This document shows positions 1-39,550 of a DNA stretch of 39,550 bases, piece by piece. The notes under the pieces are model-generated. The model did not search any database. It was given only the letters and a program-made list of their open reading frames with translations, and was not told where the DNA came from. The DNA lies in NCBI GenBank assembly GCA_038230415.1, contig JBBRNH010000052.1:1-39550 (forward strand), read 5' to 3'. Numbering within the stretch: the first letter of the stretch is position 1; each line of letters starts with the position of its first letter. Both the position numbers and the translations under genes were made by a program. The stretch is from Cytophagales bacterium. Lineage in GTDB: Bacteria; Bacteroidota; Bacteroidia; Cytophagales; Spirosomataceae.

Positions 1-92
1 ATACGAATTGCGTGTTTCTGGCTGGTTCTCAGCATATTTTCCAGTTCTGTGCGCTGCTCCGTGTTCAGAACAGGCGTGTTCACTCGTCCCAT
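1..92 (-). CDS. 5'-end of a gene running off the left edge; possible IS630-family/HTH transposase N-terminus
   Basis: Minus-strand ATG at 90..92. It translates to MGRVNTPVLNTEQRTELENMLRTSQKHAIR and is still open at position 1. The L-x-x-E-x-R-x-E-L-E...R pattern resembles IS630/Tc1-like transposase N-termini. An AT-rich putative promoter lies at 93..153. Confidence 0.25.
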   Translation of the reverse strand, partial: MGRVNTPVLNTEQRTELENMLRTSQKHAIR

Positions 93-153
93 GCAGGAAA
101 ATTAGGAAAATAATGGAAACTATTTTTTAGCACCTACTTAGTAGCTACAAACT

Positions 154-1053
154 TTATGATTTTGTATGATTCTTGATGAGGGGGATTCCCAAACCTTGCT
201 CCACAATCAAATCGTTTGCCTTCTCAACCACTTTAGGCATATATTGGGGATTGTTGGCAACAGTACCGTTTGCCAGTGCTGATAGTGACTTTCTAACGTT
301 TCCTAAACTTTTGCCGAAAAGTACCGATAGAACAGCCGCCTGTTTTTCGGGAGGTAGTTTATCAAACGTCCCGGTCAGGATTCCACTTTGATAGGCAAGC
401 AAAACCCTGATATTCGTACTATATCCCTCTTCCTCCAACTCTATTACTCCCTTACCCGGCTCCGGTGGTTGTGTATCTGTCGTTAGCGGGGCGGGTGAAA
501 AGTCTGAAACGTATTGCTCAATCAGTTCTTTCCATTCCCGAATGGTAAAGAAGGGGCCTTGTAAGGCGTTTCTTTCATCCTCAATATGTTTGCGCTGTGG
601 GTCTGAATAGAAGCCTACCAGTGCCGATGTGCCTACATTTTCATCAACACCGTATGTGGCCTTTATTTCCCTTTCAAGGCCATTGAGGTGGTCTAACAGG
701 CTCTCCAACGTAGTCAGAGCCGGAATCAGAAATTGCTGTATCTCTCTTTTTAACGTTGTGGTGTACTGATTTCTGGTGTTTATGTCAGCATAGCGTAAGT
801 AGTTGTTTCTCACCTCAATACGCAACCCATTCAATACCATCTGGCAGAATGGTTTATCAAATAAATCGGGCGAACCACTACGGATGCAGTCACCAATAGC
901 GGAGGGGTCACAAAAGGCCGAAAAAGGCAAATTCAACGTAGCGTTACAGGCCGTTTTAGTCGCTAAGTCCAAGTATTCACTGACGTACTTAGCATCTGGT
1001 CTTCTGGTTGGCATCGGGTCAATCGTGACAACCGTCATTTTTGGGTCGTTCAT
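154..1053 (-). CDS. hypothetical protein (island cargo, no recognisable motif)
   Basis: 299-aa ORF with normal codon usage. It is co-oriented with the integrase and TA genes upstream of it. I recognise no domain. Confidence 0.5.
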   Translation of the reverse strand: MNDPKMTVVTIDPMPTRRPDAKYVSEYLDLATKTACNATLNLPFSAFCDPSAIGDCIRSGSPDLFDKPFCQMVLNGLRIEVRNNYLRYADINTRNQYTTTLKREIQQFLIPALTTLESLLDHLNGLEREIKATYGVDENVGTSALVGFYSDPQRKHIEDERNALQGPFFTIREWKELIEQYVSDFSPAPLTTDTQPPEPGKGVIELEEEGYSTNIRVLLAYQSGILTGTFDKLPPEKQAAVLSVLFGKSLGNVRKSLSALANGTVANNPQYMPKVVEKANDLIVEQGLGIPLIKNHTKS

Positions 1054-1155
1054 TGGGCTATTTTGGTTTGGTCAGGTACTCGTTTGCTCGACTCCTCCCG
1101 GTGGTTTGCGGGGTCACAATCAGTCTTAGATGCTAAGTTTTGCTAAGTTCTGTGA

Positions 1156-1252
1156 GGTTTTACCGTCCTCTCTTCCGTTTTCTTGTGTTGAGAAGCTATT
1201 GAGATACAGATTAAAATGGTGGTTTTGCCGTCCTCTCTCCCGTTTTCTTGTC
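1156..1252. repeat. two copies of a ~32-bp direct repeat (ggttttRccgtcctctctYccgttttcttgtS), 65 bp apart
   Basis: 1156..1187 and 1221..1252 are 29/32 identical. They lie upstream of the 299-aa gene and downstream of the toxin gene. A short tandem tgctaagtt x2 at 1131..1149 precedes them. Confidence 0.6.
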
Positions 1253-1300
1253 CTTTCAGGCAGCGCGGGCTACTAAATCGAGTTCGGCGTTCATGGCTGT

Positions 1301-1642
1301 TCAGGGCGCGGTCGAGCGCGGCCCGGTCAGGTAATCGGCTAACCGTTGCAGTAAGGTTTGGTGCAAGGCATCGGGTATGTAGCCAACAGCCCTATCAATA
1401 GCCGAAACAGGTATGGCTATCAAATTCGATAATCGAACGACCGACGTTACCCGTAGCCGATTATCGGCGGTTGGTTGCAGCACCTCATCAAATCCCGGTA
1501 TCGTTTGCCGTAGTTTCGAGGAAATAACACATACCAAAAAATCGCCGTAGCCCGGCAGTTCCCGCAACAGCAACACCGGGCGCGGTTTGTAGTCTCCGTC
1601 TGACTGCGGAACAGCAGCAATGGCAATATCTCCTTCCTGCAT
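1301..1642 (-). CDS. type II toxin, PemK/MazF-family mRNA interferase-like
   Basis: 113 aa. It has the N-terminal GDI motif, then RPVLLL, then a hydrophobic stretch ending ...VCVISSK. This is the PemK/MazF/Kid fold signature. It lies immediately downstream of a small partner gene, with 2 bp spacing. Confidence 0.65.
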   Translation of the reverse strand: MQEGDIAIAAVPQSDGDYKPRPVLLLRELPGYGDFLVCVISSKLRQTIPGFDEVLQPTADNRLRVTSVVRLSNLIAIPVSAIDRAVGYIPDALHQTLLQRLADYLTGPRSTAP

Positions 1643-1644
1643 CG

Positions 1645-1932
1645 TTACGGACGGTTACGGGTGATATAGGCCGGAACGTCCGAGTAATCGGGTTCGTCGT
1701 CTCCGTAGGCCCGGTTTAGGGCGGCATACGCCATAGATTGCCATTCGGCGCGTTCTTCCTCAATGGTGGCGGCAAATTCGTAGTCGGCGGGTTGGCCGGT
1801 TTGCTGTTTTATCAAGGCCAACAGCGTATTCACCAACGGGCTAACGGTGGGGTCGAGGTGGTCAAGATCAATAGTCAGTGTCAGCCCCCGGTAGGGTACG
1901 TTGGGCGTGTTGATAATGGTTATTCCGGTCAT
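1645..1932 (-). CDS. putative antitoxin partner of the PemK-like toxin (non-canonical, acidic C-terminus)
   Basis: 95-aa ORF directly upstream of the toxin, in the typical antitoxin-toxin order. It has an acidic C-terminal tail (GDDEPDYSD). There is no obvious MazE/AbrB or RHH motif. Confidence 0.45.
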   Translation of the reverse strand: MTGITIINTPNVPYRGLTLTIDLDHLDPTVSPLVNTLLALIKQQTGQPADYEFAATIEEERAEWQSMAYAALNRAYGDDEPDYSDVPAYITRNRP

Positions 1933-1994
1933 GGTCTTGGGGTTGGTTCTGTTTATGCGGCTAATCGTTGGTTCAACTGATTTTAGTCTCTGTC

Positions 1995-3377
1995 TTACGC
2001 GGCCTTGTGAAGTGGCCGTACTACGGTATGTAGCGGGTTGGTGGCTCCCGTTCCGCCAAAGTGGGGATGGTTGAGAAGTAAGAGCGCGTTTTGTTCCGAG
2101 GTGATTTTGATGTACTTCATAAACACGGTAGCCGATTTATGCCCGGTAATCTTCATAATGGATTCGGGGGCTACTCCCGCCAGAAATGCGTTTGTCGCAA
2201 ACGAACGGCGGGCGGTGTGCGTCGTAACCATCTCCCATTTTTCGAGCGTCCTTATCTCGCGTAAACCGCCTTTGGTGCGGCCCGTCTCTACCTGTTCGGT
2301 AAATCCGGCGTGTTGACAAAGTTCTTTAACGTACCTGTTCATGCGTTGATTGGTCATTGAACGGGGCGGCACACCGTCATACTTTTTGAGGATTGCCAGC
2401 ACGTTGTGGTTGAGCGGAATTGACACGCGGCTCCCGGTCTTTTGGGTCTTGCGGGTTAATATCTGACCGCCGTGCGTGATGTTGGCGGGGCGCAACTCCG
2501 AAAAGTCCGAGAACCGCAATCCGGTGTAACACCCAATCAGAAACACGTCCCGCACCCGGTCAAGACGCAGATCGCGGGATAGGTCGAGGTGTGCCAGTGT
2601 TTGCAGTTCGTCCGAGGTCAGATAAATGTTATCCACTTCTTCAACCAACCGTTTAAAGTCACGGTGCATAAAAACAGGGTTCGTATGCAGTTCTTCGCCG
2701 TGCGATTGTTTGAGGAGTTGTTTGAGGTCTTTGAGCAACGCCCCGATATAGTTGATGGTTAGCCCCCGGTTTGTCAGGTACGATTTGAGGGCGTGGTACT
2801 CCCCGATTGTCCAATCGGCGTAATCAATACCCCGGCGTGTTTCGGTCTGGTATCGCTCCAACGCCCGCAGCAGTTTGGCAAAACTCTTGATGGTAATCGG
2901 GGCGAAACACTGACTTTTTGCGTTCAACCGTTTTCCGGTGGTGGCATCCTCAACAAACCGGGCAATGTATTCGGGGAACGTTTCGGTTTTGGGGGTAAGG
3001 GTTGGTTTTTCTTTCCTGCGAACGTCGGCACGGTCGCGGCCTAACTCATTATCGAGGTGCTGTTTGATAGTTTCATTCTCCAACGGGATTCCGGCAAGTT
3101 GCAGGGTATTAAGAATCTTGGAGAGGGCCGAACGGTGGCGTTCGAGGTGGGTATTTGTGGTTTCGTTGGTTTCGCGCTCCCGTTTGTTTTTGATAACCTT
3201 CGGGTCGGTCGTAACCCGTTGGCGGGTGGCATCCCATTGAAAGGGTTCAACGGTTTGCCCGGTCGAATATTTAAACCGCGTCGAGTCGTAGCGATAAATC
3301 AGGTAAACGAGGGTCGGGCCGGTGGCGCGGGCATCTTTGAGGATGAATTTAAAATCCCGGTCTGATATGGTTTTCAT
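1995..3377 (-). CDS. int: tyrosine-type site-specific integrase/recombinase (large Bacteroidota-style phage integrase)
   Basis: 460 aa. The C-terminal catalytic region reads ...HTARRSFATNAFLAGVAPESIMKITGHKSATVFMKYIKI..., consistent with the R...H-x-x-R...Y motifs. Its start is 184 bp from the 3' end of tRNA-Cys. Confidence 0.85.
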   Translation of the reverse strand: MKTISDRDFKFILKDARATGPTLVYLIYRYDSTRFKYSTGQTVEPFQWDATRQRVTTDPKVIKNKRERETNETTNTHLERHRSALSKILNTLQLAGIPLENETIKQHLDNELGRDRADVRRKEKPTLTPKTETFPEYIARFVEDATTGKRLNAKSQCFAPITIKSFAKLLRALERYQTETRRGIDYADWTIGEYHALKSYLTNRGLTINYIGALLKDLKQLLKQSHGEELHTNPVFMHRDFKRLVEEVDNIYLTSDELQTLAHLDLSRDLRLDRVRDVFLIGCYTGLRFSDFSELRPANITHGGQILTRKTQKTGSRVSIPLNHNVLAILKKYDGVPPRSMTNQRMNRYVKELCQHAGFTEQVETGRTKGGLREIRTLEKWEMVTTHTARRSFATNAFLAGVAPESIMKITGHKSATVFMKYIKITSEQNALLLLNHPHFGGTGATNPLHTVVRPLHKAA

Positions 3378-3426
3378 TGCCTTTTTGGTTTGGTCAGACC
3401 AAAGTTACAAACAATACCGATACGAG

Positions 3427-3450
3427 GGGACGGAATAGGGGACGGAATTA
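3427..3450. repeat. tandem 12-mer ggggacggaatW x2 between the integrase start and tRNA-Cys
   Basis: Direct reading of the sequence. Possible recombinase/arm-type or regulatory site. Confidence 0.4.
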
Positions 3451-3490
3451 CTTGATTTTACTTTATTTCTTTCGATAAAGTAGCGACAAC

Positions 3491-3530
3491 AAAAAACCGC
3501 TAACTCGTTGATAGTTAGCGGTTTTTGCTA
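3491..3530. terminator. bidirectional rho-independent terminator (9-bp stem ccgctaact/agttagcgg, loop cgttgat, flanked by an A-run and a T-run)
   Basis: The hairpin has T-tracts on both strands. On the minus strand it immediately follows the tRNA-Cys 3' end. Confidence 0.65.
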
Positions 3531-3560
3531 TTTTTCTTACCAAACTAAGGGGGTAAGTTG

Positions 3561-3631
3561 AGGTTTCGAGCGGATTCGAACCGCTGTAGCAGCTTTTGCA
3601 GAGCTGAGCCTAGCCACTCGGCCACGAAACC
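3561..3631 (-). tRNA. tRNA-Cys (anticodon GCA)
   Basis: Reverse complement: GGTTTCG-TG-GCCGAGTGGCTAGGC-T-CAGCT-CTGCAAA-AGCTG-CTAC-AGCGG-TTCGAAT-CCGCT-CGAAACC-T. The 7-bp acceptor stem, D-arm, anticodon loop with GCA, and GGTTCGAAT T-loop fold cleanly. The discriminator is U73, typical of tRNA-Cys. No CCA is encoded. Confidence 0.85.
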
Positions 3632-3760
3632 AGTTGATTCTGACGTTTCAATAAACGTGCCAAAACCGTTCCACAAAAGTAGCAGAAAACCGTTGGCTTT
3701 CGGCATACAGACCAAAAAAAGCCTCGAATCGTGAAATTCAGGGCTTTTACTGGTAATGCA

Positions 3761-3832
3761 TTTGTCATTCCGACGCAAGGAGGAATCCATCTGCTTGGCA
3801 ACATAGATTCCTCCTTGCGTCGGAATGACAAA
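3761..3832. repeat. perfect 27-bp inverted repeat (tttgtcattccgacgcaaggaggaatc / gattcctccttgcgtcggaatgacaaa) with an 18-nt loop
   Basis: Arms 3761..3787 and 3806..3832 are exact reverse complements. The element lies 24 bp downstream of the rpsA stop and is a REP/terminator-like element. A weaker hairpin plus T-run at about 3710..3750 also lies on the minus strand. Confidence 0.8.
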
Positions 3833-3855
3833 CAATCTTCACAATGAACAATCGC

Positions 3856-5640
3856 TTAGTTATTGCTCTCCATCTGCTCTTTCAACGCGGCCAGCGCATC
3901 GAGGTCGCCGAGGGTGGCACCGCGCTCCGGTTGATTTGAGGAAGCCGCAGCCGCTTTGGGCGCAGCCACTTTCTTTTCCTTCACCGGCTCGTTTTTATCC
4001 TGCCACGTTTTGCTGTGCGAAAGCATAATCCGCTTCTCATCTTTGGAGAACTCGGTCACTTTGAAATCGAGCGTTTCGCCCACTTCGCCGAAGGTTCCGT
4101 CCTCTTTCGTCAGATTTTTCAGCGTCGAGAAGCCTTCAATACCGTAAGGCAGTTCGAGCGTTGCCACTTTTTCGCCTTTGGTCAGAACCGTACAACGGTG
4201 AATCGTGCCGGGGCCGAAAACGTCCTCGAAGGTATCCCAGGGGTTTTCTTCGAGTTGCTTGTGGCCCAGAGCCAACCGGCGGTTTTCTACGTCGAGTTCC
4301 AGCACCACCACATCCATCTTCTCACCCACTTTGGTGAAATCTGACGGGTGTTTCACCTTCTTCGTCCACGACAGGTCAGACACGTGTACGAGTCCGTCAA
4401 TGCCTTCTTCGAGTTCGAGGAAAAGACCGAAGTTGGTCAGGTTACGCACCACACCCGAATGTTTGGTGCCGATAGCGTATTTCTCGCGCAGTTCGGGGCG
4501 CGTCCAGGGGTCTTCGGCAAGTTGCTTCACACCGAGCGACATTTTGCGGTCGTTGCGGTCAAGCGTCAGTACCATCGCGTCAATTTCGTCGCCCACTTTC
4601 AGGAACTCCTGCGGGTTACGGAGGTGCTGCGACCACGACATTTCTGATACGTGAATCAGCCCTTCTACGCCCGGCATGATTTCGAGGAACGCGCCGTAAT
4701 CGGCTACGTTCACAATCTTGCCTTTCACCCGCGAGCCAACCTGAATATCCTGCGAAAGAGCTTCCCACGGATGCGGCATCAACTGCTTCATACCGAGTGA
4801 GATACGTTTTTTCTCGCCGTCGAAATCCAGCACCACCACGTTCACGCGCTGATCGAGCGTGAGCACTTCGGATGGGTGACTGATGCGGCCCCACGAAATA
4901 TCGGTGATATGCAACAGCCCGTCAACGCCACCGAGGTCAATAAACACGCCGAAGTTGGTCATGTTCTTGATGATACCTTCCAGCACCTGCCCTTTTTCGA
5001 GGTTGTTCAGGATGAGGGTACGCTGCGCTTCGAGGTCTTTCTCGATCAGGACTTTGTGCGAGACAACCACGTTGTCGTTGGCATAATTGATCTTGACCAC
5101 TTTCACCTCCATTTTCTTGCCCACAAACACGTCGAAGTCCCGAATGGGCTTCACGTCAATTTGTGAACCCGGCAGGAAGGCTTCGATACTGTGAATATCA
5201 ACGATCAGGCCACCTTTGGTCCGGCGTTTCACAAAACCTTCGATCACGAGGTCTTCGTCGAGTGCCTTCTGAATCCGCTGCCAGGCCGTAATTACTTTTG
5301 CTTTCTTGCGCGAGAGAACCAACTGCCCATTCGGGTCTTCCTGGTTTTCGATATAGACTTCTACCTCATCGCCCATTTTCAGGTCGGGCAGGTCCCGGAA
5401 TTCAGATGATGGCACGATACCGTCTGATTTGAATCCGATGTTGAGGATAATTTCGCGGTCTGTAATCCCTACAACCACGCCCGTTACTACTTCTTTTTCG
5501 CCAACCTGCGACAGTGTGTCGTCGTAGAGTTGTTCCATCCGGCTGCGCTCGTCGGTCGAGTAGCCGTAGCCAAATCCTTTGTTGTCGGCCCGATCCCAAT
5601 CAAATTCGGGCATTACATCGCTTTGTTGCGTTTTGCTCAT
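3856..5640 (-). CDS. rpsA: 30S ribosomal protein S1
   Basis: Multiple tandem S1 RNA-binding domains with repeated ...G-x-V...GLLHISE.. motifs. The likely true start is the internal MSKTQQSDVMPEFDWD, with its ATG at 5638..5640. The ORF-track start at 5850 is an upstream extension. Confidence 0.93.
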   Translation of the reverse strand: MSKTQQSDVMPEFDWDRADNKGFGYGYSTDERSRMEQLYDDTLSQVGEKEVVTGVVVGITDREIILNIGFKSDGIVPSSEFRDLPDLKMGDEVEVYIENQEDPNGQLVLSRKKAKVITAWQRIQKALDEDLVIEGFVKRRTKGGLIVDIHSIEAFLPGSQIDVKPIRDFDVFVGKKMEVKVVKINYANDNVVVSHKVLIEKDLEAQRTLILNNLEKGQVLEGIIKNMTNFGVFIDLGGVDGLLHITDISWGRISHPSEVLTLDQRVNVVVLDFDGEKKRISLGMKQLMPHPWEALSQDIQVGSRVKGKIVNVADYGAFLEIMPGVEGLIHVSEMSWSQHLRNPQEFLKVGDEIDAMVLTLDRNDRKMSLGVKQLAEDPWTRPELREKYAIGTKHSGVVRNLTNFGLFLELEEGIDGLVHVSDLSWTKKVKHPSDFTKVGEKMDVVVLELDVENRRLALGHKQLEENPWDTFEDVFGPGTIHRCTVLTKGEKVATLELPYGIEGFSTLKNLTKEDGTFGEVGETLDFKVTEFSKDEKRIMLSHSKTWQDKNEPVKEKKVAAPKAAAASSNQPERGATLGDLDALAALKEQMESNN

Positions 5641-5725
5641 AAAAAAAGTTTCCTGACCCACTCCGTACATCGGCGCGTGGGTCAAGGGCGCACCGAAATT
5701 TGTGTAACATTTTGAAAATGGATTG

Positions 5726-5733
5726 CAAAGGTA
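5726..5733 (-). promoter_or_regulatory. candidate Bacteroidota-type -7 element (TACCTTTG = TAnnTTTG) about 90 nt upstream of the rpsA ATG
   Basis: Motif match on the minus strand. The long 5' leader is consistent with an autoregulated rpsA. Confidence 0.25.
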
Positions 5734-5859
5734 CGCAAACTTTTCAGGCAAAAAGTGGCTGATTGTCAAAAAGAAAGGGCCGACAATCACCGGCTTATCC
5801 ATCTCCTGATGAACCCGCCCGTGCCTGTCGGCCCTACCCGTGTATGTCAATGCACGGTT

Positions 5860-6375
5860 CTAATCGAATGCTTTTTCCCGTTTGGCTAAAAACGGCACCC
5901 AGCTTTGCTCCAACGCCCCCGAAAACTCGCGCAGAAACACCAGAAACGACGGTTTGAAGGGCCGTTGCCGGAGTTTGATGCCAGCCTCTTCGGGCGTGAA
6001 GTCACCTTTGCGGGCGTTGCAGCGTTTGCAGGCCGTGGCGAGGTTGTCCCAACTGGTTTTGCCCCCGCGTGATTTTGGCATCACGTGGTCGAGCGTGAGG
6101 TCTTCGGCAGTGCCGCAGTATTGGCACCGATGACCGTCGCGCTTGAAGATATTCTGCCGGGTAAGCATTACGCCCTTGTAGGGCAGGCTCACGTAGCGAT
6201 GAAGCCGGATAACGGTGGGCATCGGATAGTCGTTAGAGACAGTCCGAAGCCGAACGCCTTCCGACTCAGCCACGAGTTCGGCCTTATCGAGATAAACTAA
6301 CAAAAACGCTTTCGGAACGGAGCAGATGCTCAACGCACTATAATCTTGATTCAAGACTAAGACTTTCCTGCCCAT
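5860..6375 (-). CDS. HNH endonuclease family protein
   Basis: HNH signature: CQYCG...LTLDHVMPKSRGGKTSWDNLATACKRCNARK, with Cys pairs flanking H-N-H. It is co-oriented between smpB and rpsA. Confidence 0.8.
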   Translation of the reverse strand: MGRKVLVLNQDYSALSICSVPKAFLLVYLDKAELVAESEGVRLRTVSNDYPMPTVIRLHRYVSLPYKGVMLTRQNIFKRDGHRCQYCGTAEDLTLDHVMPKSRGGKTSWDNLATACKRCNARKGDFTPEEAGIKLRQRPFKPSFLVFLREFSGALEQSWVPFLAKREKAFD

Positions 6376-6454
6376 ATACGGTTAAAAATCCTCTGTTTGG
6401 TAGCAAGTTACACACGCCCGCGCAATTCAGCAAGTTTGTGGTTTTTGCGCCTAT

Positions 6455-6919
6455 TTACTCCGTGCTGCCGCGTTGCATTTCCCGCGTAGCATCGCGGTCT
6501 TTGATGCTGTCTCGCTTGTCGTAGAGTTTCTTGCCTTTTGCCAGCGCAATGTCGAGTTTGGCAAAGCCGCGTTCATTGGTGAAGAGCCGGACGGGAATGA
6601 TGGTCAGCCCCTGATCTTTGAGCTTTTCAGACAGTTTGCGGAGTTCGCGCTTGGTGAGGAGCAGTTTGCGGTCGCGGAGGGGGTCATGGTTGTTGTAGGT
6701 GCCTTCGGTGTAGGCCGAGATGCTCATCTGCCGCACAAACAGTTCGTCGTTTAGAAACAGGCAGTAGGCATCCTGCAAATTCACTTTCCCCTGCCGGATA
6801 GACTTGATTTCGGTGCCACTCAGGGCAATGCCGGCGGTGTAGGTTTCGAGAAAGGCGTACTCAAACGAGGCCCGGCGGTTGCGAATATCAACCTGCTTAA
6901 CAATGGTGGCTGTAGCCAT
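6455..6919 (-). CDS. smpB: SsrA-binding protein SmpB
   Basis: 154 aa. Conserved blocks IAQNRRA-like [19 protein letters not shown] and [11 protein letters not shown], plus a basic C-terminal tail. Confidence 0.93.
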
Positions 6920-7059
6920 ACAAATACCGGCTGGGGCTAAATTACCCGGCGCGTTGGCGGTAAACGAAAAAAAGATGCGGGTAGTTTGTTACTTCCGATA
7001 AAGTTCTCCTTCCTAATAGCAGAAAAAAAGCCGCCCCGACGGGCCGGTAATTTTGCGTC

Positions 7060-7335
7060 AGTCACAGCCTCAAGACCTTCACTTAAAAACCAGTTCCGCC
7101 GGAGCGATGTAAACCCGGCTCGTTATTCACAGAAACGGATTGCTGATTTTTTAGCAAAAAGTATGCCCAACCCACGCCAACGTAGAGAAAGCAGGGGAAA
7201 TGACCCAAAAAAGTGGGTAAACCGAGTAATTCATTAAGCACGACAGGAACAGGGTAATCTTACAGATGAAGCCGCAATATTCGTACCAACACAACGAGAC
7301 GACTCAGATCGAGTCGTCTCGTTGTGTTTTGGAGT
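7060..7335 (+). ncRNA. candidate small RNA (unknown family) ending at a strong intrinsic terminator
   Basis: A TAATTTTG (-7-like) motif lies at 7048..7055. A perfect 18-bp hairpin at 7288..7328 is followed by gttttggagtttt. There is no convincing ORF; the only one is 83 aa, basic and low-complexity, at 6986..7237. I found no tmRNA, RNase P or SRP signatures. Confidence 0.2.
7288..7335 (+). terminator. rho-independent terminator (18-bp perfect stem aacacaacgagacgactc / gagtcgtctcgttgtgtt, loop agatc, then T-rich tail)
   Basis: Direct reading. The T-run is on the plus strand only. Confidence 0.6.
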
Positions 7336-7349
7336 TTTATATCGCTTCA

Positions 7350-7462
7350 TTACCACCCCCAACCCCCTCCTAAAACAGGAGGGGGCTTTCAAAAACCCTT
7401 TGGCTTTTTGCTCCGAAGGCGTAGCCCCCTCCTGTTTTAGGAGGGGGTTGGGGTGGTAGTAA
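7350..7462. repeat. complex ~110-bp palindromic intergenic element (family copy A): C5/G5 hairpins flanking a ccttYgg...ccgaagg core
   Basis: ttaccacccccaaccccctcctaaaacaggagggggc ... gccccctcctgttttaggagggggttggggtggtagtaa. Compare with 13211..13317. Confidence 0.75.
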
Positions 7463-7470
7463 ATCTTAAC

Positions 7471-8076
7471 TTATTTCTTGGCAGGAACGGCCTGTTTTTC
7501 TTTGTACTCTTTGTTCAGCCCGTCTAAAATCTGCCGGGTGGCATCGTTCGACTGATCGGCGAAGAGGATACCCCCGCCTTTGGTGTAGCCCAGCACAAAC
7601 TCGTATTTGTTCTGCTTGTTGTATTTTTTGATGTAGTCACCAATCCGATCATACAGGTCGCCCATGGCTTTTTGTTGCTCACCGGCCAGCCGTTGCGTTG
7701 ATTGGTCGCGGTATTGCACCAGCGATTGCTGCTCCTGTTGCAGCGATGCCTCGGCGGCCCGGCCCTGCTCCTGCGTCATGGTCTGGGCGCGTTGCTGAAA
7801 ATACGTGGCTTTGTTTTGCAGGTTGCGCCCTTTTGATTCCAGGTCGTTCTGCAACTGAAACTGCTTGCTTTCCAACACTTTCTGCGTGTCTTTAAAGAAC
7901 TCGTATTTGGTCAGCAGCGAATCTACGTTCACGTAGGCAATCGGTTTTTTGGGGGCTTCGGCTTTTGTTACCACAGCAACAGTGGGTTCGGGCCGGTGAT
8001 CTTTCCAGTACAGAAAATATAGAATAGCTACGGCAATCGTCAGTACGACGTTGAAAATCAGGGAAGCGTTTTTCAC
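7471..8076 (-). CDS. OmpH/Skp-family periplasmic chaperone
   Basis: 201 aa. It has an N-terminal signal/TM segment. A Q/E/K-rich coiled-coil body and its size are typical of Bacteroidota OmpH. Confidence 0.65.
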   Translation of the reverse strand: MKNASLIFNVVLTIAVAILYFLYWKDHRPEPTVAVVTKAEAPKKPIAYVNVDSLLTKYEFFKDTQKVLESKQFQLQNDLESKGRNLQNKATYFQQRAQTMTQEQGRAAEASLQQEQQSLVQYRDQSTQRLAGEQQKAMGDLYDRIGDYIKKYNKQNKYEFVLGYTKGGGILFADQSNDATRQILDGLNKEYKEKQAVPAKK

Positions 8077-8129
8077 AAGAAAACGGAATTAAATGGTTTG
8101 TTACAGCCGACAAAGATAGCGGGTGATTG

Positions 8130-8483
8130 TTAGGAACGCGCCGATGGCATGATGACCTGCCGGGCATAAAACCCGGCTAACCCGGCCAAACCGCCGACCA
8201 ATCCTACCAAAAACGGAGCCAAGGCCAGCAACCACGCCGGGTTCGGAGTCTTGAACAGCACCGTACTCATAGTGTTGGTCATGCCCCCGCCGGTCGAGAA
8301 ATGGATGAACAGCGTGTAAACCAGCCATACGATAGCCACGCCCGCCGTGCCTTCGCCCAAGGCTTTGGCTGGATTGTTCGCCATGAAAAAACACACGCCA
8401 AATGCAACGGGCGCAACCACCCACCAGGGCAGAAAAAACTGGGCCAGGGCCGATAATACGGCGATAAGGAGGATTGATTTCAT
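8130..8483 (-). CDS. small integral membrane protein (4 predicted TM helices), function unknown
   Basis: 117 aa and strongly hydrophobic. It overlaps the stop of the upstream acylase gene by 4 bp. Confidence 0.5.
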   Translation of the reverse strand: MKSILLIAVLSALAQFFLPWWVVAPVAFGVCFFMANNPAKALGEGTAGVAIVWLVYTLFIHFSTGGGMTNTMSTVLFKTPNPAWLLALAPFLVGLVGGLAGLAGFYARQVIMPSARS

Positions 8484-11038
8484 TTTAGAATTAGCTTCCC
8501 CCGCAAACGGGGATGTTTATCGGTTAGGGTTTGCAAATAAATCAGTTCGTTGAGTTGGCCGGTGCGCCAGGTCTCGATCATGTTTTTGTATAACGGACTA
8601 CCCGGATTACCCGACTGCCCGCCCGGATACACGCCGTAGGCTTTGGGCATCGGCCCCAGTGCCACCACCATCCGCCACGATGGGCCGGTGGTTTCAGTGG
8701 TGGCATTCACGATGCCGGTGCCGCCACCCATGTCCACGTCCATCGCGCTGAAGGCATCCAAGCCCGGCACGAGGTGTTTGATGTCGGTGCTTTTGTGCGC
8801 GGCCCAGCCCCAGGTTTTGGCGTTCATCGGGCCGTGTTTTTTGGTGAGTGAATCCAAAGCCGATTTGAAACTTGCCGTCAGCACGTCGGGCAGGGTTTCT
8901 TTGGCGGGCGTTTTTACGTTGTCGAACCACTTGGCCGAGGGGTCGCGCTCGATGAGGGCCATCGTCCGGTCAAACGTCGGGAACTTCATCGGGATACTGT
9001 CGGCCACAAAAAATTCGTCTTTCCAGACCGCATCCATAAACTGCGCGTTCCATTCCACAAAAATCGTCGGGCCTACTTCGTTTACGTCGTTCTTTAGGTT
9101 CCAGCGTTTGAGGGTTTGCAAAGCGGCCTGTTGCGCAGGGTTCAGGGTTTGGGTTTGCAGGATTTTGAACAGTGTCGGCAGGGTTTCCGAAGCCCGCAGG
9201 TTAAAGTTGTCATTCTGGAGCATCCGCAGACTGTCAACCGTTGCCTTTTGCATAGTAGCAAGCCGTTGGTTAATCCGCCGACCGCGTTCTGAGGGTGCAA
9301 ACTGCCAGTTGAGGTAATACGGATAGGTCGGGTCAGTGGAAAACTGGTTGGCCGAACTCACAAAATTCAGGCCCGGATTTTTGACAATCGGGTTGTGGTC
9401 TGCCGGAATCCAGCCCTGCCAGTCGTGGGCGGGGTTGCTGCCATCGAGGGTAAACTTGCCCTGATCTTTCCACTTTAACGGGTAGCGGCCATTGGGCGAG
9501 ATGGCGATGTCTTTGTGCACATCGGCATACACGAAATTCTGCGCCGGAGCCGCGTAATAGGCCAACGCTTTGCGATAATCGGCGTAGTTACGGGCGCGGT
9601 TCAGAATCTGGTAGCATTTCACCTCGTTGGATGGGTCGTGGGCAATCCAGCGCACGGCGTGGCCCGTTGGGAAGTTGGCCCGGAAGGGTTTAGCCCCGGT
9701 ATTATAGGCCACCGGGCCGTGATGGGTGTACAATACGGTGTCCATCACGTCGGGCTTGCCTTTGACTTTTATCCGCTCAATGCGCCGGGTAACGGGCTTC
9801 CATTTGCCATCGTGCCAGTACTCGCGCCGGGCGTTGTCTTTGAAGGTAATCGCGTAGAAATCAAGCACATCGGCACCCACGTTGGTTACGCCCCAGGCAA
9901 TTTCTTTGTTAAACCCGATAATCACCCCCGGCGACCCCGGCAGCGACGCGCCACAGGCATTCATGGTGGGCGAAACGAGTTGAATCTGATACCAGATCGA
10001 GGGCAAACTCAGGGTTAAGTGCGGGTCGTTTGCCAGAATCGGGTAGCCGGTGGCGGATTTTTGCGGCCCAACGGCCCAGTTATTTGAGCCAATATCGGGG
10101 TTACGGGCCGGCCACGAATTACCCACCGTACTTAATCCTGACAGTAGCTTTTCAGGCTCCGGGTTTTTTCCTGCCGACTTTTCGGGCCAGCATTGCGTAG
10201 CGCGGGTGCTGGTCAGGGTGGGCGTTTTGCCGGTGGCCGGGGCTGATTGCGTGGCCGACGGGGTTTTCAGGGGCGTAAAATTCCAGGGCGTACCAGCCGG
10301 GATAATCGGGCTTTCGCGGACGGGATAATCCGGGAAGAGATCGGCGGTGATGGCGGGGCCGTATTTTTTCAGCACGTTTTCCATCCTGAAATCATCGGCT
10401 CCGGTTGCCAGCGTATTGCTCATCTGTTTCAGCAACAGGGCGCATTTGAGCGGTGTCCAGGCTTCGGGCGCATAGCCCAGCAATTTGTACTCGATTGGGT
10501 ATTGCGCTGGTTTTAAGCTACTTATCCAGGCATTAATCCCCGCGCAATAAGCCGTAACGATTTCGCGGGAAACCGGATCGGCGTTCATGGCTTTTTCGGC
10601 AACTTCGGCCCCGTAGCCCATGCCAAGCCGTCGGTTAAACTTGTCGAGTTCGATGGCCCGCTCACCAACCAGTTCAGATACGCGCCCGGCGGCTGCGTGG
10701 GTCTGAAACTCCATCTGCCAGAGCCGGTCTTTGGCCGTGACGTAGCCCTGCGCGAAATAAATATCATAGTCATTTTGGGCGAAAACGTGCGGCACTCCGA
10801 GGTCGTCATAGACAACGGTAACGGGTTGTCGGGTGCCACCGAGGGTAATTTCGCGGTCGGCGGTGGGCAGGGGCATTTCGGCGTTTTGCCAGAACCCGGT
10901 GAACGGACTCAGCAACGGCCCAAACGCCGGTACGTTGCCGAAGGGCCGGTTTAATGCCCAAAGGAGGGCGACCGTTGCGGCCAAAGAAAGTAGTGCGCGA
11001 ATGATTGGCATTGGGGATGTCAGGAATTTATACAGCAA
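8480..11038 (-). CDS. penicillin acylase-family Ntn hydrolase (peptidase S45; possible acyl-homoserine-lactone acylase)
   Basis: 852 aa. It has an N-terminal signal/TM segment. The internal ...GSNNWAVGPQKSATGYPILANDPHL... is the autoprocessing site that exposes the N-terminal Ser nucleophile of the beta-subunit. Confidence 0.85.
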   Translation of the reverse strand: MLYKFLTSPMPIIRALLSLAATVALLWALNRPFGNVPAFGPLLSPFTGFWQNAEMPLPTADREITLGGTRQPVTVVYDDLGVPHVFAQNDYDIYFAQGYVTAKDRLWQMEFQTHAAAGRVSELVGERAIELDKFNRRLGMGYGAEVAEKAMNADPVSREIVTAYCAGINAWISSLKPAQYPIEYKLLGYAPEAWTPLKCALLLKQMSNTLATGADDFRMENVLKKYGPAITADLFPDYPVRESPIIPAGTPWNFTPLKTPSATQSAPATGKTPTLTSTRATQCWPEKSAGKNPEPEKLLSGLSTVGNSWPARNPDIGSNNWAVGPQKSATGYPILANDPHLTLSLPSIWYQIQLVSPTMNACGASLPGSPGVIIGFNKEIAWGVTNVGADVLDFYAITFKDNARREYWHDGKWKPVTRRIERIKVKGKPDVMDTVLYTHHGPVAYNTGAKPFRANFPTGHAVRWIAHDPSNEVKCYQILNRARNYADYRKALAYYAAPAQNFVYADVHKDIAISPNGRYPLKWKDQGKFTLDGSNPAHDWQGWIPADHNPIVKNPGLNFVSSANQFSTDPTYPYYLNWQFAPSERGRRINQRLATMQKATVDSLRMLQNDNFNLRASETLPTLFKILQTQTLNPAQQAALQTLKRWNLKNDVNEVGPTIFVEWNAQFMDAVWKDEFFVADSIPMKFPTFDRTMALIERDPSAKWFDNVKTPAKETLPDVLTASFKSALDSLTKKHGPMNAKTWGWAAHKSTDIKHLVPGLDAFSAMDVDMGGGTGIVNATTETTGPSWRMVVALGPMPKAYGVYPGGQSGNPGSPLYKNMIETWRTGQLNELIYLQTLTDKHPRLRGKLILK

Positions 11039-11108
11039 AGAAAAACAGTCTTATTTTGATATGCCGTATAAATTTTTGAGAATTACCCGAATCAACAGAA
11101 TCTCCCGC

Positions 11109-13190
11109 ATGAAAAAACTGCTTTTACGAATCGCTATCGGCTGCATCACGCTGTCTGGCGTGTTTTCTACGGCCACTGCTCAGGTCAATCCGGCCCGCGT
11201 TACCATTGCCCGCGACCGTTGGGGCGTGCCACACATTTTTGCCGCCACCGACCCCGAAGTAGCCTACGGATTAGCCTGGGCGCACGCCGAGGACGATTTC
11301 AAAACCATCCAACTCACGCTTCTCGGCGGCAAAGGGATGTTGGGCCGACACCTCGGTAAGTCGGGTGCGGCCATAGATTACGTGGTCGGTTTGATTCGGG
11401 CGCGGGAACAGGCCACCCGCGATTACCCGGCCAAATTTTCGGCTGATTATTGCGCCCTGCTCGATGGCTACGTGCAGGGCATCAACGATTACGCCCGCGC
11501 TCACCCCGGCGAGGTGCTGGTGCGGCAGGCGTTTCCGGTGATGCCAACCGATGTGGTGGCCGGGTTTATTCTGTCGAGTGCGTCGTTTTCGGGCATTGAC
11601 CCAACCTTGCGGAGTATTTTGGGCGGAACCGTGCCAGCCGCGCCCGTACTGCCCGTTGGCGGCTCTAACGCATTGGCAATCAACAGCAAGCGCACGGCAG
11701 ACGGGCAAATCTACATCGCCATCAACTCGCATCAGCCGCTCGAAGGGCCGGTGGCCTGGTACGAAGCGCACCTGTGCAGCGAGCAGGGCTGGAATATTCT
11801 GGGCGGCCTGTTTCCGGGTGCGGCTACCATTTTGCACGGCTGCAACGAAAACCTTGCCTGGGCGCACACGGTGAATTATCACGATAAAATGGACGTATAT
11901 CAGTTGGCACTCAACCCGGCCAACCGGCGCGAATACAAAGTTGACGGCGCATGGCGGCAACTCGAAGTCCGCAGCGTGAAACTGCGCGTGAAAGGCATCC
12001 CGATTGCGATTCGCAAGAAAGCATATTGGAGCGATTTCGGCCCGACGGTTATCACCAAAACCGGAGCCTACGCCCTGCGCTGGAGCGGCCTGTTTGAATC
12101 GAGAGTGGGCGAGCAGTGGTACCGAATGAACAAAGCCCGGTCGTTCAGTGAATTTTACAAAGCAGTGCAGATGACGGCCATCGCGGGTGGGTTCAACATT
12201 GTGTATGCCGACCGGCGCGACACGATTTTTTACGTCACGAACGGCAAGATTCCGCTCCGTAACCCGGCCTTCGACTGGCGCGGCACCCTGCCCGGAAACA
12301 CGGCTAAAACGCTCTGGACGCAGTTTCACCCCATCGAAGACCTGCCGCAGGTGGTGAATCCGGCGAGTGGATACGTCTTCAACACCAACAACACGCCTTA
12401 CCACTGCACCGCCCCCGCCGATTGCCCGTCGCCCAACAAATTTGACCCGACGATAGGCATCGAGACCTTTGAGCTGAACCGTAGCAAACGAATGGGCGAG
12501 TTGATGGACGAGTCGCCGGGGCCGGTGAGTTATGACGATTTCAAACGGATAAAATACGACCTGCAACTGCCCCGGACGTTATCCTACCGGCTGGATGCCA
12601 ACCTGCTCCTGAACCTCAACCCGGCAACAGACACGGCGTTGGCCCCGCTGATAGTTCGGCTCAAAAACTGGAATCGCCGGGCCGATACCGCCAGCCGCGA
12701 TGCCGCCGTATTTCTGGTGGCCTACCGATTTCTGGCCGATCAACGCAGACAAAACGGCTCGGTAGCGGCCCTGACCACGGACGAATGTATGGCTGCGCTT
12801 CGGCACACCAACACCTACCTGACCACGCATTTTGGGAGTACTACTGTTTCGTTAGGAACCATGCAACGCCACCGGCGCGGAACGGTTGATCTGCCCATTG
12901 CGGGGATTCCTGATGTGCTGGCGGCAATGGATGATGTGCCGGTTGAGAACGGGCGGTTGCGGGCCAATCAGGGCGAATCGTACATCGAGTTGGTACGATT
13001 CAGAAAGGAGGGATTACCACTAATCGAGACGGTGAACGCCTACGGAGCCTCGAACCACGCCAACAGCCCGCACTACACCGACCAAATGCAACTATTTGTG
13101 AATCAGCAGACTAAGCAGATGACGCTGGACAAAGGGACGGTGCTGCGCGAAGCCGTGCGGACGTATCATCCGGGTATCGTTGGTCAGTAG
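11109..13190 (+). CDS. penicillin acylase-family Ntn hydrolase (second paralog)
   Basis: The likely start is MKKLLLRIAIGCITLSGVFSTATAQ, a signal peptide, at 11109. The ORF-track start at 10833 is an upstream extension. ...GGSNALAINSKRTADGQIYIAINSHQ... is the S45 Ser-nucleophile block. Confidence 0.85.
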   Translation: MKKLLLRIAIGCITLSGVFSTATAQVNPARVTIARDRWGVPHIFAATDPEVAYGLAWAHAEDDFKTIQLTLLGGKGMLGRHLGKSGAAIDYVVGLIRAREQATRDYPAKFSADYCALLDGYVQGINDYARAHPGEVLVRQAFPVMPTDVVAGFILSSASFSGIDPTLRSILGGTVPAAPVLPVGGSNALAINSKRTADGQIYIAINSHQPLEGPVAWYEAHLCSEQGWNILGGLFPGAATILHGCNENLAWAHTVNYHDKMDVYQLALNPANRREYKVDGAWRQLEVRSVKLRVKGIPIAIRKKAYWSDFGPTVITKTGAYALRWSGLFESRVGEQWYRMNKARSFSEFYKAVQMTAIAGGFNIVYADRRDTIFYVTNGKIPLRNPAFDWRGTLPGNTAKTLWTQFHPIEDLPQVVNPASGYVFNTNNTPYHCTAPADCPSPNKFDPTIGIETFELNRSKRMGELMDESPGPVSYDDFKRIKYDLQLPRTLSYRLDANLLLNLNPATDTALAPLIVRLKNWNRRADTASRDAAVFLVAYRFLADQRRQNGSVAALTTDECMAALRHTNTYLTTHFGSTTVSLGTMQRHRRGTVDLPIAGIPDVLAAMDDVPVENGRLRANQGESYIELVRFRKEGLPLIETVNAYGASNHANSPHYTDQMQLFVNQQTKQMTLDKGTVLREAVRTYHPGIVGQ

Positions 13191-13210
13191 TTATTTTTTA
13201 TTTCCTGAAC

Positions 13211-13317
13211 CGTCTCTTTACCCCCAGCCCCCTAAACAGGGGGCTTTTTAAAGCCTTCGGCTTTTGTTATCCCGAAGGTTTAGCCCCCTGCTTAGGGGGT
13301 TGGGGGTAAGGAGACGG
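13211..13317. repeat. complex palindromic intergenic element (family copy B), between convergent stop codons
   Basis: cgtctctttacccccagccccctaaacagggggc..agccttcggcttttg..cccgaagg..agccccctgcttagggggttgggggtaaggagacg. It has the same architecture as 7350..7462 at roughly 70-75% identity. Confidence 0.75.
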
Positions 13318-13334
13318 TTGGTAACTTTAACCAA

Positions 13335-13766
13335 TTATTTCACGCCTTTGCCAATGGCAACCAACTCGGCAGCGGGGTAAAAACCGATTACTTTTTTGAC
13401 CACTTTACCGTTGCCATCAATAAAAAACAGCGTTGGGTAGGCTTCCAGCGGGTATTGCTGGGTCAGGGCGGGGCCTTCGCCTTTTTCCATGTCCATCTTC
13501 ACGTTGATGAACTTCTGATTGAACACATCGCCCACTTCTTTCTGCGTAAACACCTCTTTCTGAAGGCGTTTGCAGGGGCCGCACCAACTGGCGTAGGCAT
13601 CGAGAAAGATGATTTTCTTCTCGGCTTTGGCCTTTTTCAGAATCTGCGCCCACTTGGCTTCGGTAAACTGAATGCCGACTTCGGCGGTTTTTGGGCCATC
13701 GGTGGCCTGCGTAGTGGCGGTTCCCCACAAGAGCAGGGCAACGAAAACGACTGTTAATTTTTTCAT
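13335..13766 (-). CDS. secreted thioredoxin-family protein
   Basis: WCGPCK active site. The likely start is MKKLTVVFVALLLWGTATTQA, a signal peptide, with its ATG at 13764..13766. Confidence 0.85.
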   Translation of the reverse strand: MKKLTVVFVALLLWGTATTQATDGPKTAEVGIQFTEAKWAQILKKAKAEKKIIFLDAYASWCGPCKRLQKEVFTQKEVGDVFNQKFINVKMDMEKGEGPALTQQYPLEAYPTLFFIDGNGKVVKKVIGFYPAAELVAIGKGVK

Positions 13767-13970
13767 GGTACGATTGGTGACTTGCCTTCTTAAACGATGG
13801 CATTGGCTGTTTTGGTTTCTACAGACGGTACTTTGCACAAAACGTGCCGATTTACCTTTACCAAACACATGAATATTACATCATATATTGAGTAATGGTT
13901 TTAGAGTGTTTTCATCTTTCCTTAAATTTTTGGTACTTTCGGGCATTCGTAACGGAAATCCAAGTCAACT

Positions 13971-14804
13971 ATGATAAAAAATAAATTAGTTAAGCCCTTT
14001 CTCAAATGGGCAGGTGGGAAAAGACAATTAATGGATGAAATTAGAAAATACGTTCCAAAGAACTTCACCACTTATTACGAACCATTTTTAGGTGGAGGTG
14101 CTGTCTTTTTAGAATTACAACCAAAACATTTCGTAGTAAATGACATCAACCCTGAGTTAATTAACGTTTATCAAACGACAAAAAATAATGTCGACCTACT
14201 TATTGCGACGCTCAAAACTTTTAAAAATGAGAGTGATTCTTATTATGAGATAAGAGAATTAGATCGATTTCCACTATTTAACACAATGTCAAACATTGAA
14301 AAAGCCGCAAGAATTATCTATCTAAATAAAACTTGCTTTAATGGATTGTTCAGAGTTAATAGTCAGGGGCAATTTAATGTACCATTTGGTAGTTACAAAA
14401 ATCCTGATATTATCAATGAAATAACATTAAGAGCAGTAAGTCGATACTTAAATGAAAACTCTGGTTCCTTCTTAAACGGAGATTTCGCAGATGCTGTTAA
14501 AGAAGCAAAAAAAGGATGCTTTATTTATCTTGATCCACCTTATGACCCTGTCTCTGATAGTTCTTCCTTCACGGGTTATACTTTAGATGGATTTGGAAAA
14601 AGACAACAAACCCGTCTTAAGGCAGTTTGTGACGATTTGGATAATCGTGGTTGTAAATTCCTTGTTTCTAACTCGTCAACAGATTTCATCAGAGATTTAT
14701 ACAGAGATTATAAGATAGAAAGAGTCCAGGCTACCAGAAGCATAAATTCTGTTGCAGCAGGTCGAGGCAAAGTTGATGAACTTTTAATTAGGAATTATGA
14801 GTAA
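13971..14804 (+). CDS. dam: DNA N6-adenine methyltransferase, Dam/DpnM class (D12 alpha-class; probable GATC specificity)
   Basis: The motifs LKWAGGKRQL, EPFLGGGAVF (FxGxG, AdoMet) and IYLDPPY (DPPY catalytic) are present. C-terminal ...TRSINS...GKVDELLI is as in Dam. The region is AT-rich, about 35% GC. Confidence 0.9.
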   Translation: MIKNKLVKPFLKWAGGKRQLMDEIRKYVPKNFTTYYEPFLGGGAVFLELQPKHFVVNDINPELINVYQTTKNNVDLLIATLKTFKNESDSYYEIRELDRFPLFNTMSNIEKAARIIYLNKTCFNGLFRVNSQGQFNVPFGSYKNPDIINEITLRAVSRYLNENSGSFLNGDFADAVKEAKKGCFIYLDPPYDPVSDSSSFTGYTLDGFGKRQQTRLKAVCDDLDNRGCKFLVSNSSTDFIRDLYRDYKIERVQATRSINSVAAGRGKVDELLIRNYE

Positions 14805-14816
14805 ATATCCAGAAAA

Positions 14817-16100
14817 ATGAAAACTAAAAACGATATTGCTTGGAATATACTCTTCGAAAAATACAGCATACTGCAGGCTATTGAAAATGAAGGAAAATTT
14901 ATAATATCCTCGGCTACCATCAATGTGATTAGAGAAAGTAGATTGATGACTAAGTTCGACAGTTTAGAAACGCTTCCTCACCTCTTTACCAAAAACCACC
15001 TTGCTATTTTACCAATAAGTAGGGGAGATTATATGATCGGAAAATTTGATGCCTACTACAAAGTAAATTCAGATGTTTATATCGAAGACGAATATGTTGC
15101 CTTTCCAGATTATCTCCAAAGTTTAGACTATAAAAAAATATATTCAGAAAGTGCAGCTATAAACTGCGCTTATGTAACGGGTATTTTAGCGCGATTCATG
15201 GACGATACGTCGCTTCTTCCTACCGTATCCGGCAGAATGGGATCTTCAAAATTTGATTTTTCAATAACTGGTAAGGGCGGGACATATAAAATAGCTGTAA
15301 ATAATAGCCAATGTGAAATTGATGGTGGCTATGAAGGTGAACAAGAGTTGCTCCTCATAGAAGCCAAAAATTTCAGTGTGGATGATTTCCTAATTAGGCA
15401 GATATATTATCCATTTCGGCTTTGGTCAAGTAAAATTACTAAGAGAGTAATACCAGTCTTTATGACATATAGTAATGACGGTTTTACATTGAGACAGTTT
15501 CAATTTCAAGATATATCTGATTACAATTCAATTATATTAATAAAGCAAAAGAGATATATTATTGCTGAAGAAGATGATTCAATTATTAAAGACAAAGATT
15601 TGCAACTCACCTTGAGCAATACTCAGGTTGTAGATGAGCAAGAAATTCCTTTCCCGCAAGCAGACAGTTTTAGCCGCGTAATTGATTTATTAAGTTTTCT
15701 TTCCGTATCGGATAAGAAGGATGAGGAGATAACAGAATACTTTGGCTTTGACCCCAGGCAAACTGGATACTACACTAACGCTGGAAAGTACTTAGAGTTA
15801 ATTGAGGGTGATTTTCGCAAGGGTTATCGGCTTACAAATCAAGGTAAGCGGATTGTTTCATTACCATATAAAAAGAAAACAGTTTCACTTGTTAGTTGTA
15901 TTCTCAAACACAAAGTTTTTAATGAAACATTAAAATATTATTTTAAAAATTCTCAACGCCCAGTTGATGATGAAGTAGTAAAATATATGAAAATGTTTGG
16001 TATCTATAACGTTCATGAAGATACCACTTACTACCGTCGTTCTAAAACTGTTCTGAAATGGATTGACTGGATAGTTTCACTTGCAGTTGCGGATGAATAA
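14817..16100 (+). CDS. putative restriction endonuclease / nuclease effector partner of the Dam-like MTase (PD-(D/E)xK-like core plus an uncharacterised C-terminal domain)
   Basis: 427 aa, starting 13 bp after the MTase. Candidate catalytic triad: D169 (CEIDGG), E182 and K184 (ELLLIEAK). It has the same low GC as the MTase. There are no signal or TM segments. Confidence 0.5.
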   Translation: MKTKNDIAWNILFEKYSILQAIENEGKFIISSATINVIRESRLMTKFDSLETLPHLFTKNHLAILPISRGDYMIGKFDAYYKVNSDVYIEDEYVAFPDYLQSLDYKKIYSESAAINCAYVTGILARFMDDTSLLPTVSGRMGSSKFDFSITGKGGTYKIAVNNSQCEIDGGYEGEQELLLIEAKNFSVDDFLIRQIYYPFRLWSSKITKRVIPVFMTYSNDGFTLRQFQFQDISDYNSIILIKQKRYIIAEEDDSIIKDKDLQLTLSNTQVVDEQEIPFPQADSFSRVIDLLSFLSVSDKKDEEITEYFGFDPRQTGYYTNAGKYLELIEGDFRKGYRLTNQGKRIVSLPYKKKTVSLVSCILKHKVFNETLKYYFKNSQRPVDDEVVKYMKMFGIYNVHEDTTYYRRSKTVLKWIDWIVSLAVADE

Positions 16101-16130
16101 GAGGGTATGATTCTCAACTCATCATATTAC

Positions 16131-19100
16131 TTACAATTTCTCCCGCAAAAACTCCGCCGTGTAACTCACGCCGTCGGGCAATTCAATCATGGCTTCGGGC
16201 GTGCCGGTGAAGGTGACGTAGCCGCCTTCGTCACCCCCTTCGCGGCCCAAGTCAATGATGTAGTCAGCGCATTTGATGACCTCTACGTTGTGTTCGATAA
16301 TAATCACCGAATCGCCCTGGTCAACCAGCGCGTTGATGGCTTTGAGCAGCACGCGGATGTCGTGGAAGTGCAGGCCGGTGGTCGGTTCGTCGAAGATAAA
16401 CAGCGTTTGGCCTTTATTTGGGTTGCCTTTGCCAAGGTACGACGCGAGCTTAACCCGTTGTGCCTCACCGCCCGACAGCGTGTTGGCCGATTGCCCCAGC
16501 CCGACGTAGCCCAGGCCGACTTCCTGCAAGGGCAGCAGTTTTTCGGCCATTTTGCGGTCGGCGATGGCGAAGAAATCAATGGCTTCGTCAACGGTCAGGG
16601 CCAGAATGTCGGAGACGTTTTTGCCGCCGAGCGTAACTTCCAGCGTTTCCTGCTTGAAACGTCGGCCCCCGCAGCCCTCGCATTTGAGGTAGATATCGGC
16701 CATAAACTGCATCTCGACTTTTACTTCGCCCTCGCCCTGGCAGATTTCGCAACGGCCACCGTCCACGTTAAACGAGAACTGACTCGGTTTGTAAGCCCTT
16801 GATTTCGAGAGCGGTTGCTCGCTCAGGGCTTGCCGCAGGTAGTCGTAGGCTTTGATGTAGGTAACGGGGTTTGAGCGGCTCGATTTACCAATCGGGTTTT
16901 GGTCAATCATTTCCACCGCAGCCACGCGCCCCACCGACCCGACGAGTTCAGAGAATTTACCGGCTTCTTCGCCGGGATTGCCTTTGAGCCGCGCCAGAGC
17001 CGGATACAGAATCTTTCTGACCAACGTACTCTTGCCCGACCCCGACACGCCGGTGATGACCGTGAGGGTGTTGAGGGGAAACTGCACGTCCACGTTTTTG
17101 AGGTTGTTTTCGTGTGCGCCCGTCACGCCAATCCAGTGCGTGGGTTTGCGCCGGAACGTCGGCACCGGAATCGTTTCGCGGCCCGTCAGAAAATCAAGCG
17201 TATGGCTTTTTAGTGATGAGTTAGACCGGGCTGGCGTTCCGGTGATGAGTGAAGAATATTCTTCTCTTGAGTATTCGTCACTCATCACCGGAACGCCGAC
17301 CTGGTCTAACTCATCATTGATTTTCCCCTGAAATACCAGTTTTCCGCCACCCAAACCGGCTTCGGGACCGATGTCAATGAGTTGGTCGGCGGCCCGCATC
17401 ACGTCTTCTTCGTGTTCAACCACAATCACGGTGTTACCCATGTCACGCAGAGATTCCAGCACACTGACCAACCGTTTGGTGTCTCGCGGATGCAGCCCAA
17501 TGCTCGGTTCATCCAAAATATACATCGAGCCGACAAGGGCCGAACCAAGCGAGGTAGCTAACTTAATTCGTTGATATTCACCACCCGACAGCGAGTTGGT
17601 GAGCCGATTCAGACTCAGATAGCCTAAGCCGACGCGCTCCATGTAGGCCAGCCGGTTGCGGATTTCGATCAGAATCCGGTCGGCGATTTTGCGTTTGTCG
17701 GCGGGCAGGTCAAGCGCATCAAAAAACCGAACCGCCGTTGAAATGGGCATCAGCACGAGGTCAGTGATCGAAACCCCGCCCACTTTCACGTAACCGGCAT
17801 CTTTCCGCAACCGCGAGCCGCGACAATCGGGACAGACGGTTTTGCCCCGATACCGCGACTGCATCACCCGGTATTGTACTTTGAAACTCTGGCTCTCGAC
17901 CCACTCAAAAAAACCGTTCAGGCCCGTAAAGTAGTCGTTGCCCGTCCAGAGAACGCTCTGTTCGGCGGGCGTAAGTTCTTTGTAGGGCCGGTGGATCGGG
18001 AAATCGAACCGGATACCGTTGCGAAGCAGTGGTTTCAGAAATTCGTCGCCCATTTTCTCACTCCGCCAGGGCATGATTGCGCCTTCAAAAACAGACAGGT
18101 TTTTGTCGGGAATCACCAGATCGGGGTCAATGCCGAGAACTTTGCCGAAGCCATCGCACCGGCGGCAGGCTCCGTAGGGGTTGTTGAAGGTAAACAGATT
18201 CACGCCCGGCTCTTCAAAGGTGATACCGTCCAGCTCGAATTTATCCGAGAAAACGCGGTCTTCATTCGGCACGTCGGCCCCGCGCACCAGCACCACCCGG
18301 CAGGTGCCGTTCCCCTCGCTGAAAGCCGTCTGCACCGAGTCAGAAAAGCGGTATTGGGTGTCTTCGTCGGGCTGCCCGGCATAATCGAACTGCACCGTTC
18401 CCCGGTCAATCAGTATTTCAAAAAGGGAGGAGAGGGAGAAAGGGGAAGAAGGAGACAAGGGGGAAGAAGGGAATGATCCAGCCCCTTTCCCCTTCTCCTC
18501 CCTTTTCTCCCTTTTGTCCCCTTCCTCCCCTTTCTCCCTTTCTAATTCTTCTTCAATCTCCCGCACCTCGCCCCCGGCAAGGATGCGGGTATAGCCTTTC
18601 TGAAGCAGGATTTTGAGTTCTACAGCCAGCGTGCGGCCTTCCTGAATCAGCAACGGGGCCAAAATCATGACGCGCTGATTGGCCCGGCTACCGAAAATAT
18701 AATTTACGACATCGGTAACGGTGTCTTTTTTGACAATACCACCCGACACCGGCGAGTACGTCACGCCCACCCGCGCAAAGAGCAGTTTGAGGTAATCATA
18801 AATTTCGGTGCTGGTGCCAACGGTGCTGCGCGGGTTGCGCGTGGAAACTTTCTGCTCGATGGCGATGGCGGGCGAAACACCTTTGATGTATTCGACATCG
18901 GGTTTTTCCATCCGGCCCAGAAACTGCCGGGCGTAGCTGCTCAGGCTCTCGACGTACATCCGCTGACCCTCGGCAAAGAGCGTATCAAACGCCAGCGATG
19001 ACTTTCCCGACCCCGATAAGCCACTGATTACGACTAACTTATTGCGCGGAATGGCAACATCTAAACTTTTGAGATTGTGAACATTAGCCCCCTTGATGAT

Positions 19101-19181
19101 GATATATTCTTTGGGGCTGAGCTGGTCAATTGTGCGAAGCGTTTCGATTTCGGCAGTCTGGTTCATGCAGTAGTTTGGCAA
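16131..19181 (-). CDS. uvrA: excinuclease ABC subunit A (UvrA), with two in-frame palindromic insertions
   Basis: It has two ABC ATPase modules with Walker A GVSGSGKSSL and GVSGSGKSTL. Cys-rich zinc modules CRRCDGFG and CPDCRGSRL are present. At 1016 aa it is about 80 aa longer than usual. Confidence 0.93.
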   Translation of the reverse strand: MPNYCMNQTAEIETLRTIDQLSPKEYIIIKGANVHNLKSLDVAIPRNKLVVISGLSGSGKSSLAFDTLFAEGQRMYVESLSSYARQFLGRMEKPDVEYIKGVSPAIAIEQKVSTRNPRSTVGTSTEIYDYLKLLFARVGVTYSPVSGGIVKKDTVTDVVNYIFGSRANQRVMILAPLLIQEGRTLAVELKILLQKGYTRILAGGEVREIEEELEREKGEEGDKREKREEKGKGAGSFPSSPLSPSSPFSLSSLFEILIDRGTVQFDYAGQPDEDTQYRFSDSVQTAFSEGNGTCRVVLVRGADVPNEDRVFSDKFELDGITFEEPGVNLFTFNNPYGACRRCDGFGKVLGIDPDLVIPDKNLSVFEGAIMPWRSEKMGDEFLKPLLRNGIRFDFPIHRPYKELTPAEQSVLWTGNDYFTGLNGFFEWVESQSFKVQYRVMQSRYRGKTVCPDCRGSRLRKDAGYVKVGGVSITDLVLMPISTAVRFFDALDLPADKRKIADRILIEIRNRLAYMERVGLGYLSLNRLTNSLSGGEYQRIKLATSLGSALVGSMYILDEPSIGLHPRDTKRLVSVLESLRDMGNTVIVVEHEEDVMRAADQLIDIGPEAGLGGGKLVFQGKINDELDQVGVPVMSDEYSREEYSSLITGTPARSNSSLKSHTLDFLTGRETIPVPTFRRKPTHWIGVTGAHENNLKNVDVQFPLNTLTVITGVSGSGKSTLVRKILYPALARLKGNPGEEAGKFSELVGSVGRVAAVEMIDQNPIGKSSRSNPVTYIKAYDYLRQALSEQPLSKSRAYKPSQFSFNVDGGRCEICQGEGEVKVEMQFMADIYLKCEGCGGRRFKQETLEVTLGGKNVSDILALTVDEAIDFFAIADRKMAEKLLPLQEVGLGYVGLGQSANTLSGGEAQRVKLASYLGKGNPNKGQTLFIFDEPTTGLHFHDIRVLLKAINALVDQGDSVIIIEHNVEVIKCADYIIDLGREGGDEGGYVTFTGTPEAMIELPDGVSYTAEFLREKL
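17214..17316. repeat. ~103-bp imperfect palindrome inside the uvrA coding sequence, in frame
   Basis: The right arm differs from the reverse complement of the left arm (tgatgagttagaccgggctggcgttccggtgatgagtgaagaatattc) at only a few positions. It encodes ..DELDQVGVPVMSDEYSREEYSSLITGTP... in UvrA. The opposite strand (ORF 16978..17331) encodes the near-identical DELDRAGVPVMSEEYSSLEYSSLITGTP. Confidence 0.8.
18419..18541. repeat. homopurine/homopyrimidine mirror-palindromic tract inside the uvrA coding sequence, in frame
   Basis: 54 nt are almost all purine (aaaaagggaggagagggagaaaggggaagaagg...). A short centre is followed by about 59 nt almost all pyrimidine, approximately the reverse complement. 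It encodes the low-complexity EIEEELEREKGEEGDKREKREEKGKG-AGS-FPSSPLSPSSPFSLSS. Confidence 0.75.
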
Positions 19182-19296
19182 ACCTTAACCTGATTTTAAC
19201 GGTTTTTAGCCAAAGTTGGTTTCTCTTTGTGAAACCGAATAAAGTGCCACCCATTTTCGTTTTTTATCGTATTCATCACGTACTGATACACTTGCT

Positions 19297-19941
19297 ATGC
19301 AACTCGTTCATAAATTGTTTTTAGTAGCTGCCCTCTTAACCGGCAGCCACGCTTTTGCTCAGATCACCGCCGACCCCGAAGACCGCGACCGGCGCGAGCA
19401 GGGAAAAGACCCGCTTCGCACTCAAACGCCCGAAGGTCGCCCGTTGCCGTTTTTGCAACGGCTCCGTTTCGGCGGGGGCGTTAGTGGGTTGCGGTTTGGG
19501 AATCCAACCATAATCGGGGTATCGCCGGTGGTGGCGTATCAGGCTTCGGAGCGGCTTATTTTGGGGCTGGGTGCATCCTATACCTACTCGCGGTACAAGG
19601 CCATTGACCGGACTACGGGCCGCACGGTTCCCTATGAAACTTACAATCAATATGGCGGGCGCGGGTTTGTGATGTACGAAGCCGTGCCATCGCTGATACC
19701 GAATCTGTACCTGCACGGCGAACTCGAAAGCACCAGTATTCAGTATAGAAACAACATCAGCAATGCCACTGCATCTTTGGGCAGCATTACGGCTCCGTTG
19801 GTGGGCCTGACCTATTCGCAGCGCATCGGGCGGTTGGCGGGCATCAACCTAACGGCTCTCTACAACCTGAATTACAGCAGCAATCAGGTGTCACAATACG
19901 TATATGGTAGCCCGCTCGTGATTCGTATTTCGTTTTTCTAA
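19297..19941 (+). CDS. putative outer-membrane beta-barrel protein (signal peptide, C-terminal Phe)
   Basis: 214 aa. N-terminal signal LFLVAALLTGSHAFAQ. It has alternating-hydrophobic strands and a terminal ...RISFF. No named family is recognised. Confidence 0.45.
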   Translation: MQLVHKLFLVAALLTGSHAFAQITADPEDRDRREQGKDPLRTQTPEGRPLPFLQRLRFGGGVSGLRFGNPTIIGVSPVVAYQASERLILGLGASYTYSRYKAIDRTTGRTVPYETYNQYGGRGFVMYEAVPSLIPNLYLHGELESTSIQYRNNISNATASLGSITAPLVGLTYSQRIGRLAGINLTALYNLNYSSNQVSQYVYGSPLVIRISFF

Positions 19942-20058
19942 ACTATTGGAACGCAGATGACGCAGATTTTATGATTTACGCGGATTTCTATTTCTCCGTC
20001 AGCACTAAAAAAATCTGTGTAGATCATAAAAATCTGCGTCATCCGCGTTCCAATAGTT
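19941..20058. repeat. MITE-like element with 35-bp terminal inverted repeats (aactattggaacgcagatgacgcagattttatgat), filling the gap between two convergent stop codons
   Basis: Left TIR 19941..19975 and right TIR 20023..20058 are reverse complements with 2-3 mismatches. The core is about 48 bp. Confidence 0.7.
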
Positions 20059-20060
20059 CC

Positions 20061-21173
20061 TCACGGCACGAGTATCTTATCCCAGATCAGCCGGGCAATT
20101 TCGGCGTGGCCCCGGTCATTGGGGTGGGCTGCTACGCCCGCGTTACCATATTGCGTGGCCGTGAAGTCAACGTGGTCGGGTCGGTTATACAACTCGCCGT
20201 AGAGGTCGGCCACCGGATAACCACGTTTGCCCGCTTCCTGAATGATGATCTCACGAGAACGCGGATTGTTCCAGAAGCTCGTGCTGCAAACTACTTTCAC
20301 CTTGCCGCCCGAAAACTGCGTCAGCTTATCGAGCAACTGATTGTATTTCTGCCGGAAGACCGCCCCGTTGTCGCGGCTGTTGACTTCCTGCTCGCTAACG
20401 TTTTCGCTGATGCGAACAATGACCAAATCGGGCTTGTAGTCGCGCAGGTGTTCATCGAGCGAGGTGTTGAAATCAAACTCCCAGAATTTATTCTCGAACC
20501 CACTGCCGCCGATCAAACTCGTTTGCATCAGCGGATTGAGGTTCAGCAGGTTGTTCTGGAGCCGATGCACAAAGTCTTTATCGGGGGCCGAAGCCGCCAT
20601 GCCGTTCGTATTGTACCAGCCGATTTCGTCAATCCGGCTGATGAGCATAATGCTGTTACCCAGCACAAACAGCCGCTCATAAAACACCCCGAAATTGGCC
20701 TGCACTACGGCTGACACCTGATCGTTTTGCCGGAGCCGGGCCAAAAACGTACCGTTCCAGAGCAACGTGAAATTGGTGCCTGCTGTCCAGGTGCGCCCAT
20801 CGTCCCACGACCGTTCAACAACACTGCCCGCCGGCGCGTTGTCGGTGTTGATTTTTATGGTTGTTCCGTAGGCATAATTACCGGCCTGCGGCTCAAATGA
20901 GGGTGTTTGCAGCGACGATGCCGTTAATGATGTCGGGGGCGTAGTGGTAGTGGTCGGCGTGGGTAGCGTAACAGAAGCCGAAGTTGGGGCCGACAGGGGC
21001 AACCGTCGAATGGCAATCGGGACACATTGTGCCGGTGGGCAGTTGACGGTGGTTGTTTGTGCAATTGCCGCAAACCCGCTCAATACCAGCAGATGAATGA
21101 ACAGAGCCGTGATTCGCCCCCGGTCAATTTTCCAGAAAAATAGTGTCGTCTTCACAAAAATGGGTCTTGTCAT
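20061..21173 (-). CDS. SGNH/GDSL-family hydrolase (probable carbohydrate esterase) with an N-terminal Thr/Pro-rich linker domain
   Basis: Block I ...FVLGNSIM... carries the Ser nucleophile. The C-terminal ...HPNDRGHAEIA carries the D-x-x-H catalytic pair. A signal-like N-terminus and a TPTTTTTPPTS linker are present. Confidence 0.6.
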   Translation of the reverse strand: MTRPIFVKTTLFFWKIDRGRITALFIHLLVLSGFAAIAQTTTVNCPPAQCVPIAIRRLPLSAPTSASVTLPTPTTTTTPPTSLTASSLQTPSFEPQAGNYAYGTTIKINTDNAPAGSVVERSWDDGRTWTAGTNFTLLWNGTFLARLRQNDQVSAVVQANFGVFYERLFVLGNSIMLISRIDEIGWYNTNGMAASAPDKDFVHRLQNNLLNLNPLMQTSLIGGSGFENKFWEFDFNTSLDEHLRDYKPDLVIVRISENVSEQEVNSRDNGAVFRQKYNQLLDKLTQFSGGKVKVVCSTSFWNNPRSREIIIQEAGKRGYPVADLYGELYNRPDHVDFTATQYGNAGVAAHPNDRGHAEIARLIWDKILVP

Positions 21174-21287
21174 GGTGGCTGCACAGGATAGTCCATAAAA
21201 ACTGTGCCAAAAGTCAGCTATAAATCCCGACGAGCCTACTATTTTCCTAAATCATTACCTTTGCCGTGCGTCAAGCCACCCTCCTGT

Positions 21288-22712
21288 ATGCTCTTCAGTT
21301 CGGCAATTTTTCTGTTTTTGTTCCTGCCCCTGTTTCTGGTTGCCTATTACCTGATTCCTAAACATCACGCACCCAAGCCGACCGCAACAACCGGATTCCG
21401 GGCCATCAACTGGCCGAATGCGGTGCTGTTTGGGGCCAGTTTGCTGTTTTATGCCTGGGGCGAAGGGCCGGTAGTGGCGGTGTTGCTGCTCTCGGCGGGC
21501 ATCAACTTTGTAGCGGGCGGTCTTATCGAACGCGGAAACCGGAAGGCAGGTCTCTATTTATCGCTCATCGGCAGTCTCTCGTTGCTGTTTTACTTTAAGT
21601 ACACCAATTTCTTTTTCGAGTCCATCGGCCATCCTATTGCCCGCATCGCCCTGCCCATCGGCATCAGTTTTTACACGTTTCAGGGTATTTCCTACACCCT
21701 CGACGTGTACTGGGGCCGCATCAGGGCCAACCGCAGCTTTCTGGATTTTGGTACTTACGTTGCCATGTTTCCTCACCAGATTGCCGGGCCGATTGTGCGC
21801 TACGCCGACATTGCCCCCGAACTCACCGACCGGCGCGTTACGCTCACCAAGTTTGGCACCGGGGCCGAGCGGTTTATCATTGGCATGGCAAAGAAAATCC
21901 TGATTGCCAACACCTTTGCCCACATTGCCGACACCGTTTTCGATGCGCCAACCGATACCATCACCTCCGGCGCGGCCTGGCTCGGCGCGGTAGCGTATTC
22001 GTTCCAGATTTACTTCGATTTTTCGGGTTATTCCGACATGGCGATTGGCCTCGGCAAGATGGTTGGCTTCGATTTCAAAGAGAATTTTAATTACCCTTAC
22101 ATTGCCCGCTCGGTTCAGGATTTTTGGCGACGCTGGCACATTTCGCTGTCGAGCTGGTTCCGCGATTATCTGTACATACCCCTCGGCGGCAACCGATTGG
22201 GCGAAGCCAAAACCTACCGTAACCTGCTGATTGTGTTTGCCGTAACGGGTTTTTGGCACGGTGCAAGCTGGAATTTTATCGTCTGGGGCGTGTATCACGG
22301 CGTGTTTCTAATGGCAGAGCGGGCTGGTCTGGGTAAGCAATTAGACCGCGCCCCCGCCCTGCTCGCTCATGCCTACACGCTGTTAGTGGTGCTGGTGGGC
22401 TGGGTGTTTTTCAGGGCTGCCGAGCTGAGCAGTGCGGTGGTGTATCTGCAAAAAATGGCCGGGTTCGGGCCGGTCACTGCCGGGCCGGTGGCGTACTCAC
22501 TACCGTACTTTATGACTCCCGAAATTGGCTTGACGCTCGCGCTGGGCATCGTGTTTTCGATGCCGGTTTATCATCGGTTTCAAAAACTGGCAAACGTGCA
22601 GAACGGCTTCCCGGCGGTAGCCTATTCGGTGGGGCTGTTTGGGTTGTTTGTACTGTCGGTGATGTATCTGGCGGCAGATACCTACAATCCGTTTATCTAT
22701 TTTCGTTTCTGA
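21288..22712 (+). CDS. MBOAT-family membrane O-acyltransferase (AlgI/DltB-like)
   Basis: Multi-TM protein. The conserved ...FWRRWHISLSSWFRDYLYIPLGGNR... block carries the MBOAT catalytic His. The likely start is MLFSSAIFLF at 21288. Confidence 0.85.
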   Translation: MLFSSAIFLFLFLPLFLVAYYLIPKHHAPKPTATTGFRAINWPNAVLFGASLLFYAWGEGPVVAVLLLSAGINFVAGGLIERGNRKAGLYLSLIGSLSLLFYFKYTNFFFESIGHPIARIALPIGISFYTFQGISYTLDVYWGRIRANRSFLDFGTYVAMFPHQIAGPIVRYADIAPELTDRRVTLTKFGTGAERFIIGMAKKILIANTFAHIADTVFDAPTDTITSGAAWLGAVAYSFQIYFDFSGYSDMAIGLGKMVGFDFKENFNYPYIARSVQDFWRRWHISLSSWFRDYLYIPLGGNRLGEAKTYRNLLIVFAVTGFWHGASWNFIVWGVYHGVFLMAERAGLGKQLDRAPALLAHAYTLLVVLVGWVFFRAAELSSAVVYLQKMAGFGPVTAGPVAYSLPYFMTPEIGLTLALGIVFSMPVYHRFQKLANVQNGFPAVAYSVGLFGLFVLSVMYLAADTYNPFIYFRF

Positions 22713-22720
22713 TTTTTTTC

Positions 22721-22804
22721 GCGCAAAGACGCAGAGACGCAAAGTCTTTGGGTTGTGTTTTTAAATACCTTAGAAATAGACTTTTGCGCCTTCGCGTCTT
22801 TGCG
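22721..22804. repeat. nested imperfect hairpin (gcgcaaagacgc...gcgtctttgcg, inner acgcaaagtct...agacttttgcg) between the MBOAT stop and the AlgJ-like start
   Basis: Direct reading. It is preceded by the T7 run at 22713..22720. Possible terminator, attenuator or REP-like element. Confidence 0.5.
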
Positions 22805-22825
22805 TGACACCTTTTTTCTTCTTTT

Positions 22826-23926
22826 ATGCGCTCCCGAATTCTGGCCGTTGGCTTTACCGTACTGATTTTCTTACCGATGCTCGATCAGGTTCTGGGCCTG
22901 TCGCAGGGGTTTCAGCGTACCGAAAACCGGCAGCAGCAACCGGCTCCGGCTCTTCACTTTCCGCACGTGCGGTCGTTCATTGCCGATTTTGACCGCTATT
23001 ACAAAGAGAATTTCGGCTGGCGCAACGCCTTGTTCTACGCCTTTAGCCACTGGAAATACTACGGCCTCGGCCAATCACCGTTGCCGGAGAAAGTGGTGGC
23101 GGGCAAGAACGGCTGGTTCTATCTCGGCAACAGCGAAAACCGCGTCATTGACCAGCACCGGGGCTTGATGCCCCTGCCGACCGATACCCTCCGCGCCATT
23201 ACCGACCGGCTCGCGCAGCAACAGAAAGTCCTGGCCCGGCAGGGCATCGCGCTCTACGTGCTGATTGCGCCCGATTCGCATACGATTTACCCCGAACACC
23301 TCCCCGACCGGCTGCGGCCCCCGGCCCGTCCGTCGCGGCTCGATCAGTTTCTGGCCTATTCGCGGCAGCACACCACCCTGCCAATCATTGACATTCGGGA
23401 TACCCTTTTATCGGCCAAAAATCGCTACCGGCTTTATTACCAGACCGATACGCACTGGAACAACGCGGGAACGCTGATTGGCTGCGCGGCCCTCCTGAAC
23501 GCCATTCGCCCGGCCCGGCCCACGCTCGAACCCGTAGCCCTGACTAATTATCAAATCAGGCAGGAGCGCGGCATTGGCGGGGATTTGGTCTCGCTGTTTA
23601 TGTTTAAGCAAAAAATCAGGGATTCGGTTTATTACGACATCACGCCCGTTGACCGGCTGAAACCCCAACCGACCGATACCATTCCGAACCCATCGGGCGG
23701 TTACCCGTCGTTTCGGTTTAGCGGCCAAAACCCGCGTCAGCCCCGGCTGTTGCTCGTCGGCGATTCGTTTAGCCACAGCCTGATGGAGATTTTGCCGGGT
23801 TATTTCAGCGCGTCGTATTTCGCCCGCAGCCGCCATCTCGACCCAAAACTAATCCAGTCAGAACGGCCCGACGTGGTGGTGGTCGAGATTGTGGAACGTA
23901 ACCTGACCTGGCTACGGGAATTGTAA
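22826..23926 (+). CDS. AlgJ/AlgX-like polysaccharide O-acetylation protein (SGNH-like, DxHW motif)
   Basis: N-terminal signal/TM segment. The ...YYQTDTHWNNAGT... (D-T-H-W) hallmark of the AlgJ/AlgX family is present. It lies immediately downstream of the MBOAT gene. Confidence 0.7.
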   Translation: MRSRILAVGFTVLIFLPMLDQVLGLSQGFQRTENRQQQPAPALHFPHVRSFIADFDRYYKENFGWRNALFYAFSHWKYYGLGQSPLPEKVVAGKNGWFYLGNSENRVIDQHRGLMPLPTDTLRAITDRLAQQQKVLARQGIALYVLIAPDSHTIYPEHLPDRLRPPARPSRLDQFLAYSRQHTTLPIIDIRDTLLSAKNRYRLYYQTDTHWNNAGTLIGCAALLNAIRPARPTLEPVALTNYQIRQERGIGGDLVSLFMFKQKIRDSVYYDITPVDRLKPQPTDTIPNPSGGYPSFRFSGQNPRQPRLLLVGDSFSHSLMEILPGYFSASYFARSRHLDPKLIQSERPDVVVVEIVERNLTWLREL

Positions 23927-25012
23927 AATCACGTCAATAACACGTTGTTGGTCAGCTTCGGTGATTGATCCTGACGGCAAACAAAGCCCGGTTTCAAATA
24001 GTCGGTCGGCCACGCCCGACCCCACAAACGCACCCCCGGCATAAAGCGGCTGGCGGTGCATGGGTTTCCAGACGGGCCGCGCTTCAATACCGTTTTCGGC
24101 CAGCCGGAGCCGCAGTGCTTCGGCAGATACACCCGCTTCATCAGGATTGATAGTCAACGCCGTAAGCCAACGATTGCTCTGATTGTCAGGCTGTTCGGTT
24201 TGAAAATAAAAGCCGGATTTATGGCCGAGTGCCTGCCGGTATCGGTCAAAAACGGCCCGGCGTTGCGCCACCCGGTTCGGCAAATCGGGCAGTTGCACCC
24301 GGCCCAATTCGGCCAGCAGGTGGCTCATCCGGTAATTAAAACCGAGGTCGGTGTGCTGATAGTGCGGTGCCGGGTCGCGGGCCTGATTTGCCAGATGTCG
24401 GGCGGTGTCAATCAGCCGTTTATCGTCAGACAGCAACGCGCCCCCGCCGGTTGTGGTCATGATTTTGTTGAGATTGAACGACAGCACCCCTACCCTGCCG
24501 AACGTGCCGCAGTGGTGACCCCGATACTGAGACCCCAACGCTTCGGCAGCATCTTCGACGACGGGAACGCCAAAACGGTCGGCAACGGCCAGAATCTCAC
24601 CCCACCGGGCGGGCATCCCAAACAAGTCCGTAGCGATAATGGCTTTGGGCCGTTTGCCCCGCCGGTCGAGTTGGCGCAGGGCTGTTTCGAGCGCGTCGGG
24701 GCAGATATTCCAGGTATCTGACTCACTATCAATAAAAACGGGCGTGGCATTTTGGTACAGGATCGGGTTTGCCCCGCCCACAAACGTCAGCGACTGACAC
24801 AGCACTACATCAACCGCCGACACGCCCAACGCGGCCATTGCCAGGTGCAAAGCCGCCGTTCCCGACGACGTGGCGAGGGCGTATTTTGCCCCGGTTACGG
24901 TGCAAAGAGTCTGCTCAAACGGTTCGGTTCCGGCGCGGGCATCGGTCAGCGTAGCGAGGTGGGCAAGATCAGCCGGGGGGAGTTGGGGCGGAGACAGGGA
25001 AATCGGTGTCAT
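23912..25012 (-). CDS. DegT/DnrJ/EryC1/StrS-family PLP-dependent sugar aminotransferase
   Basis: 366 aa. Family blocks ...DLGFNYRMSHLLAELG... and ...GVLSFNLNKIMTTTGGGAL.... Confidence 0.85.
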   Translation of the reverse strand: MTPISLSPPQLPPADLAHLATLTDARAGTEPFEQTLCTVTGAKYALATSSGTAALHLAMAALGVSAVDVVLCQSLTFVGGANPILYQNATPVFIDSESDTWNICPDALETALRQLDRRGKRPKAIIATDLFGMPARWGEILAVADRFGVPVVEDAAEALGSQYRGHHCGTFGRVGVLSFNLNKIMTTTGGGALLSDDKRLIDTARHLANQARDPAPHYQHTDLGFNYRMSHLLAELGRVQLPDLPNRVAQRRAVFDRYRQALGHKSGFYFQTEQPDNQSNRWLTALTINPDEAGVSAEALRLRLAENGIEARPVWKPMHRQPLYAGGAFVGSGVADRLFETGLCLPSGSITEADQQRVIDVILQFP

Positions 25013-25027
25013 CTGTCGGGGTCGTGC

Positions 25028-25657
25028 TTACGGTGCTGTTGCCTTCGCCGGATTCCCCCACACCGTTGCTCCGTCTGGCACGTTTCGCGTTACGACACTG
25101 CCCGCCCCAACCGTTGCCCACGCGCCAACCGATACGCCCGGCAACAGCACCGCGCCCGCGCCAATCAGCGTTCCCTCACCAATGCTGACATTACCGCACA
25201 GCACCGCGCCCGGCCCAATCTGTGCGAAATTCTGGACCATACAGTCATGGTCAACCGATGCGCCGGTATTGATAATCACGTGCCGCCCAACGTGTGTGTC
25301 GGCTTGAATAATAGCCCCGTGCAGCACTACCGTTCCTGCGCCAATGGTAACGGTTTGGTCAACAATGGCCGACGGATGCACCAACGCGGGTGAAATCGGG
25401 TGCTGGATTTTGGCCGCGAGTTGCTGGCGAATGGCGTTGTTGCCAATGGCAATCAAGATTGGCAAGTCAGGGTAAGTTGTTGATTGATAAGGGCAAATAA
25501 CTGAAATGTCGTGCAGCTTAGTTTTGGCCGGGTCATCATCGAAAATCCCCGGCACACGCAGGCCGAGGGCGCGAATCAAACTCAACACTACGTTGGCATG
25601 GCCGCTTGCGCCGTAGAGCAGAATTTGAGTGGGGAACGACTCAGGCAAATAACTCAT
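25028..25657 (-). CDS. hexapeptide-repeat sugar N-acetyltransferase (NeuD/PglD-like)
   Basis: N-terminal Rossmann-like ILLYGASGHANVV, then a left-handed beta-helix with repeated [LIV]G.. hexads. Confidence 0.8.
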   Translation of the reverse strand: MSYLPESFPTQILLYGASGHANVVLSLIRALGLRVPGIFDDDPAKTKLHDISVICPYQSTTYPDLPILIAIGNNAIRQQLAAKIQHPISPALVHPSAIVDQTVTIGAGTVVLHGAIIQADTHVGRHVIINTGASVDHDCMVQNFAQIGPGAVLCGNVSIGEGTLIGAGAVLLPGVSVGAWATVGAGSVVTRNVPDGATVWGNPAKATAP

Positions 25658-25857
25658 TGGTTTTCAACTAATTGATCATATTTTAAACGACGGAGTTCTG
25701 TTTTTATCCCGGCCAATTCTTCGGGATGTTCCTGGTAGTAGGCCAGTGTTTCGGCCTGAATTCGCCGTTTGTTTGCCACCATGCGCCGAGCCACAGACAA
25801 TGCCCATTCGCGCTTTTGAGTCGGGGTTAAGGGGCTGGTTTCCATCAGGATTATCAT
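25654..25857 (-). CDS. small hypothetical protein (67 aa), translationally coupled to the acetyltransferase
   Basis: Its stop overlaps the downstream start in an ATGA-type 4-bp overlap. The protein is helical and charged. No motif is recognised. Confidence 0.35.
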   Translation of the reverse strand: MIILMETSPLTPTQKREWALSVARRMVANKRRIQAETLAYYQEHPEELAGIKTELRRLKYDQLVENQ

Positions 25858-25964
25858 CAGTTTACGTCAAAGGTAGAAACACCGCCGGGCAAACAAAAAA
25901 TCCCCCAAACAGCCATAGCCATTTGGGGGATTGCAGTGTCGGGGTCAGCCCGATTCAACGTTGC

Positions 25965-27908
25965 TTACTCCGTTTTCTCAGCCGTTACGGGCGTTTCGGT
26001 CTTTGTAGTCTTCCGCGCTTCGGTCATTTCCAGCAGTTTCAACCCCATCAGCCCGTTCAGCGAACCATCGGAGCCAGAACCCGCGCCGTTGATAATAATG
26101 TCGGGGATAACCCGGATGTGGCCCTTGCCGATTTCTTCGGTGATTTTGAAGCGCGTAAAGTTCTCATCGCCCATTGCTTTCACCTGCAATTCGTAGGCTT
26201 CGGCGGTTGAGCGGCCAATGGCGAGGATTTTTTCAGCCTCGGCACCGCCCGTTTTGGCAATGCGTTCGGCATCGGCATCGGCGTTGAGTTTGGTGGCTTC
26301 GGCCTGCGCCCCGGCCCGCCTGCGGGTGGCTTCGGCTTCGGCCTCGGCGCGTACTTTTACTGCTTCTGACTCGGCCCCGACCTGCAGTTTCAGGCTCCGG
26401 GCCTCGCCTTCGCTCTTTTTCACGGCGGCATTGGCCGTGCGCTCGGCAATCTCCACGCTCTGCTGCGCTTTCACAATCTCGCGCTGCATCTCGGCAATGG
26501 CTGTTTCGCGTTCGTAACCCTGCCGTTTTTCCTGCGCCATGCGCTGCGTCTCGTAGGTTTTTTCTTCTTCCTGCGCCACTTTCCGGTCGGTGAGGGTTTT
26601 CATCAGTGCTTCGGGCGGCACAATATCACCGATGAGCGTGTCAACGGCGTTTACGTTATAAATTTCCAGCACTGCCCGAATGTGTTCTCTGGCCGATTCC
26701 TGCCGCTCTTTCCGGGTACTCAAAAAGGCAATCACGTCTGAATCCTGGGCCGAGTTACGGAAGTAATTACCAATGGTTGGCTCCAGCACCTGCGATACGA
26801 GGTTTGTCATCGAGCCAAAGCGGGCAATCACTTTGGGGGCTTCGTTGGCCGGAATATGGATAATCTGGGCCACGTCGAGGTTAAACGGGAAACCGTCTTT
26901 CGAGCGCACGGTGATGGTTGACAGGTTCCGGTCCAGGGCGTGGGCTTCGCTGCGGGCATTGGCCCAGTTCAGCACGAGGTTGGTGGTCGGCACGTTCTCG
27001 ACCTTCATCGTGAAGGTGTTGATCGGGTATTTGCCCGGCCCCAACGGTTCTGTCCAGACCCCGCGAAACCCTTTCCTGACGATGTTACCGTGTTTGAACG
27101 TATCGCCCGACATATCTTCGCCGTCTTCGCCGATGTACGAAATCACCACGCCAACGTGACCTATGGATACCTCAGTCATTGGAATTTGCTCGATCTGCAC
27201 CGCCCAGGGGTTCATATAGTATGACCCGGCCAGCACCACCTGCGGCTGCAACCCCCGATTGCCGCCGTTTTGCAGGAAACTGTCGAAATCCTGAAAGTTA
27301 TTGTGGCCTTCGATCTGCCGCCCGGCAATCTGCCCCGACTGCAACGGCGCACCGTCGAGGGCGGTGATGATGCCGACCATGCTCTCGGCAATATCGGTCA
27401 TGTCGGCCACGCTGACCGTGAATGCGTAGGTATTGATGCGGTAGGTTCCGGGCGTGAGGTATCCGGTTTGGCGACCTTTTTGTCCGCCGTTAGTCAGAAA
27501 CTGCTCCGTATCCTGAAAATTATCGCAGTTTACGCGCCGGGCCAGAATGTTGCCGGTGGGCATTTCGGCCCCGTCGTTTGCCAGCACCAGCCCAATTTCG
27601 CCCACCGGAATAACGGTAAACGGCTGCATCTGCACACCAAACTGCCAGGGCCACATCCGCCAGTATAGCCCCGGCGCGAGGGCTTTGGCCTGATAACCAG
27701 CCTCGCCCCGGATTGCCAGAATCCGGCCATCGGGCAGTTGTTTGTCTTTGCCGAAGAGTTCAAATTTTTTGGTTACGAGACCAACCCGGTCTTCCGGCAC
27801 GATAACCATACCAAACAGGAAGCGCAGCACCCAGCGATACAATACCAGAGCCACAAGCAACGCCGGCACCCAAAGCCAGTTGCCGAACGAGTATAGAAAA
27901 TCACCCAT
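25965..27908 (-). CDS. flotillin/SPFH (band-7, YqiK-like) membrane-scaffold protein
   Basis: N-terminal TM anchor. Duplicated SPFH-like subdomains: NFQDTEQFLTNGGQKG... and NFQDFDSFLQNGGNRG.... A long Ala/Glu-rich coiled-coil C-terminus (EAEAEATRRRAGAQAEAT) is present. Confidence 0.8.
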   Translation of the reverse strand: MGDFLYSFGNWLWVPALLVALVLYRWVLRFLFGMVIVPEDRVGLVTKKFELFGKDKQLPDGRILAIRGEAGYQAKALAPGLYWRMWPWQFGVQMQPFTVIPVGEIGLVLANDGAEMPTGNILARRVNCDNFQDTEQFLTNGGQKGRQTGYLTPGTYRINTYAFTVSVADMTDIAESMVGIITALDGAPLQSGQIAGRQIEGHNNFQDFDSFLQNGGNRGLQPQVVLAGSYYMNPWAVQIEQIPMTEVSIGHVGVVISYIGEDGEDMSGDTFKHGNIVRKGFRGVWTEPLGPGKYPINTFTMKVENVPTTNLVLNWANARSEAHALDRNLSTITVRSKDGFPFNLDVAQIIHIPANEAPKVIARFGSMTNLVSQVLEPTIGNYFRNSAQDSDVIAFLSTRKERQESAREHIRAVLEIYNVNAVDTLIGDIVPPEALMKTLTDRKVAQEEEKTYETQRMAQEKRQGYERETAIAEMQREIVKAQQSVEIAERTANAAVKKSEGEARSLKLQVGAESEAVKVRAEAEAEATRRRAGAQAEATKLNADADAERIAKTGGAEAEKILAIGRSTAEAYELQVKAMGDENFTRFKITEEIGKGHIRVIPDIIINGAGSGSDGSLNGLMGLKLLEMTEARKTTKTETPVTAEKTE

Positions 27909-28042
27909 ATAGATTGTGAATAAGCGGTTAAAAATAAAGCGTTTACGGTGTCAAAAGTAGCGGGCGCGTCAATGCATTGTATGCCGTTTACACAGTCGGT
28001 TTCGGCAGAACCAGACTGGCAGCCGGGGTTTATGAGTGGCAG

Positions 28043-29854
28043 TCAGCCCCGAAACCGTTCGGCCAACGGTTCGCTTTTGGCCCGGAATACCTTACCAATG
28101 GTCAGCCACAGAATTTTTATGTCTAACCGGAATGACACGTTTTCGACGTACCAGGCATCGAGCGCGAATTTTTCGGGCCACGTCAGCGCGTTACGACCCC
28201 TGACCTGCGCCCAACCCGTGATGCCGGGCCTAAGGTGGTGCCGTTTGCGTTGTTCAGGCGTATAAATCGGTTCATAATCAGGCAGTAACGGACGCGGACC
28301 AATCAAACTCATCTCGCCCCGCAGCACGTTGAGCAGTTGCGGCAGTTCGTCGAGCGAGGTTCGGCGGAGCCACCTTCCCCAGCGCGTGAGCCGGGCAGCA
28401 TCGGGCAGGAGATCGCCGGTTTTAGCGTTGCAGGCGTTGGTCATGGTGCGGAATTTAAGGATGCGAAACTGCCGTTGGTTGCGCCCGGTGCGGAGTTGGG
28501 TGAAGAATGGATTATCCCGAAACGCAACGGCATTTAGAAATGTGAGGGAATGTAACACGGGCCACAGTATGAAAAGGGCGAGGGTGGACAGGAGCAGGTC
28601 GAGAAGCCGTTTGCCATATCGGGTATAAAACGGGTTGGGGGTGGTTAGAACGCTCAGATACTCTTCCGCCAACCGTTGCCGGTCAAAATGCGTCCGGGCA
28701 TACTCGTAGCCTGCTTCGCCCTGTTGCCGGGCCAGATCGGGGTTTTGGCGGTAAGCACGGATTGCCGAAAGCCACGTTTCCGGCTCATTCACATCCACAA
28801 AAAACCCGGCTCCGGCGGCTTCGACCACCGCCCGCGACTGCCCGCCGATGGCGGTAAACACCGGAATTTTTACGGCAAAATAATCAAACAACTTGGCCGA
28901 CAGCATGGTATCGAAAACGGGCCGGGGCTGCACCATCACCAGCCCTGCATCGGCCATCAAAAGCCAGGGCATCAACTCTGATTTGGGCATGGCAGACCGG
29001 AACTGCACGTTGGTCAGGCCGCGCCGGGTGGTTTCGGCTTGCAGGTTGGCTTTCTCCGGCCCGTTGCCGATGAGCAGAAAATAGACGGATTCAGACCGGA
29101 GTTTTTCGGCCAAAACAAGCAGCGCAGCAAGGCCGTTGGCGGGGCCGTGTGCGCCTGCATATACGACCAAAAAATCATTGGGAAGGGCGTTTTTCTTTCG
29201 GAAATCGCGTCTCGAAACATCGGTCAACGGCTGATAGTCGGGCGAGAAATCAGCCCCGTTCGGGATGACCGAAATTTTGCCGGGCGACACGTTTTTCTGC
29301 GTTATCAGCACCTCCCGAAACGCCGGAGTCAGCACCACAATATGCCGGGCCTGCCGGTACAAAAACCGTTCGAGCCAAAACGCGGCCCGGCGCAGCATTG
29401 GGTTTTGCAGGAAACCGAGTTCAACCGGCGCGTCGGGCCAAAGGTCGCGGAGTTCCAGAACCAATGGTTTGCGCCACAATCTGGCTATCAACCAGGCCGA
29501 TAAACCAATCGTAAGCGGGGGCGAGCTTGCCAGCACAACGGCATAACGGCCCCGCAATTGGCAAGAACCTGTCCACAAACTCGTTATGGCAAAAACTACG
29601 TAAGCCGCCAATCGGCCACCCGGCCCGGCTGAGTAACTCGCTGGCATCCAGGCCCGAAGAATCGTAATGTTCGGGTGCGGCCTTTCGTTTTCGGGCAGGT
29701 TTGGGTAGGGTTTTCCCGTCAGGTAATCAATCGTTCCGGCAATAACCGTTACCCGATGGCCCGCGTCGGCCCAGTGCTGCGCCATCACATTCCAGCGTAC
29801 ACTGCCAGCCGCACCCGGTGGCAAAAAATAAGCATGGATGAGCAGAATAGTCAT
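28043..29854 (-). CDS. fusion protein: N-terminal GT4 glycosyltransferase plus C-terminal polyprenyl-phosphate sugar phosphotransferase (Bac_transf/WbaP-WecA-like)
   Basis: The N-terminus ILLIHAYFLPPGAAGSVRWNVMAQHWADAGHRVTV is GT4-like. The C-terminal ...SLDELPQLLNVLRGEMSLIGPRP... is the Bac_transf hallmark. The probable start is the internal MTILLI at 29854; the ORF track extends to 29893. Confidence 0.75.
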   Translation of the reverse strand: MTILLIHAYFLPPGAAGSVRWNVMAQHWADAGHRVTVIAGTIDYLTGKPYPNLPENERPHPNITILRAWMPASYSAGPGGRLAAYVVFAITSLWTGSCQLRGRYAVVLASSPPLTIGLSAWLIARLWRKPLVLELRDLWPDAPVELGFLQNPMLRRAAFWLERFLYRQARHIVVLTPAFREVLITQKNVSPGKISVIPNGADFSPDYQPLTDVSRRDFRKKNALPNDFLVVYAGAHGPANGLAALLVLAEKLRSESVYFLLIGNGPEKANLQAETTRRGLTNVQFRSAMPKSELMPWLLMADAGLVMVQPRPVFDTMLSAKLFDYFAVKIPVFTAIGGQSRAVVEAAGAGFFVDVNEPETWLSAIRAYRQNPDLARQQGEAGYEYARTHFDRQRLAEEYLSVLTTPNPFYTRYGKRLLDLLLSTLALFILWPVLHSLTFLNAVAFRDNPFFTQLRTGRNQRQFRILKFRTMTNACNAKTGDLLPDAARLTRWGRWLRRTSLDELPQLLNVLRGEMSLIGPRPLLPDYEPIYTPEQRKRHHLRPGITGWAQVRGRNALTWPEKFALDAWYVENVSFRLDIKILWLTIGKVFRAKSEPLAERFRG

Positions 29855-31824
29855 GGCCGATGCGTTTGCAGCAGCGCGGCTTTGGCTACCCAAACGTCTT
29901 CGGGCCGGAAATCGCGCAGTACCCGGTGTCGTGCCTGTTGGCCGTGTTTTTGGGATAAACCGGGGTTGGTGAGGTAAGTAGCAACGGCTTTGGCAAACGC
30001 TATTGGGGTATCGGGTAACCCAACGTTCACCAGTGAACCCGTTTCCCCGTCCAAAACCGCATCAGTTACGCCCGTTACGCGGCTGGCAACCACCGGAATC
30101 TGCATGGCTGCGGCTTCGAGCAGCACCGTTGGCATTCCCTCGCGGTGGGTGGGCAAAATCAGCACACCGAGCAGGGCTAAGTAATTTTCGACATCGCTGA
30201 CCCAGCCCACAAACCGCACCCGGTCATCGGCCCGCAACTGAGCCAGATACCGTAGTTCCTGCCGTGACCGACACTCCGACTCACCAACTATGAGTAGCTG
30301 TAAATCAGGAAATTGCGTCCGTAAAATGGTCCAGGTGTAGGTGATTTCGGCCAGCCCTTTATCGGTGCATAACCGCCCGACAAACCCCAGCACCCGCCCC
30401 GAAAGCCGTAGGTTCTGGCGCAGTAGATGAACAGTACCGGCATCAATGCGGGCCGGGTTGAATCGGTTGAGCGCGTCCACACCATTGCAACTACCCCGGT
30501 GCGGCACGGTTATTTTACCGGGAGAAACTAATTTCTCGCGCAACGCTACCACCCGTAGCGACGGACTAACGGCCCACACCTGGGTTGCGAGTTGGCAGGT
30601 GAATTTTTCCAGTAGCCGTAAAATAGCACGGTTCACGCCACGCCGGGTTTCGAGCGGCAGACCGTGCAGTTCATAAATCCGGGTCTGAACGCCCGTCAGC
30701 CGGGCGGCCAGCATGGTTAGTAAACCGGCTTTGGGCGTATTACCCTGCACAATTTCGGGTTTTAACCGGCTCATAATCAGACATAATTTCACGAAACAGA
30801 CAGAATCGCGCCAGGGTGATATACGCCGTTGAAACGGAATCGTATCGTAACTAATTTGTTCCTGTTCGGCAAACAGGCGGGTCTCTGTTTCGCCGGAACA
30901 AATGACGTGCAGCCGCAAACCCTGCGCCTGCCAAAAAGCCGCCTGCCTCTCGATAAACCGTAGCGATACGGGTACGGTGAACACCTGCACCAACAATCGT
31001 TCGGCTACGTCATACGGTTTTTTCTTGACCGTTGTTCGTAGCCAATTAGCCGTTTTCTGGCTGATTTTCAGCGCAGCGAACGCCGTGAACAGCATCTGTT
31101 TTAACCAGAAGTAAGCTGACATCTGCCATTGTCCGGCTTTATTCACCGGCCAGGTTGCCACCAATCCGCGCAGTTCATGCATGGCTTCAATGTGCTTTTG
31201 CCAGCCTTCGCGCTGCCGATAATCAAGTAGGGTTTCTGGCAGAACATGAAATTTTGACCCCGAAAATGTCCGTACCCACAGGTCGTGGTCTTCGGCAAAG
31301 CGCAGGGTTTCGGTGTAGGGATTTTGGCGGAACCACGCCGTTTTACCCAGTATGGTTGGATGCACGAAACAGCCGTGCCGGGCTGTTTCGCCAACTGTTC
31401 GGGGCAATACCGGGTTCAATAGTCCCACTATTCGCCCACTCGAATCAATCAGCCGGGCTGCACTGCCCACCACCTCTATCCCCGGATTATGGGTCAGGAA
31501 CTCAACTTGCCGGGCCAGCCGGTTAGGAAGCATTTCATCGTCGGCATCCATCCGGGCCAGGTAGTAGCCGCTGGCAAGACGGGCAATTTGATTCAGGCGG
31601 GCGGGCAAACCCCGGTTTTGTCCATCCGAAAAGACCTGGATTCTGGAGTCAGACGCAGCCCAACGGTGAGCAATCAGCAGTGCATTATCGGTTGAACCAT
31701 CGTCAACCACCAACAATTCCCAATCAACAAATACCTGATTAACAACCGACTGAATAGCCGCATCAAGGAATTCGGCGTGGTTAAAAACCGGCAAGCCAAC
31801 GGTAACAATCGGAGACGGGCGCAT
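29851..31824 (-). CDS. two-domain glycosyltransferase: N-terminal GT2 plus C-terminal GT4/GT1
   Basis: N-terminal VGLPVFNHAEFLDAAIQSVVNQ...LLVVDDGSTDN is GT2 with a DxD motif. C-terminal ...LPTHREGMPTVLLEAAAMQIPVVASRV carries the GT4 E-x7-E motif. Confidence 0.75.
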   Translation of the reverse strand: MRPSPIVTVGLPVFNHAEFLDAAIQSVVNQVFVDWELLVVDDGSTDNALLIAHRWAASDSRIQVFSDGQNRGLPARLNQIARLASGYYLARMDADDEMLPNRLARQVEFLTHNPGIEVVGSAARLIDSSGRIVGLLNPVLPRTVGETARHGCFVHPTILGKTAWFRQNPYTETLRFAEDHDLWVRTFSGSKFHVLPETLLDYRQREGWQKHIEAMHELRGLVATWPVNKAGQWQMSAYFWLKQMLFTAFAALKISQKTANWLRTTVKKKPYDVAERLLVQVFTVPVSLRFIERQAAFWQAQGLRLHVICSGETETRLFAEQEQISYDTIPFQRRISPWRDSVCFVKLCLIMSRLKPEIVQGNTPKAGLLTMLAARLTGVQTRIYELHGLPLETRRGVNRAILRLLEKFTCQLATQVWAVSPSLRVVALREKLVSPGKITVPHRGSCNGVDALNRFNPARIDAGTVHLLRQNLRLSGRVLGFVGRLCTDKGLAEITYTWTILRTQFPDLQLLIVGESECRSRQELRYLAQLRADDRVRFVGWVSDVENYLALLGVLILPTHREGMPTVLLEAAAMQIPVVASRVTGVTDAVLDGETGSLVNVGLPDTPIAFAKAVATYLTNPGLSQKHGQQARHRVLRDFRPEDVWVAKAALLQTHRP

Positions 31825-31837
31825 GGTGCAACGGTGC

Positions 31838-32974
31838 TTAGGGGGCAGTCATGAGCCGACGATACAATGTCAGGTACGCATCAATCATCCGGTCGTGGCT
31901 GTGGTTGAGACGCACAAACGCCCGCCCGGTTTCGCCGAGACGCTGCGCCTGCACCGGATTATCACGCAACCAGGATAGGGCTTGCTGCATGTCTGCTTGG
32001 TTTTTCATAATCAAACCACCCGCTAATTCCTGCACGTTACCTACCGGAAACGACACCCAGGGCAGGCCAGCCGCCATCGCTTCGAGCAACACCACCGGAG
32101 CGGCTTCCTGCATTGAGGACAGTACAAACACATCGGCCTGAGCAAGAGCAGCCAGCACAACGGCCCGGTCTTGCCCGGAACGAATCTGAAAGTTTGGAAT
32201 CAGTCGGTTTTGCACAAGACATTCGTAATAACATCCCGACGAAACACCAAGCCGGTGCAACCCGAAACGGTGCGTTTGAATGGGTGTGCCGATGTTGGTA
32301 ACAACACCATCGGGCAGGGCGCGGGCCAGGCGATGCAACACCCGGTGGCCTTTCAGCCCAACGTGGTTCGAGATGTTCAGCACCCAGAAACGGTCGTTGA
32401 TTTGCCACGCTTTTCGCAGGTCAGGCAGTGTGTATTGGTCAGCTTCGTGCGGGTCAATGCCGTTTTCGATGATGTGAACCGGACCGTAATTGGCCTGTCG
32501 CAGAAGAGGTAATTCGTCAGCGGTTTCGGCCAGACACGTTACGGCATCAATGTGATTCAGGGTCTGTTTTATTCGGTCGTGATACGGTTCCCAATCGGGG
32601 TTTTTGAGCGTCGAGAATACGTGCGGAGTCAGGAGTACAGGCCGGTTTTTCCGGGGAAACCAGTCCAGAAGCGCGTCGAAACCGGCAATCCGGCAGGCGT
32701 GGTGGTGCTGTATATCCCAATTACCGGAGCGGATAAATTCCCAAAAATCAGCAATATTTCCATGAAGTCCATCGTGCCAGTTGCCCCAAATAGCAAATCG
32801 GCGGATACTTACGCCGTTGTGTTCGGCGGGCGGATTCACCAACCGATTATCGTGCTGCGTAGCAACGGTCACGGTGTGGCCCCGCCGAACCAGTCCCTCG
32901 GCCAGCAACCCCACCACCGACGCAATGCCGTTACGGGTTGGGTAATAGGTTTCGGTGATGAGCAGGACGTTCAT
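31838..32974 (-). CDS. glycosyltransferase family 4
   Basis: ...VLSSMQEAAPVVLLEAMAAGLPWVS... carries the E-x7-E motif. 378 aa. Confidence 0.8.
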   Translation of the reverse strand: MNVLLITETYYPTRNGIASVVGLLAEGLVRRGHTVTVATQHDNRLVNPPAEHNGVSIRRFAIWGNWHDGLHGNIADFWEFIRSGNWDIQHHHACRIAGFDALLDWFPRKNRPVLLTPHVFSTLKNPDWEPYHDRIKQTLNHIDAVTCLAETADELPLLRQANYGPVHIIENGIDPHEADQYTLPDLRKAWQINDRFWVLNISNHVGLKGHRVLHRLARALPDGVVTNIGTPIQTHRFGLHRLGVSSGCYYECLVQNRLIPNFQIRSGQDRAVVLAALAQADVFVLSSMQEAAPVVLLEAMAAGLPWVSFPVGNVQELAGGLIMKNQADMQQALSWLRDNPVQAQRLGETGRAFVRLNHSHDRMIDAYLTLYRRLMTAP

Positions 32975-34368
32975 TCAACCAGAGTGCGTTTTCGGGATAA
33001 AACCAACAGCACCAACGCGGGCGGAGCCATGAAAATCAGGAACTGCACAAAAACCGACAAACTCAACAGAATGAGCGCGTTGTGAAGCAGAGCCAGATAA
33101 AACCAGCAACCAATTTCTACGAAGGATGCCCGCGCCACTGCCCGGCTAAACTGCCGGTTGAGCCAAAAAAACCCCGCGCCAATCAGCCAATAAGATACAG
33201 CAACACCAACTAATCCGGCGTTAAAAAACAATTCGCCCGCTACGGGAATCACCTGATCGGGGTGCGCTACGGAACCGTAAATCGCTGAATTGTAAGCTAC
33301 TACGCCACTCGTCTCGCGGAAGGCGCGGCCAACGCCCGGCACCGAATACAGCACCGACGAGAGCAGGGTATTATCGGTCAGGGCGGGGTCAATCTGCAAC
33401 ACGGGCGTTAGCTGATACAGCGAACCAAAATACAGTTGATAGACCATTATCAACGAACCGAGACCGCGCCAGAACGCCCCGGCCAACACTGGCAAATCGG
33501 CCACAGAAAACGTGGTTTGGGAGCGAATCAGGCTAAAAAAGAACACGCCCGCCAGCACCGGCATTGCCAAAACCACAAAAACGGCTTTGTACCGAACGCG
33601 CTGCCCGGCCATGATAGCGGCCAGTAATGCCAGCGTTGGATACAATAAATTAGCCCGGTTGCTGCTCAACGAAGCCGCGACGCAGGCCAGCAACGCCAGC
33701 CCATTTGTCCAGTGCCAGCCGGTTTTGGGCCGAACGGCTGACCAAATTACCAGCACCCCGAACGGCAAAAAACGCGCCCCAACGGTTGCGGCAAAGCCCA
33801 GCGTGCTACCGGCCACGTTCCGGTTGAAGGTCTCTGCCGAAATTTTCAGGATGGCGCGTTGTGCATAGTCAGCCACTGACCCGAATTGGTACGTGATGGC
33901 CCACAGCCCAACGGCCAGAAACACGATGCCCACCCAAATCGAAACGGTTTTTTCAATAACCCATTCGTCTTGATTTTGTGGTGCCGGATTACGGTTTTTA
34001 GTCCATTGCCAGCCCGCCCAAAACGCCAGGAACGCTACGCTGAGAATGGCCGTTTCCCAAACCAACGGGCTGGGTAATCGCTCAAACTTAACCACCTCAT
34101 TACCCGTCATGAGCAACATGACCGGGATGATTACCAACTTATTAAGCCAGATAAACAGCGCAATATTTTTAGGAGTCAGCAACGGGCCATCGGGCTGCAT
34201 AGCCGCGAACCACGCCCGGCCCGCGCCAAACAACACGGGTAACGACAGCAGCAACACCGGGCGGTGGGCCATCGTCAACTCGTTGTAGAGCAGCACCGCC
34301 GTCAACAGGCAACCCAACCAGCCGCCAAGCCAGCCGAAGCCGATTGCCACCCGACGGTTCAGGTTCAT
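32971..34368 (-). CDS. Wzy-type O-antigen/EPS polymerase or O-antigen ligase-like polytopic membrane protein
   Basis: 465 aa with at least 10 predicted TM helices and one larger loop. Position in the glycan locus and 4-bp overlaps with both neighbours support the call. Confidence 0.55.
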   Translation of the reverse strand: MNLNRRVAIGFGWLGGWLGCLLTAVLLYNELTMAHRPVLLLSLPVLFGAGRAWFAAMQPDGPLLTPKNIALFIWLNKLVIIPVMLLMTGNEVVKFERLPSPLVWETAILSVAFLAFWAGWQWTKNRNPAPQNQDEWVIEKTVSIWVGIVFLAVGLWAITYQFGSVADYAQRAILKISAETFNRNVAGSTLGFAATVGARFLPFGVLVIWSAVRPKTGWHWTNGLALLACVAASLSSNRANLLYPTLALLAAIMAGQRVRYKAVFVVLAMPVLAGVFFFSLIRSQTTFSVADLPVLAGAFWRGLGSLIMVYQLYFGSLYQLTPVLQIDPALTDNTLLSSVLYSVPGVGRAFRETSGVVAYNSAIYGSVAHPDQVIPVAGELFFNAGLVGVAVSYWLIGAGFFWLNRQFSRAVARASFVEIGCWFYLALLHNALILLSLSVFVQFLIFMAPPALVLLVLSRKRTLVE

Positions 34369-35630
34369 AGCCGGGAATCAACATCGGCCCGATTCCAAAT
34401 ACCTTTTAAATCGAACACCGCCGTTTCGGGGGTGCGCCAGTTGGCGATTGACATGGCCCGGAATTGTTCGTGGGCAACGGCCAACACAATACCGGCATAG
34501 TGGCCCGTTGGCCCGGTAACAAGCTGAATACCAGTTTCCTGCAATACTTCATCAGCGTTGGCCCAGGGGTCAACCACATCCACCGACGCGCCAAACTCGG
34601 TCAGTTCGCGATAGACATCAACCACGCGGGAGTTGCGGATGTCGGGGCAGTTTTCTTTAAACGTAATGCCAAGCAGCAGTACCCGCGCCCCGGCAAGGGT
34701 ATGGCCTTTTTTAATCATGAGCTTCACGAGTTTCCCCGCTACGAAAACGCCCATCTGATCGTTAATCCGCCGACCCGACAGAATTACCTCCGGGTGATAA
34801 CCCAGGCTTTCAGCCTTGTGGGTGAGGTAATACGGATCAACGCCAATGCAATGCCCGCCAACCAAGCCGGGCCTGAACGGCAGGAAATTCCATTTGGTTT
34901 GAGCGGCTGCCAGCACGTCGCCGGTGTCAATATTCATCCGGTCGAAGATCAGCGCGAGTTCATTCATAAACGAGATATTCAGGTCTCGCTGGGCATTCTC
35001 GATAGCTTTGGCAGCTTCGGCCACCCGAATCGACGGGGCGGGGTGCGTACCCGCCGGGATGATGGTTTGGTACAGATCATCAACAAACCGGGCCGCGCCG
35101 GGCGTTGACCCCGATGTTACTTTGATGATCGTGGTGAGGGTACGGAGCGGGTCGCCGGGGCTGATGCGTTCGGGTGAATAGCCCACAAAAAAATCCTGAT
35201 TTAGCCGCAGACCCGACGTTTGTTCCAGCACCGGCACACAGTCTTCTTCGGTGCAACCGGGATACACGGTTGATTCAAAAATCACGACATCACCGGGTTT
35301 CAGATACTGCCCGATGGTTTCCGTAGCGGCCAGCAACAGCCGCAAATCCGGTTTTTTGTTGTGGTCAACGGGCGTTGGCACTGTCACAACAAACACGCTG
35401 CAATCGGCAATGTCATCGGGTTGGTTTGTCAGAGACAGGTGCGGGCTGTGGGCTAAGGTTGCCCCGCCAGCCTGCCGGGTGTGATCGTGACCCTGTTGCA
35501 GGTCGGCCACCCGGCGCGGGTTACTATCATAGCCAACAGTGCGGAAGCGTTTCCCGAACGCGAGTGCCAACGGCCAGCCCACGTAACCTAAACCGATAAC
35601 GGCAATTTTTTCGTCAAGCAGCACTTTCAT
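34365..35630 (-). CDS. nucleotide-sugar dehydrogenase (UDP-GlcNAc/UDP-ManNAc 6-dehydrogenase, TviB/WbpA/WecC-like)
   Basis: N-terminal NAD-binding IAVIGLGYVGWPLALAF. The catalytic Cys lies in ...GLVGGHCIGVDPYYL.... 421 aa. Confidence 0.85.
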   Translation of the reverse strand: MKVLLDEKIAVIGLGYVGWPLALAFGKRFRTVGYDSNPRRVADLQQGHDHTRQAGGATLAHSPHLSLTNQPDDIADCSVFVVTVPTPVDHNKKPDLRLLLAATETIGQYLKPGDVVIFESTVYPGCTEEDCVPVLEQTSGLRLNQDFFVGYSPERISPGDPLRTLTTIIKVTSGSTPGAARFVDDLYQTIIPAGTHPAPSIRVAEAAKAIENAQRDLNISFMNELALIFDRMNIDTGDVLAAAQTKWNFLPFRPGLVGGHCIGVDPYYLTHKAESLGYHPEVILSGRRINDQMGVFVAGKLVKLMIKKGHTLAGARVLLLGITFKENCPDIRNSRVVDVYRELTEFGASVDVVDPWANADEVLQETGIQLVTGPTGHYAGIVLAVAHEQFRAMSIANWRTPETAVFDLKGIWNRADVDSRL

Positions 35631-35883
35631 ACTGAAACGAGACCGTTTGAATCAATGTAGCAGCGAACTCAATAACAGTTTCTGCCTGCTCACGGGTCAC
35701 AGTCGGAAAGCCTTCCAGAAAATCGCCCAATGAACTAACCTCTAAATAATCAAACAAGGTGCTGATTGCCACGCGAGTACCAGCAAAAGCGGGAGTGCCG
35801 CCCAGAATTTCAGGGTCAATAACAATGACTTCTTTTATGATCAACATAGCGTGTTGTATTTGTTCATAGATAAAGGTAATCAA
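35614..35883 (-). CDS. DUF433-domain protein (small HTH-like, antitoxin-like family)
   Basis: ...IDPEILGGTPAFAGTRVAISTLFDYLEVS... matches the DUF433 core. No DUF5615/PIN-like partner is adjacent. Confidence 0.55.
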   Translation of the reverse strand: MITFIYEQIQHAMLIIKEVIVIDPEILGGTPAFAGTRVAISTLFDYLEVSSLGDFLEGFPTVTREQAETVIEFAATLIQTVSFQYESAA

Positions 35884-35890
35884 TGAATCA

Positions 35891-36991
35891 TCAGGTGCTT
35901 TCCTGTCCGTTTTTTTTTATCGTCAGTAACAACCAACCGGCTCCCAGCACTAATCCGGCCAATCCAAAAACCGCCGTAATCAACAGCCGTCGGGGAGACG
36001 TTCGGCGGGGCAGCACCACGGGCGGCTCCAGCACATTCAGCACGGGTTTGGCTTCCTGCATCCGTAACTGCGCCCGCTCAAAATCAAGGGTCAGCTGGGC
36101 GTTGAGTTGCTCGGCCAATGCCAGGTTGTCGGCCAATTTTTTGTTTTCCTGGCGGGCCACCTGCGTCACCACGTAGCGGTTGGCATCCTGATAGGCTGAC
36201 CACAACTGCAACGCCCGTTCGTACCGACGCTGACTGTCTCGCTGCCGATTGGTGAGGTACTCAACGTCCTGCCGGGCTTTTTGGGTGCGATAGGCCGTTA
36301 CGTACTGCCGCAAATAGGCAATGCCAATCTGCGCCACCCGCGCCGATACCCGTGCGTCGGGCATCTCGACCTGCATCACCAGCACCCCCGACTGTTTGTC
36401 AATATCGGCCCGGATTCGTTTCCGTACATCCATCAGTAAATCATCCTGTTCGGTGGTCAGGACCAGGAGTTTACCCTCGGCGATCGGTAAAATCGGTTGC
36501 GGTGGCCGATTGGCGAATGGCAATGCGGTCTGAAATCCGGTGGGTTTGGTCAGTAATGAAAACAACGACGGAAATTTTTCGCCCGTGACGGTCTCAACCG
36601 GCTGCTGCAATACGTGGAGCAGAAACGGGCGGCTTTCCAGCACGTCGGGGTATAAATCAGGGCGCACGGCTTCGGGTTCAGTGGCATCGGCAATGTCAAT
36701 ACCGGCGATCTCGGCCAAGGCCCCGAACTGTTGCAACCCCATCGCCGATTTCGCGCTGAACTCCGGCAACAGCCGCACCTGCGCCTGGTATTCGTTCGGC
36801 ATCAGCCACGAAAGTCCGTAGCCCAGCGCAGCCGCACCTATCGTTGCCAGCAACATAAACAACCACGATTGGGCCAGTAAGCGCAGGTTGTTGGGGTTAA
36901 TAAAAGTCGGTGGTAGTGTCAACGTTGGCAGTTTCGTATTTCGGTGGTTGCGTAAAGCTACACAACCCGCCAAAAACAACAAACCCCGCAC
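35891..36991 (-). CDS. Wzz/polysaccharide co-polymerase (chain-length determinant)-like protein
   Basis: N-terminal TM (WLFMLLATIGAAALGYGLSWLM), then a large soluble or coiled domain, then a C-terminal TM (LLITAVFGLAGLVLGAGWLLLTIKK). This is PCP topology. Confidence 0.6.
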   Translation of the reverse strand: MRGLLFLAGCVALRNHRNTKLPTLTLPPTFINPNNLRLLAQSWLFMLLATIGAAALGYGLSWLMPNEYQAQVRLLPEFSAKSAMGLQQFGALAEIAGIDIADATEPEAVRPDLYPDVLESRPFLLHVLQQPVETVTGEKFPSLFSLLTKPTGFQTALPFANRPPQPILPIAEGKLLVLTTEQDDLLMDVRKRIRADIDKQSGVLVMQVEMPDARVSARVAQIGIAYLRQYVTAYRTQKARQDVEYLTNRQRDSQRRYERALQLWSAYQDANRYVVTQVARQENKKLADNLALAEQLNAQLTLDFERAQLRMQEAKPVLNVLEPPVVLPRRTSPRRLLITAVFGLAGLVLGAGWLLLTIKKNGQEST

Positions 36992-37035
36992 CTGAAGTCA
37001 GGGCGGGGTTTGCTATCAATGAAACTGGAAATCGC

Positions 37036-38496
37036 TTACGGAATCAGTTTGATCTCGACCCGGCGATTGCGCTGCAAGCCCGGTGCGGTCACGTCTCCAA
37101 TGGGCTTGAACGAGCCGAAGTAATCAATCAGCAGTCGGCTTGGGTCATTCAGACCGGCCCGCACAAGGTACTGCCGAACGGCCTCAACCCGGCGACGCGA
37201 CAGGGCCACGTTGTACTTGTCGGTAGCCCGGCGGTCGGCGTGACCGGCGAGTTGCAGGCGGCACTGCGTTTTGTTCATTAACTCAACCACTTTGTTGAGC
37301 AAATCCTGATACTGCGGCTTGATGATGTTCTTGTCGGTATCGAACTCTACGTTAGCGAAGATCTCGGCGCAGGCGATACCGGGCAGAGCCGCGCTCACAT
37401 ACTTGTCGAAGTCAATGGCTTCACCGGCTCCTGACACGATGCTACCGGCGGGTGTATTGGGCTGACGGTCGAAATAGTCGGACACACCGTCGTTATCGGT
37501 ATCGGTCAACAGGCGGGGGTCAATATCTTTGGGCCGGTTGGCTTTGGCTACCGAGTCAATCTGCGCCAGGGTCAGAATAACCGGCGGCTTGAGCAACAGT
37601 TTCGGATCAGTCCAGCGCAGGTGATAGGTACCGAGCGTGGTGTCATACTCCCACTTGCCGTTCACTTTCTTGGCACTAATGGCATTCTTACCTAACTTAT
37701 AGGTCAGCATCACGGCTCCGTATCCGTATTTGTCTAAGGCCGACAGACCGCGTTTTACGGGCGTGTTATCAAAACTACCACGCGTACCACCGTTGTCAAA
37801 CACACTCGATGCGTCGCCACCGATGGTAGCGTCTAAGCGGTCTGTATTAACGTGGTTGACGCGGAAGTCCAGACCGAGGTCAAAACGTGGCGTGACTTCG
37901 TAGTGAACAGCGAGACCTAATGGAATAGCCCAGTCTTTCTCGAAACGGGCGTTCCGCACCGAACCGTCGCCGGGGTTATTTTTGGTGTAGCGACGAACCC
38001 GGCCCGTACCCAACTCATACGCCGTTGATTTGAAGAACGTTACGCCGATACCCGTGTAGGCATCAATTTTCCAGCGTTTCATTTTATTTACACCAATGAG
38101 CAGACTTTTCAGGTTCACGCTGCCGGTGATAGTGGGCTGCACGGTGGTTCCCCGGAAGTATGACGAATAAATCCGGCGTTTCATGCCACGCAGGGTGCCA
38201 GCCTGTATGTCAAACTGCAACCCAAACAGGTGGGATAATTGCTTGCCTACCGCGGCCCCAACCATAAACGTACCGCGCTCGCTGGCACTGTTCTGGTTGT
38301 TAAGCCCAACCGGATAAAAATCGTATTCACGCAGATCGCCAAAAAATTGCTGACCGCCTGCCTGAAATGATACCGACCAGGTATTGAGTTTGGTAGGCCC
38401 TTCATAAGTGGCCTTCGGGTTGTATTGTGCGTAGGCGTTCGCCGAAATCAGCATTCCCAAACCGATTGCCTTTGCTAAAAGGGATACTTTGTTCAT
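37036..38496 (-). CDS. OmpA-family outer-membrane protein (N-terminal beta-barrel/porin-like region plus C-terminal OmpA peptidoglycan-binding domain)
   Basis: The likely start is MNKVSLLAKAIGLGMLISANAYAQ, a signal peptide, with its ATG at 38494..38496. The C-terminal ...LQLAGHADRRATDKYNVALSRRRVEAVRQYLV...NRRVEI is the OmpA domain. A TSP-type-3-like DTDNDGVSDYFD motif is present. Confidence 0.8.
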   Translation of the reverse strand: MNKVSLLAKAIGLGMLISANAYAQYNPKATYEGPTKLNTWSVSFQAGGQQFFGDLREYDFYPVGLNNQNSASERGTFMVGAAVGKQLSHLFGLQFDIQAGTLRGMKRRIYSSYFRGTTVQPTITGSVNLKSLLIGVNKMKRWKIDAYTGIGVTFFKSTAYELGTGRVRRYTKNNPGDGSVRNARFEKDWAIPLGLAVHYEVTPRFDLGLDFRVNHVNTDRLDATIGGDASSVFDNGGTRGSFDNTPVKRGLSALDKYGYGAVMLTYKLGKNAISAKKVNGKWEYDTTLGTYHLRWTDPKLLLKPPVILTLAQIDSVAKANRPKDIDPRLLTDTDNDGVSDYFDRQPNTPAGSIVSGAGEAIDFDKYVSAALPGIACAEIFANVEFDTDKNIIKPQYQDLLNKVVELMNKTQCRLQLAGHADRRATDKYNVALSRRRVEAVRQYLVRAGLNDPSRLLIDYFGSFKPIGDVTAPGLQRNRRVEIKLIP

Positions 38497-38691
38497 GTTT
38501 TTCAGGTTATTGTGTAACAGACGTTCTGAAGGTTGTTTTGCGCTTAACTCGGTTTGTGTAACTGGATGTTGCAATCCGAAACAATCTAACCATTGGGCGC
38601 AAAACTATGTGTTTTTGCCAACTTGACAAACAAGATTCACTTTCCATTGTTCGATATGCCCTTTAAATCTCCGCAACGGGCCAGCAGGTTG

Positions 38692-39550
38692 CTACAATCG
38701 CTGCATTAACCGGGGAATCAGTGCGTTTTTCCAGGGTGTGTAATCCCCGGCTGCAATGTGTTCCCGCGCCTGACGAATCAGCCACAAATAAAACGTTAAG
38801 TTTTGCAAACTGGCAATCTGCGCCCCTAAAATTTCCTCTGATTTGATTAAATGGCGCAAATACGCTTTGGTATAGTGTTGACTGGCGTAGGTAGCAAGCC
38901 CGGCATCAACCGGGCTGAAATCGGTCTGCCACTTCTCATTTTTTATGTTGATAGTGCCTTCCGTTGTGAATAACAGGCCGTGCCGGGCGTTGCGGGTGGG
39001 CATCACACAGTCAAACATATCTATGCCTAACCCAATCGCTTCTAAAATGTTAGCCGGTGTTCCCACGCCCATCAGGTAACGCGGCTTGTTGGCGGGCAAA
39101 ATTTGGTTCACTACCTCAATCATCGCATACATTTCGTCGGCAGGTTCGCCAACGGCCAGCCCGCCAATGGCATTACCCGCCCGATTTTTGTTCGCCACAA
39201 AGTCCGCCGATTCCATCCGCAAATCGGTGTAGGTACTGCCCTGCACAATCGGGAACAGCGTTTGCCCGTACTCATAATGCGGCTCGGTGCTATCGAACCG
39301 GGTAATGCAACGGTCTAACCAGCGATGCGTCATCGCTAAGGAGCGTTTGGCGTAATCGTACTCGCAGGGGTAGGGCGTACACTCGTCAAAAGCCATGATA
39401 ATATCGGCCCCGATGGTACGCTGAATGTCCATCACGGCTTCGGGCGTGAACACGTGCGGGGAGCCGTCTATGTGCGACTGAAACGTTACGCCCGCTTCGG
39501 TAATCTTGCGCGTCTGCGAGAGTGAATACACCTGATACCCCCCCGAATCG
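38692..39550 (-). CDS. tgt: queuine tRNA-ribosyltransferase, 5'-truncated by the window edge
   Basis: ...FDECTPYP..., ...LMGVGTP.. and GIDMFDCVMPTRNARHG match the Tgt zinc/catalytic blocks. The frame is open upstream to 39550, reading ..RFGGYQVYSLS. This corresponds to the conserved SGGFQV block, so the N-terminus lies outside the window. Confidence 0.85.
   Translation of the reverse strand, partial: DSGGYQVYSLSQTRKITEAGVTFQSHIDGSPHVFTPEAVMDIQRTIGADIIMAFDECTPYPCEYDYAKRSLAMTHRWLDRCITRFDSTEPHYEYGQTLFPIVQGSTYTDLRMESADFVANKNRAGNAIGGLAVGEPADEMYAMIEVVNQILPANKPRYLMGVGTPANILEAIGLGIDMFDCVMPTRNARHGLLFTTEGTINIKNEKWQTDFSPVDAGLATYASQHYTKAYLRHLIKSEEILGAQIASLQNLTFYLWLIRQAREHIAAGDYTPWKNALIPRLMQRL

Follow-up and report, generated by a model that had tools for sequence, protein, structure and literature searches.

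An AT-rich insertion between thioredoxin and uvrA genes of a Cytophagales bacterium carries a predicted GATC-type restriction-modification pair with a DUF6996-DUF6997-DUF7226 endonuclease

We analyzed a 39,550-nt stretch of DNA from a Cytophagales bacterium (the window), in which a gene for a D12-class DNA methyltransferase (MTase) and a gene for a predicted Type II restriction endonuclease (REase) lie on an AT-rich island between a thioredoxin-like gene and uvrA (Table 1). The two genes are separate, adjacent and on the same strand. The neighboring uvrA is convergent with the REase gene, and its stop codon, at 16131-16133, lies immediately against the end of the island. A preliminary description of this DNA had reported an abruptly bounded two-gene insertion of about 35% GC, in surroundings of about 57%, between a thioredoxin gene and uvrA. 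Pfam thioredoxin families and the uvrA ORF bear out the neighbors, and the measured values come close to those first given: the GC content of the island is 0.338 (33.8%), while that of 132 same-sized host windows is 0.546 +/- 0.022 (54.6%; minimum 0.49), which places the island at z = -9.7. The gap between the two genes had been put at 13 bp and is in fact 12 nt (14805-14816). Third codon positions follow the same division, with a GC3 of 0.25 in the MTase gene and 0.30 in the REase gene vs. 0.63-0.70 in the thioredoxin-like gene, uvrA and an acylase-like gene. Within the 39.5-kb window, the island is the only AT-rich block of this kind.

Table 1. Features of the island and its immediate flanks, in window coordinates.
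Feature	Position	Strand	Basis and remarks
Thioredoxin-like gene (host, left flank)	13335..13766	-	Pfam Thioredoxin_2, Thioredoxin_7, Thioredoxin; 92% aa identity to L005
Inserted AT-rich island	13851..16130	.	2,280 bp; GC content and junction alignment with the L005 empty site
Leader 5' of the MTase gene	13851..13970	+	Presumed to bear the promoter
D12/alpha-class (Dam/DpnM-like) N6-adenine DNA methyltransferase, 277 aa	13971..14804	+	Profiles, DpnM/EcoDam alignment; predicted target GATC
MTase-REase spacer	14805..14816	+	12 nt, from MTase stop codon to REase ATG; operon-like arrangement
Type II restriction endonuclease (predicted), 427 aa, three domains	14817..16100	+	PADLOC REase_II PDLC03513; AF2 model
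DUF6996, N-terminal domain, REase residues 6-74	14832..15038	+	PF22515, 1.8e-26; small, mostly helical
DUF6997, predicted PD-(D/E)xK-type catalytic domain, REase residues 75-248	15039..15560	+	PF22518
Predicted catalytic codons	15147..15368	+	E111 15147-15149; D169 15321-15323; E182 15360-15362; K184 15366-15368
DUF7226, REase residues 287-422	15675..16082	+	PF23871; MarR/ArsR-like winged helix-turn-helix, then helical bundle
uvrA (host, right flank)	16131..19181	-	ORF; 88% identical to its L005 counterpart at the aa level, full length

With the thioredoxin-like protein as query and one genome per species, 80 Cytophagales/Spirosomataceae loci were retrieved. The closest of these, from a Cytophagales metagenome-assembled genome (MAG; locus L005), has the same gene order, with protein identities of 92% for the thioredoxin-like protein, 88% for UvrA and 91% for the acylase-like protein; its uvrA-trx spacing is about 93 bp, and both the MTase and the REase are absent. 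Nucleotide homology to L005 extends through the region upstream of the thioredoxin-like gene (13767-13850) to approximately position 13850 and resumes at approximately 16130, at the uvrA stop codon, and the 2,280 bp in between correspond to about 6 nt (AAATGC) in L005, a plain replacement at the junction. The empty site between trx and uvrA that had been proposed as a check is therefore present in the nearest relative. The bounds first given for the island (13870-16110) had the place right and were slightly narrow, as the alignment with L005 yields approximately 13851-16130. The island is an insertion between trx and uvrA, and its compositional contrast makes an insertion here far more likely than a deletion in L005. 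The remaining 79 of the 80 relatives are uninformative on the insertion site, since uvrA does not lie within 8 kb of trx in any of them. Searches of the island for a recombinase or mobility gene and for a tRNA-type boundary found neither, and mobile-element marks in the form of repeats pairing its two ends or a target-site duplication were absent; nothing found there marks the island as a transposon, an IS or an integrative element.

The host flanks contain 56 GATC sites vs. 164.5 expected, a ratio of 0.34. Avoidance of GATC was considered as a possible sign of an active island and rejected, given a ratio of 0.31 at the empty-site locus L005 and of 0.2 to 1.1 at Spirosoma loci. Because L005 is equally low and the relatives vary, we attribute the depletion to variable clade background or lineage history.

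The MTase matched the D12 class (PF02086) at 1.2e-70 and 238.6 bits (cut-off 22) and the Dam family (TIGR00571) at 309.3 bits (cut-off 114.85), and it was called MTase_II/oMTase by PADLOC. Against the enterobacterial Dam equivalog (NF008152) it scored 195.4 bits, under the cut-off of 441. Its best match among solved structures was DpnM (2dpm; 6.4e-81), to which it aligned end to end at 45% identity, and identity to Dam of Escherichia coli (EcoDam) was 37%. The initial assignment to the alpha-class Dam/DpnM enzymes by FxGxG and DPPY motifs was upheld, as DpnM is nearest and both motifs are present (F39/G41/G43 and D188-P189-P190-Y191), at positions that 74-75 of the 75 partner MTases share. In EcoDam, R124 serves to discriminate the G:C pair, Y119 is the intercalating residue and N120 forms a hydrogen bond with a base; contacts to the adjacent pair come from L122 and P134, and the first pair is read by K9 and Y138 (PMC4417163). 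The equivalents of EcoDam K9/Y119/N120/L122/R124/P134/Y138 in the MTase are K12/F123/N124/L126/R128/P138/Y142, with F123, at the position of Y119, being aromatic as in DpnM. Across the 75 MTases that adjoin homologs of the 427-aa protein, these GATC-reading positions are invariant or nearly so. Since the residues that read GATC are conserved, GATC is the predicted site of the MTase and of its whole group of partner MTases, and the prediction is well supported at the level of sequence.

The association of this type of MTase with the REase family is tight. When the loci of a Clostridium, a Saprospiraceae MAG and a Methanophagales archaeon are added to 80 metagenome loci, 71 have at least 900 bp of upstream sequence, and in all 71 the REase homolog is directly preceded by a D12 MTase, with a gap of -4 to +59 nt; in the three added genomes, too, the D12 methylase is found just 5' of the homolog. 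Plasmid-borne copies of the REase, at 36-46% identity, are likewise paired with a 'DNA adenine methylase,' and in Staphylococcus the genes for the MTase and the REase homolog are divergent. A 724-aa metagenomic protein consists of a D12 methylase fused to all three endonuclease domains; it is known from one gene call, and the fusion may be artefactual. Six of 44 relative loci contain a second methylase, of family PF01555; no such second (DpnA-like, PF01555 or ssDNA) methylase occurs in the island, which has two genes only, or elsewhere in the window.

The REase was matched over residues 5-421 by the 426-position PADLOC profile REase_II (PDLC03513), a REBASE-derived Type II REase profile, at 4.6e-111. 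It consists of three domains known to Pfam as DUF6996, DUF6997 and DUF7226, all over the gathering cut-off. The half of the protein that had earlier been set aside as uncharacterized corresponds to the small N-terminal domain and the winged-helix domain and is a constant part of the REase family. This family is large, with 3,785 matches among 90%-identity clusters, and clustering at 50% identity leaves 1,411 groups. It ranges over Bacillota, Bacteroidota, cyanobacteria, archaea and plasmids; the REase shares only about 50% identity with its nearest relatives, which come from Clostridia, Bacteroidota, archaea and plasmids. Nearly all full-length members measure 415-460 aa, and the three-domain layout is therefore fixed. 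The pair had been likened to the MboI/DpnII/Sau3AI systems, which holds for the MTase and for the predicted site and fails for the REase: besides the three DUFs, a Pfam scan at E<=1 returned a single weak match, to an unrelated family, and neither DpnII/MboI nor MutH/Sau3AI appeared. No NCBIfam model matched the 427-aa protein, and a PDB search with its single sequence gave no match; PDB profile matches to designed Kelch repeats were rejected as spurious, having arisen through a GGY-G string. Judged by these family searches, the REase is best placed in a separate DUF6996-DUF6997-DUF7226 family outside both DpnII/MboI and Sau3AI/MutH. A literature search with the DUF and PF identifiers found no published study of the family, a search for sequenced GATC isoschizomers (BfuCI, BstKTI, Kzo9I and others) yielded nothing of use, and a C. 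coli methylome paper contained no description of it.

Residues E111, N163, Q165, E167, D169, G171, E173, E182, A183, K184, and N185 of the REase are invariant in all 41 aligned homologs. The D...ExK core that had been proposed for the partner of the MTase, D169...E182-A-K184, falls in these columns and is confirmed as a conserved motif. In an AF2 model of the 427-aa protein (mean pLDDT 91.7; 87.4 for residues 1-275 modeled alone), E111 opens the helix 111-120, and D169 and E182-x-K184 lie on the consecutive strands 165-173 and 177-184, a placement that, as modeled, agrees with the usual PD-(D/E)xK layout. The central domain resembles solved nucleases with modest scores, and none of them is a close relative; a Foldseek search of the PDB gave nothing at E <= 0.001, the best match being a Cas4-family protein at 0.014. 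Given a consistent list of structural hits together with the invariant motif, the model supports a PD-(D/E)xK-type fold for the central domain. Alignment and model further place the invariant residues R314, Q315, Y318, and Y319 in the winged-helix unit, on its third helix, after which comes a beta-hairpin, and this arrangement would fit a conserved DNA-reading surface.

The insertion, the family memberships, the conservation of motifs, the folds seen in the model (nuclease-type, winged-helix) and the linkage of MTase to REase are direct results of the analysis. We consider it probable that the island in the uvrA-trx spacer was acquired horizontally and represents an orthodox Type II restriction-modification (R-M) system of two genes with GATC as its predicted site. 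A GATC-type R-M system of horizontal origin had already been favored in the preliminary description, and the empty site, the GATC-reading residues, the REase profile, the modeled PD-(D/E)xK-type fold with its invariant motif and the pairing with a D12 MTase all argue for it. In the mechanism that we propose, the GATC specificity of the two enzymes, cleavage and its sensitivity to methylation, regulation and the roles of the accessory domains are predictions. The MTase, with SAM, would methylate N6 of the GATC adenine on both strands of host DNA, and the REase, as a Mg2+-dependent PD-(D/E)xK endonuclease acting through E111, D169, E182, and K184, would cut incoming DNA at unmethylated GATC. The C-terminal winged helix, and possibly the small N-terminal domain as well, may add DNA binding or site recognition. 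The M gene precedes the R gene across a 12-nt spacer in an operon that has no controller protein, an order that would allow the methylase to be made first.

A more far-reaching possibility, which we put forward tentatively and consider doubtful on present evidence, is that the DUF6996-DUF6997-DUF7226 enzymes form a lineage of GATC endonucleases of their own, structurally distinct and third beside DpnII/MboI and the Sau3AI/MutH-like enzymes, for which no biochemical or structural study is known, and that the recognition helix of the winged-helix domain (R314, Q315, Y318, Y319) largely sets the site. The REase would then mirror DpnI, with unmethylated GATC as the sequence it reads. The winged-helix domain might in addition act as the repressor of the operon, in which case the absence of a controller protein would be accounted for.

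Three alternatives to an orthodox GATC system were weighed. The first is a genuine Type II pair whose site is not plain GATC. The site might be a longer one that includes GATC (e.g., TGATCA), or the REase might require two sites or cleave at some distance, the winged helix being a recognition or effector module of its own. The modular build of the enzyme, a nuclease plus a winged helix-turn-helix, is compatible with this, the site of the REase is a prediction, and Dam-family membership alone does not fix specificity. We nevertheless regard this alternative as unlikely, since the MTase aligns with DpnM end to end with no extra domain, the GATC-reading residues of EcoDam are conserved family-wide, and a PF01555 MTase accompanies some homologs, as in the GATC-specific DpnII cassette.

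Less likely again, and by our estimate very improbable, is a pair, perhaps silent or decaying, that raises no working restriction barrier, in which an inactive or silent REase stands beside a solitary Dam-like methylase or the two genes serve mainly as a selfish addiction module. The leader is where this reading finds some footing, as neither a clear promoter nor a controller protein was found. A promoter search of 13851-13970 gave no sigma-70-like site, the Bacteroidota -7 element was absent as an exact copy (TAnnTTTG was matched only with one mismatch, at 13923-13941), and no plus-strand ORF of at least 30 aa that could encode a controller (C) protein lies wholly inside the 120-nt leader or in the 12-nt spacer. 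Moreover, the product in the public annotation (P0001) is truncated at 355 aa and is without PF22515, the N-terminal DUF6996, and the composition of the island is unadjusted towards that of the host, leaving little time for selection. Both ORFs are full length, however, with all invariant family residues intact, including the catalytic tetrad, and the 427-aa start finds support in the DUF6996 match, which covers residues 6-74, and in homologs whose alignment begins at residue 2-5.

Finally, it is scarcely credible that the 427-aa protein is no restriction nuclease and acts instead as a winged-helix regulator or as another modification-controlled effector beside an orphan Dam methylase: the MarR-like C-terminal domain, the modest nuclease similarity of the central domain and the database names of homologs (often 'transcriptional regulator,' which the winged helix-turn-helix tail explains; others, 'translation elongation factor' among them, are clearly mistaken) lend themselves to this reading, whereas the full-length REase_II match, the invariant E/D/ExK motif on the expected helix and consecutive strands, the D12 MTase linkage in 71/71 loci and the existence of the fusion protein weigh against it, and the effector that had been kept in reserve as an explanation is unsupported, REase_II being the sole PADLOC defence match.

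As a predicted GATC R-M system, the island explains the sharp compositional anomaly of this genome. It also predicts that the DNA of the strain is Gm6ATC-methylated, which would matter for transformation, cloning and the interpretation of methylomes. That the pair is a Type II R-M system will not surprise specialists, as standard defence-system profiles already recognize it. The family of the REase is large and tied to Dam-like methylases, yet it is represented by three Pfam DUFs, has no solved structure and is unreliably annotated in public databases. One characterized member would correct many annotations and could provide a new GATC enzyme.

Among known systems, E. coli Dam resembles the MTase in its D12 class, in 37% identity and in the DPPY motif, and its GATC-contact residues are matched, with F123 in place of Y119. 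Unlike Dam, which is solitary, the MTase described here is paired with an endonuclease, as it always is in the homolog loci, and with 195 vs. 441 bits for NF008152 it is not an ortholog of Dam. Sau3AI and LlaKR2I (MutH-like) share with the REase the predicted GATC target and a protein larger than MboI or DpnII, but show no sequence-family match to it. The Sau3AI and LlaKR2I systems use m5C methylases, whereas the methylase here is of the D12 class and predicted to form m6A. The combination of a nuclease with a winged helix occurs in SdaI, FokI, and DpnI. These enzymes resemble the REase at the level of the fold only (7-10% identity), and differ from it in domain sizes and in the extra N-terminal DUF6996 of the REase. 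DpnI, which lacks a partner methylase, cleaves GATC only when it is methylated (PMC3573125). Because the REase gene is always linked to that of a Dam-like MTase, a DpnI-like action is incompatible with it.

The DpnII system of Streptococcus pneumoniae (dpnM-dpnA-dpnB; also LlaDCHI, MboI-type) is similar in that the MTase is nearest to DpnM, the predicted modification is m6A in GATC and the M gene precedes the R gene. DpnII itself is about 288 aa long; the REase, built of DUF6996-DUF6997-DUF7226, is approximately 140 aa longer and has a winged-helix tail. The roles of the genes of the DpnII system have been described, DpnM being the methylase of double-stranded GATC (PMC3573125). Its cassette also differs in having a second (ssDNA) methylase, which is lacking in the window. 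The extra MTase of some relatives, of family PF01555, the class of DpnA, echoes the dpnM-dpnA-dpnB cassette.

The public call of the island endonuclease (protein P0001) comprises 355 aa rather than the 427 aa of the complete ORF, and it lacks DUF6996. From the difference in length, the start of P0001 would be the internal Met73 of the longer ORF. The exact 277-aa sequence of the island methylase had no entry in the protein collection searched; this gene may have been called publicly from another start, or left uncalled. Naming of the endonuclease homologs was also inconsistent. Labels among the homologs P0024, P0034 and P0075 and those of two plasmid loci, one from Leuconostoc (L165) and one from Staphylococcus (L166), included 'transcriptional regulator', 'ArsR family', 'AAA-associated domain-containing protein', 'translation elongation factor', 'hypothetical protein' and 'type II restriction enzyme'. 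Misannotation of this large endonuclease family therefore looks systematic.

In host DNA (window positions 1-13850 and 16131-39550), CTAG is nearly absent, with one occurrence observed vs. 38.6 expected, and AGCT and GATC are likewise depleted (0.42 and 0.34, respectively). The closest relative, a Cytophagales MAG with an empty island site (L005), resembles the host in this pattern, with no CTAG vs. 5.2 expected. Values at related Spirosomataceae loci (L006-L061) are widely spread, from 0.19 to 1.46 for GATC and from 0 to 0.86 for CTAG, which suggests that past restriction pressure, or else a bias in repair, has differed from lineage to lineage. Among host genes near the island, uvrA encodes a long protein with two low-complexity inserts (residues about 211-255 and 627-660), one of them Glu/Lys-rich and then Ser/Pro-rich, the second a variable stretch. 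Both are sharply unlike those of L005 despite 88% overall identity, and they look like fast-evolving linkers. Two large divergent ORFs also lie in the window, and on the basis of recognised motifs such as GSNNWAV we take both to resemble the penicillin-acylase/Ntn-hydrolase family.

Coordinates of features in the window and at compared loci
Locus	Feature	Position	Strand	Length
Window	Large divergent ORF	8480-11038	-	852 aa
Window	Large divergent ORF	about 10833-13190	+	up to 785 aa
Window	D12 methylase	13971-14804	+	277 aa
Window	Endonuclease	14817-16100	+	427 aa
Window	UvrA	16131-19181		1016 aa
L001	PF01555 methylase	3607-4137		
L002	PF01555 methylase	2864-4090		
L004	Interrupted pair	2700-5777		

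In a metagenomic protein of 724 aa (P0176), one polypeptide begins with a D12 methylase (residues 11-259) and continues through DUF6996, DUF6997 and DUF7226. This protein represents either a genuine fusion of M and R, as a Type IIC-like variant, or an artefact of gene calling or assembly at overlapping genes. A gene for a 244-aa protein of metallo-beta-lactamase fold separates the D12 methylase and endonuclease genes in a Saprospiraceae MAG (L004), the only interrupted pair among the loci seen. A PF01555 (N6/N4) methylase adjoins the pair at 6 of 44 loci (L001, L002, L087, L091, L120, and L161), lying downstream of the REase gene at L120 and L161 and, at L120, on the opposite strand. With this added methylase, these six loci form a three-gene cassette like that of DpnII.

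Follow-up and report, generated by a model that had tools for sequence, protein, structure and literature searches.

How did a palindrome of about 100 bp come to lie within the reading frame of uvrA in a free-living member of the Bacteroidota, and does it belong with the mobile palindromes that are translated as part of their host proteins? The DNA comes from a Cytophagales bacterium (Spirosomataceae; assembly GCA_038230415.1), and the window, meaning the whole stretch analysed, comprises positions 1–39,550 (39.5 kb) of contig JBBRNH010000052.1. Our favoured explanation, to which we assign a probability of roughly 0.6, is that the 103–107-bp element is a hairpin repeat that became established in frame in a linker of UvrA, is translated as a disordered loop of ~36 residues, and belongs to a loose mobile family with fast turnover.

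The site-A palindrome and its host protein

Coordinates within the window are as follows.

16131–19166, minus strand: uvrA (excinuclease ABC subunit A), 1011 aa, host of both palindromes, continuous by open reading frame and translation
17212–17318, minus strand: whole palindromic insert at site A, encoding UvrA N617–L652 (NDELDQVGVPVMSDEYSREEYSSLITGTPARSNSSL), defined by inverted repeat, fold and one open frame per strand
17214–17261, no strand assigned: arm 1 of the site-A palindrome, coding in the sense direction for the C-terminal half of the insert
17262–17268, no strand assigned: central 7-nt spacer (loop) of the site-A palindrome
17269–17316, no strand assigned: arm 2 of the site-A palindrome, coding in the sense direction for the N-terminal half of the insert
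17212–17224, plus strand: terminal 13-mer AGTGATGAGTTAG, matched by an inverted counterpart at 17306–17318 (minus-strand reading AATGATGAGTTAG)
17233–17252, plus strand: 20-nt arm core GGCGTTCCGGTGATGAGTGA, with an inverted copy at 17278–17297
18421–18542, minus strand: second in-frame palindrome, at site B of uvrA, with a purine-rich and a pyrimidine-rich arm (inverted repeats I2 and I6), encoding about EREKGEEGDKREKREEKGKGAGSFPSSPLSPSSPFSLSSLF

An earlier note on this DNA had placed a ~103-bp palindrome in frame in uvrA at 17214–17316, and this description holds. The 48-nt arms are 90% complementary (5 mismatches per 48), and the RNA fold reaches −77.6 kcal/mol, whereas 200 dinucleotide shuffles gave −27.3 ± 3.2 and none equalled it (z = −15.7). 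As in Rickettsia palindromic elements (RPEs), the insertion is in frame and has an open frame, and the UvrA reading frame runs uninterrupted through both arms. Each strand has a single open frame, which translates to KINDELDQVGVPVMSDEYSREEYSSLITGTPARSNSSLKS in sense and to LFSDELDRAGVPVMSEEYSSLEYSSLITGTPTWSNSSLIF in antisense; the other two frames of each strand contain stop codons. The near-identical peptides on the two strands are thus real, but their use as a hallmark of palindromic mobile elements does not stand, because they are a trivial outcome of palindromic DNA and not an independent feature. The informative feature is the frame that stays open through both arms, not the strand symmetry.

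The element ends in AGTGATGAGTTAG and CTAACTCATCACT. Only its two terminal units resemble heptamers, and the element as a whole shows no tandem 7-nt periodicity, with a lag-7 autocorrelation of 0.31 versus 0.58 and 0.70 for the relatives' elements in L008 and L009. A terminator scan did not flag the hairpin, and an intrinsic terminator was rejected for want of a T-run. Membership of a known RNA family was likewise rejected, Rfam returning only sub-gathering matches to generic microRNA hairpin models (e.g., 48 bits versus 85).

The window UvrA is identical to P0001, shares 74–88% identity with Spirosomataceae UvrA, and matches Thermotoga maritima UvrA (3pih) with E = 8e-250. At 1011 aa it exceeds both the full-length solved UvrA chains (916–993 aa) and the Spirosoma rhododendri protein (959 aa). 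The suggestion that it is ~80 aa longer than a usual ~940 aa, owing to insertions, was right in kind, although the measured excess is 52 residues relative to S. rhododendri, 47 of which lie at two variable sites. Site A falls in the linker joining the two ABC-ATPase halves, where the T. maritima alignment opens a gap of ~25 residues across the insert, between blocks conserved with 3pih and 2r6f. An AF2 model, itself only moderate (mean pLDDT 61.7), places coil of pLDDT < 50 between modelled elements at residues 624–652 (site A) and 215–247 (site B). The position of the site-A insert fits the UvrA fold as a surface loop that is predicted to be disordered, in line with the tolerated surface loop proposed before.

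At site B the palindromic segment folds at −85 kcal/mol (z = −7.9) and is hypervariable among orthologs; one of its arms matches site B of L010 at 39 of 46 positions. A third variable site is also present in UvrA.

Hairpin turnover in uvrA and related elements elsewhere

Alignment of orthologs revealed, in place of the single clean insertion envisaged by the earlier note, a hot spot occupied by a different hairpin in nearly every relative. The inter-ABC linker is hypervariable in every one of the 118–120 Spirosomataceae orthologs examined, ranging from 18 to 227 aa. At a single junction, three genomes whose flanks are ~90% identical each have a hairpin of their own, bounded by AGTGA…TCACT, and the site-A fold has a z of −5.5 to −15 in six of nine genomes. 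S. rhododendri has a 20-aa linker and no hairpin (site-A z = −0.9), it and its relatives have stable linkers free of hairpins, and some species carry a hairpin at neither uvrA site. Taken with the gap in the T. maritima alignment, the hairpin-free linker of S. rhododendri bears out a lineage-specific, in-frame insert in a flexible part of UvrA.

The repeat units of the closest relatives (AGTGATG, AGTGAAG and AGTGACC) differ at only 1–2 positions, so that turnover in place could explain part of the diversity without mobility. Across three genomes of the Fibrella clade, the arms are 89–95% conserved, the loops 44–60%, and the gene 83%. The hairpin of L039 has accumulated 7 disruptive versus 2 compensatory changes, and this decay leaves strict structural maintenance of the hairpin unsupported.

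Stop codons appear to have shaped the inserts. No frame of a tandem AGTGAnn array is free of stops, whereas an nnTCACT array can be read through in any frame, and the peptides that the latter would encode (HSSLIT, SSLFT, WSLVT) are exactly those observed. All left arms carry a TGA-to-TTA change (AGTTA for AGTGA), read as Leu. This pattern of stop avoidance, found in all relatives, implies from the sequences that the inserts are probably translated.

Elements related to that of the window occur elsewhere. The termini of the window's element also bound elements in L011, L021, L020, L023, L014 and L024, a sharing of terminal inverted repeats such as is expected of MITEs, although the metagenome search pattern required the window termini and their presence in metagenome matches is therefore by construction. 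The common 13-nt termini are also partly forced by the heptamer and by stop avoidance. In L011, one element is found at both uvrA sites A and B, 1.1 kb apart, with 45/46 identity over the first 46 nt. The window core (20 nt plus 10 flanking nt) matches site A of L010 at 29 of 30 positions, whereas the genes are 75% identical and the window's two closest relatives lack this core. Identity is not raised in the flanks, which ruled out local recombination between the window and L010 lineages as the source of the common core. The L011 core (GTPVRMSDE) is more loosely related to that of the window. The same termini or core are found in frame in tsaD (L021) and in intergenic DNA (L020, L023 and L032) of other lineages, and the tsaD and L023 elements are ~90% identical over 74 nt.

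The metagenome scan yielded 23 matches versus ~2 expected, most of them unrelated hairpins that merely contain the 11-mer. Six are family-like (five independent): two lie in frame in uvrA and one in frame in tsaD, and the remaining three are intergenic. Set aside as unrelated hairpins were L013, L025, L031, L033 and L034, which represent one locus, and L012, L015–L019, L022 and L026–L030, which represent others.

The search for further copies of the window's own sequence, which the earlier note had proposed, gave a different result. Neither ccggtgatgagtgaagaatattcttc nor the 20-nt arm core has a further copy in the 39.5-kb window, and none of either was recognised among 185,579 species-representative genomes (a set that does not include the source genome) or 72,556 plasmids. 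The 20-nt scan of GTDB species representatives returned seven single matches in Proteobacteria, which are taken as chance or an unrelated conserved gene segment, and none in Spirosomataceae. No plasmid matched the window or L011 element, and in ~190 kb of family DNA the core motifs gave a single chance-level 10-mer match outside uvrA (L010, 6033–6042). An exhaustive HMMER profile search with the insert peptide against 1.84 billion protein representatives, clustered at 50% identity in a way that may hide inserts, recovered no relatives and two weak multi-stretch matches, probably low-complexity proteins. As these searches found no further copy of the window core, mobility of the window's own element is an inference rather than an observation. 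No transposase was seen for it, and there is neither a target-site duplication nor a consistent target sequence. Its flanks, AAAATC on one side and AAAAAGC on the other, are dissimilar at other copies and contain no direct repeats.

Strong intragenic hairpins are concentrated in uvrA, 27 kb of which contained at least 9 while ~130 kb of other coding DNA contained none, and two Prosthecobacter loci display the same concentration. Intergenic hairpins in the genomes of relatives each have their own heptamer unit.

Origin of the insert

Under the favoured explanation, members of the family would end in two 7-nt units (AGTGATG and AGTTAGN), inverted at the opposite end; the arms of the relatives' elements are tandem AGTGAnn heptamers. 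Elements would be copied into or between a few permissive UvrA loops (site A, site B and the third site), with an occasional copy landing in another gene or between genes. There they would change rapidly through unit slippage, palindrome-templated correction, internal insertion and decay, and only versions free of stops in the host frame would survive. Such survival would account for left arms with AGTTA instead of AGTGA, and for right arms that can be pure nnTCACT arrays. The window element would then have arrived by copying rather than by growth in place, and is presumably neutral or selfish. Counting against this explanation are the failure to find another window-core copy, the missing 7-nt periodicity of the window element and the lack of a target-site duplication.

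It is possible, though we think it somewhat unlikely, that the hairpins arose purely locally, an old heptamer microsatellite regenerating them by slippage and intrastrand template switching (quasi-palindrome correction). No element would then be mobile, and the likenesses among sites and genomes would reflect convergence or ectopic gene conversion within uvrA. The fact that all site-A hairpins begin and finish at one junction with a conserved right flank (TCACT followed by AAAAAGC), the close similarity of units among near relatives, the higher conservation of arms than loops in the Fibrella clade, and the lack of extra window-core copies wherever searched all agree with it. That each intergenic hairpin has its own heptamer unit also points to a process and not to one master element being copied. 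However, the window core is not heptameric, and it matches at 29/30 the core of a gene only 75% identical while the two closest relatives lack it. Near-identical elements in unrelated contexts (tsaD and intergenic DNA, or sites A and B of one gene) and the stable hairpin-free linkers of S. rhododendri and its relatives also count against a local origin.

The hairpin might instead be functional, regulating uvrA as RNA or as a DNA cruciform, or the loop might adaptively modify UvrA, adjusting for instance repair or the mutation rate, as has been speculated for REP-tagged repair genes. The concentration of strong hairpins in uvrA, repeated in Prosthecobacter, speaks for a function, as do the arm conservation above the gene average in the three Fibrella-clade genomes and the REP inserts in uvrA of Opitutus and Thioalkalivibrio, which their authors judged non-fortuitous (PMC3733652). 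We nonetheless consider this quite unlikely. Sequence, length and presence vary freely, some species lack hairpins at both sites, the L039 hairpin has decayed more than it has been compensated, and neither a T-run terminator nor more than sub-threshold Rfam matches were found; the inserted peptides are low in complexity and predicted to be disordered. An assembly or sequencing artefact, in which a chimeric fold-back read was assembled into uvrA, is very improbable. Amplification or fold-back can produce long palindromes and the contig derives from a draft or metagenome-type assembly, but this palindrome is imperfect, keeps the reading frame without stop codons, and is flanked on either side by intact conserved UvrA sequence, and analogous hairpins occupy the same junction in eight independent assemblies of relatives, including complete genomes.

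A neutral-insertion model does not explain the concentration in uvrA, a further point against the favoured explanation. One conjecture, which we regard as unlikely, is that uvrA, and perhaps nucleotide excision repair genes generally, are a preferred, recurrent host of in-frame palindromes across phyla, in the same two or three loops, through a mechanistic link between hairpin-forming repeats and UvrA, a protein whose role is to recognise distorted DNA. The cases behind it are Spirosomataceae and Prosthecobacter from this study, and Opitutus, Thioalkalivibrio and Rickettsia uvrB/uvrC from the literature. Were it true, UvrA might for instance be tuned by its inserts towards greater tolerance or propagation of hairpin repeats, or hairpin-templated insertion might specifically favour the uvrA locus.

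Relation to known palindromic repeats

Palindromes that code for protein were initially reported as "unique" to Rickettsia; REP inserts were later found in a few genomes. RPEs are interspersed palindromic repeats of ~100–150 bp, abundant in coding and intergenic DNA (Ogata et al. 2000, 2002; PMC1779305, PMC10969869). The site-A element resembles them as a ~100-bp palindrome in frame in a conserved housekeeping gene, with one open frame, an extra surface segment in the protein, and related copies in both genic and intergenic DNA. Being an in-frame linker insert with related elements at other places, it behaves like the Rickettsia protein-coding palindromes, and to this extent the likeness drawn by the earlier note stands. 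It is probably not itself an RPE, given its Bacteroidota host and a peptide profile search that returned no relatives. It further differs in a free-living host, a palindrome far more perfect than typical RPEs, termini (and arms in relatives) built of 7-nt units, and residence in a hot spot of fast turnover, whereas RPEs are many scattered, stable insertions.

REPs tagged with GTAG or CGTC have as their unit a stem-loop of 20–40 bp (stem 5–13 bp), often in inverted dimers, and number from tens to thousands of mostly intergenic, RAYT-associated copies per genome (PMC3733652). Intragenic REPs and REP dimers encode 7–50 residues and show a striking bias towards repair genes, uvrA included (Di Nocera et al. 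2013, PMC3733652). The uvrA genes of Opitutus terrae (residues 224–239 and 440–462 of 999) and of Thioalkalivibrio each carry two inserts (PMC3733652). By residue number, these published positions lie near site B and the third variable site, and the GTAG-19 peptides (GTGVPPV / TGGTPVP) are similar to the core peptides GVPV / TGTP of our elements; the L011 site-B copy even reads GTAG-CCGGTACGCCGG. The REP-dimer reading prompted by these likenesses is unsupported for the window element. In contrast to REPs, it lacks a terminal GTAG or CGTC (GTTAG adjoins the CCGG stem, and the sole CGTC is internal, in one arm), has outer parts derived from heptamers, and showed no dispersed copies in ~190 kb of family DNA. 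Each arm alone forms a CCGG…CCGG stem of 4–5 bp at −6 to −9 kcal/mol, unconvincing as a stem-loop.

Heptanucleotide tandem repeats (those of the STRR type and TAACTGA repeats) occur in cyanobacteria, Beggiatoaceae and some Bacteroidetes, mostly as direct, intergenic arrays, often just upstream of start codons, and stop codons limit which orientation enters genes (PMC4679880). They share with our elements the 7-nt unit, a similar unit sequence (TAACTCA in the window right arm against TAACTGA) and a patchy occurrence across phyla; here, however, the units form inverted hairpin arms inside coding sequence, and the window core is not heptameric. ERIC and RU MITEs, small repeats that are non-autonomous and have inverted termini, sometimes form in-frame fusions with host ORFs (PMC2759123, PMC3184786). 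The site-A element is likewise small, has inverted termini and lies in frame in a host ORF, but it has no target-site duplication or known related insertion sequence, and is approximately one continuous hairpin where a MITE has inverted termini around a unique core.

The site-A insert is a variant of already known "selfish" protein-coding palindromes, not a new system, and a concentration of intragenic palindromes in uvrA has been reported before (PMC3733652). It extends their range to free-living Bacteroidota (Spirosomataceae) and to Prosthecobacter, with a differing architecture of heptamer-derived arms and a nested core. The findings lend independent support to the published, unexplained preference for repair genes and for uvrA especially. 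The inserts explain UvrA length variation and could mislead annotation (through antisense ORFs), alignment and primer design. Dozens of uvrA orthologs, in which the hairpin at this one junction ranges from fresh through intermediate and decayed to missing, make up a natural time series, in which the origin of inserts, the purging of their stop codons and their erosion can be followed.

An in-frame palindrome in UvrA

The inverted repeat at 17214–17316 consists of two 48-nt arms with 90% complementarity around a 7-nt spacer, and reaches 17212–17318 when its outermost bases are included. Folded as RNA, this segment has a free energy of −77.6 kcal/mol, whereas 200 shuffles that keep its dinucleotides give −27.3 ± 3.2 (z = −15.7; no shuffle folded as well). 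The host ORF is identified as UvrA (E = 8e-250 versus T. maritima UvrA 3pih), and its product shares 74–88% identity with Spirosomataceae UvrA, the nearest named genera being Fibrella and Spirosoma.

16131–19166, minus strand: uvrA host ORF, 1011 aa
17214–17316, minus strand, inside uvrA: palindrome at site A, the linker between the two ABC halves
18421–18542, minus strand, inside uvrA: second in-frame palindrome, at site B (−85 kcal/mol, z = −7.9)

Inverted-repeat detection, folding and the ORF bear out the earlier note's placement of a palindrome in the uvrA frame. Exactly one frame per strand is open through it, and these frames reproduce the peptides quoted for both strands. Their near-sameness, which had been taken as a hallmark of palindromic mobile elements, is present but follows automatically from palindromy and so carries no such weight; the informative point is that the host frame runs stop-free across both arms.

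Antisense ORFs of 104–231 aa also occur within uvrA:

16978–17331, plus strand: antisense ORF
16899–17213, plus strand: antisense ORF
16107–16802, plus strand: antisense ORF

The ORF spanning the palindrome exists only because the mirrored frame is open. These ORFs are probably not genes, and could be mis-annotated as such.

Solved UvrA structures align with both flanks of the site-A insert, with a gap of ~25 residues; T. maritima UvrA reads …GTVDELLK / NPDSSLTGEYLSGK… at this position. The insert lies where the first ABC half ends, immediately before the conserved LTGxxLSG segment leading to the second. On the published B. stearothermophilus domain map, we take site A to be the inter-half linker and site B to lie within the UvrB-binding domain. 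An AlphaFold model using 32 orthologs as input, only moderate in quality (mean pLDDT 61.7), predicts residues 624–652 and 215–247 as low-confidence coil amid better-modelled elements.

Hypervariable sites, translation and decay

Alignment with orthologs, proposed in the earlier note as a check for a single clean insertion, revealed instead a hot spot: a hypervariable linker with a different hairpin in nearly every relative. Across 118 orthologs, the site-A segment (FQG to SHTLDFLTG) is unalignable and spans 18–227 aa (median 32, window 40), while site B (window residues ~196–250) spans 25–55 aa. Many orthologs contain peptide pairs typical of translated hairpins (SDEL…HSSLITHHSSL, SEELRVKSEE…SSLFTLHSSL, NEELRIKN…FLILNSSF); the two sites share these types, a given one occupying site A or site B depending on the species. 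The window and its two closest relatives, L008 and L009, carry three different hairpins at one site-A junction with flanks ~90% identical:

Window: …AAAATC / AATGATGAGTTAG…CTAACTCATCACT / AAAAAGC…
L008: …AAAATC / AGTGACCAGTTATCAGTGACC…GGTCACTGGCCACT / AAAAAGC…
L009: …TTTTG / AGTGAAGAATTAAGAGTGAAG…CTTCACTCTTCACT / CAAAAGC…

Among nine genomes, the site-A fold is strong in six (z −5.5 to −15) and half-decayed in two; in Spirosoma rhododendri uvrA the hairpin is absent (20-aa linker, z = −0.9) and site B is bare too. The site-B palindrome of the window has 47-nt arms, one purine-rich and the other pyrimidine-rich, with 79% complementarity, and encodes …EKGEEGDKREKREEKGKGAGSFPSSPLSPSSPFSLSSLF…; an arm matches site B of L010, a 75%-identical uvrA, at 39/46 positions. 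A third variable site, at ~residue 462 of the window protein, is empty there and holds insertions in some Spirosomataceae orthologs. In two Prosthecobacter uvrA loci (L014 5895–5976, L024 2774–2837) it carries an AAGTTTC-heptamer hairpin encoding …SSKFQVSSFKLD…NLKLETSNLKP….

The arms in L008 and L009 are tandem 7-nt units (lag-7 autocorrelation 0.58 and 0.70); the window element (0.31) is aperiodic except for two terminal units, AGTGATG and AGTTAGA. Tandem AGTGAnn arrays contain stops in all frames. Their complements, nnTCACT arrays, lack stops in every frame, and translating them gives precisely the right-arm peptides HHSSLIT, LHSSLFT and GHWSLVT. In the second unit of every left arm AGTGA is replaced by AGTTA, changing TGA to TTA (Leu), which yields SDEL, SEEL or SDQL and keeps the ORF open. 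This asymmetry in stop removal between left and right arms is good evidence that the inserts are translated and that stop-bearing versions have been selected out.

Four orthologous site-A elements from the Fibrella/Fibrivirga clade, in genes ~83% identical, were compared for decay. In three, arms are 89–95% identical and loops 44–60%, the loops also differing by indels. Among the 22 pairs of the fourth, L039, 7 changes are disruptive, 2 compensatory and 1 a wobble. Arms thus last for some time and then erode; templated correction, a recent shared origin or a constraint may account for their temporary persistence. Strict conservation of a functional structure would look different. Neither uvrA hairpin of the window was terminator-like in a terminator scan, and an Rfam search returned only matches below gathering score, to generic microRNA hairpin models.

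Related copies and hairpins elsewhere

The 26-mer for which the earlier note had proposed seeking further copies occurs once within the window. The 20-nt arm core, GGCGTTCCGGTGATGAGTGA, was absent from Spirosomataceae species representatives (a collection without the window's own genome) and matched once in each of seven proteobacterial contigs (Massilia, Variovorax, Oxalobacteraceae, Acetobacteraceae). With ~1 match expected by chance, they probably mark some conserved stretch of gene that has no relation to the element. No match was found among plasmids, and among 1.84 billion protein representatives an exhaustive profile search turned up just two weak multi-stretch matches, probably low-complexity proteins. 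A word-indexed protein search with the insert peptide failed to recover the host protein itself and is therefore uninformative.

The negative searches speak against a repeated, copied element; the following comparisons speak for one. The 5.6-Mb contig L011 has a near-same 71-nt element at both sites A and B (45/46 identical across the first 46 nt), with termini identical to those of the window. A window arm matches site A of L010 at 39/45 positions, including 29/30 in the core, and the flanks of this shared core show no raised identity; the two closest relatives lack it. The core is oriented one way in L011 (GTPVRMSDE), the opposite way in L010 (SSLITGTP) and both ways in the window.

Scanning metagenomes for the element termini 31–91 nt apart gave 23 loci, versus ~2 expected by chance, most of them unrelated hairpins. 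Six are clearly of the window type and count as five independent cases, L014 and L024 being orthologs. Two, in Prosthecobacter (Verrucomicrobiota), lie in frame in UvrA, three lie between genes (L020, L023, L032), and one is in frame in tsaD in a ~60% GC genome:

L021 3124–3193: in-frame 74-nt tsaD insert with window-type termini (AGTGATGAGTTAGGAGTGATGAGTGATGAA…), reading …STSDELGVMSDEFRTPDSSLITPNSSF…

The L023 copy, downstream of an htpX-like gene, is ~90% identical to it over 74 nt. The compared junctions showed neither a duplicated target site nor a target sequence in common.

In a hairpin scan, nine Spirosomataceae loci contained at least nine strong hairpins in their nine uvrA genes and none in ~130 kb of other coding sequence (~150 genes). 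Two Prosthecobacter loci show the same contrast, with two uvrA hairpins each, at the linker and the third site (AAGTTTC units). Sampling is biased because all loci were picked for having uvrA; the contrast is still large. As a precedent for this concentration, Di Nocera et al. reported REP inserts in uvrA, two per gene in Opitutus terrae and Thioalkalivibrio; REP-tagged uvrA genes were often the sole REP-tagged ORFs of a genome, which the authors judged non-fortuitous (PMC3733652). The residue numbers of the inserts in O. terrae Oter_3168 (224–239 and 440–462 of 999; PMC3733652) are close to those of site B and of the third variable site, a likeness in numbering only.

Intergenic hairpins are common in these loci, many of them heptamer-built with a locus-specific unit. 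A nested palindrome built around CCCC(C)T…AAACAGGGGGCT / AGCCCCCTGTTT…GGGG is dispersed between genes, never in them, and is a true repeat family of these genomes separate from the uvrA element.

Window 7357–7453, 13208–13319; L008 1–65, 4482–4589; L038 13260–13400: CCCC(C)T…GGGG copies
Window 3761–3832, 19941–20058, 22719–22807, 3492–3526, 7288–7328: other strong intergenic hairpins, arms 14–30 nt (e.g., TTTGTCATTCCGACGCAAGGAGGAATC, AACTATTGGAACGCAGATGACGCAGATTTT), probably terminators or other repeat families
L009 5648–5718, L011 518–617, L035 18755–18832, L037 19420–19521, among others: intergenic hairpins with arms of 3–5 imperfect tandem 7-nt units

The ACGAGACGAC stem at window 7288–7328 resembles one at L009 1114–1176. 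Units of the heptamer hairpins, many in Spirosomataceae, differ by locus (GTCATTG, AGTTGTA, GATGTAT, AAGTTGT), which suggests a general process generating such hairpins in these genomes.

Known families and origin of the inserts

The earlier note's likening to Rickettsia palindromic elements (defined in PMC1779305 and PMC10969869) holds for mode of action, since the insert keeps the frame, is open in a single frame and adds a surface loop. Membership in that family is not supported: the host phylum differs, the comparison being by definition rather than by sequence. GTAG/CGTC REPs differ in that the window element lacks the tag and its single arms are weak stem-loops (−6 to −9 kcal/mol), although in L011 the copy has GTAG-CCGGTACGCCGG and the GVPV/TGTP peptides are similar to the GTAG-19 peptides of O. 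terrae; a REP-like unit may be nested inside a heptamer hairpin. Inverted termini common to copies recall MITEs, but target-site duplications are absent. Heptamer tandem repeats, for the most part direct and intergenic, are described from cyanobacteria, Beggiatoaceae and some Bacteroidetes (PMC4679880); the searchable literature contained no account of in-frame, heptamer-built hairpins in Cytophagales.

The main rival to a copied repeat is that slippage and template switching make the hairpins in place, with no mobility involved. The locus-specific heptamers are consistent with this, and the near-same elements in L011 and at L021 and L023 are consistent with copying; we hold formation in place to be doubtful. 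A functional role of the hairpin or insert is quite improbable, but the unexplained concentration in uvrA keeps it a candidate. Assembly or sequencing artefact is very unlikely. That palindromic repeats and uvrA are mechanistically linked in several phyla, as the Prosthecobacter and Opitutus inserts might intimate, seems unlikely. Best supported, at a probability of roughly 0.6, is that a selfish or neutral hairpin repeat would be copied into the permissive UvrA linker, translated there as a disordered loop and turned over rapidly.

Follow-up and report, generated by a model that had tools for sequence, protein, structure and literature searches.

A Translated Purine-to-Pyrimidine Inverted Repeat in uvrA of a Cytophagales Bacterium and Its Turnover Among Spirosomaceae

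The uvrA Gene and Its In-Frame Hairpins

The stretch of DNA analyzed here, 39.5 kb in length and referred to as the window, carries a uvrA gene on the reverse strand, and the features located within this gene are collected in Table 1. The window UvrA matched TIGR00630 with 1007.7 bits (cutoff 729.8), which assigned it to the UvrA equivalog, and when solved structures were ranked the UvrA of T. maritima (3pih) came first with an E-value of 8e-250, with 2r6f at 6e-248. Across the 120 orthologues retrieved, every one of which was full length, UvrA ranged from 959 to 1032 aa, and no frameshifted uvrA allele was seen among them.

Table 1. Positions of uvrA and of the hairpin features within it, in window coordinates.
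Feature	Position	Strand	Description
uvrA coding sequence	16131..19166	(-)	ATG at 19166, stop at 16131-16133; 1011 aa; from the open reading frame list and translation
Site-1 variable cassette	18417..18551	(-)	~135 nt, 45 codons; unalignable with the two closest orthologues (L081, L082)
Site-1 purine arm (coding strand)	18482..18542	(-)	61 nt, 98% purine; encodes EREKGEEGDKREKREEKGKG
Site-1 spacer / apical loop	18474..18481	(-)	8 nt, CTGGATCA on the coding strand; encodes part of AGS; read directly
Site-1 pyrimidine arm (coding strand)	18420..18473	(-)	54 nt, 98% pyrimidine, T5 at its end; encodes FPSSPLSPSSPFSLSSLF
Site-2 coding hairpin	17210..17320	(-)	arms 17214-17261 and 17269-17316; in frame; encodes NDELDQVGVPVMSDEYSREEYSSLITGTPARSNSSL

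A purine/pyrimidine (R/Y) tract within uvrA had originally been predicted from the letters of the sequence, and its presence was confirmed by direct reading and by an R/Y scan of the whole window, which returned this single tract (on the plus strand, 18418-18476 purine and 18477-18554 pyrimidine). The tract, here called site 1, is in frame in the uvrA reading frame, where it occupies codons ~205-250 of 1011 and gives the product ...EIEEELEREKGEEGDKREKREEKGKGAGSFPSSPLSPSSPFSLSSLFE.... On the coding strand, the purine arm is a degenerate 9-nt tandem array of AGAAAAGGG-like units (TRF: period 9, 6.7 copies, 18482-18541), with an autocorrelation of 0.71 at lag 9, and the pyrimidine arm is a 9-nt periodic array of the complement of AGAAAAGGG (TRF: period 9, 4.2 copies, 18434-18471); runs of G4-5, C5 and T5 are also present. 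The two arms paired with each other in both RNA and DNA folds, the spacer being unpaired or forming a 2-bp inner stem at most, and the best ungapped pairings between the arms were 47 nt at 79% and 25 nt at 92%.

The RNA fold of the site-1 tract reached -84 kcal/mol, with z-scores of -3.8 against dinucleotide shuffles and -9.3 against mononucleotide shuffles, and the DNA fold reached -33.6 kcal/mol (z -2.2). When the purine and pyrimidine blocks were shuffled internally, the observed -74.0 kcal/mol compared with -66.1 ± 4.7 kcal/mol (z -1.7, 24 of 500 shuffles as good), indicating that the pairing comes mostly from the layout of a purine block and a pyrimidine block and less from exact complementarity of the arms. 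Mirror symmetry did not exceed chance within either arm, with a best score of 7 in the purine arm (9.1 ± 1.8 in shuffles) and 10 in the pyrimidine arm (8.5 ± 1.7 in shuffles). The tract is a hairpin-forming inverted repeat with reverse-complement arms, not a mirror repeat, and the mirror palindrome with H-DNA potential that had been proposed for it was not upheld.

On the sense strand, the site-1 hairpin (-74 to -88 kcal/mol across folds) is followed directly by TTTTT, the hairpin and T/U-tract arrangement of an intrinsic terminator; in position it departs from one, as it lies inside an open reading frame and not downstream of a stop codon. A consensus terminator scanner flagged neither uvrA hairpin, and its failure to report the site-1 hairpin is explained by its accepting loops of 3-8 nt alone, the apical loop being longer. 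Searching both strands against Rfam 15 gave no family at the gathering threshold, and the sub-threshold matches, eukaryotic miRNA precursors only, reflect a generic hairpin likeness, so that a known RNA family is rejected.

Site 1 had been described as a second insertion in uvrA, and there is indeed another in-frame hairpin in the gene (site 2). Its arms of 48 nt are 90% complementary and its fold is -75.9 kcal/mol (z -13.6); it lies in the segment that links the two ABC halves of UvrA, and the insert is missing from non-Spirosomaceae UvrA. Compared with solved UvrAs, the site-1 insert adds ~40 aa, which fall between the counterparts of 2r6f residues 216 and ~234; this agrees with the earlier view that the tract is inserted in frame and has no equivalent in canonical UvrA. 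The cassette is inside the UvrA_inter (UvrB-interaction) domain, Pfam PF17760; the match to this profile in the window UvrA ends at residue 212 (profile position 65), and a short-loop orthologue is covered over positions 2-107. In the AlphaFold2 model, both inserts appear as low-confidence loops between confident strands: at site 1 a helix at 204-222 leads into residues 220-246 with pLDDT <50, with flanks of 85-90, and at site 2 pLDDT is <50 at residues 624-651. The loop encoded at site 1, non-conserved and of low complexity, is accordingly predicted to begin as a helical, E/K-rich extension and to continue as a disordered segment rich in S and P. Orthologues L001-L003 and L028 have short loops without a hairpin (z about 0), and the cassette is therefore dispensable. 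A phmmer search with the 50-aa insert against 1.84 billion protein representatives returned 2 matches, both in proteins of >2200 aa; neither resembles a conserved family of small inserts, and judged by these matches a conserved peptide module is rejected. When the site-2 peptide was searched through a word index, zero candidates were returned, the index probably being unsuited to a 40-aa query.

Turnover and Recurrence in Related Genomes

Both uvrA sites were highly variable in length and sequence among the 120 orthologues. The two closest proteins are 93.8% (L081) and 91.0% (L082) identical to the window UvrA, and in the DNA alignment with these genomes the flanks of site 1 were ~90% identical and the interval between ~18551 and ~18417 was unalignable, with sharp edges. 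The idea of a hyper-mutable site was thus supported, and the ortholog alignment did not reveal the conserved, fixed linker that had been named as its alternative. At site 1, one of the two relatives carries a different hairpin and the other a one-armed repeat remnant, and the repeat units are unrelated across the three closest relatives (a 9-mer R/Y unit, AGTCAAA and CCAGCCA). Between L084 and L091 (94.6%), the 5' arm is still common and indels are found in the loop and the 3' arm, a pattern that would be expected for divergence in place. TTGAA is present on both sides of the window cassette, but its right-hand copy is missing in L081 and L082, so that the cassette edges have no consistent direct repeat that could be taken as a target-site duplication. 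At the protein level, an IE...LE motif is conserved.

E/K-then-S/P peptides recur at site 1 in several genera. The covariation term was +1.12, obtained from four Larkinella R/Y cassettes only, with low-complexity arms. Metagenome scans with flank patterns (an exact 26-mer and a degenerate pattern) gave no match. An assembly artefact was ruled out by the intact open reading frame and by analogous cassettes in the isolate genomes of Larkinella rosea, L. punicea, Fibrella aestuarina and F. arboris.

At site 2, hairpins are present in the window, L081 and L082 alike. The outer stem AGTGA/TCACT is common to the site, and the heptamer is species-specific, with the same variant in both arms: GTGATGA in the window and L089, GTGACCA in L081, and GTGAAGA in L082, L085 and L092. 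From a comparison of the arms, this pattern may be read as concerted evolution.

In Larkinella, in Fibrella and in Spirosoma-like genomes, purine-then-pyrimidine (R-to-Y) hairpins recur at one or other uvrA site. Over 1.9 Mb, 12 paired R/Y tracts were counted, all in the R-to-Y order (12/12, with 0/12 Y-to-R), and Spirosomaceae held 11 of the 12, 9 at uvrA site 1 or 2 and 2 intergenic (L002 and L087). Outside uvrA, R-to-Y hairpins were also located directly after stop codons, between genes, that of L002 being an A4-hairpin-T5 arrangement at a gene end. Three Fibrella species carry three unrelated near-perfect hairpins (about 43-58 bp) immediately 3' of an orthologous DJ-1/PfpI stop codon, one of them R-to-Y. 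Long hairpins with short-tandem-repeat arms are a class typical of Spirosomaceae genomes, to which the uvrA cassette belongs, and they are normally found just after stop codons, terminator-like and often between convergent genes, where they may act as terminators. In the window itself, hairpins at 7354-7456 and 13208-13319 are related to each other and resemble a palindrome at uvrA site 1 of a Cyclobacteriaceae MAG.

Within coding sequence, such hairpins are rare. In 304 kb of Spirosomaceae loci, clear long hairpins within genuine coding sequence were confined to uvrA, the only other coding candidate being a weak 15-of-17 stem in L087; the comparison covered ~25 flanking genes in the window and about 250 genes across 16 related loci. 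A total of 88 hairpins was found in 1.52 Mb from 80 Bacteroidota loci, 2 of them in long open reading frames, one of these being the uvrA of a Hymenobacter. To our knowledge, long inverted repeats are normally kept out of bacterial coding sequences. Since long hairpins are essentially absent from the roughly 250 other genes examined, two positions in an essential repair gene that stay occupied by fast-changing long hairpins throughout a bacterial family are unusual.

The loci taken for DNA analysis were partly picked for palindromic-looking peptides, so the hairpin prevalence in this sample is biased; none of the four unbiased Spirosomaceae loci among the matches listed in the genome scan had a hairpin (0/4). 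The outgroups were matches listed in the genome-contig scan, mostly non-Spirosomaceae Bacteroidota. A palindrome test on peptides only placed at least 26/120 orthologues at site 2 and at least 7/120 at site 1 above the shuffled 99th percentile, these figures being lower bounds because mismatches break the perfect run and power is low. In only 6 of 20 uvrA hairpins did the sense strand give a more stable fold than the antisense strand; this lack of a sense-strand bias argues against a selected mRNA structure.

Proposed Renewal in Place and Alternative Explanations

The explanation that we favor, giving it roughly an even chance, is that the site-1 tract is a tolerated and self-renewing coding palindrome at the DNA level, remade in place by slippage and by template switching from arm to arm. 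The cassette would lie in an insertion-tolerant surface loop and be translated straight through, and UvrA would tolerate the loop without needing it; the cassette itself may be neutral. A repeat-armed hairpin would occupy a spot in uvrA at which selection fails to purge it, replication slippage would alter the number and type of its repeat units, and template switching between the arms would transfer changes from one arm to the other. Slippage and template switching at a tolerated spot would keep the position constant and the hairpin in existence, the sequence being overwritten while UvrA diverges by 6-9%, and uvrA would hold two fixed hairpin "nests," at site 1 and at site 2. In two reports, template switching between inverted-repeat arms is described as homogenizing the arms and as able to create or maintain hairpins, coding DNA included (PMC8604942; PMC5941160). 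Because the complementarity of the window arms is only marginally above that of random R/Y blocks, arm-to-arm copying in the window tract itself is putative, a point against renewal in place. The unrelated site-1 units of the three closest relatives look more like replacement than gradual change, which would also count against it, and the richness of uvrA in cassettes relative to about 250 neighboring genes is unaccounted for by it.

Another explanation, possible but rather doubtful in our judgment, is that the R-to-Y cassette represents one copy of a palindromic element, non-autonomous and resembling a terminator (MITE, REP, RPE or SPRITE-like), the cassettes of relatives being independent insertions or replacements in hairpin-containing or permissive targets. 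Compositionally similar R-to-Y hairpins at non-orthologous places (uvrA sites 1 and 2, intergenic in L002 and L087), an orientation that is R-to-Y without exception, sharp cassette edges with wholesale replacement between orthologues of 91-94% identity, and within-genome families of other hairpins such as the related pair in the window are all consistent with mobility, as are a Y1 transposase gene 7 kb from uvrA in L089 and the precedents of Rickettsia RPE in-frame palindromic insertions and pneumococcal SPRITE mobile hairpins (PMC10969869). However, the likeness among R-to-Y copies is one of low complexity only, neither a target-site duplication nor distinct terminal repeats were found at the cassette, which is a palindrome over its whole length, the window has just one R/Y tract, and the two phmmer matches were both to very large proteins. 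Moreover, the species-specific heptamers in both arms of site 2 favor concerted evolution in place, and strong target specificity would be needed for the same two loops to be struck independently in many genera. The MITE-like family suggested in the original prediction therefore survives weakly: similar R-to-Y hairpins do exist elsewhere in related genomes, but no target-site duplication, no second copy in the window and no clear peptide family were found.

It is also conceivable, although we consider it unlikely, that an undescribed process of hairpin generation or hairpin homing has uvrA as its preferred host, in Spirosomaceae and sporadically in further Cytophagales. Fixed positions in this essential repair gene (two, and three in one Hymenobacter genome) would then be re-seeded again and again with long, repeat-armed palindromes of a type met elsewhere at gene ends only. 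If this were true, the enrichment in uvrA would be biologically meaningful; one option would be a new mobile terminator-like hairpin class targeting uvrA sites, and the other a contingency device, with nucleotide excision repair, and through it the mutation rate, being adjusted by slippage of 7-nt units or by instability of the palindrome.

That the hairpin and its U5 tract are kept as a regulatory RNA or terminator attenuating or pausing uvrA expression, whether through translation-dependent intrinsic termination, ribosomes pausing where two domains meet or an RNase III site, seems quite improbable. The strong hairpin with TTTTT right behind it on the sense strand, the resemblance of the gene-end R-to-Y hairpins to bidirectional terminators (such as that of L002), the retention of a hairpin at fixed positions despite sequence change, as if structure mattered, and the location of site 2 at the boundary between the two ABC halves would fit such a role. 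Against it, hairpins are missing from both sites in many orthologues, among them those of Fibrella musci, Spirosoma sp. 48-14, Fibrisoma and Nibrella, the sense fold is not favored over the antisense fold, the U-tract is not general, being missing from site 1 of L084-L086 and from every site-2 cassette, the four Larkinella cassettes gave no support from covariation, and no Rfam family was matched.

We regard as very improbable that the tract forms an intramolecular triplex (H-DNA) or slipped DNA and so acts as a hazard or contingency locus, a spot whose fragility or phase variation would turn uvrA, and with it the mutation rate, on and off. Its arms are homopurine and homopyrimidine to ~98% over 54-61 nt each, with tandem 9-nt units and homopolymer runs, and related uvrA cassettes have 7-nt units whose slippage would shift the frame. 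However, H-DNA by definition requires mirror symmetry, which is at chance level in both arms, slippage by the 9-nt unit preserves the frame, and 120/120 orthologues are full length with no frameshifted alleles seen. Equally hard to credit is a functional protein linker, with the E/K helix and S/P segment acting in the UvrB-binding domain as a spacer of adaptive value or as a module for interactions: the helical extension modeled over the E/K part and the recurrence of E/K-then-S/P peptides in several genera would agree with it, but neither sequence nor length is conserved even at 91-94% identity, the recurrence is a trivial result of translating R-to-Y DNA, the same type of DNA is also found at non-coding positions, and the search of 1.84 billion proteins gave just the 2 matches to proteins of >2200 aa.

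The uvrA nests could serve as a natural system for the birth, homogenization and replacement of palindromes. They bear on the insertion tolerance of the UvrB-binding domain and of the inter-ABC linker, and on the read-through of terminator-like hairpins inside genes. Furthermore, the cassettes inflate the length of UvrA and make spurious low-complexity "domains," which may mislead alignment, phylogeny and MAG quality checks.

Comparison With Known Palindromic Systems

RPEs are palindromic DNA of about 100-150 bp, placed in frame in housekeeping genes, translated and tolerated by the fold (PMC10969869). The uvrA cassette is alike in being an in-frame palindrome in a conserved housekeeping gene, translated and found at a tolerated position, a loop with pLDDT <50 flanked by confident strands. 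In contrast, RPEs form sequence families with a conserved peptide across genes and many copies per genome, whereas the uvrA cassette is of low complexity, is present as one copy in the window and differs in its peptide between close orthologues; uvrA is also the only clear host among the ~25 window genes and about 250 genes of the 16 related loci. REP/RAYT palindromes carry a GTAG or CGTC tetranucleotide at the foot of a G+C-rich stem of just 20-40 bp (PMC3733652), and at the cassette ends neither tag was found, the arms being R/Y arrays of 54-61 nt.

Pneumococcal SPRITEs are modules of a hairpin and a T-tract dispersed at gene ends (PMC10969869). The intergenic R-to-Y hairpins of L002 and L087 have the look of a SPRITE, and the window tract ends in T5; however, SPRITE copies are recognizably homologous and intergenic, whereas the window copy is within coding sequence and the Spirosomaceae hairpins are putatively mobile at most. 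Mitochondrial genes of Nematomorpha contain long inverted repeats in functional coding genes, with both arms translated (PMC6649704). Those repeats are perfect and lie in conserved protein regions under amino-acid selection, whereas the uvrA arms are imperfect and their loop is non-conserved and predicted to be disordered.

In template-switch (quasi-palindrome) mutagenesis, the homogenization of arms matches the species-specific variants of site 2, but the described cases are short repeats and small clusters of mutations. We know of no description of tandem-repeat arms of 50-60 nt turning over wholesale. Cyanobacterial STRR heptamers are dispersed, mostly intergenic tandem repeats of 7 nt, which can pair with complementary arrays into hairpins. 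The heptamer arms GTGAAGA, AGTCAAA and GTTGTCA are similar to them in style, although STRRs belong to another phylum, the window tract has a 9-nt purine unit, and we are aware of no report of an STRR in frame in uvrA.

The purine/pyrimidine insertion in uvrA

The window comprises one contig of an NCBI assembly in full. Its uvrA product, whose nearest protein relatives were from Fibrella, Spirosoma and Larkinella and so place the organism in the Spirosomaceae (Cytophagales), carries in its UvrB-interaction domain (site 1) an insertion encoded by a purine arm followed by a pyrimidine arm (R->Y), and a scan for such tracts showed it to be alone of its kind in 39.5 kb. Its in-frame translation is EREKGEEGDKREKREEKGKG-AGS-FPSSPLSPSSPFSLSSLF. 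Alignment to solved UvrAs stopped after the equivalent of residue 216 of 2r6f and restarted about 16 residues on, where the window protein has 55 residues; the net insert is thus about 40 aa with the reading frame kept, and the in-frame insertion of the original prediction was confirmed. The Pfam UvrA_inter match (UvrB-interaction domain) ended at residue 212 (profile position 65), and in a short-loop orthologue it was unbroken over profile positions 2-107. In an AlphaFold2 model, whose mean pLDDT of only 63 restricts it to local reading, the E/K-rich part was a predicted helix (204-222), residues 220-246 had pLDDT <50 and the flanking strands 85-90.

Each arm consists of degenerate tandem copies of a 9-nt unit (TRF period 9, 6.7 and 4.2 copies), with the highest autocorrelation at lag 9. 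The arms are mutually reverse complementary, and such an inverted repeat is capable of folding into a hairpin or cruciform. The RNA fold was -84 kcal/mol (z of -3.8 against dinucleotide and -9.3 against mononucleotide shuffles) and the DNA fold -33.6 kcal/mol (z of -2.2). When the purine and pyrimidine blocks were shuffled internally, the fold was -74.0 compared with -66.1 +/- 4.7, and 24 of 500 shuffles were equally good. The real fold barely beats such shuffles; therefore, the key feature is a purine block followed by a pyrimidine block, not exact complementarity. The tract had been described as a mirror palindrome prone to H-DNA. H-DNA needs mirror symmetry within an arm, and in neither arm did this symmetry rise above that of shuffled arms, so both descriptions were abandoned.

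Coordinates of uvrA, its palindromic tracts and related features (positions in the window unless a locus, L, from a related genome is named)
Feature	Position	Strand	Details
uvrA ORF, 1011 codons	16131-19166	-	TIGR00630 1007.7 bits; T. maritima and B. stearothermophilus UvrA E about 1e-248
Site-1 purine arm, 61 nt	18542-18482	coding (-)	98% purine
Site-1 spacer, 8 nt	18481-18474	coding (-)	direct sequence reading
Site-1 pyrimidine arm, 54 nt	18473-18420	coding (-)	98% pyrimidine; T5 at its end
Site-2 in-frame hairpin	17210-17320	-	48-nt arms, 90% complementary; fold z -13.6; not low-complexity
Intergenic hairpins	3761-3832, 7288-7328, 7354-7456, 13208-13319, 22722-22804		stems 18-38 bp; start 10-25 nt past stop codon
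Low-G+C island	13971-16100		34% G+C in a ~55% G+C contig
Post-DJ-1/PfpI hairpins, three Fibrella species	L001 16934-17059; L087 14170-14327; L088 17017-17156		-122 to -148 kcal/mol
Hymenobacter saemangeumensis uvrA in-frame hairpin	L033 967-1036		GTTGTCA/GTTGCCA heptamer arms; third uvrA loop, before FSDKFELDG
Cyclobacteriaceae MAG site-1 palindromes	L015 6803-6949; L011 10571-10699; L018 10571-10711		e.g. CCCCTCTCC-TTGG-GAGAGGGG with GGGGGTGAGG
Y1 transposase gene	L089 2560-2886		IS200/RAYT-type, PF01797

Sequence turnover at two uvrA sites

A second in-frame hairpin lies in the linker joining the two ABC halves (site 2), where disorder is predicted too. The window UvrA is 93.8% and 91.0% identical (gapped columns left out) to the closest orthologues, L081 and L082, respectively. 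Despite DNA flanks that are about 90% identical, alignability with both was lost over about 18551-18417 (site 1) and about 17321-17211 (site 2). At site 1, the window has the 9-mer R/Y hairpin, L082 an AGTCAAA-heptamer hairpin and L081 a one-armed CCAGCCA array. At site 2, an outer AGTGA/TCACT stem is common and both arms carry the species' own heptamer (GTGATGA, GTGACCA or GTGAAGA), a case of repeats evolving in concert, both inside each arm and from arm to arm. Two Larkinella loci, L084 and L091 (94.6% identical), have the 5' purine arm in common, with indels in the loop and 3' arm; site 2 in this genus holds an R/Y hairpin in L084/L091 and a heptamer hairpin in the sister pair L085/L092. 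Among 120 aligned UvrA orthologues (74-88% full-length identity), both sites were hypervariable in length and sequence, with almost invariant flanks. Hypervariability, as originally proposed, was thereby upheld, and the turnover among close relatives clearly speaks against a conserved, fixed linker.

Many orthologue loop peptides resemble translated palindromes, E/K/G-rich and then S/P/L-rich (NEELRVKSEE...SSLFTLNSS; SDELLVMSDE...SSLITNNSSL). DNA was compared for 16 Spirosomaceae loci, a biased sample since protein-fetched loci were partly picked for suggestive peptides. Site 1 carried a hairpin of z -3.6 or below in the window and in L082-L086, and site 2 did so in the window and in L081, L082, L084, L085 and L087-L090; L091 and L092 folded at both sites, and short-loop orthologues (Fibrella musci, Spirosoma sp. 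48-14, Fibrisoma, Nibrella, Dyadobacter) had no hairpin. In an unbiased peptide-only test of all 120 orthologues, the longest perfect palindrome encodable by the loop peptide was compared with shuffled loops, and 26 (site 2) and 7 (site 1) of the 120 exceeded the shuffled 99th percentile, with about 1 expected. These counts are a lower bound because mismatches interrupt a perfect run.

Other palindromes were observed in these genes. The site-2 3' arm (SSLITGTPxR) is common to the window and a distant orthologue, L083, whose 5' arm has decayed. At site 1, the proteins P0059 and P0049 have APEGALLAP-like peptides that a perfect palindrome of as much as 38 nt could encode, an apparent further type that suggests still other elements at this site. 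Site 1 of Cyclobacteriaceae MAGs carries a different, short palindrome type, CCCCTCTCC...GGAGAGGGG, which looks like the family of intergenic hairpins in the window. In L003, L089 and L090, some 25 codons upstream of site 1, an 8-aa insert, GGPTGRQV, is encoded by the short palindrome CCGACGGGTCGG; the insert is also found in many Spirosoma UvrA of the 120-orthologue alignment, and longer nested forms of the palindrome (GGRNAASPTGRQV, GDQNVPAGNRASPTGPQV) in other species. In the Spirosoma-like genome L089, whose site 2 has a 33-bp perfect hairpin, a distance of 7 kb separates uvrA from the Y1 transposase gene upstream.

Coding hairpins and their gene-end relatives

The concentration of coding hairpins in uvrA is the most intriguing aspect of these results. 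In 304 kb of Spirosomaceae loci, every clear long hairpin within genuine coding sequence was in uvrA, the sole other coding candidate being an ORF of L087 with a weak stem (15 of 17). Of 88 long hairpins in the uvrA surroundings of 80 Bacteroidota genomes (1.52 Mb), only 2 fell in long ORFs, one weak and AT-rich and the other in uvrA of H. saemangeumensis; apart from the latter, which encodes VVRCQLPVVSSDKSLTTDNEQLTTN, the 80 loci had no clear coding hairpin. These counts place the per-gene background, in loci around uvrA, at most at about 1 in 250, whereas, counting site 2 alone, 20% or more of the uvrA genes of Spirosomaceae carry a coding palindrome.

Paired R/Y tracts numbered 12 in 1.9 Mb of fetched DNA, all purine-first and none pyrimidine-first. 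Eleven were in Spirosomaceae, nine of them in uvrA (site 1 or 2) and two intergenic, both beginning directly after stop codons. The intergenic hairpin of L002 reads A4, a 39-bp perfect stem and T5, and in Fibrella arboris (L087) 65-nt R->Y arms occupy the gap between convergent genes. Whichever strand is read, a purine-first hairpin ends in a 3' arm rich in pyrimidine/T, as a bidirectional intrinsic terminator does. Long hairpins with short-tandem-repeat arms (about 55 in the 304 kb) lay nearly always just 3' of genes, in agreement with inverted repeats being generally enriched downstream of stop codons in bacteria (PMC13155455). The three Fibrella hairpins directly after the orthologous DJ-1/PfpI stop are near-perfect (about 43-58 bp, one R->Y with 65-nt arms) and unrelated; therefore, gene-end hairpins act like the uvrA sites, with position kept and sequence replaced.

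In the window, hairpin 13208-13319 takes up the space separating the penicillin-amidase gene from the thioredoxin gene, which are convergent; it is related to hairpin 7354-7456 (CACCCCC..CCCCCTCC..GGAGGGGG..GGGGGTG), and both have nested palindromes. Between the thioredoxin gene and uvrA, the low-G+C island holds genes for an N6-adenine DNA methyltransferase of the D12 class (Dam-like) and for a DUF6996/DUF6997/DUF7226 protein and is probably an acquired restriction-modification island; in L081 and L082 the thioredoxin gene directly follows uvrA, without the island.

Proposed origin and known systems

The most economical reading, in which we place about even confidence, is that of a palindromic cassette acting at the level of DNA, which a disordered surface loop of UvrA tolerates and which is translated as a passenger. 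Slippage of short repeat units, together with template switching between the arms, would keep remaking it in place; template switching is described in the literature as homogenising inverted-repeat arms (PMC8604942, PMC5941160). The main rival, possible though doubtful, is a mobile terminator-like hairpin element of RPE or SPRITE type (PMC10969869). Such an element is favored by R->Y hairpins at non-orthologous places and by abrupt site-1 replacements between relatives, but there were no target-site duplications, no conserved peptides and, in the DNA examined, no close copies.

A regulatory terminator or pause is unlikely. The window tract does resemble a hairpin with U5 on the sense strand, a U-tract absent from other uvrA cassettes. 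Under mRNA-level selection, G-U pairs should favor the sense strand, and the sense fold was more stable in only 6 of 20 uvrA hairpins. An Rfam search of the tract gave only generic sub-threshold hairpin matches, and covariation in four Larkinella sequences was uninformative (n=4). A triplex or contingency locus is highly improbable for arms with mirror symmetry at the shuffled level, and an adaptive linker equally so for an insert peptide with no evident relatives among 1.84 billion protein representatives, the two matches being to proteins of over 2200 aa. The existence of hairpin-free orthologues shows the cassettes to be dispensable.

Our literature search found no description of similar repeat-armed purine/pyrimidine or heptamer hairpins, of hairpins at fixed uvrA positions across a bacterial family, of wholesale sequence turnover of this kind, or of matching gene-end relatives. 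In-frame palindromic insertions are already known from the RPEs of Rickettsia, and coding palindromes from the mitochondria of Nematomorpha (PMC6649704); the uvrA cassette resembles both in these respects.
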